DNA of 40,421 nt from a bacterium. Its GTDB lineage: Bacteria; Patescibacteriota; Minisyncoccia; UBA6257; GWB1-50-10. Both the position numbers and the translations under genes were made by a program. Location of the stretch: NCBI GenBank assembly GCA_021814545.1, contig JAKAID010000003.1, forward strand, positions 1 through 40,421, read 5' to 3'. Shown here in pieces: positions 1-40,421 of the stretch; within the stretch, counting starts at the first letter, position 1, and each line of letters starts with the position of its first letter. The notes under the pieces were generated by a model. It was not told where the DNA came from. It did no database searches and saw only the letters and a list, made by a program, of their open reading frames with translations.

Positions 1-399
1 TTTTTCTACCGCAAGATAGTTGCCATACCCCTGCAGTGAAAAATCATATTTCGCATCTATCGCGTACAATTGCAAATTCACCACATCTCCCTTTTTCACG
101 GTGATAGAGTTCGGATTAAAACCGCTTGCGGTCGCTTGTATCGCATAGTGGCCGTAAATACTCCCTCCGCCGCTTGGTGCCGGCGTCACTACGCCCACCG
201 GCTTCGTAACAGCCGCATCTTTCGGCACTTCGGGAGAAAATACCATGGGTGTGGTTGAGGTTGCGCCTTTCTTTTCCAGAATATCGAGACCGGTCACGGG
301 CGATTTCGGCAGTGGTTTTGTTGCAAATAAGCCGAGCTCGAATAATACGAATGCCAAAACCGCCAAGCCAACGATAACGAGTATCTGCTTTCTCGACAT
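1..399 (-). CDS. Partial CDS (C-terminus lies beyond the window start): membrane-anchored protein with a cupredoxin-like region
   Basis: Absent from the ORF track because there is no stop inside the window. A minus-strand ATG at 399-397 opens a frame that stays open to nt 1: MSRKQILVIVGLAVLAFVLFELGLFATKPLPKSP...IQATASGFNPNSITVKKGDVVNLQLYAIDAKYDFSLQGYGNYLAVEK. It has one N-terminal TM helix, then an F-x-P-x-x-I-x-V-x-x-G-D-x-V pattern common in cupredoxin-type domains. Confidence 0.5.
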   Translation of the reverse strand, partial: MSRKQILVIVGLAVLAFVLFELGLFATKPLPKSPVTGLDILEKKGATSTTPMVFSPEVPKDAAVTKPVGVVTPAPSGGGSIYGHYAIQATASGFNPNSITVKKGDVVNLQLYAIDAKYDFSLQGYGNYLAVEK

Positions 400-485
400 A
401 CCCTAATTGTATCAGATTGAAATTGCATTTTTTTGTGAACAACGTCATACTTTTTTTAGCTTTTTCATACCACAAGGAGGTGATT

Positions 486-764
486 TTGAACGTTTTCATT
501 CTCGCCGCGTATATTACCGCGATTTTTTTCGGCTCGGCGTATGGCGAATCGCGGCAATTCCTTCGTGTAACAGTATTCGGCAGGACCCTTGTGCGGCAAT
601 GGGCGCATTTCTGCATACTCGCCTATTTTATCCCCGCACTCACGTTCCGCCTTGAGTGGTTCGCGGCGACGGCGGTCGCTCCCGCGATTATCCACCTTCA
701 GCTCCTCGGCTTCGCGTTCTCGACAAGCGCCGCCATCACGTACTTCGTATACCGGAGGCGCTGA
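486..764 (+). CDS. Small hydrophobic membrane protein (about 3 TM segments), unknown function
   Basis: Same frame as ORF-track 417..764. AAGGAGG at 474-480 lies 5 nt upstream of an in-frame TTG at 486, so I place the start there; the ORF-track start at 417 is the alternative. A hairpin plus T-run terminator follows at 769-804. Confidence 0.4.
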   Translation: MNVFILAAYITAIFFGSAYGESRQFLRVTVFGRTLVRQWAHFCILAYFIPALTFRLEWFAATAVAPAIIHLQLLGFAFSTSAAITYFVYRRR

Positions 765-768
765 ATAA

Positions 769-804
769 ACCCCGCCACTCGCACGGAGAGGCGGGGTGTT
801 TTTA
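769..804 (+). terminator. Rho-independent terminator
   Basis: ACCCCGCC (769-776) pairs with GGCGGGGT (790-797), followed by a T-run at 799-804. Confidence 0.7.
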
Positions 805-817
805 TACAGTGGTAGTT

Positions 818-823
818 TATAAT
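818..823 (+). promoter_or_regulatory. -10 box TATAAT 10 nt upstream of the ATG at 834 (candidate leaderless promoter)
   Basis: Exact TATAAT. The 10 nt between it and the ATG contain no GGAGG. Confidence 0.35.
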
Positions 824-833
824 TGAGATACCT

Positions 834-1832
834 ATGCCTGACCGAAAGGTCCACTGGTCTGCGGTGCTTGCCCTCACGCTCGTGCTCCTCGCGGGTGCTG
901 CGTTCTTGCTGCGCCGCGCGGGCGCCGCCACCAATATCAGCGCGCTCATTTCCGAGCACTTCGCCTGGGATGATGTCGCCGGCTGGCTCGACCACTATTC
1001 AACGAATACGGTACAACTCGCGGGTTCTGCAATGTTCGGATACGCAAGTTCATCGCTGGGCGCGTTCTCATTCGATTGCTCGACTTCGCCGAGCGGCAAT
1101 ATCTGTGCGAGCTCGAACTATGGCGTCTGCAATGGCCTCGCAGGTATTCACCAGTCGGATGGTACCTGCACTAACGCGGATGCGTCGGGCTGGCTCTCGG
1201 GATACGCGTGGAATGACTACGCGGGGTGGGTCAGCTTTAGCTGTCAGAATACGAACCCGGGCTGCGGCACGCCAGGGAGCCCTGGTTATTGGGGCGTGAC
1301 CGTGGACTCCCTTTCGGGAACCTTCAGCGGATATGCCTGGAGCGACATCGACGGCTGGATAAGCTTCAATTGCGCGAATAATTCGAGCTGCGGCACCTCG
1401 AACTACAAGGTAGTGAGCAGCTGGCGCGCAACCTCTTCGGTCGCCTACCTCGAATCCGCGACCGTCGACACGCAGTCGGTGGGCGGCGCAACCCTGAACA
1501 GCATCACCTGGCTCGGCGTACAAAACGCGAACGGCACGAACCAGCAGACCTATGTCGACTTCCAGGTCGCTGCCTCATCGAGTTCTGCCGGTCCGTGGAG
1601 CTTCGTGGGGCCAAGCGGCACTTCGCTTGATTACTACAGCGCACCGTGTGCCGCGGGCTACCGCGGCGGCATCAACTCCGGCGGCAACGCCCCCCCCTCG
1701 ACCCCCATTTGCGTAGATCCCGTTCAAGTGAATAATATGAGATATCTCCGCTACCGCGTCCGCTTGAGGAGCAACCTCCTCCAGACCGACACCCCGCGTA
1801 TCGACAACGTTATTCTGAACTGGAGCAAGTAA
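834..1832 (+). CDS. Secreted or membrane-anchored repeat protein with G-[YW]-A-W-x(3,5)-G-W-[IVL]-S-F motifs
   Basis: There is an N-terminal hydrophobic segment, HWSAVLALTLVLLAGAAFLL. Repeated motifs are HFAWDDVAGWLDH, GYAWNDYAGWVSFSC and GYAWSDIDGWISFNC. The protein is Cys-, Ser- and Gly-rich. Confidence 0.8.
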   Translation: MPDRKVHWSAVLALTLVLLAGAAFLLRRAGAATNISALISEHFAWDDVAGWLDHYSTNTVQLAGSAMFGYASSSLGAFSFDCSTSPSGNICASSNYGVCNGLAGIHQSDGTCTNADASGWLSGYAWNDYAGWVSFSCQNTNPGCGTPGSPGYWGVTVDSLSGTFSGYAWSDIDGWISFNCANNSSCGTSNYKVVSSWRATSSVAYLESATVDTQSVGGATLNSITWLGVQNANGTNQQTYVDFQVAASSSSAGPWSFVGPSGTSLDYYSAPCAAGYRGGINSGGNAPPSTPICVDPVQVNNMRYLRYRVRLRSNLLQTDTPRIDNVILNWSK

Positions 1833-1839
1833 TCCCTTT

Positions 1840-3279
1840 ATGAAATTATTCAACACGCTCTCGGGCAAAAAAGAGGAGGTGGAACGCCCCGAAGGGCGCC
1901 CTCTCAACATCTTCGTGTGCGGCCCGACCGTCTATGATGCCGCGCACCTCGGCCATGCCCGCACCTATATCGCCTTTGATGCGCTTGTGCGTTTTCTCCG
2001 CGCAGAGGGGTGGCAGGTTTTCTATCTGCAGAACATCACCGACGTGGATGACAAAATAATCGACCGTGCGCGCGAAGCGGATACTACTCCCGCAAAACTT
2101 GCGAAAGAATATGAGCGTGCCTATCAGCGCACCATGAAACACATCGGCGTGCGCTCGGTCGATACCTACGCGCCCGCGAGCAAGTTCATCCCGCAAATCG
2201 TCTCCCAAGTGGAACGGCTCATCGCGAAAGGGTTCGCCTACCGCATTGAAGAGAGCGGCTACTACTTCGACATCACCACCTTCCCCGACTATGGCAAACT
2301 CTCCGGCCGTACTGCGACCCAGGCGGAAGATGCGGTAACGCGCATCGACGAACAAATCGCGAAAAAGAACCGCGGCGATTTCGCGCTCTGGAAATTCATC
2401 GATGCGCATCCCCGCAACGCCTCAAAAAAATTCATGCTGGTGAACGGCGAACCTGCGTGGCGCGCCTCGGTCGGGTGGGGCCGCCCCGGCTGGCACATCG
2501 AGGACACTGCCATCACCGAGGCACTCTTCGGTCCGCAGTACGACATTCACGGCGGTGCAGAAGACCTCAAATTCCCCCATCATGAAGCGGAGATTGCACA
2601 GCAGGAGGCGGCGTCCGGCAAAAAACCCTTCGTGAAGCTCTGGCTCCACACAGGCTTTATGCGCGTGCGCGGCGAGAAGATGTCGAAGAGCCTCAAGAAT
2701 TTCGTGACCATCGAACAATTCCTCGCGACGTACCCCGCGCTGGTACTCCGCTGGCTCGTACTCTCCCACCATTATCGCTCCCCCATTAATTTTGACGATG
2801 CCACGATAGAGCAGGCCGTTCGCTCGGTCGCCTCGCTGCAGGAAACGCTCGACAAGCTCCTCTTCATTTCAAGGAAGGGCATGCGCATCGGTGCACCGGA
2901 CAGAATGTTCATGTTCGATGAACAATCGCTTGAAGCTCGGTGGCATGCGGCGCTCCTTGATGATTTCAATACACCGGAGGCCTTTGCCGCCGTATTCGCT
3001 TTCATTAATGAACTGAACCCCCACCTCTGGAAACTCTCCCGCAAGGAGGCAAAGACCGCGCTCGGACAGATCGTCAACGCCTTCGAAATGCTCGGCATCG
3101 AATTTGTGCCGGAAAAAGCTACCCGCGAGGCGGAGGCGCTCGCCAACGAACGGGAGTTATACAGAGGAAGTAAACAGTTTACGCAGGCCGATGCTTTGCG
3201 GAAGGACGTACTTGGTTTAGGATACACAGTAGACGACACGCCTCTCGGGCCCTTCGTGAGGCGCACGCCGAAATCGTAG
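1840..3279 (+). CDS. cysS: Cysteine--tRNA ligase
   Basis: Class I motifs HLGHARTY (HIGH-type) and KMSKS are present. The N-terminus MKLFNTLSGKKE and the length (479 aa) are typical of CysRS. Confidence 0.95.
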   Translation: MKLFNTLSGKKEEVERPEGRPLNIFVCGPTVYDAAHLGHARTYIAFDALVRFLRAEGWQVFYLQNITDVDDKIIDRAREADTTPAKLAKEYERAYQRTMKHIGVRSVDTYAPASKFIPQIVSQVERLIAKGFAYRIEESGYYFDITTFPDYGKLSGRTATQAEDAVTRIDEQIAKKNRGDFALWKFIDAHPRNASKKFMLVNGEPAWRASVGWGRPGWHIEDTAITEALFGPQYDIHGGAEDLKFPHHEAEIAQQEAASGKKPFVKLWLHTGFMRVRGEKMSKSLKNFVTIEQFLATYPALVLRWLVLSHHYRSPINFDDATIEQAVRSVASLQETLDKLLFISRKGMRIGAPDRMFMFDEQSLEARWHAALLDDFNTPEAFAAVFAFINELNPHLWKLSRKEAKTALGQIVNAFEMLGIEFVPEKATREAEALANERELYRGSKQFTQADALRKDVLGLGYTVDDTPLGPFVRRTPKS

Positions 3280-3282
3280 CCT

Positions 3283-4641
3283 ATGCCGCACACTAAGAAG
3301 CCCGGATTTAAAGTTCCCCCGCAGGACCTCGATGCCGAAGTATCCGTGTTGGGTGCCCTTCTCCTCGACAAGAACGCGGTCATCCACGTCGCGGATATCC
3401 TCTCGCCCTCCGATTTTTACCACCCGGGCCACCAAAAAATATACGAGACTATCCTCGAGCTTTTTGAGCACAGCGAACCCATCGACATCCTCACCGTTTC
3501 CCATAAATTGAAGGGAAAGAAGGCGCTTAAAGATATCGGCGGCACTGACTACCTCACCGACCTCGTTTCACGCGTGCCCACCTCGGCGCACGTCGAGCAG
3601 TACGCGAACATCGTAAAAGAAAAGCACGTACGCCGCGAAATAATCAACGCCTCGTCCGACATTAACGAGCAGGCGTTCGAGCACGCGGACTTCGAGTCCC
3701 TTCTCGACGAGGTAGAACAGAAAATATTCGGCATCTCCCAGCGCTCGCGGCCACAAAAGTTCGCGCACATTAAAGAAGACCTCCCTGCCGCGTATGAGCG
3801 CCTTGAGAAGCTTCACCAGGGCGACCACGGCACACTCCGCGGCGTTCCCTCATACTTCACAAGACTCGACAATCTCCTTTCGGGCTTCCAGCGTTCCGAC
3901 CTTATCATTCTCGGCGCGCGCCCTTCGACCGGTAAAACGGCGTTCTCGCTCGACATCGCGCGCCAGGCGGCGCTCGCGGGTCACGCGGTCGGCATCTTCT
4001 CCATTGAAATGTCGCGCGACCAGATCATCGACCGCATCATCGCGAACCAGGCACAGATACCGATGTGGCGCCTCCGGAGCGGACGGCTGAACGACGAACT
4101 CGAGTTCGCGCTCGTCCAGCAGGCGCTCGATGAGCTATCCAAGGCGCCCATTTATATCGACGACAGCTCCTCCCCCACCGTACTCCAGATGCGCTCCATT
4201 GCGCGCAAACTTCAACTTGAGCAGAAGCTCGACCTCCTTATTGTCGACTACATCCAGCTCATTAAGCCCAGCACCTCGAGCGATAACATCGTGCAGCAGG
4301 TCAGTGAAACATCGCGCGGCTTAAAAGCGCTCGCCCGCGAGCTCAATATCCCCGTCATCGCCCTTTCGCAGCTCTCGCGCGATATCGAAAAACGCGATTC
4401 AAAACTTCCCCGCCTCTCCGACCTCCGTGAATCCGGCAGTTTGGAACAGGATGCCGACGTGGTACTCTTCCTCTATCGCGAGGAGAAGGAACGCAACGAC
4501 CTCCCCGAGGGCGGGCAGGATATTTTGAACGTGCTCGTCGCGAAACACCGCAACGGGCCCACGGGTGCTCTCGAACTCAGCTTCGATAAAGAGCGCGGCC
4601 GTTTCCACAGTATCGACACCGTCCACACGCAGGAGGAATAA
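3283..4641 (+). CDS. dnaB: Replicative DNA helicase DnaB
   Basis: The N-terminus has PPQDLDAEVSVLGALLLD. A Walker A motif GARPSTGKT and the SQLSR motif are present. Length is 452 aa. Confidence 0.95.
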   Translation: MPHTKKPGFKVPPQDLDAEVSVLGALLLDKNAVIHVADILSPSDFYHPGHQKIYETILELFEHSEPIDILTVSHKLKGKKALKDIGGTDYLTDLVSRVPTSAHVEQYANIVKEKHVRREIINASSDINEQAFEHADFESLLDEVEQKIFGISQRSRPQKFAHIKEDLPAAYERLEKLHQGDHGTLRGVPSYFTRLDNLLSGFQRSDLIILGARPSTGKTAFSLDIARQAALAGHAVGIFSIEMSRDQIIDRIIANQAQIPMWRLRSGRLNDELEFALVQQALDELSKAPIYIDDSSSPTVLQMRSIARKLQLEQKLDLLIVDYIQLIKPSTSSDNIVQQVSETSRGLKALARELNIPVIALSQLSRDIEKRDSKLPRLSDLRESGSLEQDADVVLFLYREEKERNDLPEGGQDILNVLVAKHRNGPTGALELSFDKERGRFHSIDTVHTQEE

Positions 4642-4644
4642 CGC

Positions 4645-5244
4645 ATGTTTCCTGAACCCATCCGCAAATTCATCGACGTATTCTCGCGTCTCCCCTCTAT
4701 CGGCCCCCGTATGGCAACGCGGCTCGCGTTTTTCCTCATGGGGCTCGAAAAAGGCGAACGAATACGCCTGGAACACGCGCTCGCTCGCCTCAATACGCTC
4801 GACCGCTGCCCGCGCTGCTTCTTTTTGAAAAATGAAACGGAGGCGCTTTGCGACATCTGCGCCGACCCGCATCGCGACCCGCGCATCATCGCCATCGTTG
4901 AAAAGGAGCTTGATATCGTTTCGCTCGAAAAGACGGGCAAGTTCAAGGGGCATTATCTTGTCCTTGGCGACCTCCCCGAAAAGGGCACACTCATGAGCAT
5001 CCACAAACTTCGGCTTAAGCACCTCGAGGAACGTATACGGAACGAGCTCGGCGGCAAGGCGAAAGAAATAGTCGCCGCGCTCTCTCCCACTGCATTCGGC
5101 GATTTCGTTACCAGTATCGTCGCACAAGAATTCAAGGGCCTCGCGGAACGCGTAACGCGTCTTGGCCGCGGGATTCCCACCGGCGGCGAAATAGAATTCG
5201 CCGACGAAGACACGCTCGGCAGCGCACTCGAGCGGAGGATCTGA
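4645..5244 (+). CDS. recR: Recombination protein RecR
   Basis: A helix-hairpin-helix LPSIGPRMATRLAFFL and a C4 zinc finger CPRC...CDIC are present, with a Toprim-like C-terminal half. Length is 199 aa. Confidence 0.95.
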   Translation: MFPEPIRKFIDVFSRLPSIGPRMATRLAFFLMGLEKGERIRLEHALARLNTLDRCPRCFFLKNETEALCDICADPHRDPRIIAIVEKELDIVSLEKTGKFKGHYLVLGDLPEKGTLMSIHKLRLKHLEERIRNELGGKAKEIVAALSPTAFGDFVTSIVAQEFKGLAERVTRLGRGIPTGGEIEFADEDTLGSALERRI

Positions 5245-5368
5245 TGGCGGGAAACTAATAGAAGGCCCGGCCCGATAGCCTTGCGAAGGGTAAGACTTGG
5301 GCGTCGCCCCGGAGACACCCTGAGCAAGGGTGTCGGGCGGGCTTTCATACGCCATATTGGACACGAAC

Positions 5369-5395
5369 AAAAACCCGCGCGATGCGCGGGTTTTT
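5369..5395. terminator. Bidirectional terminator between convergent recR and rplU
   Basis: AAAAA-CCCGCGC-GAT-GCGCGGG-TTTTT; the stem arms are 5374-5380 and 5384-5390. Confidence 0.75.
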
Positions 5396-5396
5396 G

Positions 5397-5705
5397 CTAC
5401 ACGTTCACTATTTCAACTTCGGTGAAGTGCTGGCGATGACCCTTCTTCCTGCGGGTGCGCGCCTTTGAACTATACTTGAAGATTATCTTCTTCTCGCCGC
5501 GGCCCTGGGACACTATCTTCCCCGCCACCTCGGCACCCTTCACCAAGGGTGTGCCCACGGACACAGAATCTTTGTCAGCGGTCAGGAGGACCTTGTCGAA
5601 CGACACGGCCACACCCTTCTCGCCCTCAAGCTTCTCTATTTTTATTTTGCTTCCCTTGCGGACCTTGTATTGCTTTCCGCCGGTTTCGATTATCGCAAAC
5701 GCCAT
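5397..5705 (-). CDS. rplU: 50S ribosomal protein L21
   Basis: The N-terminus MAFAIIETGGKQYKV is classic for L21. Length is 102 aa. Confidence 0.95.
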   Translation of the reverse strand: MAFAIIETGGKQYKVRKGSKIKIEKLEGEKGVAVSFDKVLLTADKDSVSVGTPLVKGAEVAGKIVSQGRGEKKIIFKYSSKARTRRKKGHRQHFTEVEIVNV

Positions 5706-5715
5706 AATAGGTAAT

Positions 5716-5744
5716 AGATTACCCTGAACCGTTAATTATTTCAA
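5716..5744 (-). promoter_or_regulatory. Candidate promoter for rplU: TTGAAA, 17-nt spacer, TAATCT, then 10 nt to the ATG
   Basis: On the minus strand the -35 TTGAAA is at 5744-5739 and the -10 TAATCT is at 5721-5716. The ATG is at 5705. Confidence 0.35.
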
Positions 5745-5753
5745 GTCCCTCTA

Positions 5754-5782
5754 CAAAAATCCCGCCATCGGGGCGGGATTTT
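5754..5782 (-). terminator. Rho-independent terminator after the 5803..6480 gene
   Basis: AAATCCCGCC (5757-5766) pairs with GGCGGGATTT (5772-5781). A T-run follows on the minus strand. Confidence 0.7.
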
Positions 5783-5802
5783 CGAAAACAACCCGAATGC
5801 GG

Positions 5803-6480
5803 TTATTCCACGCGCTCTTTCAAGCGGTTCAGGAGGTGCTGTGCATAGTCCTTGCCGCCAAGGCCGAATGCGAGACCGCCCGCGATAGCGAGCATCGCCA
5901 CGAATCCAGTCACGAGCGACTGGATGATGGCGACCGCAATACCGAGCTGTGAGAGCGCGGTAAGGAAGCCAAACACCACGACCGCCCACCAGGTGAGCTG
6001 GCTCAAGAAGTTAGCCGCGTGCAGGCGCGCGCTGCGCACCGACGCACCCACCACCTTCCTCAAAAGGTTTGCGATGATTACCGTCGCGAGCATCACGAGC
6101 ACCGCTACGATCACGTTCGGGATGTAGAGGAGAATGTCGCGGAGGAAGTTCGAGAGCGAGTAAAAGCCGAGGATATCGGTCGCCGCGAGGAGGAAAACCA
6201 CCACGAGGAACCAATACACGACCTTACCGAAGAACTTACCGCTGTTCACCTGCAACCCCGCACGCTCAAAGTACTCCTTGAGGCCAAGGCTCAAGAGCGC
6301 CTTGTCGAGCTTCACGAGATTTACTACCCGCTCCACCAACGCGCCCAAACCGCCCGCCACGATGAGGCCGATGAGAAGCACCACAAGCGCCCCCAAGACG
6401 TTCGCCAACACCGAAATCGTGCCATTCCACAAATTCTGCAAAGAGGTTACCACTACTGACGTCCAATCTTGAAATACCAT
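5803..6480 (-). CDS. Polytopic membrane protein, resembling CmpX-type 'conserved TM helix repeat' proteins
   Basis: 225 aa with several hydrophobic helices. The N-terminus QNLWNGTISVLANVLGALVVLLIGLIVAG resembles the TM-helix repeat seen N-terminal to mechanosensitive-channel-like proteins. This rests on motif memory only. Confidence 0.6.
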   Translation of the reverse strand: MVFQDWTSVVVTSLQNLWNGTISVLANVLGALVVLLIGLIVAGGLGALVERVVNLVKLDKALLSLGLKEYFERAGLQVNSGKFFGKVVYWFLVVVFLLAATDILGFYSLSNFLRDILLYIPNVIVAVLVMLATVIIANLLRKVVGASVRSARLHAANFLSQLTWWAVVVFGFLTALSQLGIAVAIIQSLVTGFVAMLAIAGGLAFGLGGKDYAQHLLNRLKERVE

Positions 6481-6580
6481 AGTTATTTTGTTGTTTTTTT
6501 ATTGATGAATACTTACTCTGGCTGTCGACCTTTTTATATTTCGCTTATCATTATAGCATACGAATGAACAGGAACTTCAT

Positions 6581-7261
6581 ATGAAACTGAAGGCCAATCT
6601 CCATCTCCATGCAAGCGATGACACCGAGGATTCCATCAATTACTCGTTCATTGATGCGCTCAATGAGGCTCAAAAGCTTGGGTTTTCCGTGCTTACCCTT
6701 ACCTGCCACAATACGCTCGTCGACAAGCCTGAATACCACGCGGAAGCGGAAAGGCGCAGTATTCTTTTCATCCCCGGCATCGAACGCACGATTGAGGGGA
6801 AGCATGTGGTGATACTGAACCCCACCGCGGAGGTCATGCGCGTGCGGACCTTTGCCGAACTCGCCGCGTACAAGCGCGCCCACCCGCAGATATTCATCAT
6901 CGCACCGCACCCGTACCTCGGCGCACGCTATTCGTTGAACGACGAGCTCTTCCGCCACCCATCTCTTTTCGATGCAGTGGAACAGACTTGGTTCTATTCA
7001 ACGTTCTACAATCCGAACAAAAAAGCGGCAGCAGCTGCCGCGCGCCTCTCGCTCCCCCTTATTGCGACCTCTGATACGCACGACCTCCGCTTCTTGAACG
7101 TAAGCTATGCCGAAGTCGAAGTTGCCGAACAATCCATCCCCGCGCTCTTTGCCGCCATCCGCAACCGGCGATTCAACAACGTGTCCTCGAAGCGGAGCCT
7201 CATCTTTGAGCTCGTCCCCTACGTACTCGTCCACCTCTACCGTTTCTACACGGGCTGTTAG
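6581..7261 (+). CDS. PHP-domain metal-dependent phosphoesterase
   Basis: NLHLHASDD lies near the N-terminus and ATSDTHD near the C-terminus, as is typical of PHP-family His/Asp metal ligands. Length is 226 aa. Confidence 0.7.
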   Translation: MKLKANLHLHASDDTEDSINYSFIDALNEAQKLGFSVLTLTCHNTLVDKPEYHAEAERRSILFIPGIERTIEGKHVVILNPTAEVMRVRTFAELAAYKRAHPQIFIIAPHPYLGARYSLNDELFRHPSLFDAVEQTWFYSTFYNPNKKAAAAAARLSLPLIATSDTHDLRFLNVSYAEVEVAEQSIPALFAAIRNRRFNNVSSKRSLIFELVPYVLVHLYRFYTGC

Positions 7262-8949
7262 ATGAGAATTTCTGCCTGATTCTTCAGGTTCTTCAGAAGC
7301 GACATATCCTTCGCTTTGAGCTGCTCCAAAATCTTCATCTCCGGGTCTATCGCGATAGTCTTTCCGAAATATTGGCCGGAGGTAAGGTGCGGGAACAGGA
7401 CATAGTCCGCGCCCGCGTGGTAGAGCGCTTCTGCGTCGCGTTCCGTTTCCGCGCGCACAACAAGCTTCGGACGTTTTTCATGGTGCTTCATTGCCGCAAT
7501 AAGCGCGCGGTTGTCCTCATAATCAGGGCTCGTTGAAATAACGAGCTCCGCCTCGCTCATAAAGGGCGAGGAAAAAATCTCAGGGTCCGCGATATCGCCA
7601 AATACATGGTGATACCCGCCCCGCTTCAACTTCTTCACTTTCTCCGGGTCAAACTCGACGACGAGAAGCTTCTCGCGCGGCAAACCCATCGCGATGCTCT
7701 CCCCTACGCGGTGGAATCCAATGAGCACGATGGGAAACTTCTTTTCGTGGTCAACACTCCACTGTTCCGCGCTCTTTGCGCGTTCAAAGATAACGAGCCC
7801 GCGGCGCAGGAACCGGTAGATAGAATCACCGAACTGTATCATGTACGACGAGGTCACAATGGTGACGACGCCCACCGCGGTCATAAGCGAAAGTATATTA
7901 AGATCGATGTGCCCCACCGCCACGCCGAGGGTCAGCAGCACAAGGCTGAACTCCGATATCTGGGCCATCGTCATGCTTGTCATAAAGGACGTCCGCTTCC
8001 GGTATCCCATAAGCCCCATAAGCGTCATTACAATAAGCGGCTTTGCGAGCAGTACGAAAAGCGAGAATGCAAGGACCGGCAGCGCAAGCCCGCTCAAGTT
8101 CGCGAATGCCGCCTTGGCGCCTAATACCACGAAGAACGCGATAAGGAAAAAGTCGCGGAGGGGCTTAATGCGCTGCGCGATCTGGTGGTGCTCTGATGAG
8201 TTCGCAAGCGCAATACCCGCGAGGAACCCCGCTATCTCGACCGAGAATCCAATACGGGAAACGGCCGCGGCGACCGTGAATACCCACGCAAGACTCACCA
8301 GGAAGAGAAGTTCGTGTGACTGCGCGACGCGGTCGAATATCGCGGGGAGCACCTTGCGCCCGAGGTAGAGCATCACAATAAAAAGCGCGATGCCCTGAAG
8401 CACCGTGAGTCCCACGGCAACCGGCGATACCGCTTCTCCGCGCTGGATGCCCGAGAGCACCACGAGCACGAGTATCGCCACAAGGTCCTGCACAAGGAGC
8501 ATGCCTACGCTTATCTTCCCGTAAAGACTGTTCAAATCCCGCTTGTCGGAGAGGAGCTTCACCACGATAATCGTGCTCGAGAATGAGAGCGCGAGGGCAA
8601 CGTAGGCCGAAGCCATCGGCGCAAAACCGAACGCATGCGCGAGCACATACCCCGCACCGAACGTGAGCAGCAGCTGTGTAAGCCCCACGATGACCGATGC
8701 GCGCCCCACAAGCCTAAAGGTCGTGTAATCTATCTCGAGACCGACTAAGAACAGGAGCAGCATGCTCCCGAGCGCGGAAAATGTTTCAAAGGTTTCATTG
8801 CCGCCCACCGAAATAAACCCGAATGCGCCGATAAGCAACCCCGTCGCCAAATATGCGAGAATGGTCGGCTGGCGGAGTAATTTCGCCACCACGCCGAACG
8901 CGGCGCCTATCAGCACCACCATCGCTAAGTCAAATATCGCGTTCGTCAT
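7258..8949 (-). CDS. Kef-type monovalent cation:proton antiporter with a C-terminal TrkA-N (NAD-binding) domain
   Basis: An approximately 390-aa polytopic Na+/H+-exchanger-like domain is followed by VLIGFHRVGESI (a Rossmann-type motif) and a soluble tail. Length is 563 aa. Confidence 0.85.
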   Translation of the reverse strand: MTNAIFDLAMVVLIGAAFGVVAKLLRQPTILAYLATGLLIGAFGFISVGGNETFETFSALGSMLLLFLVGLEIDYTTFRLVGRASVIVGLTQLLLTFGAGYVLAHAFGFAPMASAYVALALSFSSTIIVVKLLSDKRDLNSLYGKISVGMLLVQDLVAILVLVVLSGIQRGEAVSPVAVGLTVLQGIALFIVMLYLGRKVLPAIFDRVAQSHELLFLVSLAWVFTVAAAVSRIGFSVEIAGFLAGIALANSSEHHQIAQRIKPLRDFFLIAFFVVLGAKAAFANLSGLALPVLAFSLFVLLAKPLIVMTLMGLMGYRKRTSFMTSMTMAQISEFSLVLLTLGVAVGHIDLNILSLMTAVGVVTIVTSSYMIQFGDSIYRFLRRGLVIFERAKSAEQWSVDHEKKFPIVLIGFHRVGESIAMGLPREKLLVVEFDPEKVKKLKRGGYHHVFGDIADPEIFSSPFMSEAELVISTSPDYEDNRALIAAMKHHEKRPKLVVRAETERDAEALYHAGADYVLFPHLTSGQYFGKTIAIDPEMKILEQLKAKDMSLLKNLKNQAEILI

Positions 8950-8958
8950 TCAATTTTC

Positions 8959-8964
8959 ATTTTA
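8959..8964 (-). promoter_or_regulatory. -10-like TAAAAT 9 nt upstream of the ATG at 8949
   Basis: The minus strand reads GTGTAAAATGAAAATTGA-ATG. There is no Shine-Dalgarno sequence. Confidence 0.3.
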
Positions 8965-9002
8965 CACGGGATTCCCCCGCTCCGCCCGTCTCCTCATGTG
9001 GA

Positions 9003-9028
9003 CAAAAAGCCCCCGGTCGCGGGGGCTT
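9003..9028 (-). terminator. Rho-independent terminator after the cupin gene
   Basis: AAGCCCCCG (9007-9015) pairs with CGGGGGCTT (9020-9028). A T-run follows on the minus strand. Confidence 0.75.
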
Positions 9029-9032
9029 CTTT

Positions 9033-9434
9033 TTACTCCTCTGTAGTTTTGCCATCAAACTCGTCGCCCGTATCCGCCATCGCTTCCGCCTTCGTCGCGT
9101 GCACCTTCCCGTCGATGTGTTCTGGAGGAGAATATACCGTGTAGAGCTTCATCGCGCGCGTCGCTGAACCGTTCACGACATTGTGCTTCGTTCCTGCGGG
9201 CACCACGATGGCCGAACCATCCCGAATTGGCGTGCTCACGCCATTTAATATCGCGAAGCCTTCGCCCTCTTCGATGCGTAAAAATTGGTCAAGGTGGTGG
9301 ACCTCCTCGCCTATCTCCTCTTTTGGTTTTAACGCCATCAGCACAAGCTGGCTGTTCTTCGCCGTGTAGAGCACCTTCCTAAAATACTCGTTCTCCCGCG
9401 CCATCTTCTCAATATCAGCGATAAATCCTTTCAT
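9033..9434 (-). CDS. Cupin-domain protein
   Basis: GEEVHHLDQFLRIEEGEG ... VPAGTKHNVVN matches the two cupin motifs. Length is 133 aa. Confidence 0.85.
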   Translation of the reverse strand: MKGFIADIEKMARENEYFRKVLYTAKNSQLVLMALKPKEEIGEEVHHLDQFLRIEEGEGFAILNGVSTPIRDGSAIVVPAGTKHNVVNGSATRAMKLYTVYSPPEHIDGKVHATKAEAMADTGDEFDGKTTEE

Positions 9435-9540
9435 ATTATCGACAATTTATTTTAGTGTTTTTTTCTCTCTTCTACGGAAAAAACTACCGCGAGTTTTATG
9501 AGACTTTTCAGCATTACCTCAATTTATATTCTAACATATC

Positions 9541-9566
9541 AAAAACGCGCAGCTTTGCTGCGCGTT
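9541..9566 (-). terminator. Rho-independent terminator closing the tRNA-Ala locus
   Basis: AACGCGCAGC (9544-9553) pairs with GCTGCGCGTT (9557-9566). A T5 run follows on the minus strand. Confidence 0.7.
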
Positions 9567-9570
9567 ATCG

Positions 9571-9740
9571 TTTGTGGACCTGGCGAGAAGCGAACGTCGC
9601 TCGTCCGCAACGAACTCGCTCCCACGAACCCGGCGGTTCGTGTGCTCCGCCACGGGGAAACTCCCGTTTCCCCGACCCCCTTCCCGTTCGATTCTCTCTT
9701 GCCTCAAAACAGCAACCCGCCATTTGGCGGGGTTGTTTTG
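9571..9740 (-). repeat. tRNA 3'-flank element, copy E1 (downstream of tRNA-Ala)
   Basis: On the minus strand, in order, the element contains:
- a terminator-like hairpin (9714-9734);
- an inverted copy of the tRNA-Ala T-arm (plus-strand GTTCGATTCTC, 9686-9696);
- the motif AAGGGGGTC;
- hairpin GGGGAAAC/GTTTCCCC (9654-9673);
- hairpin CACGAACC/GGTTCGTG (9623-9642);
- the motif GGACGAGCGAC;
- a direct copy of the tRNA 3' end plus flank (9571-9595, matching 9737-9761 at 24 of 25 nt). Confidence 0.8.
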
Positions 9741-9811
9741 TGGACCTGGCGAGAATCGAACTCGCGACTCGGCAATGCGAATGCCGCGTAATACCACTTT
9801 ACTACAGGCCC
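9741..9811 (-). tRNA. tRNA-Ala (anticodon CGC), no encoded CCA
   Basis: Manual cloverleaf: GGGCCTG TA GTAA AGTGGTA TTAC G CGGCA TTCGCAT TGCCG AGTC GCGAG TTCGATT CTCGC CAGGTCC A. The G3:U70 Ala identity pair is present. Confidence 0.92.
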
Positions 9812-9881
9812 GAGCGAAGGAGCGAAATGGGCAGAACGCACATTTCGTCCGAGCGAGGGGCTGTACGATAGTACAGGCCCG
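9812..9881 (-). repeat. tRNA 5'-flank element (upstream of tRNA-Ala)
   Basis: It is bounded by a 10-nt duplication of the tRNA 5' end (plus-strand TACAGGCCCG at 9803-9812 and 9872-9881). Between the copies are two hairpins and the motif TCGCTCGGAC...CATTTCGCTCCTTCGCTCGGG (tRNA strand), which is shared with the tRNA-Pro 5' element. Confidence 0.75.
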
Positions 9882-9887
9882 GCTCTG

Positions 9888-10574
9888 CTACAATACCCTC
9901 ACCATTGTAGCGATTTTTTTTGATTTTACAATGTGCGTCTCCTCCCCCGCCTCGAGCTCAATGTATTCGCTCTGATTGTCCGCATAGACGACCGCGGGAC
10001 CGCGCACCACGTGGAGCGTTATCTTTCGTTCGTCGGTAAGCACCATGTGGTCGAGCTGCTCAGTCGAGTTGTTGAAGGCGAGCCCGATACCCACCTCAAA
10101 AAAGCTGTCCGCGATGGAGCGGTAGTAGCCGGTCGAGCCGAGCGGCGTTGCCGCGACGATGCCGTCGCCGATTATCTCGCCCGCGCCCTGTCGCACTCCA
10201 TCAATCGAGAGCGTGTAGCGCATCGCGTGGCGCGGGTCCTTATTGTGCACCACGATGTCGTTCACTCCGTAGAGCGTCTTCCCCTTCGCGCGACATTCAA
10301 GCTTCTCTATCTCGATTTTCTTAAATTTTTTTTCTCTGAGGCGCGCTATCACCACCTCATTCGAGAGGGGTGGGCAGAGCTTGCACACGCGGCTGTCGCG
10401 GAGCATAAGCTTCGGAATCCCTGGGTGGGCATGTTCGGCATGGAGAAAGGTTCCATCGCCGCCATAACACACCACAAGGTCGGGGTCTTTTTCGACGAGT
10501 GTGAGGCCTGCGTTGTGGAGCAGCGCATACGCTTCGTGCTTGTTATTCCCGAATATGAGCGCTTTTTTGAACAT
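9888..10574 (-). CDS. nadK: NAD+ kinase
   Basis: The GGDGTFL motif and NDIVVHN are present. The start is set at the ATG at 10574 (MFKKALIFGNN), which is preceded by TATACT at 10592-10587. The ORF-track TTG start at 10628 would run into the tRNA-Pro flank element. Confidence 0.85.
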   Translation of the reverse strand: MFKKALIFGNNKHEAYALLHNAGLTLVEKDPDLVVCYGGDGTFLHAEHAHPGIPKLMLRDSRVCKLCPPLSNEVVIARLREKKFKKIEIEKLECRAKGKTLYGVNDIVVHNKDPRHAMRYTLSIDGVRQGAGEIIGDGIVAATPLGSTGYYRSIADSFFEVGIGLAFNNSTEQLDHMVLTDERKITLHVVRGPAVVYADNQSEYIELEAGEETHIVKSKKIATMVRVL

Positions 10575-10586
10575 ATGTTCGATATA

Positions 10587-10592
10587 AGTATA
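10587..10592 (-). promoter_or_regulatory. -10-like TATACT 12 nt upstream of the ATG at 10574
   Basis: The minus strand reads GTCTATACTTATATCGAACAT-ATG. Confidence 0.3.
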
Positions 10593-10629
10593 GACGCTCG
10601 AAGCGGGAAAATCTTGCACACGCTCCAAG

Positions 10630-10822
10630 ACGCAGCTCGGTCACCGCAAAAGACCCCCTTCCTGTTCAATTCCCACAACGAGTCGGGGCAGAGTTCTGCT
10701 GAACTCTGCACTCCGTCGCTCCCGTTCCTCCGCTGCACGGGAATTGAACAGTACTCTGTTCAATTCCCACAACGACATGGATACACAAAGACCTCCGCCA
10801 AGCGGAGGTCTTTGTGTATTTG
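10630..10822 (-). repeat. tRNA 3'-flank element, copy E4 (downstream of tRNA-Pro; compound)
   Basis: The element contains:
- a 16-bp hairpin (10783-10798 pairing with 10802-10817);
- a 13-bp palindrome GGGAATTGAACAG-TACT-CTGTTCAATTCCC (10739-10768);
- an exact 20-nt direct repeat CTGTTCAATTCCCACAACGA (10662-10681 and 10756-10775) that mimics the tRNA-Pro T-arm in inverted orientation;
- a hairpin at 10688-10709;
- GGGAATTGAACAGGAAGGGGGTC and GTGACCGAGCTG (tRNA strand), shared with the other copies. Confidence 0.75.
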
Positions 10823-10893
10823 TCGGGCTGCTGGGAATTGAACCCAGTCTACACGCACCCGAAGCGTGCGTACTACCGGTATACTACAGCCCG
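10823..10893 (-). tRNA. tRNA-Pro (anticodon CGG), no encoded CCA
   Basis: Manual cloverleaf: CGGGCTG TA GTAT ACCGGTA GTAC G CACGC TTCGGGT GCGTG TAGA CTGGG TTCAATT CCCAG CAGCCCG A. C1:G72 and G37 are typical of bacterial tRNA-Pro. Confidence 0.9.
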
Positions 10894-10972
10894 AGCGAAG
10901 GAGCAAAATGAATGCGTTTCGTATTCATTTTGTCCGAGCGATGGGATGCAAACGTCTGCGTTTACAGCCCGA
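10894..10972 (-). repeat. tRNA 5'-flank element (upstream of tRNA-Pro)
   Basis: It is bounded by a 10-nt duplication of the tRNA 5' end (plus-strand TACAGCCCGA at 10885-10894 and 10963-10972). It shares TCGCTCGGAC-AAAATG...CATTTTGCTCCTTCGCT with the tRNA-Ala 5' element, with a compensatory change in the hairpin. Confidence 0.75.
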
Positions 10973-11005
10973 ATGCTTTTGTCCGAATGTCCGGGTCGGC
11001 CCGAA

Positions 11006-12508
11006 CTATTTCACATAGTACTTCTTCTTCATCTCTTCTTCAACCCCCGACTCGAATTCTTCCTTTTGCTCCTTTGCATGAAGCGCTTTCGTTTCAAGCT
11101 CCGCGTCGTCGAGGAGATTCAACTCTTTCGCGCGGTTACCGAGATATTCTGCCTCGTTCTTTGCGGGGTCGACGAGCACGTCGTCCAACAGCACTGCGAG
11201 AATGTTCCCTACCCGCTTGCTCGGCTTGATGTTGAGGAGCTTCATTAACTCATTGCCGTCGAGCTTCAACATTTTGGGGCTAATAGGGTCGTTCTTCACC
11301 TTCTCAATCATGAAAAGGAGATGGCGAAGTTTGTAGGGAAAGGCCTTAGGCACGCCCGAACCGATGCGGTCTGCTTCGCGCACTTGCAGCAGGTCATCCA
11401 CGTTCTCGGGACCCACGCGGCTCAAGAAGCGGCGCACCCCCGACTCCGTCACCTCGCCCACGTTGTAATAGAAAAGGTGACAGCGCACGAGATGCGTCAC
11501 GCGCTCCGCGATGTCGCGCGGGAACTTTAACCGATCCATGATCTTCAGCGTCATCTTTGCGCCCACCACCTCGTGGTTGTAGAACGTAGAATCGGGGCCC
11601 TCCCCTCCTTTCGTGCGCGGCTTCCCCACGTCGTGCAAGAGTGAGGCGAGGCGCACCACGAGCGAGTACTCTTTCTCCACTGTGTAGTTCAAGGCGCGTA
11701 CGTTGTGGTCGAACACCGAATAGATGTGGTGCTTGTTCTGCCCCACCCCAAGCCCTTCGCGCAGTTCGGGCATTACGTATTTCAAAAGACCCAAGTCCTC
11801 CATTTCGATAATGCCTGCGGCGGCGCGCGGCGTCATCACGAGTTTTATGAACTCATCGCGGATGCGCTCTTTTGCAATAGCCTCGAGAAGCCCCGCGCTC
11901 GCCTTTATTGCCTCGCGCGTCTCGTGTTCGACTGCAAACTCGAGCTGTGCGGCGAACCGCACCGCGCGCATGAGACGCAGCGCGTCTTCCTCGAATCGTT
12001 CGCGTGCGTTACCTACCGTGCGAAGTATCTTTTTCTCGAGGTCTTCCATGCCGTTGTGGGGGTCTACGAGGTGCGACTTCGTAAGCCGTGCACTCGATAA
12101 ATTGAACGCCATCGCGTTCACGGTAAAGTCGCGGCGCGAGAGGTCGTCTTCTATCGTCTTTGCGAACTGCACCTCATCCGGATGGCGCTTGTCGGAGTAG
12201 GCACTCTCCGTGCGAAAGGTGGTTACCTCCACAATCTTTAACGTCTCATCTTCCGCCGTGGTTTTTATCGCTACCGTGCCGAACGTATTCTCGTATACCG
12301 TTGCGGGGTCCTCTCTCGTGCGCCCGCCGAAGTTATAAAAAAGCTCCTGCACCTTGTCAGGCGTTGCGTTCGTCGCGATATCCCAATCTTTCGGCGTAAC
12401 GCCGAGGAGCATATCGCGCAGGCAGCCGCCCACGAGATACGTCTCAAAACCCGCGTCAGAAAGTATGCGCGCGATAGATTCGACTTCCGAAGGAATCTTC
12501 GTCTTCAT
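11006..12508 (-). CDS. cca: CCA-adding tRNA nucleotidyltransferase with HD domain
   Basis: The motifs GGCLRDMLLG, DWDIAT and an HD-type LHDVGKP are present. Length is 500 aa. Confidence 0.9.
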   Translation of the reverse strand: MKTKIPSEVESIARILSDAGFETYLVGGCLRDMLLGVTPKDWDIATNATPDKVQELFYNFGGRTREDPATVYENTFGTVAIKTTAEDETLKIVEVTTFRTESAYSDKRHPDEVQFAKTIEDDLSRRDFTVNAMAFNLSSARLTKSHLVDPHNGMEDLEKKILRTVGNARERFEEDALRLMRAVRFAAQLEFAVEHETREAIKASAGLLEAIAKERIRDEFIKLVMTPRAAAGIIEMEDLGLLKYVMPELREGLGVGQNKHHIYSVFDHNVRALNYTVEKEYSLVVRLASLLHDVGKPRTKGGEGPDSTFYNHEVVGAKMTLKIMDRLKFPRDIAERVTHLVRCHLFYYNVGEVTESGVRRFLSRVGPENVDDLLQVREADRIGSGVPKAFPYKLRHLLFMIEKVKNDPISPKMLKLDGNELMKLLNIKPSKRVGNILAVLLDDVLVDPAKNEAEYLGNRAKELNLLDDAELETKALHAKEQKEEFESGVEEEMKKKYYVK

Positions 12509-12515
12509 TAGGGTA

Positions 12516-12521
12516 ATTATA
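12516..12521 (-). promoter_or_regulatory. -10 box TATAAT 7 nt upstream of the cca ATG (12508)
   Basis: The minus strand reads CAGTTATAATTACCCTA-ATG. There is no Shine-Dalgarno sequence. Confidence 0.4.
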
Positions 12522-12528
12522 ACTGAAT

Positions 12529-12676
12529 TGTGCCCCCGGAGGGATTTGCCCCGCGCCTCTCGGTCGCGTCGTCACGCTCCCTCGGGCTGGGCATCGCCTC
12601 GCGTCCCTCGGTACTCCTCGGGACATGCTCCGGCGGTTCAAATCCTCACGCGAAACGCTCAAGCGTTTCGCTCGTG
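12529..12676 (-). repeat. tRNA 3'-flank element, copy E3 (downstream of tRNA-Arg)
   Basis: The element contains:
- a hairpin GCGAAACGC/GCGTTTCGC (12650-12671);
- an inverted copy of the tRNA-Arg T-arm (plus-strand GGTTCAAATCCTC, 12635-12647);
- the motif GCGACCGAGAGG;
- an exact 20-nt direct copy of the tRNA 3' end plus flank (12529-12548, identical to 12675-12694). Confidence 0.8.
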
Positions 12677-12748
12677 TGCCCCCGGAGGGATTTGAACCCC
12701 CAATAACAGGTTCGAAGCCTGTCGTGATATCCGTTTCACTACAGGGGC
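12677..12748 (-). tRNA. tRNA-Arg (anticodon TCG), no encoded CCA
   Basis: Manual cloverleaf: GCCCCTG TA GTGA AACGGATA TCAC G ACAGG CTTCGAA CCTGT TATTG GGGGG TTCAAAT CCCTC CGGGGGC A. Confidence 0.9.
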
Positions 12749-12771
12749 GCACCTCCATTCAAACACACGCA

Positions 12772-12799
12772 TTGCCAATATGCAAAAAATTGGTATACT
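12772..12799 (+). promoter_or_regulatory. Sigma70-like promoter for tRNA-Lys: TTGCCA, 16-nt spacer, TATACT
   Basis: The -35 is at 12772-12777 and the -10 at 12794-12799. The tRNA starts at 12817. Confidence 0.5.
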
Positions 12800-12816
12800 A
12801 ATGTTCGTTATTCGAG

Positions 12817-12888
12817 GCCCCTATAGCTCAACGGTAGAGCAGCTGCCTCTTAAGCAGTTGGTTCTAGGTTCAAATCCTAGTGGGGGCA
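12817..12888 (+). tRNA. tRNA-Lys (anticodon CTT), no encoded CCA
   Basis: Manual cloverleaf: GCCCCTA TA GCTC AACGGTA GAGC A GCTGC CTCTTAA GCAGT TGGTT CTAGG TTCAAAT CCTAG TGGGGGC A. Confidence 0.92.
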
Positions 12889-12915
12889 CAAGTGAGTGAA
12901 ATAAAGCACTGACCC

Positions 12916-12949
12916 AATAAACATTGTGACGGCCGTCACAATGTTTATT
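12916..12949. repeat. Perfect 34-nt palindrome containing TGTGA-N6-TCACA
   Basis: AATAAACATTGTGACGG|CCGTCACAATGTTTATT has 17-nt arms and no loop. It abuts TATAAT at 12949-12954. Confidence 0.9.
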
Positions 12950-13048
12950 ATAATCCCATGCGGCAACAGATTGCCTCGCCGCGAGGCATGAGTGAATTCA
13001 GTGGTTTTATTCCCCGCGAGCATAGTTTAAAATTTGGTAAAAAAGTAG

Positions 13049-13054
13049 TATACT
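13049..13054 (+). promoter_or_regulatory. -10-like TATACT 9 nt upstream of the recG ATG (13064)
   Basis: The sequence reads GTAGTATACTATTGCCGCA-ATG. TTTAAA lies 17 nt upstream as a weak -35. Confidence 0.35.
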
Positions 13055-13063
13055 ATTGCCGCA

Positions 13064-15181
13064 ATGGTGGAACTCCACACCCCGCTCTCCCGCATCGATG
13101 GCATCCAGACACGCTTCCTTCCTAAACTGAAAAAACTCGGCATCGAAACGGTGCGCGACCTCCTGTGGCACTTCCCTGTCCGCTATGAGGACTTCTCCCA
13201 TGTCTTTACGATAGAAGAGTTGAACCCGGGCGAGGAGGTTACCATCACCGCGACCGTCGAATCAATTAAAAGCCGCAATACCTGGCGGCGTTCGCTTTTT
13301 TTGGTCGAGGCGGAACTCTCCGACCACACGGGCACTATTCGCGCGACCTGGTTCAACCAGCCCTACATTAAAAACGTGCTCCAGCCCGGCCGCATGGCGA
13401 ACTTTGCCGGGAAAGTGGTTGCTTCAAAAAAGAGCGGCGAACTCTATCTCTCGAATCCTACCTATGAGCTCGTTTCCGCACACGCACACCACGAGACGAA
13501 GCACACCGCGCGCATCGTGCCCGTCTATTCGGAAACGCGCGGCCTTACCTCGAAGGGTATTCGCTACCTTATCCAGCCGATTTTAAAACGCCTGCCGCAT
13601 ATTCCCGAGCTCTTCCCCGAAGCAGTGCTCCGCGCACAGCATATTCCGGAAATAAATGAGGCACTCGCGAATATTCACTTCCCCGAGAATATCGATGACG
13701 CGCTTGCCGCGCGCCGCCGCTTCGCCTTTGAAGACCTTTTCTTCCTTCAGCTCACGACCGCACTTCAACGGCGCACGCTTGCTGCAAAAACCGCGCCCTC
13801 TATCCCTACGGATATCCCCCTTATAAAGTCACTCATCGAGGCGCTTCCCTTCGCGCTCACCGAATCACAGAAACGCTCGCTCTGGGAAATCCTCAAAGAC
13901 CTCGCACGACCCCACCCTATGAACCGTATTCTCCAGGGAGACGTCGGCTCGGGAAAAACGGTCATTGCGGGGCTTGCCGCGTATGCGGCCGCTGCGCATG
14001 GCCACCAGGCCGCCTTTATGGCGCCGACTGAAATTCTTGCGCGTCAGCACTACCTCACCTTCAATAAACTTTTCCCGAATTATGAGCACGGCGTGGCACT
14101 CCTCACTGCAGGTGAAACGCGCATCTCTTACGGAAACGGTCTTGAATCAATCATTGCGAAACCATCGCTTCTCAAAGAAATCACCTCGGGGAAGATTCGC
14201 ATCGTAGTTGGTACCCACGCGCTTATTCAAAAGTCGGTCGCCTTCCGTTCCCTCGCCCTTGTCGTCGTCGACGAACAACACCGCTTCGGTGTACGCCAGC
14301 GCGCCGCGCTCGAAGAAGCAGGGGGGTCGACGCCCCACTTCCTCTCGATGTCCGCAACTCCCATCCCCCGCACACTCTCGCTCACCCTTTTTGGCGATCT
14401 CGACCTCTCCCTCATCACTGAATTACCGAAAGGCCGGAAGCCCATCAAAACGCGGGCCGTCCTTCCCGAGGAGCGTGTGCAGGCGTACCAGTTCATTCGC
14501 GACGAGATAGTATCGGGGCGCCAGGCATTCGTTATCTGCCCGCGCATTGAAAAGCCCGAAGAACCTACGGACCGCGCCACCCTCATTGCGCGCGAAGTAA
14601 AATCGGTCAAAGAAGAATACGCGCGCCTCTCGCGTGAGCTATTCCCCGACCTCACGGTCGCCATGCTCCATGGCAAAATGAGCGCAAAAGAAAAGGCGTC
14701 CGTGATGCACGCCTTCCAGAAAAACGAAACGAATATTTTGGTCGCCACCTCGGTCATTGAGGTCGGCGTTGATGTGCCGAACGCGACCATCATGATGATA
14801 GAGGGCGCCGAACGGTTCGGACTTGCCCAGCTCTATCAGTTCAAGGGACGCGTGGGGCGGGGTGCCCACCAATCATACTGTCTCCTCTTTGCCGCCTCGC
14901 CCTCCGCCGCAACACGCACCCGCCTCAAGGCAATCGTCGAGGCAAGGAACGGCTTTGAGCTTGCCGAGATGGACCTCAAGCTCCGGGGGCCTGGTGAATT
15001 CCTCGGTGAGGCACAGACCGGTATGCCCGACCTCGCGATGAAAGCCATCCAGAACCCCGACCTCGTAAAACACGCGCATGAGGCGGCGCGCGAACTTTTG
15101 AATAACGACCCTACCCTTAAGCGGAATCCCGAAATACGTATGCACCTCGAGGAATTCCGCAAGAGCGTTCACTGGGAATAA
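13064..15181 (+). CDS. recG: ATP-dependent DNA helicase RecG
   Basis: An N-terminal wedge/OB region is followed by Walker A DVGSGKT and DEQHRFG, then helicase C motifs. Length is 705 aa. Confidence 0.95.
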   Translation: MVELHTPLSRIDGIQTRFLPKLKKLGIETVRDLLWHFPVRYEDFSHVFTIEELNPGEEVTITATVESIKSRNTWRRSLFLVEAELSDHTGTIRATWFNQPYIKNVLQPGRMANFAGKVVASKKSGELYLSNPTYELVSAHAHHETKHTARIVPVYSETRGLTSKGIRYLIQPILKRLPHIPELFPEAVLRAQHIPEINEALANIHFPENIDDALAARRRFAFEDLFFLQLTTALQRRTLAAKTAPSIPTDIPLIKSLIEALPFALTESQKRSLWEILKDLARPHPMNRILQGDVGSGKTVIAGLAAYAAAAHGHQAAFMAPTEILARQHYLTFNKLFPNYEHGVALLTAGETRISYGNGLESIIAKPSLLKEITSGKIRIVVGTHALIQKSVAFRSLALVVVDEQHRFGVRQRAALEEAGGSTPHFLSMSATPIPRTLSLTLFGDLDLSLITELPKGRKPIKTRAVLPEERVQAYQFIRDEIVSGRQAFVICPRIEKPEEPTDRATLIAREVKSVKEEYARLSRELFPDLTVAMLHGKMSAKEKASVMHAFQKNETNILVATSVIEVGVDVPNATIMMIEGAERFGLAQLYQFKGRVGRGAHQSYCLLFAASPSAATRTRLKAIVEARNGFELAEMDLKLRGPGEFLGEAQTGMPDLAMKAIQNPDLVKHAHEAARELLNNDPTLKRNPEIRMHLEEFRKSVHWE

Positions 15182-15205
15182 GAACCCCCGCATACGCGGG
15201 GGTTC
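15182..15205. terminator. Bidirectional terminator between convergent recG and pheT
   Basis: GAACCCCCGC (15182-15191), loop ATAC, GCGGGGGTTC (15196-15205). Confidence 0.75.
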
Positions 15206-15208
15206 TCT

Positions 15209-17197
15209 TTAGCGGAGCCGCACCTTGAACCGTTCGACAAGCATCCGCTTCACGCGCTCCATTTCTTTATCTACCTCATCACTTGTGAGCGTGTGATCCT
15301 TTGCGCGAAACACAATGCGGAGCGTGATGCTCTGCTCGTCCGCATACTGCTCGTCCGCATATTCATCGACGAGGTCCACGTCCGCGATAACCTTCACGTT
15401 CACTCCTTCGACCGCCTCCATTACCGCGCCAATGCGCTCTTCGAACGAGAGAAACATGGAGACATCGCGCACCACGCTCGGAAATTTCGAACTTGGCTCA
15501 TATTCGCGCTCTCCTTCCGCGAGCGTGAGGATGGCGCCAAGGTCAAGCTCGGCAATGCTCACGTTCTCTCGCGAAAAACCCATATACCCTATTGCCGTTT
15601 CAGCTGCTTTGATGGTTAGCCCGCTCACCCGAAAGAGCGAATGCTCGCTCGGTTCCATTTCTTCCATTGCGTGGTCCGCAAGCCCAAGCCCTTCGAGGAG
15701 GCGGCTCACCACGCCCTTCAATTCGAAAAAGGTTTCTTTGTTCTTCTCCCCGATGGCCAGACATAGGTGCGTTCTTTCTCCGAGCGCCTTCGCGCCCGCA
15801 GAGAACACATTGCCAATCTCGAATAATCGCACCGCATCATAATAACGGAAATTGTCACTCACGTTCTTCGATACCGCGTACACAAGCAGCGGACGCAAAT
15901 ATTCGTATTCCGCGCTCACCGGATTTTCGAGCGCGACAACGCCCCCTTGCCAGAGACTCCCCAGCGAAATATCGTCCTTTGAAACGAATGTGTGATTGTA
16001 TACTTCGTCGAACGAGAATCCGCGCAGAAGCTCACGCACCTTGCTCTTCAGGTCCACAAGCTCGTTCTTCGCGGGAATGGCAAGCGGCATGCGCGGCGGC
16101 ACCGCTTTCAGTTTCCCCACACCATAGACACGGATGATTTCCTCCGCAAGGTCCTCTTGAGTTTCTATATCAGTGCGCAGCGCGGGAATCTTCCAAAGGT
16201 CTTTCTTTGCATTTACGAATCCAAGCCGGCGCAGGAGCGCCGCCGCCTCGGTGCGTGTGAATTCAGTACCGAGCAATCTATTGCATGCCCCTACGTCGAA
16301 TGCAAGCTCCTTCTTCGAAGGCGCCTTCGCGAGAGAATCAAAGCGCGCCCCCGCTTTCGCGCCAGCGAATTTTTCAAGCGCCTGCGCCGCACGGTTCAAA
16401 CCGCGCTCGGTGAGCGCTCGTGCAATACCGTGCGAGAAACGCTGCGAGGCGTCGGTCGTAAGTCCCAGCTTCTTCGAGGTTTTCATAATGGAAACGCCAT
16501 CAAAGTTTGCCGCCTCAACGAGGATGCGCGTGGTCGCCCCGGTCACCTCACAGCCCGCGCCACCCTTCACTCCTGCGATTGCGAGCGGTTTCTCGGGGTC
16601 GGCGATGACAAGCATCTCCGGCGCAAGACGGTAGCGTGTGCCGTCTATCGAAACGATGGACTCTCCCTTCTTCGCGTTCCGCACCACGAGCTCCGGCTTC
16701 TTCTTTCCCGCAAGTTTATCGTAATCGAATGCGTGAAGCGGCTGACCCGTTTCCACCATCACGTAATTCATGATATCCACCACATTGTTAATGGGCCGCA
16801 ACCCGCACTCCGTGAGCACCTCCTGCATCCATTTCGGCGAAGGACCGATTTTTACATGCTCGAAATACTGCGCACTATAGCGCGGACAACGTTGCGCGTC
16901 CTCCACCCTTACACTGAAATTTTTTGGCGCCCTCTTCGGCATCTCCTTTCGTTCGACGAACGGGAGGTTCTTGAGTTTCGCGTATGCGGGCTTCACGCTG
17001 ATCGCGGCCGCAAGTTCATCGGCAATACCAAGATGCGAGGACGCATCCGAATATCGATTCGCAGGAAGTTTTATCTCGAGCGTGTTCCCCGCCGCCTCTT
17101 CCGCTTCAAAGGAATGGGTCGAGAGGAGTTCAATCGCCTCTGCCTTGCTCTTCAGTTGCGGCACAAATTGTTTTAGTAATGTGTAGGAGAATTTCAT
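15209..17197 (-). CDS. pheT: Phenylalanine--tRNA ligase beta subunit (short form)
   Basis: The N-terminus MKFSYTLLKQFVP and the B3/4, B5 and FDX-ACB-like regions are recognisable. At 662 aa it is shorter than the roughly 800-aa forms that carry the N-terminal tRNA-binding domain. Confidence 0.9.
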   Translation of the reverse strand: MKFSYTLLKQFVPQLKSKAEAIELLSTHSFEAEEAAGNTLEIKLPANRYSDASSHLGIADELAAAISVKPAYAKLKNLPFVERKEMPKRAPKNFSVRVEDAQRCPRYSAQYFEHVKIGPSPKWMQEVLTECGLRPINNVVDIMNYVMVETGQPLHAFDYDKLAGKKKPELVVRNAKKGESIVSIDGTRYRLAPEMLVIADPEKPLAIAGVKGGAGCEVTGATTRILVEAANFDGVSIMKTSKKLGLTTDASQRFSHGIARALTERGLNRAAQALEKFAGAKAGARFDSLAKAPSKKELAFDVGACNRLLGTEFTRTEAAALLRRLGFVNAKKDLWKIPALRTDIETQEDLAEEIIRVYGVGKLKAVPPRMPLAIPAKNELVDLKSKVRELLRGFSFDEVYNHTFVSKDDISLGSLWQGGVVALENPVSAEYEYLRPLLVYAVSKNVSDNFRYYDAVRLFEIGNVFSAGAKALGERTHLCLAIGEKNKETFFELKGVVSRLLEGLGLADHAMEEMEPSEHSLFRVSGLTIKAAETAIGYMGFSRENVSIAELDLGAILTLAEGEREYEPSSKFPSVVRDVSMFLSFEERIGAVMEAVEGVNVKVIADVDLVDEYADEQYADEQSITLRIVFRAKDHTLTSDEVDKEMERVKRMLVERFKVRLR

Positions 17198-17517
17198 TGT
17201 TCAGTCTTCATTTTTTCGTACTCTTGCTCCAAAAAAATCGACATGCATTTATTCGCGATAAATGCCCTGAATTCCTTTCGGCTTTTCGCGACGCCTCCCC
17301 CGATGGTCTTGTCGTACGCCTTGAATTCATCTCTTGTGATGGTCCCCGCTTCAATTTTTTCGTATATCTCCCTATCCGCATCGCCTAATTCGCTCGGCTC
17401 CACATCAAAGAGGTGGGCGGGGCCACCGCGGGCAATGTCTTCTTCTTTGCGTGCCGCTATCCTTTCTTGGAACGCTTGAAGCGGACTCGGTTGTTCTTTG
17501 CGTTCGAACATTTCCAT
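17194..17517 (-). CDS. Hypothetical 107-aa protein inserted between pheS and pheT
   Basis: Same frame as ORF-track 17194..17583. The start is moved to the ATG at 17517 (MEMFERKEQ...) because the longer version overlaps pheS by 62 nt. Its stop overlaps the pheT start (ATGA). Confidence 0.5.
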   Translation of the reverse strand: MEMFERKEQPSPLQAFQERIAARKEEDIARGGPAHLFDVEPSELGDADREIYEKIEAGTITRDEFKAYDKTIGGGVAKSRKEFRAFIANKCMSIFLEQEYEKMKTEQ

Positions 17518-17521
17518 TATC

Positions 17522-18502
17522 TTAAAACTGTTTGGTGAATCGGAGGTCGCCCGAGTAAAAAAGGCGGATGTCGGGGATGCCATACTTTATCATTGCGAGG
17601 CGGTCGAGCCCCATGCCGAACGCGAACCCCTGCACATTGCGGAAATCATACTTCACTGCATCGAATACGTTGCGATGCACCATGCCCGCCCCCATCACTT
17701 CAAGCCACCTCCCGCCGGGCAGTCGGATATCCACCTCAACGCCAGGCTCAACGAATGGGAAATAACTCGGACGGAAGCGAAATTCCACCTCGCTGCCGAA
17801 GAAGCGCTTAAAGAACGCCTCGATGACGAACTTGAAGTTCGCAAGCGTAACGTCCGGCCCCACCACGAGCCCCTCCACCTGATAAAAGTTTATCTCGTGC
17901 GAAGCATCGGTCGCTTCGTAGCGGAAGGTGCGTCCCGGCACGATGATCTGGAAGGGGGCCTTATGTGCTTCCATGTAGCGGACCTGCATGGGCGAGGTGT
18001 GCGTGCGCATAAGCATTCGCTTTGCGGAGACCTCGTTTTTCACCCAGAATGTGTCCCACATGTCGCGTGCAGGATGCCAGCCAGGTATATTCAGCGCATC
18101 AAAATTATAGCGCTCTTCTTCAAGCTCCGGCCCCTCCACCACCGAGAAGTTAAGAGAGGAGAATATCTCGCGGATCTGCGTATCTATCTTTGTGAGCGGG
18201 TGCGCATGACCGAGCGCGAGTTTCTTCCCCGGCTTCGTTACATCAAAGCGCGTACGCGGACCGCGCGCGAACGCAGCGAGCTTCTTTTCAATGAGTGCCT
18301 CGAGTTCCTGCCGCAATTCATTTGCCGCCGTGCCAAGCGTCCGCTTCTCCTCGGGCGTCATGTCCTTTAGCCCGCGAAGGATGGCGGTCAATTCCCCTTC
18401 CTTCCTCCCCAAGTATTTCACGCGGGCCGCCTCCACTTCCTGCGTATTGTTCGCGCGCTCGATATCCTGGATTGCGCTTGCCTTCAGTGCCGTAAGGTCC
18501 AT
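17522..18502 (-). CDS. pheS: Phenylalanine--tRNA ligase alpha subunit
   Basis: Class II motifs FRYEATDASHEINFYQVEG and GMGLDRLAM are present. The start is set at the ATG at 18502 (MDLTALKAS...). The ORF-track extension to 18667 reads through a tRNA gene on the opposite strand. Confidence 0.92.
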   Translation of the reverse strand: MDLTALKASAIQDIERANNTQEVEAARVKYLGRKEGELTAILRGLKDMTPEEKRTLGTAANELRQELEALIEKKLAAFARGPRTRFDVTKPGKKLALGHAHPLTKIDTQIREIFSSLNFSVVEGPELEEERYNFDALNIPGWHPARDMWDTFWVKNEVSAKRMLMRTHTSPMQVRYMEAHKAPFQIIVPGRTFRYEATDASHEINFYQVEGLVVGPDVTLANFKFVIEAFFKRFFGSEVEFRFRPSYFPFVEPGVEVDIRLPGGRWLEVMGAGMVHRNVFDAVKYDFRNVQGFAFGMGLDRLAMIKYGIPDIRLFYSGDLRFTKQF

Positions 18503-18514
18503 ATCAGTTTTTTC

Positions 18515-18520
18515 ATTATA
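18515..18520 (-). promoter_or_regulatory. -10 box TATAAT 12 nt upstream of the pheS ATG (18502)
   Basis: The minus strand reads GCGGGTATAATGAAAAAACTGAT-ATG. Confidence 0.35.
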
Positions 18521-18582
18521 CCCGCATTGCCACACAAAATAAACCACCTTGAAATCTGCGCCATTTGCTGGTATGGTTTTCC

Positions 18583-18659
18583 TGCGGGGGAGAGCGGTCC
18601 GGTTGCTCGTCAGGCTCATAACCTGAAGGCCATGGGTTCGAATCCCATCCCCGCAACCA
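18583..18659 (+). tRNA. tRNA-Met (anticodon CAT), initiator-like, with encoded CCA
   Basis: Manual cloverleaf: TGCGGGG GA GAGC GGTCCGGTT GCTC G TCAGG CTCATAA CCTGA AGGCC ATGGG TTCGAAT CCCAT CCCCGCA A CCA. It has A11:U24 (a bacterial initiator hallmark), a weak U1:A72 pair, and two of the three initiator G:C pairs at the base of the anticodon stem. Confidence 0.85.
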
Positions 18660-18667
18660 GTTTTCAT

Positions 18668-18740
18668 GGCGGAGTAGCTCAGTGGTTAGAGCGAGCGCTT
18701 CATAAGCGTTAGGTCGTGGGTTCGATCCCCACCTCCGCCA
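18668..18740 (+). tRNA. tRNA with anticodon CAT (elongator Met or lysidine-dependent Ile2), no encoded CCA
   Basis: Manual cloverleaf: GGCGGAG TA GCTC AGTGGTTA GAGC G AGCGC TTCATAA GCGTT AGGTC GTGGG TTCGATC CCCAC CTCCGCC A. The G1:C72 and C11:G24 pairs are elongator-type. Confidence 0.88.
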
Positions 18741-18743
18741 CCC

Positions 18744-19190
18744 ATGACCGAGGCACAGCAACAAAAAATTATACGCCTCGCGCGTTCCCTCGTCGGAGCT
18801 CCTTATGTTTATGGCGCGGAAGCGAATGCGCCGCACACGTTCGACTGCTCCTCCTTTACGCAATACGTATTCAAAGGCGCAGGCATCGAATTGCCGCGCA
18901 GCAGCATTTTGCAGGCCGCGGACGGGCACGGAACCGAACTTGCCGTGAGTAACGACCCCTCGCACTACGCGCCAGGGGACCTCCTTTTTATGCGCGGTGT
19001 GCGCGGCTTCTACCGCGACAGCCTTTTCGAAGGTCGTGAGGTTTCTATCGGCCATGTCGGTATCTACCTCGGCACGGAAGAGATAGCGCACGCCCAGGCG
19101 CACCGCGAACCGAATGGTGTCGTTATCCAAAACCTCTCTGAACTTACGCGTGACCCGCACTACGCAATTATTTTTGCCAAGCGGTTCTGA
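18744..19190 (+). CDS. NlpC/P60 (C40) family peptidase
   Basis: The catalytic-Cys context FDCSSFTQYVF and a downstream IGHVGIYLG (His) are present. Length is 148 aa and no signal peptide is evident. Confidence 0.8.
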   Translation: MTEAQQQKIIRLARSLVGAPYVYGAEANAPHTFDCSSFTQYVFKGAGIELPRSSILQAADGHGTELAVSNDPSHYAPGDLLFMRGVRGFYRDSLFEGREVSIGHVGIYLGTEEIAHAQAHREPNGVVIQNLSELTRDPHYAIIFAKRF

Positions 19191-19708
19191 TGTCTCGCGC
19201 TATTCCCCGTTACTCGCAGTTCCTCCATATCCGCGACCCGCGCTGGCGCCCACGCGCGTGCGGCATCGTTGCAACAAAGATGCTCGTCGATTTTCTTACG
19301 CCCCACGGCGCGGGGAAAATATCCCTCGACGCGTTCCTCGAGGAAGGTTGGGCACGGGGTGCCTACCTTGAGAACATCGGCTGGAGCCATAAGGGGCTTG
19401 CCGCGCTCGCCCGCGCCCATGAACTCTACGGAAAGAACTACGACTGGTTCCCGCTCACGCCCGAGGCAGCACTCGCGAAACTCCGCAAAACCGCGAATAC
19501 CCCCTTTCTCGCATCCGTGCACAAGCACCTCGACCCCAACAATGGCGGGCATCTCGTCGTCGTCACACGCCTTACTGACACGACCGTTACCTACCTCGAC
19601 CCCGTGAGCCGCACGCAGAGCGGTATCGCGCGCACCGCTTCCCTGAAAAAGTTCCTGCACGGATGGAAGCGGCGCATCATCGTCATCAGGAGAAAATTGC
19701 AAAAATGA
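19190..19708 (+). CDS. C39-like (papain-fold) peptidase-domain protein
   Basis: RACGIVATKMLV (candidate Cys) and GGHLVVVTR (candidate His) resemble the Peptidase_C39-like pattern. Its start overlaps the preceding stop. Confidence 0.6.
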   Translation: MSRAIPRYSQFLHIRDPRWRPRACGIVATKMLVDFLTPHGAGKISLDAFLEEGWARGAYLENIGWSHKGLAALARAHELYGKNYDWFPLTPEAALAKLRKTANTPFLASVHKHLDPNNGGHLVVVTRLTDTTVTYLDPVSRTQSGIARTASLKKFLHGWKRRIIVIRRKLQK

Positions 19709-19740
19709 GGAAGCGTGTTAGAATAGGAACCGTAGTTTTT

Positions 19741-19814
19741 GCGGTGGTAGCTTAGTTGGTTAAAGCGCCGCCCTGTCACGGCGGAGATCGAGGGTTCAAG
19801 TCCCTTCCACCGCG
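19741..19814 (+). tRNA. tRNA-Asp (anticodon GTC), no encoded CCA
   Basis: Manual cloverleaf: GCGGTGG TA GCTT AGTTGGTTA AAGC G CCGCC CTGTCAC GGCGG AGATC GAGGG TTCAAGT CCCTT CCACCGC G. Confidence 0.92.
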
Positions 19815-19992
19815 CAACAAAACAAGAAATCCCACGTTTGTGGGATTTTTTGTTTTTTGTGGAGGGGACTTGAACAAAGAAAGGGGTCGGGGAAACATTT
19901 GTTTCCCCGTGGCGGAACATACAAACCGAGGGGTTTGTGAACGCAGACCGCTTGGGCGACCGAGCAGTGAAATTCCCTTCCACCGCGCAACA
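19815..19992 (+). repeat. tRNA 3'-flank element, copy E2 (downstream of tRNA-Asp)
   Basis: The element contains:
- a terminator hairpin (19827-19848) plus T-run;
- an inverted copy of the tRNA-Asp 3' part (19859-19875, complementary to 19794-19810 at 16 of 17 positions);
- the motif AAAGGGGTC;
- hairpin GGGGAAAC/GTTTCCCC (19889-19908);
- hairpin ACAAACC/GGTTTGT (19921-19938);
- the motif GCGACCGAGCAG;
- an exact 19-nt direct copy of the tRNA 3' end plus flank (19974-19992, identical to 19801-19819). Confidence 0.85.
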
Positions 19993-20032
19993 CAAAACAC
20001 CCATAAGAGTGTTTTTTTATATGCGCAATGCG

Positions 20033-20344
20033 TTAACTCCCCTCCGCGTAGTTCCGGATTACCCCGCACGCGTTCACAAATAGCGCCTCATTGAACTCCT
20101 CGCGCTCCTCTTTCATAAGTTCCTCGCGGAGAATATCCGTGTTCACCTTTCCGTATTTAAGAAGTTCACCAAGCGCCCGCGCCTTGTAGTGCGCGTCCAA
20201 CTTCTCCCCTTCTTCTTGCGCGGCTCTTATTCTCCCCTCATAGTCCATAAGCTTCGCTTGGAGTCTCTTCACTTTCTCTACGTCCTCCGGAACGGCAATG
20301 AACGGCCCGCGCTCCATTCTCCCTTTCTCAAAAAATGTACGCAT
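20033..20344 (-). CDS. Hypothetical 103-aa charged, coiled-coil-like protein downstream of gatA
   Basis: The ORF lies 12 nt downstream of the gatA stop on the same strand. I recognise no motif. Confidence 0.5.
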   Translation of the reverse strand: MRTFFEKGRMERGPFIAVPEDVEKVKRLQAKLMDYEGRIRAAQEEGEKLDAHYKARALGELLKYGKVNTDILREELMKEEREEFNEALFVNACGVIRNYAEGS

Positions 20345-20356
20345 GGATTTGTTATA

Positions 20357-21811
20357 TTATTGCCTTGCTTCGTACAGCTCGCCAATGCCCAAAATATCCT
20401 CCTCGTGGAAGTGCTTCCCCATGAGCTGGAACGCGACTGGCAATTCGCCACTTCCCACCGTGTACTTCTTTACGGGAATAGAGATGGCGGGAATACCCGC
20501 CATATTTGCAGGGATGGTAAAAATATCAGAGAGGTACATTGAGAGCGGGTCATTCGTCTTCTCCCCTATCGTAAAGGCGGGGGTGGGTGTTACCGGCGAG
20601 AGAATAACATCGACTTCTTTAAACGTGGTATCGAAATCCTCCTTGATGAGGCGCCGCACCTTCTGCGCCTTCGCATAATACGCGTCGTAATACCCGGAAG
20701 AGAGCACGAAGGTGCCGAGAAGCACGCGACGGCGCGTTTCTTTCCCAAAACCGTACGCCTTGTTCTTCACGTACAATTCCTGCAATTTCTTTGCATCGCG
20801 TACATTGCGGGCATAGCGAATGCCATCGAGGCGCGCGAGGTTCGTTGATACCTCCGCGGGCATGATGATGTAGTAGGTCGAGAGCGCGTACTTCGTGTGC
20901 GGCAGGCTCACCTCCTTGAACGAGAATCCGAGCTTCCTCAATCGCGTAATCGCCTCCTCCACGCCCTTCGCGACTTCTGGGTGCAGCCCCTCAATAAAAT
21001 ATTCTTTGGGAATACCTATCACGAGCTTCTTTATGTCCTCCTTCTTCGGCTCATAATGAAATGGCTTCTTTACCACATCGATACTCGTTGCGTCATGCAC
21101 ATCTTTTCCGCGTATCGCGCGAAAAAGAAGTTTCGCGTCTTCTGCCGTTTTCGTGAAGGGGCCTATCTGGTCGAGGCTCGATGCCATCGCGATAAGACCA
21201 AAACGTGAAACGGTGCCATAGGTCGGCTTCATACCTACCACGCCGCAGAGCGCCGCAGGCTGGCGGATGGAACCGCCCGTGTCAGAGCCGAGCGCGGCGA
21301 GTGCCATGCCGGCCGCAACCGCGGCCGCCGAACCGCCCGAAGAACCGCCTGCCACGCGAGCAGTGTCGTGCGGATTCTTCGTCACGCCGAATGCGGAGTT
21401 CTCCGTTGAAGAACCCATTGCAAACTCATCAAGGTTCGTCTTTCCCAATACTACTGCGCGTTCGAACTTCAGCTTCTCGACCACCGTTGCGTCGTAAGCC
21501 GCCGTGTAATGCTCGAGCATCTTCGAAGAGGCGGTTGCGGGGTAGCCCTTCACGAGCATGTTGTCTTTGAGCGCCAAAGGCACCCCTGCGAGCGGCGGAA
21601 GCTCCTTCCCTTCTGCGAGCGCAGCATCCACTTCTGCAGCGGTCGCGCGCGCGAGGTCCTTCGTGAGCGAAAGGTAGGCGTTCAGCGCGCCATTCTGCGC
21701 ATCAATGGCAGCGAAATACGCATCAGCGACCTCCCGCGCAGAAAAATCCTTTGCGCGAAGTCCCTCCTGAAATGCCGCGATGGTGAGCTTGGAAAGGTCC
21801 ATATTATTCAA
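20357..21811 (-). CDS. gatA: Glutamyl/aspartyl-tRNA amidotransferase subunit A
   Basis: The amidase signature GGSSGGSAAAVA is present. Length is 484 aa and the gene overlaps gatC by 8 nt. Confidence 0.95.
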   Translation of the reverse strand: MNNMDLSKLTIAAFQEGLRAKDFSAREVADAYFAAIDAQNGALNAYLSLTKDLARATAAEVDAALAEGKELPPLAGVPLALKDNMLVKGYPATASSKMLEHYTAAYDATVVEKLKFERAVVLGKTNLDEFAMGSSTENSAFGVTKNPHDTARVAGGSSGGSAAAVAAGMALAALGSDTGGSIRQPAALCGVVGMKPTYGTVSRFGLIAMASSLDQIGPFTKTAEDAKLLFRAIRGKDVHDATSIDVVKKPFHYEPKKEDIKKLVIGIPKEYFIEGLHPEVAKGVEEAITRLRKLGFSFKEVSLPHTKYALSTYYIIMPAEVSTNLARLDGIRYARNVRDAKKLQELYVKNKAYGFGKETRRRVLLGTFVLSSGYYDAYYAKAQKVRRLIKEDFDTTFKEVDVILSPVTPTPAFTIGEKTNDPLSMYLSDIFTIPANMAGIPAISIPVKKYTVGSGELPVAFQLMGKHFHEEDILGIGELYEARQ

Positions 21812-22100
21812 ATACCGGAGGCACTTTCAAGAAACCGGAGGCGGCGTCAGGGAATGCCTTCACTGCCGCATCATTTTGAATGCGGTTCGTTGAATCCTCG
21901 TCGTTCCTGAACTGGTTCACCAAAAGCGAACCGCCCGCGAGCGGCGCCACCGTATCCGTGTTCACCTCTTTTAATTCTTCAAAATGGTCAAGAATCTTTC
22001 CCAGGTCATGCTGAAGCTCCGCCGCCTCCTCATTTGTAAGCTCGATGCGCGCCAGAGACGCCAAATGCTTTACCTCCTCCTTCGATATCATGGCTCTCAT
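21804..22100 (-). CDS. gatC: Glutamyl/aspartyl-tRNA amidotransferase subunit C
   Basis: ISKEEVKHLASLARIELTNEEAAEL is a typical GatC N-terminus. The start is uncertain: the first ATG (22100) is used, with ATG 22091 or the ORF-track TTG 22127 as alternatives. Confidence 0.85.
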   Translation of the reverse strand: MRAMISKEEVKHLASLARIELTNEEAAELQHDLGKILDHFEELKEVNTDTVAPLAGGSLLVNQFRNDEDSTNRIQNDAAVKAFPDAASGFLKVPPVFE

Positions 22101-22128
22101 GATAGTCCAACGCACCGGAAGAAACAAC

Positions 22129-24216
<2,088 letters not shown>

Positions 24217-24906
24217 CTAAGGAATAAAGTAGACGGTCGTCGATGTGCTCGCCGATATTCCCCCATTCGAACACGTGAGCGTAAGGGTGATGGGCGGCAC
24301 CTGACCGCCGATATCGATGCCCTGCGAACCGGAAAGCGCTGTCGTACTCCACACTGCTGCGGGAGACGAGCCGCCCGTGCATGAGGTCGCGTCCTGGCTC
24401 GCCCACGTGAGCGTCATGAGCGCGGGAGACGGCACGGGCGCCTTCGGGTCAGGGTTGCCTGAGTGATACGGACACGAGCCCGAACAGGGCGAGGTTACGA
24501 GATTCGCGTTCCCCGATACCGAGAACGCCGTGATCTGCGGCGTGGGCGTCGGCGACGAGGTCGCGGCGGTTATCTGCGATTCAAGCGCGCGCACCGCACC
24601 GCCCGCGGTCCCCTCTGCGCGCACAATGATGTCCTGGCCCACGAGCGCCTGCGATGAGGTGACCGCCGCGCCGTTCGAAAAGGTCGGCGCGGGAGCCGCG
24701 TTCGCAATGTCGTACGTCTCGTGCTCCACGCCCGCATCGGCGGCAAAGAACGCCTTCGTCGAATTTATTACGTCATTCGTCTGCCGCACCTGATAGGTCA
24801 TGAGAAGCCCCGCAATAGCACTCGCGCCAAGCAATACGCCGCCGATGACCATGACGCTCAAGAGCAATGCCTGACCCGACCTGTTGTTGAAACTTGTTTT
24901 TCTCAT
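24217..24906 (-). CDS. PilX-like minor pilin / pilus-associated protein with a C-terminal Cys-containing Ig-like region
   Basis: The start is set at the ATG at 24906 (MRKTSFNNRSGQALLLSVMVIGGVLLGASAIAGLL), the PilX-type N-terminal pattern. The C-terminal half carries a LTWASQDATSCTGG-type beta-rich segment. Confidence 0.6.
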   Translation of the reverse strand: MRKTSFNNRSGQALLLSVMVIGGVLLGASAIAGLLMTYQVRQTNDVINSTKAFFAADAGVEHETYDIANAAPAPTFSNGAAVTSSQALVGQDIIVRAEGTAGGAVRALESQITAATSSPTPTPQITAFSVSGNANLVTSPCSGSCPYHSGNPDPKAPVPSPALMTLTWASQDATSCTGGSSPAAVWSTTALSGSQGIDIGGQVPPITLTLTCSNGGISASTSTTVYFIP

Positions 24907-24910
24907 GGAA

Positions 24911-25528
24911 TTATTGAGGGCATGACGACCAGTTGGCGAAGCGCGCAAGCCAGCCGACCGGACATAGGCTTGTTTCAGATATGTCGCTCGGCAACACGCG
25001 CGAGCTTACCGTGGTCTCAAGATTGGCCGCCCGTCCCTCAACTTCAAGATTTCTCGGCGAAATATTGCCGATAATCGTAATACGCCACGGATTCTTCGGC
25101 GAGCCCCCCTGGTCAACGCGAAAACAGGCGCGATTCGCCGCAACATCGGGCGAGGTGACAGGAACCGTGTTTCCCATCTCTTCCGTGCGCTCGAGCGTGC
25201 TTGAGGTTCTATTCCACTCGTAAACCACGACCGTGGTCGTGGTACCGCGAAAACGGCGGAACGCGACGCCGGTCGCAAAATCGGGAAGCGCCGCAGAACA
25301 TGGTACGGATGAGGTCGTAAAATTATATCCAAGGCGAAGTTCGCGCGACATCTGCTCGAACATGAGGCCCGTATTACTGCTCGCTTCGATGACCGCGCCT
25401 AAAATTTTTTGCGTATGGATCGTCTGGATGAAAAGCCCCCCGATGATGGACATTGCGATAGAGAATACCGAGAGCGCCACGAGGAGCTCTACGATGGTAA
25501 ACCCGGCGTTGCGTTCGTTATGTTCCAT
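24911..25528 (-). CDS. Minor (pseudo)pilin with a prepilin-type N-terminal methylation motif
   Basis: The start is the ATG at 25528. The prepilin motif NAG|FTIVELLVALSVFSI is present. It may be PilW/GspJ-like, with low certainty. Confidence 0.75.
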   Translation of the reverse strand: MEHNERNAGFTIVELLVALSVFSIAMSIIGGLFIQTIHTQKILGAVIEASSNTGLMFEQMSRELRLGYNFTTSSVPCSAALPDFATGVAFRRFRGTTTTVVVYEWNRTSSTLERTEEMGNTVPVTSPDVAANRACFRVDQGGSPKNPWRITIIGNISPRNLEVEGRAANLETTVSSRVLPSDISETSLCPVGWLARFANWSSCPQ

Positions 25529-25529
25529 G

Positions 25530-26042
25530 TTATTGGCGCCAATTGTAGAACCGGTCCTCAACAACGATATTCTCCATGTCCGCCGAGCGCACGGTCGAGC
25601 TCACGCTCACCGCATACACCTTTCCCGACGCGGGGTCAGTAAGCGGCGTCGTCGTAATATCACGGATAAAACCGCTCGAAATGGCGCCCGGAAGCGCGTT
25701 ATACGAGTACGCTCCGTTCCGGTAGAGCAGCGGATTTCCGTTCTGAATAGTGATGGGGGCATTCGTGTCATAACTCACTTGGAAGGTGAAGGGATTCGGC
25801 GGAAAACCGTTCGTCCATGAGGCGCCGGTCGCAAAATTCGTATCGAGCATATTACGTACTATCTCGATGCCCTCCGCCGCAAGGTGCGCGCCCACAAGCC
25901 TGCGGTCGACTATGCTGTTGTAATGAAGCGAACTCGTCACAAGCGAGAGCGAGGAAAGAAGCGCGGTGATCGCCACGCTGATGCCCACGATCGACTCGAT
26001 CATGATCTGGCCTTCGTTATGGTTGTTGCGCTTTTTTGTCAT
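25530..26042 (-). CDS. Minor pilin-like protein with a non-canonical processing motif (G|QIMIE)
   Basis: NEG|QIMIESIVGISVAITALL has Gly at -1 and Glu at +5, but Gln instead of Phe or Met at +1. Confidence 0.6.
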   Translation of the reverse strand: MTKKRNNHNEGQIMIESIVGISVAITALLSSLSLVTSSLHYNSIVDRRLVGAHLAAEGIEIVRNMLDTNFATGASWTNGFPPNPFTFQVSYDTNAPITIQNGNPLLYRNGAYSYNALPGAISSGFIRDITTTPLTDPASGKVYAVSVSSTVRSADMENIVVEDRFYNWRQ

Positions 26043-26647
26043 CGCGTAGAAACCTGTCCTCCTGCGGTGATCGACGTATCGCTGTATCCCCCGCTCAAAC
26101 CCGCAAGCCGCACCACGAGCGGGAATGCCCCGTTCGAAATCGCGCTCAAGTCCGGCGGCACGAAAAGAATGTCCGCTCCCCCGCTCTTAATGGACATTGC
26201 GAGCTGATCATCGATCGACACCTCATCTATCATTTCATTCGGACCGTTATAATACTCGCCCGCTGCGGAAAGCGAAGGGGAATAGGTGCCGTCGGCGTTG
26301 AGACAGGTATAAATGGTCGTCGTCGCCTTGATGTCTTCAAAAATAACTGCCTTCCTTGCCGCGGCATCAAAATGCACTCCGAATGCGCAAGCAAAACTGC
26401 CGCTCGGCACATTCTTGCCGATAAAACGCTCCGCGGCGTACGACTTCGCGCGATTCACCGCGCCCACGATAAGCGCCTGCGCTTTGAAAATGCGGAGCTG
26501 GTCTTCTGATGAATGATTGTAGGTGATCGAAATGCCGGTAATCATCGCGATTATCGCGGTTGCCACAATAACATCAAGCAAAGAAAAGCCGCGCCGCGAA
26601 TGTATTCGTTCTTTTGCTTTTGCCCATATCGCACGCACGCATTGCAT
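26039..26647 (-). CDS. Minor pilin-like protein (G|FSLLD motif)
   Basis: RRG|FSLLDVIVATAIIAMITG has Asp rather than Glu at +5. The arrangement is GspH/FimT-like. Confidence 0.65.
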   Translation of the reverse strand: MQCVRAIWAKAKERIHSRRGFSLLDVIVATAIIAMITGISITYNHSSEDQLRIFKAQALIVGAVNRAKSYAAERFIGKNVPSGSFACAFGVHFDAAARKAVIFEDIKATTTIYTCLNADGTYSPSLSAAGEYYNGPNEMIDEVSIDDQLAMSIKSGGADILFVPPDLSAISNGAFPLVVRLAGLSGGYSDTSITAGGQVSTR

Positions 26648-26656
26648 ATCTCTCTT

Positions 26657-26662
26657 ATTATA
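26657..26662 (-). promoter_or_regulatory. -10 box TATAAT 9 nt upstream of the ATG at 26647 (internal promoter for the minor-pilin/ligA block)
   Basis: The minus strand reads CTCTGTATAATAAGAGAGAT-ATG. It lies in a 123-nt gap after pilD. Confidence 0.4.
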
Positions 26663-26770
26663 CAGAGGAAGTATCTAAAAAAGAACTTCGCCTATTGCGT
26701 CGAGTGAGGAGCGTGCGGACAAGTACCCTTGTACCCATCGTCCGAACGATGACGGAACAAGGTTCTTACC

Positions 26771-27676
26771 TTATAGGCGGAACATCCCGAAATATGCGCT
26801 CAATATTGAATGGCCGAAAAAGAAGACGAGTACAAGGCCCAATACAAAGAACGGCGCGAACGGTATCTTGTCTTTCATGTGCATATTCCGCATGAGGAGC
26901 AGCCCCACGCTCACCACGCCGCCCACGATGAATGAGAGCATTATCGCAAGCCCGATGTCCGGCCAACCGAACGCGGCACCGGCGGCAAGCGCAAGCTTCA
27001 CGTCGCCGAATCCTATCCCCCTCCCCTTTGTAATGATGCTAAGAAGCAGGAAAAATCCGGCCCCTAATACCGCGCCAAGAATATGGTTCGCCGCGATGCT
27101 CCGGAACGGAGAAAAGAGCAGCACATATTGTTGTAAAAATGACTCGCGGAACGGCAGGGTAATACCGTCCGCACGCAACGAGAGCAATGCGGCGACCCCT
27201 ATGCCGACAAGCCCCAGGAGAATGTTCAGCTCATCGGGAATGAGATAGTGCCGAAGGTCAATAACCGCGATAAGGAGCAGTATGAAAAAAATGACGACCC
27301 ACCCCGCGAGCACGCCGTAATACCAAGGGGGCGCATGAAGCGCAAAGAAGGTCGCCGAGGAAACGCCGAAAAACGAATTTAAAAAATACGGCACGCCTGA
27401 GAAAATGGCGCCACCCGCAAGCTCCACAAGCGGGTATTGCATGGTAAGCGCCACGCCACACTCGCGGCACCTCCCCCGCTGTACCGCATAGCTCATGACC
27501 GGAATAAGCTCATACCAATGAAGCGTTCGCCCGCACTGCATGCAATGCGAACGACCCGAAAGGCTCGGGCCGGAGAACACGTTTCGGTCGGGGTCGTAGC
27601 GGAGGATGAGCACATTCGAGAAGCTCCCCAGCGCAAGACCGAGCACGAACAGCAATATGTAATATAACGTAACCAT
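26771..27676 (-). CDS. pilD: Prepilin peptidase (A24 family)
   Basis: An N-terminal Cys cluster CMQCG...CRECG and the Asp motifs IPDELN and GFGDVKL are present. The start is the ATG at 27676, overlapping the pilin stop (TAATG). Confidence 0.9.
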   Translation of the reverse strand: MVTLYYILLFVLGLALGSFSNVLILRYDPDRNVFSGPSLSGRSHCMQCGRTLHWYELIPVMSYAVQRGRCRECGVALTMQYPLVELAGGAIFSGVPYFLNSFFGVSSATFFALHAPPWYYGVLAGWVVIFFILLLIAVIDLRHYLIPDELNILLGLVGIGVAALLSLRADGITLPFRESFLQQYVLLFSPFRSIAANHILGAVLGAGFFLLLSIITKGRGIGFGDVKLALAAGAAFGWPDIGLAIMLSFIVGGVVSVGLLLMRNMHMKDKIPFAPFFVLGLVLVFFFGHSILSAYFGMFRL

Positions 27677-28122
27677 TACGATCCCACGCTTACGCAATAC
27701 GCATTCGCCGCATCGCACGTACACTGCGGAGGCGGCTCAAGCCTGCTCCCTTGCGGGCTCACATCATAGTTCGCCGCGTCGGGGCGCGCATAGCTCTGTA
27801 TTTCTGCGGGGCGGATATTCTCAAGACACGTTCCCAGCACGTATGTGTTCGAATTCACGCGAATATATCCGTAATTCCCTCCCTGCGGGTCAATAGGAAG
27901 TTCGGGTATCGCCGTATAGAGCTCGTCCGTCTTCGGATACGCCCTTGCGGACGAATAAAATGTTTCCAATCCGTTCTGAATTTGCCGCAGGTCCGCAATG
28001 CGGCGCGCATCACGCGCGCGCCGCCGTGCGTCGCTAAGCCCCACAAGTATGGTAGAGGAAAGCAATCCGATGATCGCTACCACTACCAACATCTCTATCA
28101 ATGTGAAGCCTGAGCGTTTCAT
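27676..28122 (-). CDS. Type IV pilin (prepilin-type N-terminal cleavage/methylation domain)
   Basis: MKRSG|FTLIEMLVVVAIIGLLSS is a short leader followed by the canonical motif. Length is 148 aa. Confidence 0.9.
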   Translation of the reverse strand: MKRSGFTLIEMLVVVAIIGLLSSTILVGLSDARRRARDARRIADLRQIQNGLETFYSSARAYPKTDELYTAIPELPIDPQGGNYGYIRVNSNTYVLGTCLENIRPAEIQSYARPDAANYDVSPQGSRLEPPPQCTCDAANAYCVSVGS

Positions 28123-28132
28123 GGGCTAATAA

Positions 28133-28531
28133 TTACTGAGCGCTCGTCTTGCAGAAATAATAAATTCTTCCTCCTCCGGTGCAACTCCCTGCCCACTGGC
28201 TGCACGCCGCGATAGGCGCTGCCGCTGCTCCATTCTCCTGCGTTTCCATGCAGGCCATCGCCGCCGATGAGGTCGCCCCGCCGGCATAGAAATAATCCTC
28301 GCCCTGCGGACCCTTGCCCGCTGTCATTGGTGCGAGTGTCAATGGATATCCCGTCACGCCAAATTGGACCTCCGCGGAATTCATAATCTGCTGGATATCC
28401 GCCAAACGCTTCGCATCACGCGCTTTCTGACGCGCACCGCTCAACCCCACCACCACCACCGAGCTCAAAAGACCAATGATCGCTACTACCACAAGCATTT
28501 CAATAAGAGTGAAACCCTGTCTGTTATTCAT
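28133..28531 (-). CDS. Type IV pilin, probable major pilin
   Basis: The start is the ATG at 28531 (MNNRQG|FTLIEMLVVVAIIGLLSS). It has its own TATAAT at 28594-28589 just downstream of the pilC stop. Length is 132 aa and the C-terminal part contains 4 Cys. Confidence 0.85.
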   Translation of the reverse strand: MNNRQGFTLIEMLVVVAIIGLLSSVVVVGLSGARQKARDAKRLADIQQIMNSAEVQFGVTGYPLTLAPMTAGKGPQGEDYFYAGGATSSAAMACMETQENGAAAAPIAACSQWAGSCTGGGRIYYFCKTSAQ

Positions 28532-28588
28532 GATTTTGGTATTGTATTCGTGTTTTTGTTCGTATGACCGACCTTTTGTGTTTCCATT

Positions 28589-28594
28589 ATTATA
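28589..28594 (-). promoter_or_regulatory. -10 box TATAAT upstream of the 28531 pilin gene (5' UTR of about 50 nt)
   Basis: The minus strand reads AATAGTGTATAATAATGG, located between the pilC stop (28602) and the pilin start. Confidence 0.45.
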
Positions 28595-28601
28595 CACTAT
28601 T

Positions 28602-29807
28602 CTATATCGAATTCGTGAGGCTATAGAGCGGGAGGAGAATGGCGGCGAAGAGACCCGCGACCATGACGCCGATAACCACAAGAAGCGCGGGCTGGATAAG
28701 CTCAACAAGGTTCGAGACTTTGTCGTCTACCTGGCGGCTGTAGTAGTCGCTTATTTTTGAAAGCAATATCTCGAGGCGGCCGGTGGATTCCCCCACCGCA
28801 ATAAGCTGGCCCACGAGCGGGGGAAAATACGGCGCATCCTTTAACGCTTGCGAAAGGAGCTGGCCCTTTCTGATATTCTGTGCCGTTTCGTGCAAAATAT
28901 CGCGGTAGACGTAATTGCCGATGGTGTGCGAAGAAATTTCCACCGCCTGCGGAATAGTGAGGCCGCCCTGAATGAGCACCTTAGTCGATTCCGCAAAACG
29001 CGCAAGATACAAGAACTGGAAGAGGGTGCCGAAAACAGGCAGCCGCAAACTTATCTCGTCGACTATCGCCTTACCCTCTGCAGTCTGCATGTAATCAATA
29101 AAGAGCACGATAGAAACGACCGCAACAATGAGCATGACCCACCAATAGCCTTGGAGGAAGGTGCTCAGGGCGATGATGACTTTCGTGATGGCGGGAAGCT
29201 CCACCTTTGATTCGGTGAATATCGGCATCATTTGCGGAAGCACCATCGTCATCATAACGAACACCACGACAATGAAGAGGCCGATGACGAATGCGGGGTA
29301 GATGAGCGCGTTGCGGAGCTTGCCTAAGAGGATGGACTGCTTCTCAAGATAGTCCGCGAGGAAGTCCAAGACCTCGCTCAAGCGCCCTGTCACTTCGGCG
29401 GATTTCACCATGTTCACATAAAACTCGGAGAACACGCCCGGGTGGCGCCCCAGCGCCTGCGAAAGCGAGAAGCCGGAGTCGATATCCGAAGAGATTTCTG
29501 TGATGATTTCCTTTAATACTGGCCGCGTCGTCTGCGCGTAGAGGCTCCGCAAGCTATCCCCCACGGGCACCTGGGAAGAAAGGAGGGTTGCGAACTGGCG
29601 CGTGAATATCATGATATCCATCATCTTCACCCGCTCGAAGAAGTTCGCGAGACGAACGAGCATCGAATCCTCTTTGATGGGCTCGATACTCAACACGAAG
29701 AGCTCATGGCCAAGCAAAATAGCCGCAGCCGCATCGCGCGTGGCCGCCTCTACGTTGCCCACTTGGAGCTCTCCTTCTTTTGTGCGCGCCTTGTAGTTAA
29801 ACTTCAT
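28602..29807 (-). CDS. pilC: Type IV pilus platform protein (GspF/PilC family)
   Basis: 401 aa with a duplicated T2SS-F-type domain organisation and three hydrophobic segments. Confidence 0.9.
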   Translation of the reverse strand: MKFNYKARTKEGELQVGNVEAATRDAAAAILLGHELFVLSIEPIKEDSMLVRLANFFERVKMMDIMIFTRQFATLLSSQVPVGDSLRSLYAQTTRPVLKEIITEISSDIDSGFSLSQALGRHPGVFSEFYVNMVKSAEVTGRLSEVLDFLADYLEKQSILLGKLRNALIYPAFVIGLFIVVVFVMMTMVLPQMMPIFTESKVELPAITKVIIALSTFLQGYWWVMLIVAVVSIVLFIDYMQTAEGKAIVDEISLRLPVFGTLFQFLYLARFAESTKVLIQGGLTIPQAVEISSHTIGNYVYRDILHETAQNIRKGQLLSQALKDAPYFPPLVGQLIAVGESTGRLEILLSKISDYYSRQVDDKVSNLVELIQPALLVVIGVMVAGLFAAILLPLYSLTNSI

Positions 29808-29817
29808 CCTTCAATTC

Positions 29818-29823
29818 ATTATA
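29818..29823 (-). promoter_or_regulatory. -10 box TATAAT 10 nt upstream of the pilC ATG (29807)
   Basis: The minus strand reads GGTGCGGTATAATGAATTGAAGG-ATG. Confidence 0.35.
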
Positions 29824-29836
29824 CCGCACCGCCCCC

Positions 29837-30910
29837 TCATGTCCGCTCGAGCAAGATGCGGAGCTCGGCGGGGTTCAGTGAGTGGCGTTCTGCCTCCTCA
29901 AGCGATATCTCGCGCTTTTTCACCAGGTTCACGAGCGAACGATTGAGAGACATCATCCCCTCCTGCACGCTTGTCTCTATCACAAGGTCTATTTGGTAGA
30001 TTTTCTTCTCGCGGATGAGGTTCCTGATGGCCGAATTCGTGAGGAGAAGCTCGGTCGCCGGCACGCGCCCGCCGCCAAGACGCGGAATAAGGCGCTGCGA
30101 GACGATGCCTACGAGCGTTGAGGCGAGCTGTGAAATAACCTGCCCCTGCTGTTCGGGCGGGAAGCTGTCGATGATGCGGTCGATGGTCTGCGAAGCGGAG
30201 TTTGTGTGCAATGTGGAAAACACCAGGTGTCCCGTCTCCGCCGCCGTCATCGCGGTCGCGATAGTCTCAGGGTCGCGCATCTCGCCTATCATGATGACAT
30301 CGGGGTCCTGGCGGAGGATGGCGCGAAGCGCATCGTGGAACGAGAGCGTGTCCTGCCCTACCTCGCGCTGGGAAATGATGCAGCGGTCCTGCGCGAAGAG
30401 GTACTCGATGGGGTCCTCCACGGTAATGATGTGGTCCGTTTTCGAGTGGTTTATTTCGTCGACGACCGCGGCGAGCGTGGTTGATTTACCATGGCCTGCG
30501 GGACCCACGACGAGCACGAAACCCTGGCTCAATTTTGAAAAGTCGTGCAAGATGGGCGGAAGATTCAGCTCCTCTATCGTCTTGATCTGCGAAGGGATGA
30601 CGCGAAGCGCCGCCGCCATAAACCCGCGCTGCACGAACACATTCACGCGGAAGCGCGCCTTGTCCTCATAGTTATAGGAAAGGTCGAGCTGGCGCAATTT
30701 CAAAAATCGGTCGCGCTGTTCGGGCGTCAGAATCGCGAGCACAAGCCCCTCCGCATCTTCTTTTGTAAGAATCGCTTCCTTCGCAAGCGGGATAAGCGTA
30801 CTATCAATGCGAATCGTGGGGCGCCTCCCTACTGCAATGTGAAGGTCGGATGCGTTCTGGCGCACGGTCGTAAGAAGGAGTTCGTTCAGTTTTGCTTTGT
30901 AGTCGGTCAT
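29837..30910 (-). CDS. pilT: Type IV pilus retraction ATPase PilT
   Basis: 357 aa with Walker A GPAGHGKSTT and the PilT-type region ...HLVFSTLHTNSA. Confidence 0.9.
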   Translation of the reverse strand: MTDYKAKLNELLLTTVRQNASDLHIAVGRRPTIRIDSTLIPLAKEAILTKEDAEGLVLAILTPEQRDRFLKLRQLDLSYNYEDKARFRVNVFVQRGFMAAALRVIPSQIKTIEELNLPPILHDFSKLSQGFVLVVGPAGHGKSTTLAAVVDEINHSKTDHIITVEDPIEYLFAQDRCIISQREVGQDTLSFHDALRAILRQDPDVIMIGEMRDPETIATAMTAAETGHLVFSTLHTNSASQTIDRIIDSFPPEQQGQVISQLASTLVGIVSQRLIPRLGGGRVPATELLLTNSAIRNLIREKKIYQIDLVIETSVQEGMMSLNRSLVNLVKKREISLEEAERHSLNPAELRILLERT

Positions 30911-30917
30911 AGGTTCT

Positions 30918-32651
30918 TTATTGTGCGGTTTCTTTCATCACTTCCTCGACGGACACCACCCCTTCCATTGCCTTCATTATGCCATCTTGCCGCATCGTGA
31001 GTATCCCCTGACGGCGCGCTTCATCCCAGAGCGAGCCCTCCGTGAACCCTTTGTTGATGAGTTCGCCAAGTTCGCGCGTCATCCGGAACATCTCATAGAG
31101 CGCCACGCGCCCCGTGGTCCCGCGGCCCCTACACGTTTTGCAGTTCGGGTCCTTCCCCTGCTGGTAAATCTTATACGGGGTCTTATACGAAAGTGTTTTC
31201 TTGAGCGCCGGCGGGAAAAGTTCGAGCGATTCCGTTATGAACGCCTCCACTTCTTTGGGCGCATCCACCGCAACCTTGCACGTCGGGCAGAGGCGCAGCA
31301 CGAGGCGCTGGGCGATGACGATGTTCAATGCCGACGAAAGCAAAAAGGGCGGCACGCCGAGGTCCACAAGGCGCGGTACCACGCCCACCGCGTTATTCGT
31401 GTGGATAGTCGAAAGCATGGTGTGGCCCGTGAGCGCTGCATTCACCGCGAGCCCCGCCGTTTCGTTGTCGCGTATCTCACCCACCATGATAACATCGGGG
31501 TCCTGGCGGAGAATTTGGCGCAAGCCTGAGGCGAATGTGTAGCCGATCTCGGGGCGTACCTGCGACTGGTTGATGCCTTCCATGAAATACTCCACCGGGT
31601 CTTCGAGCGTCACCAGGTTGCGCGATTCGACGTTCAGCCGCTGCATAATGGCGTAGAGCGTGGTGGATTTACCGGAACCAGTGGGACCGCTAATAAGTAT
31701 CATGCCGTAGGGGCGCTGCATCGCCTCCTCTAATATTCCCGCGTTATACGAATTGATACCGAGTTGGTCGAGACCCTTCAAGCCCGTCTTCGGATCGAGC
31801 ACGCGAATAGCCACCTTCTCCCCCGCGGGGGTCGGGAAGGTCGCCACGCGGTAGTCTATCTCGCGGCCGGAAAAATTCGTTCTGAAGCGCCCGTCCTGCG
31901 GCGTGCGCGTTTCATCAAGCTTCAGGCGCGCGAGCACCTTAATGCGCGAAACGACCGGCTGGATGAGCGCCGTGGGAAGCGCCGCTACTTCGCGGAGCGC
32001 GCCATCAATGCGGAACCTGATGCGGAGCTTCCTCCGTTCGGGCTCGATGTGTACGTCGGACGCACCCGCGTCCACCGCTTGGCGGAGCGTCGAAGCCACT
32101 ATCTTAATGACCGGCGCTTCCTCTCCCTTCCCCGCCTCCTCAAGGTCGATGGCGCGGTCTTCTTCCGTGCCCCCCGCCTTCCCCATTTCTTTTACCGCTT
32201 CTTCTATCTCGCTCTTGTAGGGCGCGTACCGCTCTACCATCGCCGCGAGGTCGGAGTACCCGATAAGGTACACGCCAAGGTCGATGCCGTTCTGCTTCGC
32301 GATGAACTTTAATGCTTCCTGCGCGCGCACATCGTCGGGGCGGAACATTCCCACCACGAGCATTTTGGGCGTCCGGTCTATCGGTATCACCTTGTATGCT
32401 GCGGACGTCTCGCGCGAGATGAGTTTTAAGAGGTCCTCCGGCACTGCCGCCACGTTCACCTTTTTGTAGGGCACTCCGAGGAGCTCGCTCTTTACCTTCG
32501 TGACCGCCGCCTCATCCGCCACCTTCTTTTCATACAAAATCTCCTCCGCGGGGTGGCCCGAGAGGCTTGCTTCCTGCAAAATGCGGGTGGCGGACGCCTG
32601 GTCCACCACTCCCCGCTTCGTGAGTTCCTGAAGTAGCTGTTGGTCGGTCAT
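30918..32651 (-). CDS. pilB: Type IV pilus assembly ATPase (GspE/PilB family)
   Basis: 577 aa with an N-terminal GSPII_E-N-like domain, Walker A GPTGSGKSTT and a tetracysteine motif CPTC...CKTC. Confidence 0.92.
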   Translation of the reverse strand: MTDQQLLQELTKRGVVDQASATRILQEASLSGHPAEEILYEKKVADEAAVTKVKSELLGVPYKKVNVAAVPEDLLKLISRETSAAYKVIPIDRTPKMLVVGMFRPDDVRAQEALKFIAKQNGIDLGVYLIGYSDLAAMVERYAPYKSEIEEAVKEMGKAGGTEEDRAIDLEEAGKGEEAPVIKIVASTLRQAVDAGASDVHIEPERRKLRIRFRIDGALREVAALPTALIQPVVSRIKVLARLKLDETRTPQDGRFRTNFSGREIDYRVATFPTPAGEKVAIRVLDPKTGLKGLDQLGINSYNAGILEEAMQRPYGMILISGPTGSGKSTTLYAIMQRLNVESRNLVTLEDPVEYFMEGINQSQVRPEIGYTFASGLRQILRQDPDVIMVGEIRDNETAGLAVNAALTGHTMLSTIHTNNAVGVVPRLVDLGVPPFLLSSALNIVIAQRLVLRLCPTCKVAVDAPKEVEAFITESLELFPPALKKTLSYKTPYKIYQQGKDPNCKTCRGRGTTGRVALYEMFRMTRELGELINKGFTEGSLWDEARRQGILTMRQDGIMKAMEGVVSVEEVMKETAQ

Positions 32652-32669
32652 AGGGTAATGCGCTGCGTC

Positions 32670-32966
32670 CTAATACGCCCGGAAGGGGTTATCCCTGCCC
32701 GAGGGAGGGAGGACGAGCGGCGCACTGTAGTCTTTCAACTGCATAAAGCTCGGCGAGTTCACCACCGTTGAGGGGCTGAATTGCTTCAGCTGGGTCAACT
32801 GGTTCAACTCCTGCAGCCGCGGCGGCGTACCGATCTCCGCGAGGAGCTGCGGCTGGGTGAAGAAGAGATAGTACGCGCCCGCGAACGCGATGCCCACGAA
32901 CACGACGATAGAGATTATCGTTATCCAATTCGTCGGCTTTTTTTCTTGTTCAATAACGATGGCCAT
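32670..32966 (-). CDS. Small single-TM protein in the pilus operon, with a C-terminal GRDNPF motif
   Basis: 98 aa with the TM helix WITIISIVVFVGIAFAGAYYLFF. The C-terminal ...PPSGRDNPFRAY recalls the (R/K)(D/N)PF motif of PilP-like proteins, a weak resemblance. Confidence 0.55.
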   Translation of the reverse strand: MAIVIEQEKKPTNWITIISIVVFVGIAFAGAYYLFFTQPQLLAEIGTPPRLQELNQLTQLKQFSPSTVVNSPSFMQLKDYSAPLVLPPSGRDNPFRAY

Positions 32967-32968
32967 AG

Positions 32969-33526
32969 TTACATTTGGTAATACATTTCAACCGTTACCT
33001 CGATGGAATCCTTCGCATTGCGGAGCATGCCCGGATGGAAAACGAAGCCTTTCACGTTCGCGATGCGGATAGTGGTCTCAAGTTTGCGCAAGAAATCTTT
33101 GAGGTTCGCATAATCCCCGCTTGCGGTGATATCTACCTCAAGCACGCCGAGCTTCTTTAAAAACTGCTGCGCGCCGATGCGCGGCGGTGCCGATTTGAAC
33201 TTTACTGAACCGAACGCGATATTCGCGGCGCGGCCTATTGCTTCTACCTGGCGCAACGCGCTCACTGCCTGCTCGCCGTTCGGCATCGCGAACCCTGCGG
33301 TCGTCTGCACGTTCTGCGACCCCTGGAACGAACTGATGAGCTTCTGCACCTGCTCTATCGCCTGCGCCTGGCTCGTATAGAGCTGCTGCTGGGTCGCGAG
33401 CTTCGCGCGCTTGTCGTTTATCGTCTTCATCTCGTCCTGAATGGGGCCGGTGAACACATAAATCGCGGCGATGAAGAACACGCCGGAGAACACGATGCTT
33501 AAAATTCTTTTCGTTGATACGCGCAT
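32969..33526 (-). CDS. pilO: PilO-like pilus assembly protein
   Basis: 185 aa with an N-terminal TM helix, a Gln-rich coiled coil and then an alpha/beta domain. It occupies the position after pilN. Confidence 0.65.
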   Translation of the reverse strand: MRVSTKRILSIVFSGVFFIAAIYVFTGPIQDEMKTINDKRAKLATQQQLYTSQAQAIEQVQKLISSFQGSQNVQTTAGFAMPNGEQAVSALRQVEAIGRAANIAFGSVKFKSAPPRIGAQQFLKKLGVLEVDITASGDYANLKDFLRKLETTIRIANVKGFVFHPGMLRNAKDSIEVTVEMYYQM

Positions 33527-33529
33527 GGG

Positions 33530-34102
33530 TTACATGGTTTGCTGCGCCAAATAGTCCGGGGTGATGGTGAGCTCGATCTGGAACGTTACGCCCACATCGC
33601 TGATGTTCACGTCTCTCAGCGACGCATTCGAGACCTCCACGGATTTTTCAAAAATCGCCATCTGCTGTGCCAGCGAATCGAATGACTTCGCTAAGCCGTT
33701 CAGCGTCACCACCTGCTTGTCCGCATTGTACGCCGCGTTATTGTAGTACACGTCCGCGGTCGTCTTCGCTTCGAGCAATTTAAAAATGCTTGACGGGAAC
33801 ACGTGCTTATCAAGCACGGTCTTTAAGTTCACTATCTGAGAGTAAAAACCGATAAAGTTCTCCTCGTCCGTCTGGCTCACCTTCTTTGCGAGCCCTTCAA
33901 GCTTTGCTGAGACATCTGCGGATTGCTGGTCAAGATACGCCGCGTACCCGTAATGAACGCCAAAATAAACGAACACTGAAAATGCGAAAAGCACGATGGC
34001 GAATATCATCAAGCGCCACGGCAATCCTGCAGAGAGGTCTTCCGCGGGGGCGAACCCCATCCCTCCTCCCGGCACGCCCTGATTTTCCATTTGGCCGTTC
34101 AT
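33530..34102 (-). CDS. pilN: PilN-like pilus assembly protein
   Basis: 190 aa, single TM helix, positioned directly after pilM with a 4-nt overlap. Confidence 0.65.
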   Translation of the reverse strand: MNGQMENQGVPGGGMGFAPAEDLSAGLPWRLMIFAIVLFAFSVFVYFGVHYGYAAYLDQQSADVSAKLEGLAKKVSQTDEENFIGFYSQIVNLKTVLDKHVFPSSIFKLLEAKTTADVYYNNAAYNADKQVVTLNGLAKSFDSLAQQMAIFEKSVEVSNASLRDVNISDVGVTFQIELTITPDYLAQQTM

Positions 34103-35208
34103 AAGAATTTTCTCAATGCGAGCCCCATCGCCGATGCCAATTCTGTATTGAGCGCGGGCACGATAGGCTCTATCTCTGCCGAACGTCTCACTCTCCAGAG
34201 CGCATCGGGGGTACGAACCTTGAGGTGCATCTGATTCTTAAGATAGGTCTCAAGTCCCTTCAGGTTCGCGCCGCCGCCCACCACCATTATTTCTTCTATC
34301 TGCTTGCCGGACGCGCGCTCGTAATCGCGGCGCGCCCTCTCACCCTCTTGAATTATAACATCGAGGAAAGGCAGGAGTGATGTTGATAACTCGTACTCCC
34401 CGCCCGAACCCAGCAGCCCCTTGCGGCGCTTCAGTTCCTCCGCGCGTTTCGCCGAGATATCAAGCGTCCTTGAGAGTGCCTGGGTAAGCGTAGAACCTGC
34501 ATAATCCGACTGGGTAACCCGCTTCACCGCCCCGCCCTCTATCACAATGAACGCGGTGGATTGCCCGCCGATATCCATTATCATCGTGATGGGATTCGTG
34601 TTGCCGATGAGCGCGCGCGCAAGCGCCGCGGTCTCCACCTCGAGCGAGACGAGCCGCAAGCCGGCCCCCTTGAATATCGCGGTGTATTTTTTCACTATCG
34701 CGGTCGGCACTGCGGTCAAAAAGTAGCGGTGCATCGACTGCCCGCGCTCGTTCTGAAATTCGCTTATCTTCACCCACTCAAGGCTCACCTCGGTGATGGG
34801 AATGGGAATATATTGGCGCGCCTGGAATTGTATCGCCTTCCCCACCTCCGCATCGGGAATTGCCGGTATGTCTATCGTCACAAAGAACGCGGCGAACGAT
34901 GGGATAGAGGCGATGACCTGCCGCGTGTGCGGCTTTGTTTCTTCAATGAGCTTTTTGAGCAACGGTATCGCCTCACGCTCCGAGATTTTGAGCGAACTTG
35001 TCTGGATGGCGGCATTCCCTCGGTTCAAGTACTCCCGCGTTTCGAGGATGCCGTAGTTCTCGAGAGTTAGTACATCAACTTTTTTCGACACCTCCACCAT
35101 TTTCATGGAGACGGTGCCCATGTCGATGCCAAGCACGCGCGGCGTCGTAAAGAGCCCCGCGATATCATCAAAAAAACCTTGTATCCCGAGGTCGAACATT
35201 TCTTTCAT
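34099..35208 (-). CDS. pilM: PilM (actin-like ATPase of the type IV pilus alignment complex)
   Basis: The VLGIDMGTVSMKMVEV phosphate-1 motif is followed by an FtsA/actin-like fold pattern. The start is set at the ATG at 35208 (MKEMFDL...); the ORF-track extension to 35430 overlaps comF. Confidence 0.85.
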   Translation of the reverse strand: MKEMFDLGIQGFFDDIAGLFTTPRVLGIDMGTVSMKMVEVSKKVDVLTLENYGILETREYLNRGNAAIQTSSLKISEREAIPLLKKLIEETKPHTRQVIASIPSFAAFFVTIDIPAIPDAEVGKAIQFQARQYIPIPITEVSLEWVKISEFQNERGQSMHRYFLTAVPTAIVKKYTAIFKGAGLRLVSLEVETAALARALIGNTNPITMIMDIGGQSTAFIVIEGGAVKRVTQSDYAGSTLTQALSRTLDISAKRAEELKRRKGLLGSGGEYELSTSLLPFLDVIIQEGERARRDYERASGKQIEEIMVVGGGANLKGLETYLKNQMHLKVRTPDALWRVRRSAEIEPIVPALNTELASAMGLALRKFL

Positions 35209-35239
35209 TTTATCACAGTCGGTGCGCGCGCTATCATGA

Positions 35240-35959
35240 ATGGTGATGCGCGCCCTCCTCGAATTCGTTCTCGATGCGCTGTTCCCTCCGCAGTGTATTC
35301 CCTGCGGCGAAAAACTTCCCCGCACCGCGCGATTTTTGAGCTGCTGCGATGCGTGCCTCAAGAACATTCCGATGCGCTCCGGTTTCTCTTGCGCCGAATG
35401 CGGCAGGCGCCTTCCCCTGCCGCGGAACACCTGTCACCGCGGCACGCCCGCGGTCGCCGCCGCAACCGATTTCACTGACGCATCCGCACAAGCGCTCATC
35501 TATGCGCTCAAGTATTCGGGGCTCACCGATGCCGCGCGTCCGCTCGCGCTGCTCCTCCATCGGCACCTCGTGAACTATCTTCCCCTTGAAACGCTCACGC
35601 GGCCCGTACTCGTACCGATTCCCCTCCACCCGAAACGGCTTCGCGCACGCGGATTCAACCAGTCAGCACTGGTCGCACAAGAACTCGCTCGCCTTTTCGG
35701 CGATACGGTCCCCGTCGATGACGCAAGCCTTGTCCGTACGGCAAATACCACCACGCAAACTGCGGAGGCGACCCGCGAGAAGCGCAGAGAGAACGTACGC
35801 GGCGCCTTTGCGGTGCGCCCTGGGGCGAACCTTGCCGGCGCTACCGTGCTCCTCCTCGACGACGTATGCACCTCAGGCGGCACGCTCACCGAGGCCACGC
35901 GTGTTCTCCGCGCGGCGGGCGCTGCGCGCATCATCGGCATTGTGGTCGCGCGGGCATAA
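35240..35959 (+). CDS. comF: ComF-family (ComFC) phosphoribosyltransferase-like competence protein
   Basis: An N-terminal zinc-finger pattern PPQCIPCG...CDAC...CAECG and a PRTase motif VLLLDDVCTSGGTL are present. Length is 239 aa. Confidence 0.88.
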   Translation: MVMRALLEFVLDALFPPQCIPCGEKLPRTARFLSCCDACLKNIPMRSGFSCAECGRRLPLPRNTCHRGTPAVAAATDFTDASAQALIYALKYSGLTDAARPLALLLHRHLVNYLPLETLTRPVLVPIPLHPKRLRARGFNQSALVAQELARLFGDTVPVDDASLVRTANTTTQTAEATREKRRENVRGAFAVRPGANLAGATVLLLDDVCTSGGTLTEATRVLRAAGAARIIGIVVARA

Positions 35960-35965
35960 CAATCC

Positions 35966-35994
35966 CGCCCCTCATTTGAGGGGGGGTTTTGGTT
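35966..35994. terminator. Terminator hairpin between comF and the convergent 36000..36464 gene
   Basis: CCCCTC (35968-35973), loop ATTT, GAGGGG (35978-35983), followed by GG-TTTT. Confidence 0.6.
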
Positions 35995-35999
35995 TCTGA

Positions 36000-36464
36000 T
36001 CAAGCCTGCAGTGTCTCCTTCAACTTAGGTAACCCGTGACTCTCTCTCAATTTGTCTATATTTTTCTTGTCCTCGATCGGGCGCAGCATCAGTTTCCCAT
36101 CTTTCCTGTACCATTGCGTTCCAAATCTTTGTGGCCTTCCCCTATTCACCAAAACTCTGTCGGTCAGATGCGCCTCGTCCGCTAAATCGAAATTGCAATT
36201 CTTGAGACACTCTTCTTGAAGCGATACGTCGAAATCTTGATGCTGAACAACAAGCCACAGTGCGTGCAACGCGTCAGCTCCTACCACTGCCTCAGTCGGA
36301 TACCCATGAACGTCAATTATCCGACGCAACCGTTCGCCGTGCACTCCGTCAATCGCATATATAAGATAGTTGATCAGTTCCTTCCCTGGCTTTGCCGCAA
36401 GACGAAGCTCCTGATCAATCTTCATCATTTCAATTAGTTGCTCAGCCAATTGCGGATTGCGCAT
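36000..36464 (-). CDS. Hypothetical 154-aa protein (resembles DUF6624-type proteins)
   Basis: The pattern IDQELR...VVQHQD...LTDRVLVNRGRPQRFGTQW matches my recollection of the DUF6624 family and is not verified. It has its own TATAAT at 36484-36479, 14 nt from the ATG. Confidence 0.6.
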   Translation of the reverse strand: MRNPQLAEQLIEMMKIDQELRLAAKPGKELINYLIYAIDGVHGERLRRIIDVHGYPTEAVVGADALHALWLVVQHQDFDVSLQEECLKNCNFDLADEAHLTDRVLVNRGRPQRFGTQWYRKDGKLMLRPIEDKKNIDKLRESHGLPKLKETLQA

Positions 36465-36485
36465 AATTTATTGTTCAAATTATAG

Positions 36486-36517
36486 TTAAAAAAGAGGGAG
36501 GGGTAAACCCCTCCCCC
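36486..36517 (-). terminator. Rho-independent terminator after the ATP-grasp gene
   Basis: GGGAGGGG (36496-36503) pairs with CCCCTCCC (36508-36515). A T-run follows on the minus strand. Confidence 0.75.
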
Positions 36518-36522
36518 AAGCG

Positions 36523-37488
36523 TCAGGAAACCAGCAATCTCGCAATCGCCTGGGCAATTTTGAGATGGGTCCTTACCTGGACAAAGTACCACTGCCCACT
36601 CGGATTAACCTCGAGGAAAACGTATTCATGCTTCGGGGTAACGATCATGTCGATACACCCAAATCGTAGGCCGACGGCATCCATAAAGGAATGGATTCTC
36701 TCCTGGATGTCCCTTGGCAAATCTGTCGGCTCCATGCGCACCTCGAAATCGTTCAACTTCGGCTTCCTTCTCCAATCAAGTGCGGTTTCCTCATCGCGTT
36801 GCGAGAGGATTTTGACCGGGAACAGCTCGTTTCCAACCACCGTAATTCTGAGCTCGTATTCCTTTTCGACACGGGCTTGAAAAATCGATGGGGACCGCCT
36901 TACTGATTCGACCTGCTTCATGTGCTCCAGAGTCACGCGGTTTGTATAAACAACTTTATTCAAAACCGGACTCATGGCAAAAAGCTTCACAACGACATCT
37001 CCTCCATTGTCGCCGTAAAACTTCCTGACCTTGTCAGGATCCGATGTAATGAGCGTGGCCGGCATTGCCAGACCAATCCTTCGCGCGACGCTCATTTGGT
37101 ATGCCTTATTCTCCGCCATCATCACCTTCCATGGATCATTAATCCATTTTTTGTGACGAAAAACGGACCATAACACCCTTCTCATTTCCTCGAACTGGCG
37201 ATGGATGAACTGACGATATTCCGCAGGCTCGTAGTTCAATAACTCTTTCGGCAAGTGGGGATGTAAATAGTAGATTGCCGAGAAATCCTTGAGATTGTAC
37301 GAAACTCCGTCAATGGTGGCGATGAACAACATTCCTTCGTCGTTCGATGCCACTGAAAGATGATCGCTTTCGAGACACTTGTCCTGTTTGAATAAGACGG
37401 TCTCTTCCCCAAATTCGCGGAGGGCATCACGCACCTCAGCAAATGCGGCCACCTCATATACGCCCGAGTTTCCCACGGTCAAAATCAT
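36523..37488 (-). CDS. MvdC/MvdD-like ATP-grasp ligase (candidate graspetide/RiPP maturase)
   Basis: 321 aa starting at the ATG at 37488 (MILTVGNSG...), which is preceded by GGAGG (37498-37494). The C-terminal motifs ALDWRR and FGCIDMIVTPKHEYVFLEVNPSGQWYF are typical of RimK/MvdD-type ATP-grasp enzymes. The ORF-track N-terminal extension to 37716 runs through a terminator hairpin and the precursor ORF. Confidence 0.8.
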   Translation of the reverse strand: MILTVGNSGVYEVAAFAEVRDALREFGEETVLFKQDKCLESDHLSVASNDEGMLFIATIDGVSYNLKDFSAIYYLHPHLPKELLNYEPAEYRQFIHRQFEEMRRVLWSVFRHKKWINDPWKVMMAENKAYQMSVARRIGLAMPATLITSDPDKVRKFYGDNGGDVVVKLFAMSPVLNKVVYTNRVTLEHMKQVESVRRSPSIFQARVEKEYELRITVVGNELFPVKILSQRDEETALDWRRKPKLNDFEVRMEPTDLPRDIQERIHSFMDAVGLRFGCIDMIVTPKHEYVFLEVNPSGQWYFVQVRTHLKIAQAIARLLVS

Positions 37489-37503
37489 GACATCCTCCTT
37501 TTC

Positions 37504-37530
37504 AAAAAAGGAGGGGCACAATGCCCCTCC
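37504..37530 (-). terminator. Intrinsic terminator/attenuator between the precursor peptide and ATP-grasp genes
   Basis: On the minus strand: GGAGGGGCA (37530-37522), loop TTG, TGCCCCTCC (37518-37510), then T6 (37509-37504). Confidence 0.7.
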
Positions 37531-37562
37531 TGAGATTGGGACGAAATTGCCCCGTGACGAGC

Positions 37563-37661
37563 CTACGTGTTGTCCGACCCGTCGATGTCGCTGTACGTCC
37601 CCGTCGTTGTGGGGTAAACCGCCCCCAGACGATCCTCGAAGAACAGGAAGATGAACGGCAC
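37563..37661 (-). CDS. Candidate graspetide precursor peptide, 32 aa: MPFIFLFFEDRLGAVYPTTTGTYSDIDGSDNT
   Basis: AAGGAGGTGA lies at 37676-37667, with 8 nt between GGAGG and the GTG at 37661; the stop is TAG at 37565-37563. The peptide has a hydrophobic/acidic N-terminal half and a Thr/Ser/Asp-rich C-terminal half. It lies 74 nt upstream of the ATP-grasp start on the same strand. Confidence 0.65.
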   Translation of the reverse strand: MPFIFLFFEDRLGAVYPTTTGTYSDIDGSDNT

Positions 37662-37704
37662 CGCAATCACCTCCTTTCTGCGGGATTGTGAATTTGCTGA
37701 ACAT

Positions 37705-37733
37705 ATTTTGCGCCAACTATTGGGCTCTGTCAA
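37705..37733 (-). promoter_or_regulatory. Sigma70-like promoter for the precursor/ATP-grasp operon: TTGACA, 17-nt spacer, CAAAAT
   Basis: On the minus strand the -35 TTGACA (37733-37728) is a perfect consensus. The -10 CAAAAT is at 37710-37705. Confidence 0.5.
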
Positions 37734-37744
37734 TATTCTTCGGT

Positions 37745-37801
37745 ACGGCAATGCGCACGCATACGGCGCGATGGTCGCCCGCGCATAACAATTCCCCGCC
37801 C
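37745..37801 (+). repeat. Degenerate duplicate of the comF 3' end plus downstream flank
   Basis: 37772-37801 TGGTCGCCCGCGCATAACAATTCCCCGCCC compares with 35943-35971 TGGTCGCGCGGGCATAACAATCCCGCCCC. The copy reads ...AMVARA-stop in frame versus ComF ...GIVVARA-stop. Weaker similarity extends about 25 nt further upstream. Confidence 0.7.
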
Positions 37802-37820
37802 AGCAGCGAGGATTTGTACG

Positions 37821-38525
37821 TTACTTTTTCCAACTATTTTTTATCGTCGCGTAGTGCGCAAGCAATGAATCGAAATTTTTGTGTGCTCGCCACTCATCCA
37901 CAAGCAACGCGCGCAATTTTTGATGCTCTGGGTAGCCCCTATCAGGGCGTGAGAACATCCCCGGCATCTCTTCGTTCAATAAAAACGTTGTTGCCTCCTG
38001 GATATCCCAAAATTCTTTTGCGCTTAGCTTCAACACCTCTTTGCACTGCCTCCAGTATTTTCTAATGAATGCAAAATGTAACAGCTCGTGCGCGACGACC
38101 GCGTCCGCGCCGGTGTCACCCAGCTTCGCCATAAACCATCCTTCCTTGATATTGAACGGACAACTTCCGAGGTTGGTAAGATATGCAGTAAATGTTTCTC
38201 CCGCGGAGAATGCCCCGGGGAAAATGTGCTCAATTTTTTCAAAATAGGCATTATTCACCATCATCCATTTTTCGGAAAATAATTTTATTCTTTGCTCAAT
38301 AAGCTCTCGCACGTTCTCATGTTCGCCTTTCAAATGTGCGGCGATTTTTGTACGCTGCTCATCAGCGGCCCCCAAACCTCTCATTTCTGCCACAAATTCG
38401 GCGGGAAGCCTTCCGAACATCCAAGAAACGTCTTCCCGCGGATCGTGGTGCGAGGGCTCATTAATCACCCGCAATGCATTCCAAATATCTTTTTCAAGGT
38501 CGTATGCAAAGTGAACACGAGGCAT
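37821..38525 (-). CDS. Hypothetical protein with an HExxH motif (putative zinc metallopeptidase)
   Basis: VAHELLHFAF contains HELLH. The start is set at the ATG at 38525 (MPRVHF...), because the ORF-track TTG at 38564 lies inside the upstream terminator hairpin. I cannot name a family. Confidence 0.6.
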   Translation of the reverse strand: MPRVHFAYDLEKDIWNALRVINEPSHHDPREDVSWMFGRLPAEFVAEMRGLGAADEQRTKIAAHLKGEHENVRELIEQRIKLFSEKWMMVNNAYFEKIEHIFPGAFSAGETFTAYLTNLGSCPFNIKEGWFMAKLGDTGADAVVAHELLHFAFIRKYWRQCKEVLKLSAKEFWDIQEATTFLLNEEMPGMFSRPDRGYPEHQKLRALLVDEWRAHKNFDSLLAHYATIKNSWKK

Positions 38526-38562
38526 TACTCTATCATAGAGAACATCGCTCCTTTTTGTAAAC

Positions 38563-38592
38563 AAAATCCCCGCATTTCTACGGGGGATTTTT
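38563..38592 (-). terminator. Rho-independent terminator after the large surface-protein gene
   Basis: AAATCCCCG (38564-38572) pairs with CGGGGGATTT (38581-38590) with a one-G bulge. A T-run follows on the minus strand. Confidence 0.7.
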
Positions 38593-38595
38593 CCT

Positions 38596-40421
38596 TTATC
38601 GCTCTTTAATGTCCCTTATCTTCTTCGGCTGTGCGCCGGTGCTTCCGAGCACCTGCTGGCGGTAGGAGCATGCGGTGCCGCCATCCGTTACCGTAAGCGT
38701 TACCTTGTCGGTCGAAGAGGCGGTCGCGGGGTCGAATATCGCGGTCGCGGTCGGACCATTCGTGCCCGTCGAGGTCGCGTTCGGGAATACCCACTGCCAG
38801 AGCCAACCGGTCGAAGGATATGCGCCACCCGAGCGGTCGAGCGTGCTCGTGCCCGAGAAGTTGATGGGCCATGCAGTCCTCCCCGGCGTCGGGCTCCACG
38901 TGAATTGCACGAGCGGGTAGTAATGCGTCGGCGTCGTCATCGGCGCGCTCTTTACTTCGGGCGACCAGCCCGTGCCATCGAATGCGGAAACGCCCACCGT
39001 GAACGCCGTGTTCTTCGCGAGAATGCTCAAGGGCGCAAAGAGGTTGTAGCGGCCATAGGTCGTGCTCGTCGTTGCAATATACGGCAACCCGGAGCTTGCG
39101 TTGTAGAACGTTATCTTCGCCTGCTGCTGCGCATTGCTTCCGGAATAATTCCAGGTAATCGCGTAGTAGGGGTCGTCATCGCACCAGGTGCCGCCCGTGC
39201 GGTCGGGGTTTATCATCGAACCCTCTGAAACGGATACGTTCGACACGACCGGCGCCCCGCCCATCGTCGCACCGAACGAAAGCCACCCGGTGATGTTGCT
39301 CCCCCATGCCTGCCCGCCCAATGCGCCCGTCGCCGGGTCATAGGTCACGCCGTAATTCACCGCCGATTGTGCGTAAGCACGCGCGATGCGGTCAGCTTCT
39401 GCGAACGTCGCGGCGGTTTTTGCTTTGATACCGCTCCAGCTCGTAAAGTCTCCCTGCGAAATGAATGTGCCCCAAATGCGATGTGCGGAGAATGGCTTCC
39501 ACTCCGCGCTCGCTGTGCGCGCATTATCTGCCACGCCCGCGAGCGTTGCGGGGGCGCTATTCAAGCTCACCCATCCGTCCCACCCGGTACTTGAAGCCGC
39601 AATGAACTTTGCCCAGCCGAGAAGCCTGTTGGGCGTTACCGAAGTATCAAGCTGCGCCACGCAGTGCCCGTCCGGACAACCCGCAAGGTCTGCCTTGTTG
39701 AAGGAAAGCCATACATAACCGTGGCCACCCGTAAGCAACCCATACGCGACGCCATGGAGCTCGTTCGTGTCGTCTGCGAACACGTTGTACTTCACGTTGC
39801 TGCAGTTCGTGCCATCCGTTTCGCAGCTCACGCTCACCCAGCCAATTCCAGTCGTGCCCACACTTCCCCATGCAGTGCCATTCAGCCTCGCCTTTACGTT
39901 AAGGTTCAGCGGCGCTGCTTCAGAAACCGTCTGTGCCGACGGCGTGCGAATGCGGAACTGATATTTTTTTGCGATAGAGAGCCCGGGGAGCGACGCGGTC
40001 GAAGATACGTTCGTAGACGCAGACTTTACGACATCCTGCACGGTCGTGAACGTGGGGCTTAAGGGGTCGGGCGACTGCTGGACCTGATACTGCGTGTTGG
40101 GGTGCACATTGGACCACGAGAGCACTACGTCCGCCGTGCTCGGGCCCGCGTAACTCGCCCTCGCCACAAGCCCCATCGTTTCTTGCTTGTAGGAAAACGC
40201 GTCGGGGAGAATGATGGCGGGGACTTCTGCCGAAAAATCGGAGCAGCCGACGTTGCCGCTCGTGTTCGCACACGCGCGCACCTTGTAGGTATACGAGGTG
40301 TTGTAGGCGACTGCCGTATCATTTATCGAATTCGCAGAGGTCGAGGTGAGGAGCGCATACGCGCCGGCTCCTGTTCTTTTCCATATCTCGACATATGTTG
40401 CCCCGGGTGCGGGGTTCCAGG
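38596..40421 (-). CDS. Partial CDS (N-terminus beyond the window end): large secreted surface protein with FN3-like and G-W-[IVL]-S-[FVL] repeat regions
   Basis: The frame stays open from 40419 to the stop at 38596. The stretch upstream of the ORF-track GTG reads WNPAPGATYVEIWKRTGAGAYALLTSTSANSINDTAVAYNTSYTYKVRACAN, a pattern like an FN3 C-terminal strand. Repeats GIGWVSVSCE, GYVWLSFN, GWDGWVSLNS and GWLSFG are present. Confidence 0.85.
   Translation of the reverse strand, partial: WNPAPGATYVEIWKRTGAGAYALLTSTSANSINDTAVAYNTSYTYKVRACANTSGNVGCSDFSAEVPAIILPDAFSYKQETMGLVARASYAGPSTADVVLSWSNVHPNTQYQVQQSPDPLSPTFTTVQDVVKSASTNVSSTASLPGLSIAKKYQFRIRTPSAQTVSEAAPLNLNVKARLNGTAWGSVGTTGIGWVSVSCETDGTNCSNVKYNVFADDTNELHGVAYGLLTGGHGYVWLSFNKADLAGCPDGHCVAQLDTSVTPNRLLGWAKFIAASSTGWDGWVSLNSAPATLAGVADNARTASAEWKPFSAHRIWGTFISQGDFTSWSGIKAKTAATFAEADRIARAYAQSAVNYGVTYDPATGALGGQAWGSNITGWLSFGATMGGAPVVSNVSVSEGSMINPDRTGGTWCDDDPYYAITWNYSGSNAQQQAKITFYNASSGLPYIATTSTTYGRYNLFAPLSILAKNTAFTVGVSAFDGTGWSPEVKSAPMTTPTHYYPLVQFTWSPTPGRTAWPINFSGTSTLDRSGGAYPSTGWLWQWVFPNATSTGTNGPTATAIFDPATASSTDKVTLTVTDGGTACSYRQQVLGSTGAQPKKIRDIKER

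Follow-up and report, generated by a model that had tools for sequence, protein, structure and literature searches.

What kind of sequence follows the tRNA genes of a Patescibacteria contig on which inverted and direct copies of a tRNA's own 3' end flank a core that is unrelated to the tRNA? The stretch of DNA studied here (the window) comprises the 40,421 nt of contig JAKAID010000003.1, in which both ARAGORN and Rfam recovered seven tRNA genes at the coordinates given in the initial annotation, and we inspected four of the tRNA trailers directly. The same layout had been proposed for these four, and it holds for tRNA-Ala, tRNA-Asp and tRNA-Arg, in whose trailers a hairpin, an inverted copy of the T-loop and T-stem (I), a core and a direct copy of the 3' end (D) follow each other 3' of the tRNA, but not for tRNA-Pro, which has a double inverted copy and no clean distal D. 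The element behind tRNA-Ala (E1), all on the minus strand, is composed as follows.

9741-9811, minus strand: tRNA-Ala(CGC), host gene of E1 (ARAGORN, Rfam)
9751-9761, minus strand: segment "a" of E1 (T-loop and 3' T-stem) that pairs with I (sequence, fold)
9706-9739, minus strand: terminator-like hairpin 1 with its stem at 9716-9731, on top of the long hairpin of replacement gene end and I
9686-9698, minus strand: inverted copy I, the putative internal guide; 9686-9696 (11 nt) is the exact complement of 9751-9761
9617-9685, minus strand: type-A core (covariance model 81 bits, match 9617-9687), with J1 GGGAAGGGGGUC, P2 at 9654-9673, J2 GUGGCGGAG and P3 at 9623-9642
9595-9622, minus strand: 3' module (J3, P4) with the right end ...GAGCGACG, with which the core as a whole spans 9595-9685 (sequence, fold)
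9571-9594, minus strand: direct copy D, starting in the T-loop; 9571-9589 (19 nt) equals the tRNA 3' end plus 4 nt of flank
9544-9566, minus strand: terminator-like hairpin 2, beyond D (terminator prediction)

We read D of this element as the displaced original 3' end of the tRNA. The hairpin of the Ala T-arm with I has a predicted folding energy of -38.2 kcal/mol (z -5.9). The other three elements of the window are composed of comparable parts in different states of preservation.

19741-19814, plus strand: tRNA-Asp(GTC), host gene of E2, with segment "a" at 19794-19809
19819-19856, plus strand: E2 terminator-like hairpin 1 (sequence, fold)
19860-19875, plus strand: E2 inverted copy I, pairing with 19794-19809 (one G.U) or alternatively with D
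19876-19973, plus strand: E2 type-A core (covariance model 76.5 bits, match 19875-19945), with P2 at 19889-19908, P3 at 19921-19938, GGUC:GACC, P4 GCUUGG-GCGA-CCGAGC and the right end GAGCAGUGAAAU
19974-19992, plus strand: E2 direct copy D (19 nt exact)
about 19993-20019, plus strand: E2 terminator-like hairpin 2, after D
12529-12674, minus strand: E3, downstream of tRNA-Arg(TCG) at 12677-12748, with hairpin 1 at 12649-12674
12635-12647, minus strand: E3 inverted copy I
12549-12634, minus strand: E3 type-B core
12529-12548, minus strand: E3 direct copy D (20 nt exact)
10635-10817, minus strand: E4, a decayed composite downstream of tRNA-Pro(CGG) at 10823-10893, with hairpin 1 at 10783-10817
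10757-10775 and 10663-10681, minus strand: the two identical 19-nt I copies of E4
10729-10750, minus strand: partial, degraded direct copy of E4
10652-10662 and 10635-10649, minus strand: type-A remnant of E4, GGAAGGGGGTC followed by TTGCGGTGACCGAGC

The repeats are indeed cognate-specific, with I and D derived from the target and different for each target, and the Asp inverted copy can pair with the 3' half of its tRNA as had been suggested (15 of 16 positions complementary plus one G.U). At this locus, the T-arm:I hairpin is predicted at -51.6 kcal/mol (z -8.8), and an alternative four-way junction, in which the core is closed by pairing of I with D, at -58.8 kcal/mol (z -4.9). Second terminators after the Ala and Asp copies were found where expected, at 9544-9566 and about 19993-20019. 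The idea that all four cores are related survives in part: the Ala and Asp cores are of the same type A and that of Pro is a decayed type A, but the Arg core is different (type B). The core shared between Ala and Asp and the compensatory change in its second hairpin are correct as read from the sequences and the covariance model, which finds only these two full type-A cores in the window. The remnant in E4 lacks both hairpins and gives a weak model match at 10634-10665 on the minus strand (11 bits). The GACCGAG motif pointed out near the distal repeat is present, but by itself it is weak evidence (12 matches in the window where 6.6 would be expected).

Repeated tRNA 3' ends of this kind clearly exceed what chance provides. 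We collected 80 loci around homologues of the neighboring CCA-adding enzyme gene from Jorgensenbacteria, Paceibacteria and other Patescibacteria, which together with the window (81 sources) contain 258 tRNAs with enough flanking sequence. A direct copy of the tRNA's own 3' end of at least 12 nt lies downstream of 40 of these tRNAs and upstream of 2, and an inverted copy of at least 10 nt downstream of 39 and upstream of 8. Both copies are found together downstream of 30 tRNAs in 21 of the 81 sources, and the affected tRNAs comprise Ala, Pro, Arg, Asp, Lys, Met, Leu and Gly.

Empty orthologous sites, for which the initial annotation had called, are many among these relatives. At locus L004, for example, an identical tRNA-Ala sequence is followed directly by a terminator and a cupin gene. 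Occupancy also turns over at one and the same gene, since tRNA-Arg is followed by a type-B element in the window, by a type-A element in L001 and by A and B in tandem in L002, and the type-A core behind tRNA-Arg of L001 is almost identical to the Ala core of the window. Tandem elements or islets are seen in L002 and L066, and decayed copies behind tRNA-Pro of the window and in L122. Among near-identical strains we saw no presence/absence polymorphism: all of them carry the elements, which are fixed and invariant, and the strains differ by clustered SNPs as expected of recombination tracts. It is the comparisons with more distant relatives, rather than any recent movement observed directly, which suggest that the elements are mobile.

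The family extends far beyond tRNA genes. A metagenome search with a degenerate type-A core pattern returned at least 120 stretches, and more than 140 additional copies were found overall; as the metagenome set was chosen by the type-A pattern, the sequence variety of P2 and the frequencies of genomic contexts in it are biased. Among the 146 type-A cores listed, 132 can be classified by context (the upstream sequence of the other 14 is too short). In total, 76 of these cores lie within 200 nt 3' of a tRNA (18 isoacceptor families) or tmRNA, and 56 are preceded by 200 nt or more without a tRNA. The non-tRNA copies that we inspected show the same layout at the ends of protein-coding genes, either at the 3' end (rpsI at five loci, rpsG and rplR) or in antisense orientation at the 5' end (translational GTPase genes at their AHVD codons at four loci, a glycosyltransferase gene, and an unannotated gene in L150), and both orientations relative to the host gene are thus observed. 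The general order is a replacement gene end (T'), an I that complements the initial bases ("a") of T', the core, and D. At tRNA targets, T' consists of the tRNA from the T-loop onward and its own terminator hairpin, and at protein-coding genes T' always completes the gene with its own stop or start codon inside.

Comparison of T' and D indicates where the two gene ends come from. At the rpsI end of L146 the same WSKR-stop peptide is encoded by TGGAGCAAGAGATAA in T' and by TGGTCTAAACGATAA in D, the first 17 fusA codons of L125 differ synonymously between T' and D, and about 70 nt of rplR are duplicated in L089. Since T' and D at such sites encode the same peptide with different codons, they stem from different lineages, which makes one of the two gene ends foreign, and not from a local duplication with subsequent drift; where T' and D are identical, the sequence cannot tell which copy is the resident one. 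Some copies are devoid of T', I and D, including the tRNA-core-tRNA spacers of L153, L084 and L117, a copy upstream of a tRNA in L183, and an intergenic subfamily represented by L095, which suggests that the core may also function on its own. I and D of L038 match one another and not the adjacent tRNA-Asp.

Within this layout, I is 9 to 19 nt long, ends 6 to 8 nt ahead of the GGGUC of the core, and forms one long and nearly continuous hairpin with T' that carries a terminator-like stem on top (T' and the core are separated by a median of 71 nt). We compared the 30 nt preceding the core with the 300 nt upstream for the 111 cores with full flanks and found exact I:T' complementarity of at least 9 nt for 75 of them, compared to none in a reversed control. 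Pairing of I with D is retained by fewer elements (31 of 111), and D is less conserved overall, as illustrated by the Ala element of L001 in which D has acquired three changes and I still matches the tRNA. Where the same target is occupied in different genomes (rpsI and the AHVD site of GTPase genes), I co-varies with its own T', and the mismatches are G.U (L138 and L159). The I:T' mismatches comprise 16 G.T and 8 A.C, a weak excess that makes the strand test only suggestive. The pairing of I with the tRNA T-arm as such is real and maintained. The duplication shared by T' and D has a median length of 24 nt (range 15 to 64 nt). For 56 of 61 elements, its left edge falls between -4 and +9 nt relative to where "a" begins, most often at 0. 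We therefore infer that I behaves as a guide that defines the junction.

Next to I, the type-A core has a consensus of GGRAAG-GGGUC, P2, GU-NNN-GGA, P3 (..AACCG-N-GGUU..) and a 3' module with P4. Covariation was assessed with 106 distinct model-aligned copies, for which the search pattern had fixed most P2 positions and left free two variable P2 pairs and all of P3. Support was strong: standard pairs occupy 92.9% of the P2 and P3 cells compared to 76.9% after shuffling, 14 of 16 pairs changed on both sides (shuffled mean 8.5), and the covariation score is 0.337 compared to 0.100 for shuffled alignments, of which 0 out of 500 reached 0.337, and at most 0.145 with slid partners. P3 triloop variants are mis-registered in the model alignment, which makes the G.T and A.C counts of P3 unusable for assigning the strand. 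Loops are mostly GNRA or C(UUCG)G, the P2 loop accommodates insertions of up to about 30 nt, and the stable mini-hairpin motif d(GCGAAGC) is common near the right end. Type E (L065 and L078) is a circular permutation that retains the conserved strands and their cyclic order but uses P2 to close the structure. The position between I and D can also be filled by other cores, of which there are at least four (types B, C, D and singletons). We considered and rejected a pseudoknot of the GU-NNN-GGA strand with the P3 loop, as the variants associate without following a consistent Watson-Crick rule.

Orthologous copies in the window and L001 are 89% and 86% identical, with compensatory changes in P2 at both loci and, at the Asp locus, also in P4 and hairpin 1. 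P4 of these copies further keeps a conserved U.G pair that would be C.A on the opposite strand. Together, the compensatory changes and the retained U.G suggest constraint on the tRNA-carrying strand after insertion, and by its covariation, loop types, circular permutation and compensatory changes the core evolves as a folded single strand, be it RNA or ssDNA. No promoter is predicted in front of the core, and in the tRNA copies it lies between two terminator-like hairpins, so that an RNA form would depend on read-through.

We did not find any protein encoded inside the elements. ORF clustering around 120 metagenome loci among the matches listed revealed no recurrent transposase, integrase, reverse transcriptase or other recombinase family and no recurrent TnpA, TnpB or IscB, and the recurrent neighbors at these loci are housekeeping genes only (such as EF-G, RpoA, S9, S4, S12 and GatA). 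The window itself contains no integrase, and its ORFs are housekeeping genes and a type IV pilus cluster. Rfam searches at permissive thresholds with the window, L066 and the element alone gave nothing meaningful, with a ylbH leader as the best match on the element (21.7 bits compared to a gathering threshold of 50), so that neither the known self-cleaving ribozymes nor any other family reached its threshold, and no match of the group I or group II intron models up to E = 10. Type-A copies were not found in viral contigs, phage records or plasmid records. By comparison with their consensus features, the sequence does not fit a hammerhead, hairpin, twister or HDV-like core. Our literature search retrieved no description of the element, the nearest topics being TIGR-Tas arrays, TnpB homing and IStrons whose anatomy does not fit, and the initial impression that this is not a described motif thus stands for both Rfam and the literature.

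What, then, are these elements? The element resembles integrative elements, introns and guide-RNA transposons each in parts, but it departs from every one of them in the features by which they are defined. Our best reading is that of a new and apparently undescribed kind of guide-bearing, non-autonomous homing or insertion element, and we see an even chance that we are dealing with a family of insertion elements of ca. 130 to 250 bp in Patescibacteria that lack any protein and home to the ends of very conserved genes. I would then serve as an internal guide whose pairing with the target defines the insertion junction, and the element together with T' would spread into unoccupied alleles by recombination, using the conserved gene upstream as the left arm and D with the downstream flank as the right arm. 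Either a trans-acting factor or the core itself might carry out the putative strand break or exchange at the guide-defined junction. Once the element is inserted, the host gene would run from T' and D would be free to decay. Spread by DNA uptake and recombination would fit with the type IV pilus cluster of the window and the recombination tracts that distinguish near-identical strains.

A bolder version of this idea, which we hold to be unlikely, is that core and I constitute a protein-free, guide-directed mobile nucleic acid, i.e., a miniature "homing ribozyme" and with it a new class of mobile catalytic RNA or ssDNA. I would pair with the first bases of the target and thereby bring the folded core with its 3' end to the phosphodiester bond 5' of this segment, where the core would catalyze strand breakage or joining in a reaction resembling reverse splicing that could be programmed by the guide of 9 to 19 nt. 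Each of the two junctions coincides with the end of a helix that I can form, and the junction nucleotides are highly conserved, which, together with the circular permutation and the lack of an encoded protein, is compatible with such a scenario. Like group I and group II introns and IStrons, the elements have a short internal segment beside a folded core that pairs with the target exactly at the junction, and like these introns they would home to highly conserved places, tRNA and translation genes among them. Unlike group I and group II introns, their core measures ca. 100 nt without a match in Rfam, they come without reverse transcriptase or homing endonuclease, and the part of the target that is paired is located 3' of the junction. 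Furthermore, T' restores the host gene, as an intact tRNA with terminator or with its own stop or start codon, so that splicing is not needed. The HDV-like ribozyme at the 5' end of R2 and the bridge RNA of IS110 similarly pair with flanking target sequence or their own end to define a junction, but here there is no element-encoded enzyme, the fold is different, and a single guide matches both the donor end and the target.

Alternatively, the elements could be a cis-acting RNA cassette at 3' or 5' ends that benefits the host by terminating, insulating, stabilizing or processing transcripts of highly expressed genes and that spreads between lineages solely by ordinary homologous recombination in the conserved flanks, with D as a by-product. 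Such a function would agree with the structure being kept in place between orthologous copies, with the association with tRNA, ribosomal protein and translation factor genes, with the exact boundaries at start codons and tRNA ends, and with terminator hairpins that belong to the unit, and it can be entertained because some copies have no duplication (L153, L084, L117 and L095). However, a beneficial cassette would not be expected to show a patchy distribution with many empty orthologous sites, tandem elements, decayed copies (Pro and L122), both orientations relative to the host gene, or several unrelated cores in the same layout, and any read-through transcript in which I pairs with the T-arm would contain a misfolded tRNA. 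We consider this explanation improbable.

The initial annotation had listed an att-like footprint of a small element among its readings, of which it comes closest, and much of this comparison holds: D looks like a displaced gene end, empty sites exist, elements stack in tandem, and 18 isoacceptor families plus tmRNA are hit. What did not hold up are the specificity for tRNAs, given that ends of protein-coding genes are also targeted, and the integrase, which is absent from the window and not recurrent near the 120 listed copies. In its developed form, this reading casts the elements as miniature attL/attR integrative elements similar to cis-mobilizable ones that are moved by a tyrosine or serine recombinase in trans, with the core as arm-type sites and I as incidental. 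In our elements the direct repeat begins in the T-loop and extends a few bases beyond the tRNA 3' end, which matches what is reported for integrases with crossover in the T-loop (Williams 2002). The replacement gene end carried by the element, the boundary in a tRNA T-loop or protein-coding gene end, the restored gene with its original end as direct repeat, and the tandem accretion beside a tRNA (L002 and L066) are shared features as well. Unlike integrative elements, though, the insert amounts to merely 130 to 250 bp, and one family with one core type occupies dozens of unrelated targets (18 isoacceptor families, tmRNA and unrelated protein-coding sites) instead of the one or very few expected from narrow integrase specificity. 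In place of protein-binding arms there is a target-complementary I that co-varies with the target and a covarying core, and the hairpin covariation, variable loops (with P2 insertions up to 30 nt) and circular permutation are unexpected of double-stranded protein sites. The sequence left of D does not resemble a T-stem-like inverted core site either, and no recombinase was found in the surveys described above. Such a recombinase-driven origin thus seems quite improbable.

Poorer still are the prospects of an origin as non-autonomous, PATE-like derivatives of IS200/IS605 transposons, in which the right end would be an omega RNA scaffold and D the guide of a TnpB or IscB nuclease that cuts empty sites. 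In favor of this reading, our elements are likewise small with hairpin-rich ends, their structured scaffold of ca. 100 to 130 nt directly abuts 15 to 20 nt of target sequence, d(GCGAAGC) mini-hairpins are common near their right end, and the homing logic of spreading by recombination from an occupied copy would fit T' and D of different lineages. However, IS200/IS605 elements insert 3' of a conserved motif of 4 to 5 nt without duplication, whereas we saw by eye no conserved target-adjacent motif left of the junction at tRNA, rpsI, GTPase, rpsG and rplR targets, and the duplication here is 15 to 64 nt long. In addition, D equals the target in tRNA copies, so that a guide made from D would hit the occupied allele too. 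Neither the replacement gene end nor a guide-like I complementary to the element's own left end has a counterpart in that transposon family, and TnpA, TnpB and IscB do not recur near the listed copies. Rfam contains models for element-associated RNAs such as HEARO and IS605-orfB, and still there was no Rfam match. We therefore regard this explanation as very doubtful.

A MITE whose terminal repeats mimic T-arms, as also considered in the initial annotation, captures the appearance of the elements only superficially. I and D derive from the target and differ for each target, and hence they are not fixed terminal repeats; classical MITEs have fixed terminal inverted repeats and duplications of 2 to 10 bp, compared to target-specific I and D and a duplication of 15 to 64 nt (median 24 nt) here. 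Finally, tandem tRNA genes in decay, or a trailer specific to tRNAs with a role in 3' maturation through sequestering of the tRNA 3' end, would account for I and D copying tRNA sequence and for the strong pairing of I with the T-arm, but they have next to no chance of being the defining explanation given that neither ARAGORN nor Rfam detects a cloverleaf remnant in the elements, that the core is unrelated to tRNA, and that the identical architecture is found in both orientations at protein-coding gene ends like those of rpsI, rpsG, rplR and GTPase genes. A lack of further copies, a lack of covariation and an origin from decayed tRNA genes, which the initial annotation had named as grounds for refutation, are all contradicted by these data.

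If our reading of a guide-bearing homing element is true, Patescibacteria would harbor an abundant class of tiny mobile elements without any protein, which occupy four of the seven tRNAs in the window and account for at least 120 metagenome matches. These elements would pick their insertion site by base-pairing and repair the interrupted gene with a spare gene end, which would explain the duplicated tRNA 3' ends and gene termini in the reduced genomes of Patescibacteria and would warn annotators of false "tRNA fragments" and of chimeric gene ends of foreign origin. They would represent a natural form of guide-defined DNA insertion with a host factor, a partner protein or RNA as the catalyst, which may be of practical interest. 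More generally, they would raise the testable question of how selfish elements without an enzyme of their own can persist in minimal genomes that recombine naturally.

None of the seven tRNA genes of the window encodes CCA (0/7), and the gene for the CCA-adding enzyme begins 20 nt downstream of the displaced 3' end of tRNA-Arg (D, the original gene end). The direction of tRNA-Arg and tRNA-Lys relative to this gene is not constant among close relatives, and the inverted T-arm copies of the elements may be involved in small inversions around the tRNAs that bear them.

Window 11006-12508, -, CCA-adding enzyme gene
Window 12676-12889, locus orientation tRNA-Lys -/tRNA-Arg +
L001 (related locus) 9383-9806, locus orientation tRNA-Lys/tRNA-Arg +/+
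L004 (related locus) 9164-9533, locus orientation tRNA-Lys/tRNA-Arg -/-, the same in most other loci

No element is present at tRNA-Lys (12817-12889) or at either gene of the tRNA-Met(CAT) pair, which is spaced by 8 nt (window 18583-18744). At the tRNA-Ala element, a weak match to the Rfam ylbH leader (window 9650-9741, minus strand; 21.7 bits, under the threshold of 50), which stems from the terminator hairpin and GGGGAAAC, was judged to be due to chance.

DNA uptake in Patescibacteria is thought to rely on machinery of the type IV pilus kind, and the window carries such a cluster.

Window 24911-35430, type IV pilus cluster: pilin-like, prepilin peptidase, PilC, PilT, PilB, PilN, PilM

The loci L203, L204 and L205 belong to near-identical strains (99.6-100%) whose SNPs relative to the window fall into tight clusters: in the NAD kinase gene 5 lie inside 27 nt (window 10179-10205), and in the CCA-enzyme gene 11 lie inside 130 nt (window 11669-11798). 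These clusters have the look of short tracts of recombination. Within the elements, the strains show no change apart from a single SNP at 10640.

L066 (3562-5875) has an unusual tRNA(CAU)-like gene with the T-loop GGUCCGAGUCC, matched only by the tRNA-Sec model and weakly so. Two islets, ~0.9 and ~1.3 kb long, lie in tandem 3' of this gene and contain small ORFs whose function is unknown. Both islets terminate in a long hairpin, an inverted guide copy (I), the type-A core common to the Ala and Asp elements of the window, and a copy of the 3' end of this gene. On the minus strand of L122, ~90-190 nt 3' of core position 7024, two displaced rpsI 3' ends lie in tandem behind one core with a ATAGCGAAGTG right-end fragment between them, a doubling that resembles the remains of one insertion followed by another. 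At L038 (700-900), I and D agree with each other and with the tRNA-Asp allele of another locus, L048, and neither matches the tRNA-Asp gene now upstream; either the tRNA or the element has been exchanged. In L054, two near-identical tRNA-Pro elements are flanked by tandemly repeated units.

L054 14860-14952 and after D at 6380-6300, -, CCATTCGACTTCGCTCATGGTCTACGACAATT-like tandem repeats

Type-A cores also occur without I, D or the replacement gene end (T'), fitted exactly between pairs of tRNA genes or immediately 5' of a tRNA.

L153 1254-1340, type-A core without I, T' or D
L084 1365-1520, the same
L117 275-370, the same
L183 4335-4420, the same

A type-A subfamily (L095 7357-7500; L096, L099, L108, L149, L162), in which duplication is not evident, is conserved at its right end, where GAGAGGGCGAGCGACTAACTTGGTATTACCACT adjoins the start codon of the next gene downstream, as in the arrangement lysS-core-serS of L095 and at gene starts in L096, L099 and L149. 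For the cores placed between tRNAs or immediately 5' of one, tRNA processing would free the core as a discrete RNA if the transcript is polycistronic.

Follow-up and report, generated by a model that had tools for sequence, protein, structure and literature searches.

A very short, unannotated open reading frame next to an ATP-grasp ligase gene of a Patescibacterium is a probable graspetide precursor gene

The contig JAKAID010000003.1 of the assembly GCA_021814545.1, a stretch of 40,421 nucleotides that is referred to here in its whole length as the window, contains on its minus strand an unannotated open reading frame (ORF) of only 32 codons directly upstream of a gene for an ATP-grasp ligase. 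This arrangement raises the question whether the ORF is a gene at all and, if so, whether its product is the substrate of the ligase. The original prediction, which was made from the letters of the sequence, had proposed that the ORF encodes the precursor of a graspetide, i.e., an omega-ester RiPP. The analysis described below makes it highly probable that the ORF is a graspetide precursor gene and that it forms a minimal three-gene cassette together with the genes for an ATP-grasp macrocyclase and a DUF6624 protein. The window itself is ordinary chromosome; it includes genes for CysRS, DnaB, a Na/H exchanger, a CCA-adding enzyme, RecG, both PheRS subunits (alpha and beta), GatA and LigA, a type IV pilus cluster (PilB, PilT, PilC, PilD, PilM), ComF, and seven tRNAs. 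The peptide gene and the elements belonging to it are located as follows:

37563..37661, minus strand: precursor peptide gene, 32 amino acids plus TAG stop codon, MPFIFLFFEDRLGAVYPTTTGTYSDIDGSDNT; the gene reads GTG CCG TTC ... ACG TAG
approximately residues 1-14 of the precursor, minus strand: leader, PFIFLFFEDRLGA
37610..37572, minus strand: predicted core, approximately residues 18-30 of the precursor
37667..37677, minus strand: Shine-Dalgarno sequence AAAGGAGGTGA, 5 nt ahead of the GTG start codon, read directly off the sequence
37705..37733, minus strand: candidate sigma-70-like promoter (TTGACA, 17 nt, CAAAAT), 10 of 12 matches in a consensus scan

The 32-codon gene with its Shine-Dalgarno sequence and GTG start codon was found exactly as it had been described, and recounting the last 17 residues gave the composition stated before, with five Thr, two Ser and three Asp residues and neither Lys nor Glu. 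The promoter candidate is situated upstream of the peptide gene, within a 62-codon ORF in the same frame that begins with a TTG codon. It is also correct that the gene is hidden. In the ORF list of the window, the peptide appears only as this 62-aa ORF (37563..37751), and a 397-aa form of the ATP-grasp protein (36523..37716) overlaps it in a different frame. Contigs of five public assemblies, among which is the NCBI MAG GCA_027460785.1, carry an identical cassette. On each of these contigs, gene calling yielded a 234-aa protein, the DUF6624 protein and a "ligase" of 393 aa that runs across the peptide, and no peptide gene; the 393-aa form of the ligase is a false N-terminal extension. At the locus of the closest relative, L097 (GCA_021812485.1), the peptide gene is likewise uncalled and an 85-aa antisense ORF is annotated in its place. 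The precursor gene was thus absent from every public gene-call set examined that carries the cassette. When the 32-aa peptide was compared by phmmer with 1.84 billion representative proteins, at least four true family members were obtained, all of them long-leader forms of 47-60 aa; a single query of 32 aa has limited sensitivity, and the four members are a lower bound.

The ligase gene starts 74 nt downstream of the peptide gene:

36523..37488, minus strand: predicted ATP-grasp graspetide macrocyclase, 321 aa, from profile and PDB sequence matches
37500..37494, minus strand: Shine-Dalgarno sequence AAGGAGG of the ligase gene, preceding the ATG at 37488

A comparison of profiles for RiPP-type ligases with those for RimK and GshB had been named as a check in the original prediction, and its outcome was clear. 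The NCBIfam models of RiPP maturases matched the ligase with E-values of 3.5e-63 (MvdC), 4.5e-58 (SAV_5884), 8.3e-58 (MvdD) and 3.5e-32 (grasp-with-spasm), whereas the non-RiPP models reached 8.8e-11 (RimK), 4.5e-9 (LysX) and 2e-3 (GshB). A RimK- or GshB-type identity of the ligase was rejected, since all models of this kind remained under their cut-offs (RimK_fam 41.7 bits vs. 143.4, GshB 16.8 vs. 272, Pfam RimK 18.8 vs. 21) and were far behind the RiPP maturase models. The latter also scored below their equivalog cut-offs (MvdC 213.7 bits vs. 425, MvdD 196 vs. 475). As every NCBIfam score was under its curated cut-off, the ligase forms a subfamily of its own within the RiPP maturase superfamily, and its substrate rules may differ from the known ones. 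Six proteins of the PDB matched the ligase in sequence, and all of them are graspetide macrocyclases: AMdnB (3e-43), MdnB (4e-41), MdnC (3e-37), CdnC (2e-33), 9BOU, and PsnB (3.5e-6). The block ...ID...FLE(V/I)NP.G... of the ligase aligns with an identical block in AMdnB, MdnB and MdnC, and D280, E293 and N295 were invariant across 33 ligase relatives. We take this block with its three invariant residues to be the ATP-grasp Mg/ATP motif. Judged from its sequence, the ligase is a member of the graspetide macrocyclase superfamily that has kept this motif. At E < 1e-10, 717 relatives of the ligase were found, and all names on the top matches were those of Patescibacteria/CPR. These relatives of the cassette genes, together with a gene content of the window that would suit a CPR genome, are indirect evidence for a CPR host.

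For an analysis of the gene neighborhood of these relatives, loci were fetched from genomes (7) and metagenomes (80). A homolog of the peptide was present in all 38 loci for which flanking sequence was available and whose ligase was intact, with an identity of 45% or more, and these homologs represented 29 distinct peptides; small ORFs beside orthologous ligases had been another named check. In the four close loci without the peptide, the ligase gene was either N-terminally truncated (L038, L041, L042) or frameshifted (L044). With the exception of two loci, the gene order was peptide, ligase, DUF6624; the two are L014 (ligase, DUF6624, peptide) and L028 (ligase, peptide, DUF6624). The small ORF travels with the ligase clade of the window. 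A profile built from eight family members gave a single match in the six frames of the window, with an E-value of 1e-19, and a second copy of the precursor was not found in this search.

The pattern of nucleotide differences showed that this ORF is a real coding gene under purifying selection. Among the 29 distinct peptide sequences, the mean pairwise nucleotide differences at codon positions 1, 2 and 3 were 0.39, 0.31 and 0.67, respectively. The synonymous share among differing codons was 43% in the frame of the peptide and only 9% and 5% when either shifted frame was used, which excludes that the conservation was borrowed from the overlapping extension of the ligase.

The conserved residues of the peptide fall into a leader and a core. 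In the leader, P2 was found in 25 of the 29 peptides (otherwise Ala), F3, I4 and L5 in 28 each (the window peptide has Phe at position 5), F7 in 24, L8 in 23, E9 in 22, G13 in 28 and A14 in 26. The start of the leader had been compared before with recognition motifs of known graspetide leaders; the PFIF/PFIL motif proved to be conserved and matches the published graspetide leader signature Phhx(1,2)h. In the core, position 18 is occupied by Thr in 27 peptides and by Ser and Lys in one each, position 19 by Thr in 27 and Ser in two, and position 20 by Ser in 16, Thr in 11 and Cys in two, so that a nucleophile (T, S, K or C) is present at all three positions in 29 of 29 peptides. These positions are followed by G21 (29/29), T22 (24/29), D25 (20/29), D27 (29/29) and D30 (29/29), and the stop codon is located two residues past D30 in nearly all members.

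Since D27 and D30 are the only invariant Asp residues, we infer that two ester rings are the constant of the family, with donors among residues 18-20 and D27 and D30 as acceptors. By analogy to plesiocin and thuringinin, the rings are probably nested in a hairpin around G21. Up to three macrolactones had been proposed for the window peptide. It contains all three Asp residues plus four Thr residues, and a third ring is possible in this particular peptide; it is uncertain, as neither D25 nor T22 is conserved, and for the family as a whole the number has to be reduced to two. A T22-D25 ring was considered as a family feature and is not supported, because the loss of T22 and the loss of D25 were uncorrelated on inspection of the 29 sequences.

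The intergenic regions of the cassette contain two hairpins and a further promoter-like site:

37503..37531, minus strand: GC-rich 10-bp hairpin with a T-run after it (AGGAGGGGCATTGTGCCCCTCCT TTTTTT), in the peptide-ligase spacer, from a terminator scan
36494..36517, minus strand: second terminator-like hairpin, in the gap between the ligase and DUF6624 genes, from a consensus scan
36507..36479, minus strand: promoter-like site overlapping the second hairpin, from a consensus scan

In the window, the peptide-ligase intergenic region folds with an energy of -30.8 kcal/mol (z = -3.4). In 24 of 28 loci, this spacer has a strong hairpin at the same position, with z ≤ -2.5 in comparison to shuffled controls, and by a loose criterion written for this analysis the spacer was terminator-like in 21 of the 28. 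The position of the hairpin is conserved and its sequence is not; in L097, compensatory changes preserve the hairpin. It is likely a partial terminator or a transcript-stabilizing element. Hairpins of this kind are often situated 3' of the precursor gene in RiPP clusters, where they bring about an excess of the precursor transcript over that of the enzyme. A search of the region against Rfam for known RNA elements yielded only sub-threshold matches, which were to the two terminator hairpins.

Clustering of the flanking ORFs showed that only the ligase and the DUF6624 protein recur around the cassette. By the same method, no conserved neighbor encoding a transporter, peptidase or methyltransferase was found, and the conserved module contains neither an exporter nor a dedicated leader peptidase. 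The third gene of the cassette and a further gene at this locus are the following:

36000..36464, minus strand: DUF6624 protein, 154 aa, third gene of the cassette (Pfam PF20329, 2e-16)
37821..38525, minus strand: HExxH protein, 234 aa, possible zincin-like metallopeptidase, recognized by an invariant motif

The DUF6624 gene adjoins the ligase gene in 29 of 30 distinct loci, and the sequence of the exception, L013, stops short of the position expected for this gene. Residues Q18, H75, D102, R103, Q112, G115 and T116 of the protein are invariant, and D17, R21, D39, Q74, D77 and D79 are nearly so. Inspection of the alignment showed that the DUF6624 proteins of the CPR begin at a conserved helix, with no N-terminal hydrophobic segment. 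The AlphaFold2 model (pLDDT 94.5, pTM 0.87) is a helical bundle with a small beta-hairpin. With a profile of 33 sequences, no relative was found in the PDB, and Foldseek revealed no significant fold relative (best E = 0.14, TM < 0.5). The protein is of the same family as "cluster 23" of Makarova et al. (2022), whose alignment bears the same motifs. DUF6624 proteins have been found alongside the graspetide groups 18, 20, 23 and 42, and in groups 20 and 23 they co-occur with peptidase-containing ABC transporters (Carter et al., 2026; PMC13097080). The presence of these transporters weakly disfavors a role of DUF6624 as the sole leader peptidase. Our preferred guess is that DUF6624 is an enzyme or a chaperone acting on the peptide. 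A bolder proposal is that DUF6624 represents a novel type of enzyme or obligatory partner in RiPP biosynthesis, without a solved fold relative, e.g., a leader-removing hydrolase or a core-tailoring enzyme, and that no smaller self-sufficient graspetide system is known than this cassette, whose leader comprises about 15 residues; we put this forward tentatively and regard it as rather doubtful.

The HExxH protein was considered as a dedicated leader peptidase. Its residues H146, E147, H150 and E177 are invariant, and its AlphaFold2 model has a pLDDT of 92. A Foldseek search with this model gave nothing significant, the weak top matches being enriched for M1/M4 gluzincins. The gene adjoins the cassette in only two of 30 distinct loci, i.e., the window and L007, and the homologs P0138 and P0142 are placed in unrelated contexts. 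For these reasons this role is not supported. The HExxH neighbor is probably not a dedicated component of the cassette and may be a metallopeptidase that was co-opted at this locus.

The region from 36001 to 38500, which comprises the genes for DUF6624, the ligase, the peptide and the HExxH protein, has the lowest GC content of the window (0.48-0.49 vs. 0.53-0.60 elsewhere), and the flanks of the cassette vary between loci. Both properties suggest horizontal movement of the module. An origin from a defense system or a phage was rejected, as PADLOC gave no matches and the sole PHROG match was a generic RimK-like ATP-grasp entry to the ligase.

The pathway that we propose for the cassette draws on characterized graspetide macrocyclases. 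By analogy to MdnB/MdnC, PsnB and others of these enzymes, the N-terminal PFIFLFFE...GA segment would serve as a short leader docking on the ligase, and the ligase would use ATP to activate the carboxylates of D27 and D30, and possibly of D25, as acyl-phosphates. The hydroxyl groups of the Thr cluster (T18, T19, T20, and possibly T22) would then attack the activated Asp residues. The predicted product has two macrolactones, or three in the case of the window peptide, which are most likely arranged as a nested hairpin around Gly21. The hairpin 3' of the peptide gene would probably provide the peptide transcript in excess of the enzyme transcript, and DUF6624 would act as an obligatory partner.

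The short leader assumed in this pathway depends on the start codon. Upstream of the GTG, the reading frame of the peptide contains no stop codon as far as the TTG at 37751, and N-terminal extensions occur in the family, with 3 to 6 extra residues in L008, L032 and L035 and 10 to 28 in other members. The true product might therefore be the 62-aa protein with a leader of conventional length. We consider this very unlikely, since the TTG has no Shine-Dalgarno sequence whereas the GTG has a strong one, and the promoter-like site falls inside the extension. Moreover, in L097, whose ligase is 78% identical to that of the window, ATG CCG TTC ATC aligns with GTG CCG TTC ATC of the window, and the DNA similarity starts only at this ATG/GTG and continues to the common TAG, i.e., the extension to 62 aa is not conserved. 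An ATG directly before PFIL recurs at other loci, and a strong Shine-Dalgarno sequence is found immediately 5' of M-[P/A]-F-I-L in L009, L024, L027/L037, L028 and L033. The alignment of GTG with ATG in L097 together with the short forms preceded by a Shine-Dalgarno sequence elsewhere shows that the minimal leader is not an artifact. The unusually short leader noted originally has thus held up, and a leader of this minimal type, with about 14-16 residues, is a recurrent state of the precursor family.

Two further explanations accept the small ORF and assign it another role. It might be a regulatory upstream ORF, or leader-peptide attenuator, which controls read-through into the ligase gene and whose peptide is not a substrate. 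The terminator-like hairpin directly 3' of the ORF in the window and in most relatives resembles attenuator layouts, but attenuator peptides are constrained mainly at a few regulatory codons, whereas here the whole length is conserved at a ligase divergence of 45-60%. The invariant Asp residues and the always nucleophilic positions, as well as the leader with its graspetide signature, fit a graspetide precursor and not an attenuator, and in L014 and L028 the peptide gene is located 3' of the ligase gene, where attenuation of the ligase is impossible. We therefore consider attenuation extremely unlikely. Alternatively, the peptide might be a genuine partner of the ligase which is subject to a chemistry other than simple Thr-Asp ester formation, with DUF6624 installing or remodeling a key modification, or with a RimK-like addition of amino acids to Asp. 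In favor of this, DUF6624 equals the ligase in the tightness of its linkage (29 of 30 loci), its invariant residues (His, Asp, Arg and Gln) are of the kind found in enzymes, its fold is unmatched, and the ligase itself stays under all equivalog cut-offs. On the other hand, macrocyclases are the only close relatives of the ligase in structure and sequence, the RimK-type models are worse by about 50 orders of magnitude, and a nucleophile that is always present at positions 18-20 combined with invariant Asp residues is the hallmark of a donor-acceptor pair. Such a chemistry is unlikely, and the ester-linked graspetide precursor remains our preferred reading of the small ORF.

A peptide of this kind has been predicted before (Makarova et al., 2022; Carter et al., 2026), and the window contains a further, unannotated member. 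The expectation that a RiPP in a CPR genome would be notable in itself was not borne out, because publications of 2022 and 2026 had already reported CPR graspetide clusters, a homologous precursor and DUF6624 as a partner; the cassette opens no new category of system. What is added here is a precursor family far wider than the three published near-identical sequences together with its conservation pattern, a recurrent leader of about 15 residues, a hairpin conserved in position, and a DUF6624 partner with no solved fold relative. The results indicate that the precursors which Makarova et al. could not find at many CPR ligase loci exist, in this clade at least, as ORFs of very short length. The compact three-gene graspetide module occurs in varied contexts of Patescibacteria, with no conserved exporter or peptidase, and would be an economical system for studies on the role of DUF6624 and the minimum length of a graspetide leader. 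If the proposal for DUF6624 as a new kind of enzyme or obligatory partner were true, the cassette would be an unusually tractable model for studying how a minimal leader is recognized and which roles RiPPs have in episymbiotic, genome-reduced bacteria.

Among the experimentally characterized systems, the ligases of the microviridins, graspetide group 1, (AMdnB, MdnB, MdnC) are closest to the window ligase by sequence. The leader motif of the microviridins, PFFARFL, is short, hydrophobic and starts with Pro-Phe, comparable to that of the window peptide, and the ATP-dependent cyclization via side chains is the same chemistry as proposed for the window cassette. Microviridins are formed by two ligases, which introduce first ester and then amide bonds, they have Lys and Glu in the core and a much longer leader, and they are usually accompanied by a GNAT acetyltransferase and an ABC transporter. 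In contrast, the window has a single ligase, a core without Lys and Glu, none of these accessory genes, and a DUF6624 partner. The features of microviridin clusters, i.e., a score above the equivalog cut-off, two ligases and a core Lys, were not found in the window cassette.

For the ring topology proposed, plesiocin and thuringinin are the best model. According to Lee, Kim and co-workers, these are reportedly made by a single ligase and contain only esters, with Thr donors N-terminal to acidic acceptors and nested, hairpin-like rings. The cores of plesiocin and thuringinin (groups 2 and 3) have the motifs TTxxxxEE and TxxTxxTxxxExxDxD and are often repeated, DUF6624 is absent, and the plesiocin ligase PsnB is a much weaker match to the window ligase (3.5e-6). 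The leader of the window peptide is much shorter than those of characterized graspetides. A literature search did not find an experimental characterization of any CPR graspetide.

The closest precursors are predicted ones from other CPR bacteria. Makarova et al. (2022; PMC8939145) described CPR graspetide clusters with the leader signature Phhx(1,2)h, the cluster 23 partner and, in some loci, zincin peptidases. Their precursor cluster 1865 consists of three Ca. Giovannonibacteria sequences, identical save for a 3-residue N-terminal extension in one, from which conserved core positions were not definable. In the text of that study, the Giovannonibacteria precursors are placed under Branch 2; in Table S1, the corresponding ligases carry no branch label and stand beside rows of Branch 1 (PMC8939145). 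At other such CPR ligase loci, precursors were not found, possibly because small ORFs were missed (PMC8939145). The cluster 1865 precursor is clearly homologous to that of the window (...LPFILGFLEYREGAMAPTTCGIITDIDAYDAA vs. MPFIFLFFEDRLGAVYPTTTGTYSDIDGSDNT), both being predicted only. The exact cluster 1865 peptide is encoded at L016, L018 and L020, whose ligase is 57% identical to that of the window, and the family profile matched it (L016) with an E-value of 5.5e-15, compared to 1e-19 for the window peptide. The cluster 1865 precursors have a longer N-terminal extension, of about 20 residues, and their gene is located about 600 nt from the ligase gene, whereas the gene in the window is unannotated, encodes a minimal leader and is separated from the ligase gene by 74 nt.

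Group 42 of Carter et al. (2026) comprises 22 BGCs, 82% of which contain DUF6624, with no other frequent partner (PMC13097080); its representative from Ca. Komeilibacteria has the sequence ...PLILDRL...GFTTHGTPNDPDSGGTD (PMC13097080). The window cassette has the architecture of this group, which consists of precursor, single ligase and DUF6624, as well as its TTxGTxxDxD core motif; the CPR origin and the P-L-I-L leader motif are further points of likeness. A peptide of the group 42 type is encoded at L047, where the ligase is 42% identical to that of the window. Peptides of this type differ from the window's family by a spacer between leader and core that is longer by about 15 residues and by a tail of DSGGxD instead of DxxD. 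The window's family is probably a compact sister or subgroup of group 42.

The precursor peptide, ligase and DUF6624 genes and the adjacent gene for a 234-aa HExxH protein lie in a stretch of low GC content. Across 36001..38500 of the window, the GC fraction was 0.48-0.49, whereas it was 0.53-0.60 in all other 1.5-kb windows. This low GC content suggests that the module was acquired horizontally. Immediately upstream of the island lies a 561-aa ORF (38596..40281, minus strand) in which, judged by eye, Thr, Ser, Gly and Ala are abundant; nothing in Pfam matched it. Two features of the island are listed here:

37821..38525, minus strand: gene for the 234-aa HExxH protein, with the invariant H-E-x-x-H
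36479..36517, minus strand: terminator-like hairpin and promoter-like site (TTTACC-17-TATAAT) between the ligase and DUF6624 genes

On the basis of this hairpin and promoter-like site, part of the transcription of DUF6624 may be independent. Two of the loci compared from other genomes and metagenomes have a rearranged gene order, with the peptide gene following DUF6624 in L014 (3277..5244) and located between ligase and DUF6624 in L028 (3..1433). The gap between precursor and ligase genes is usually 65-115 nt, compared to about 600 nt in Giovannonibacteria loci (L016, 2803..3501). A tandem pair of DUF6624 genes is present downstream of a ligase resembling those of RODEO graspetide group 42 in L046 (985..2035).

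In one member of the precursor family (L022, 803..898), position 18 of the core is Lys instead of Thr (VKTSGTYGDIDSAD). Since Lys retains a nucleophile at this position, a lactam could replace the ester there. In L097, the closest relative, the public annotation contains an 85-aa ORF (1521..1778, minus strand) antisense to the conserved peptide gene, which is probably a spurious gene call. Within the window, a pair of adjacent tRNA-Met genes (18583..18744, plus strand) overlaps the longest PheS ORF (17522..18667, minus strand) at its 5′ end, so the actual start of PheS probably lies further downstream.

In L095 (3492..5711), the gene for P0142, which is homologous to the HExxH protein, immediately follows that for a radical SAM protein of 467 aa. 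Another radical SAM gene and one for a UbiE-type methyltransferase are close by, and this locus, too, may serve peptide modification. The HExxH family, in which a Glu 27 residues downstream of the H-E-x-x-H motif is likewise invariant, matched nothing in Pfam, NCBIfam, PHROG or PADLOC. The AF2 model of the protein was confident, and a PDB fold search with it gave nothing significant. This appears to be an undescribed family of putative metallopeptidases, and the top hits of the fold search, though weak, were gluzincins of the M1/M4 type.
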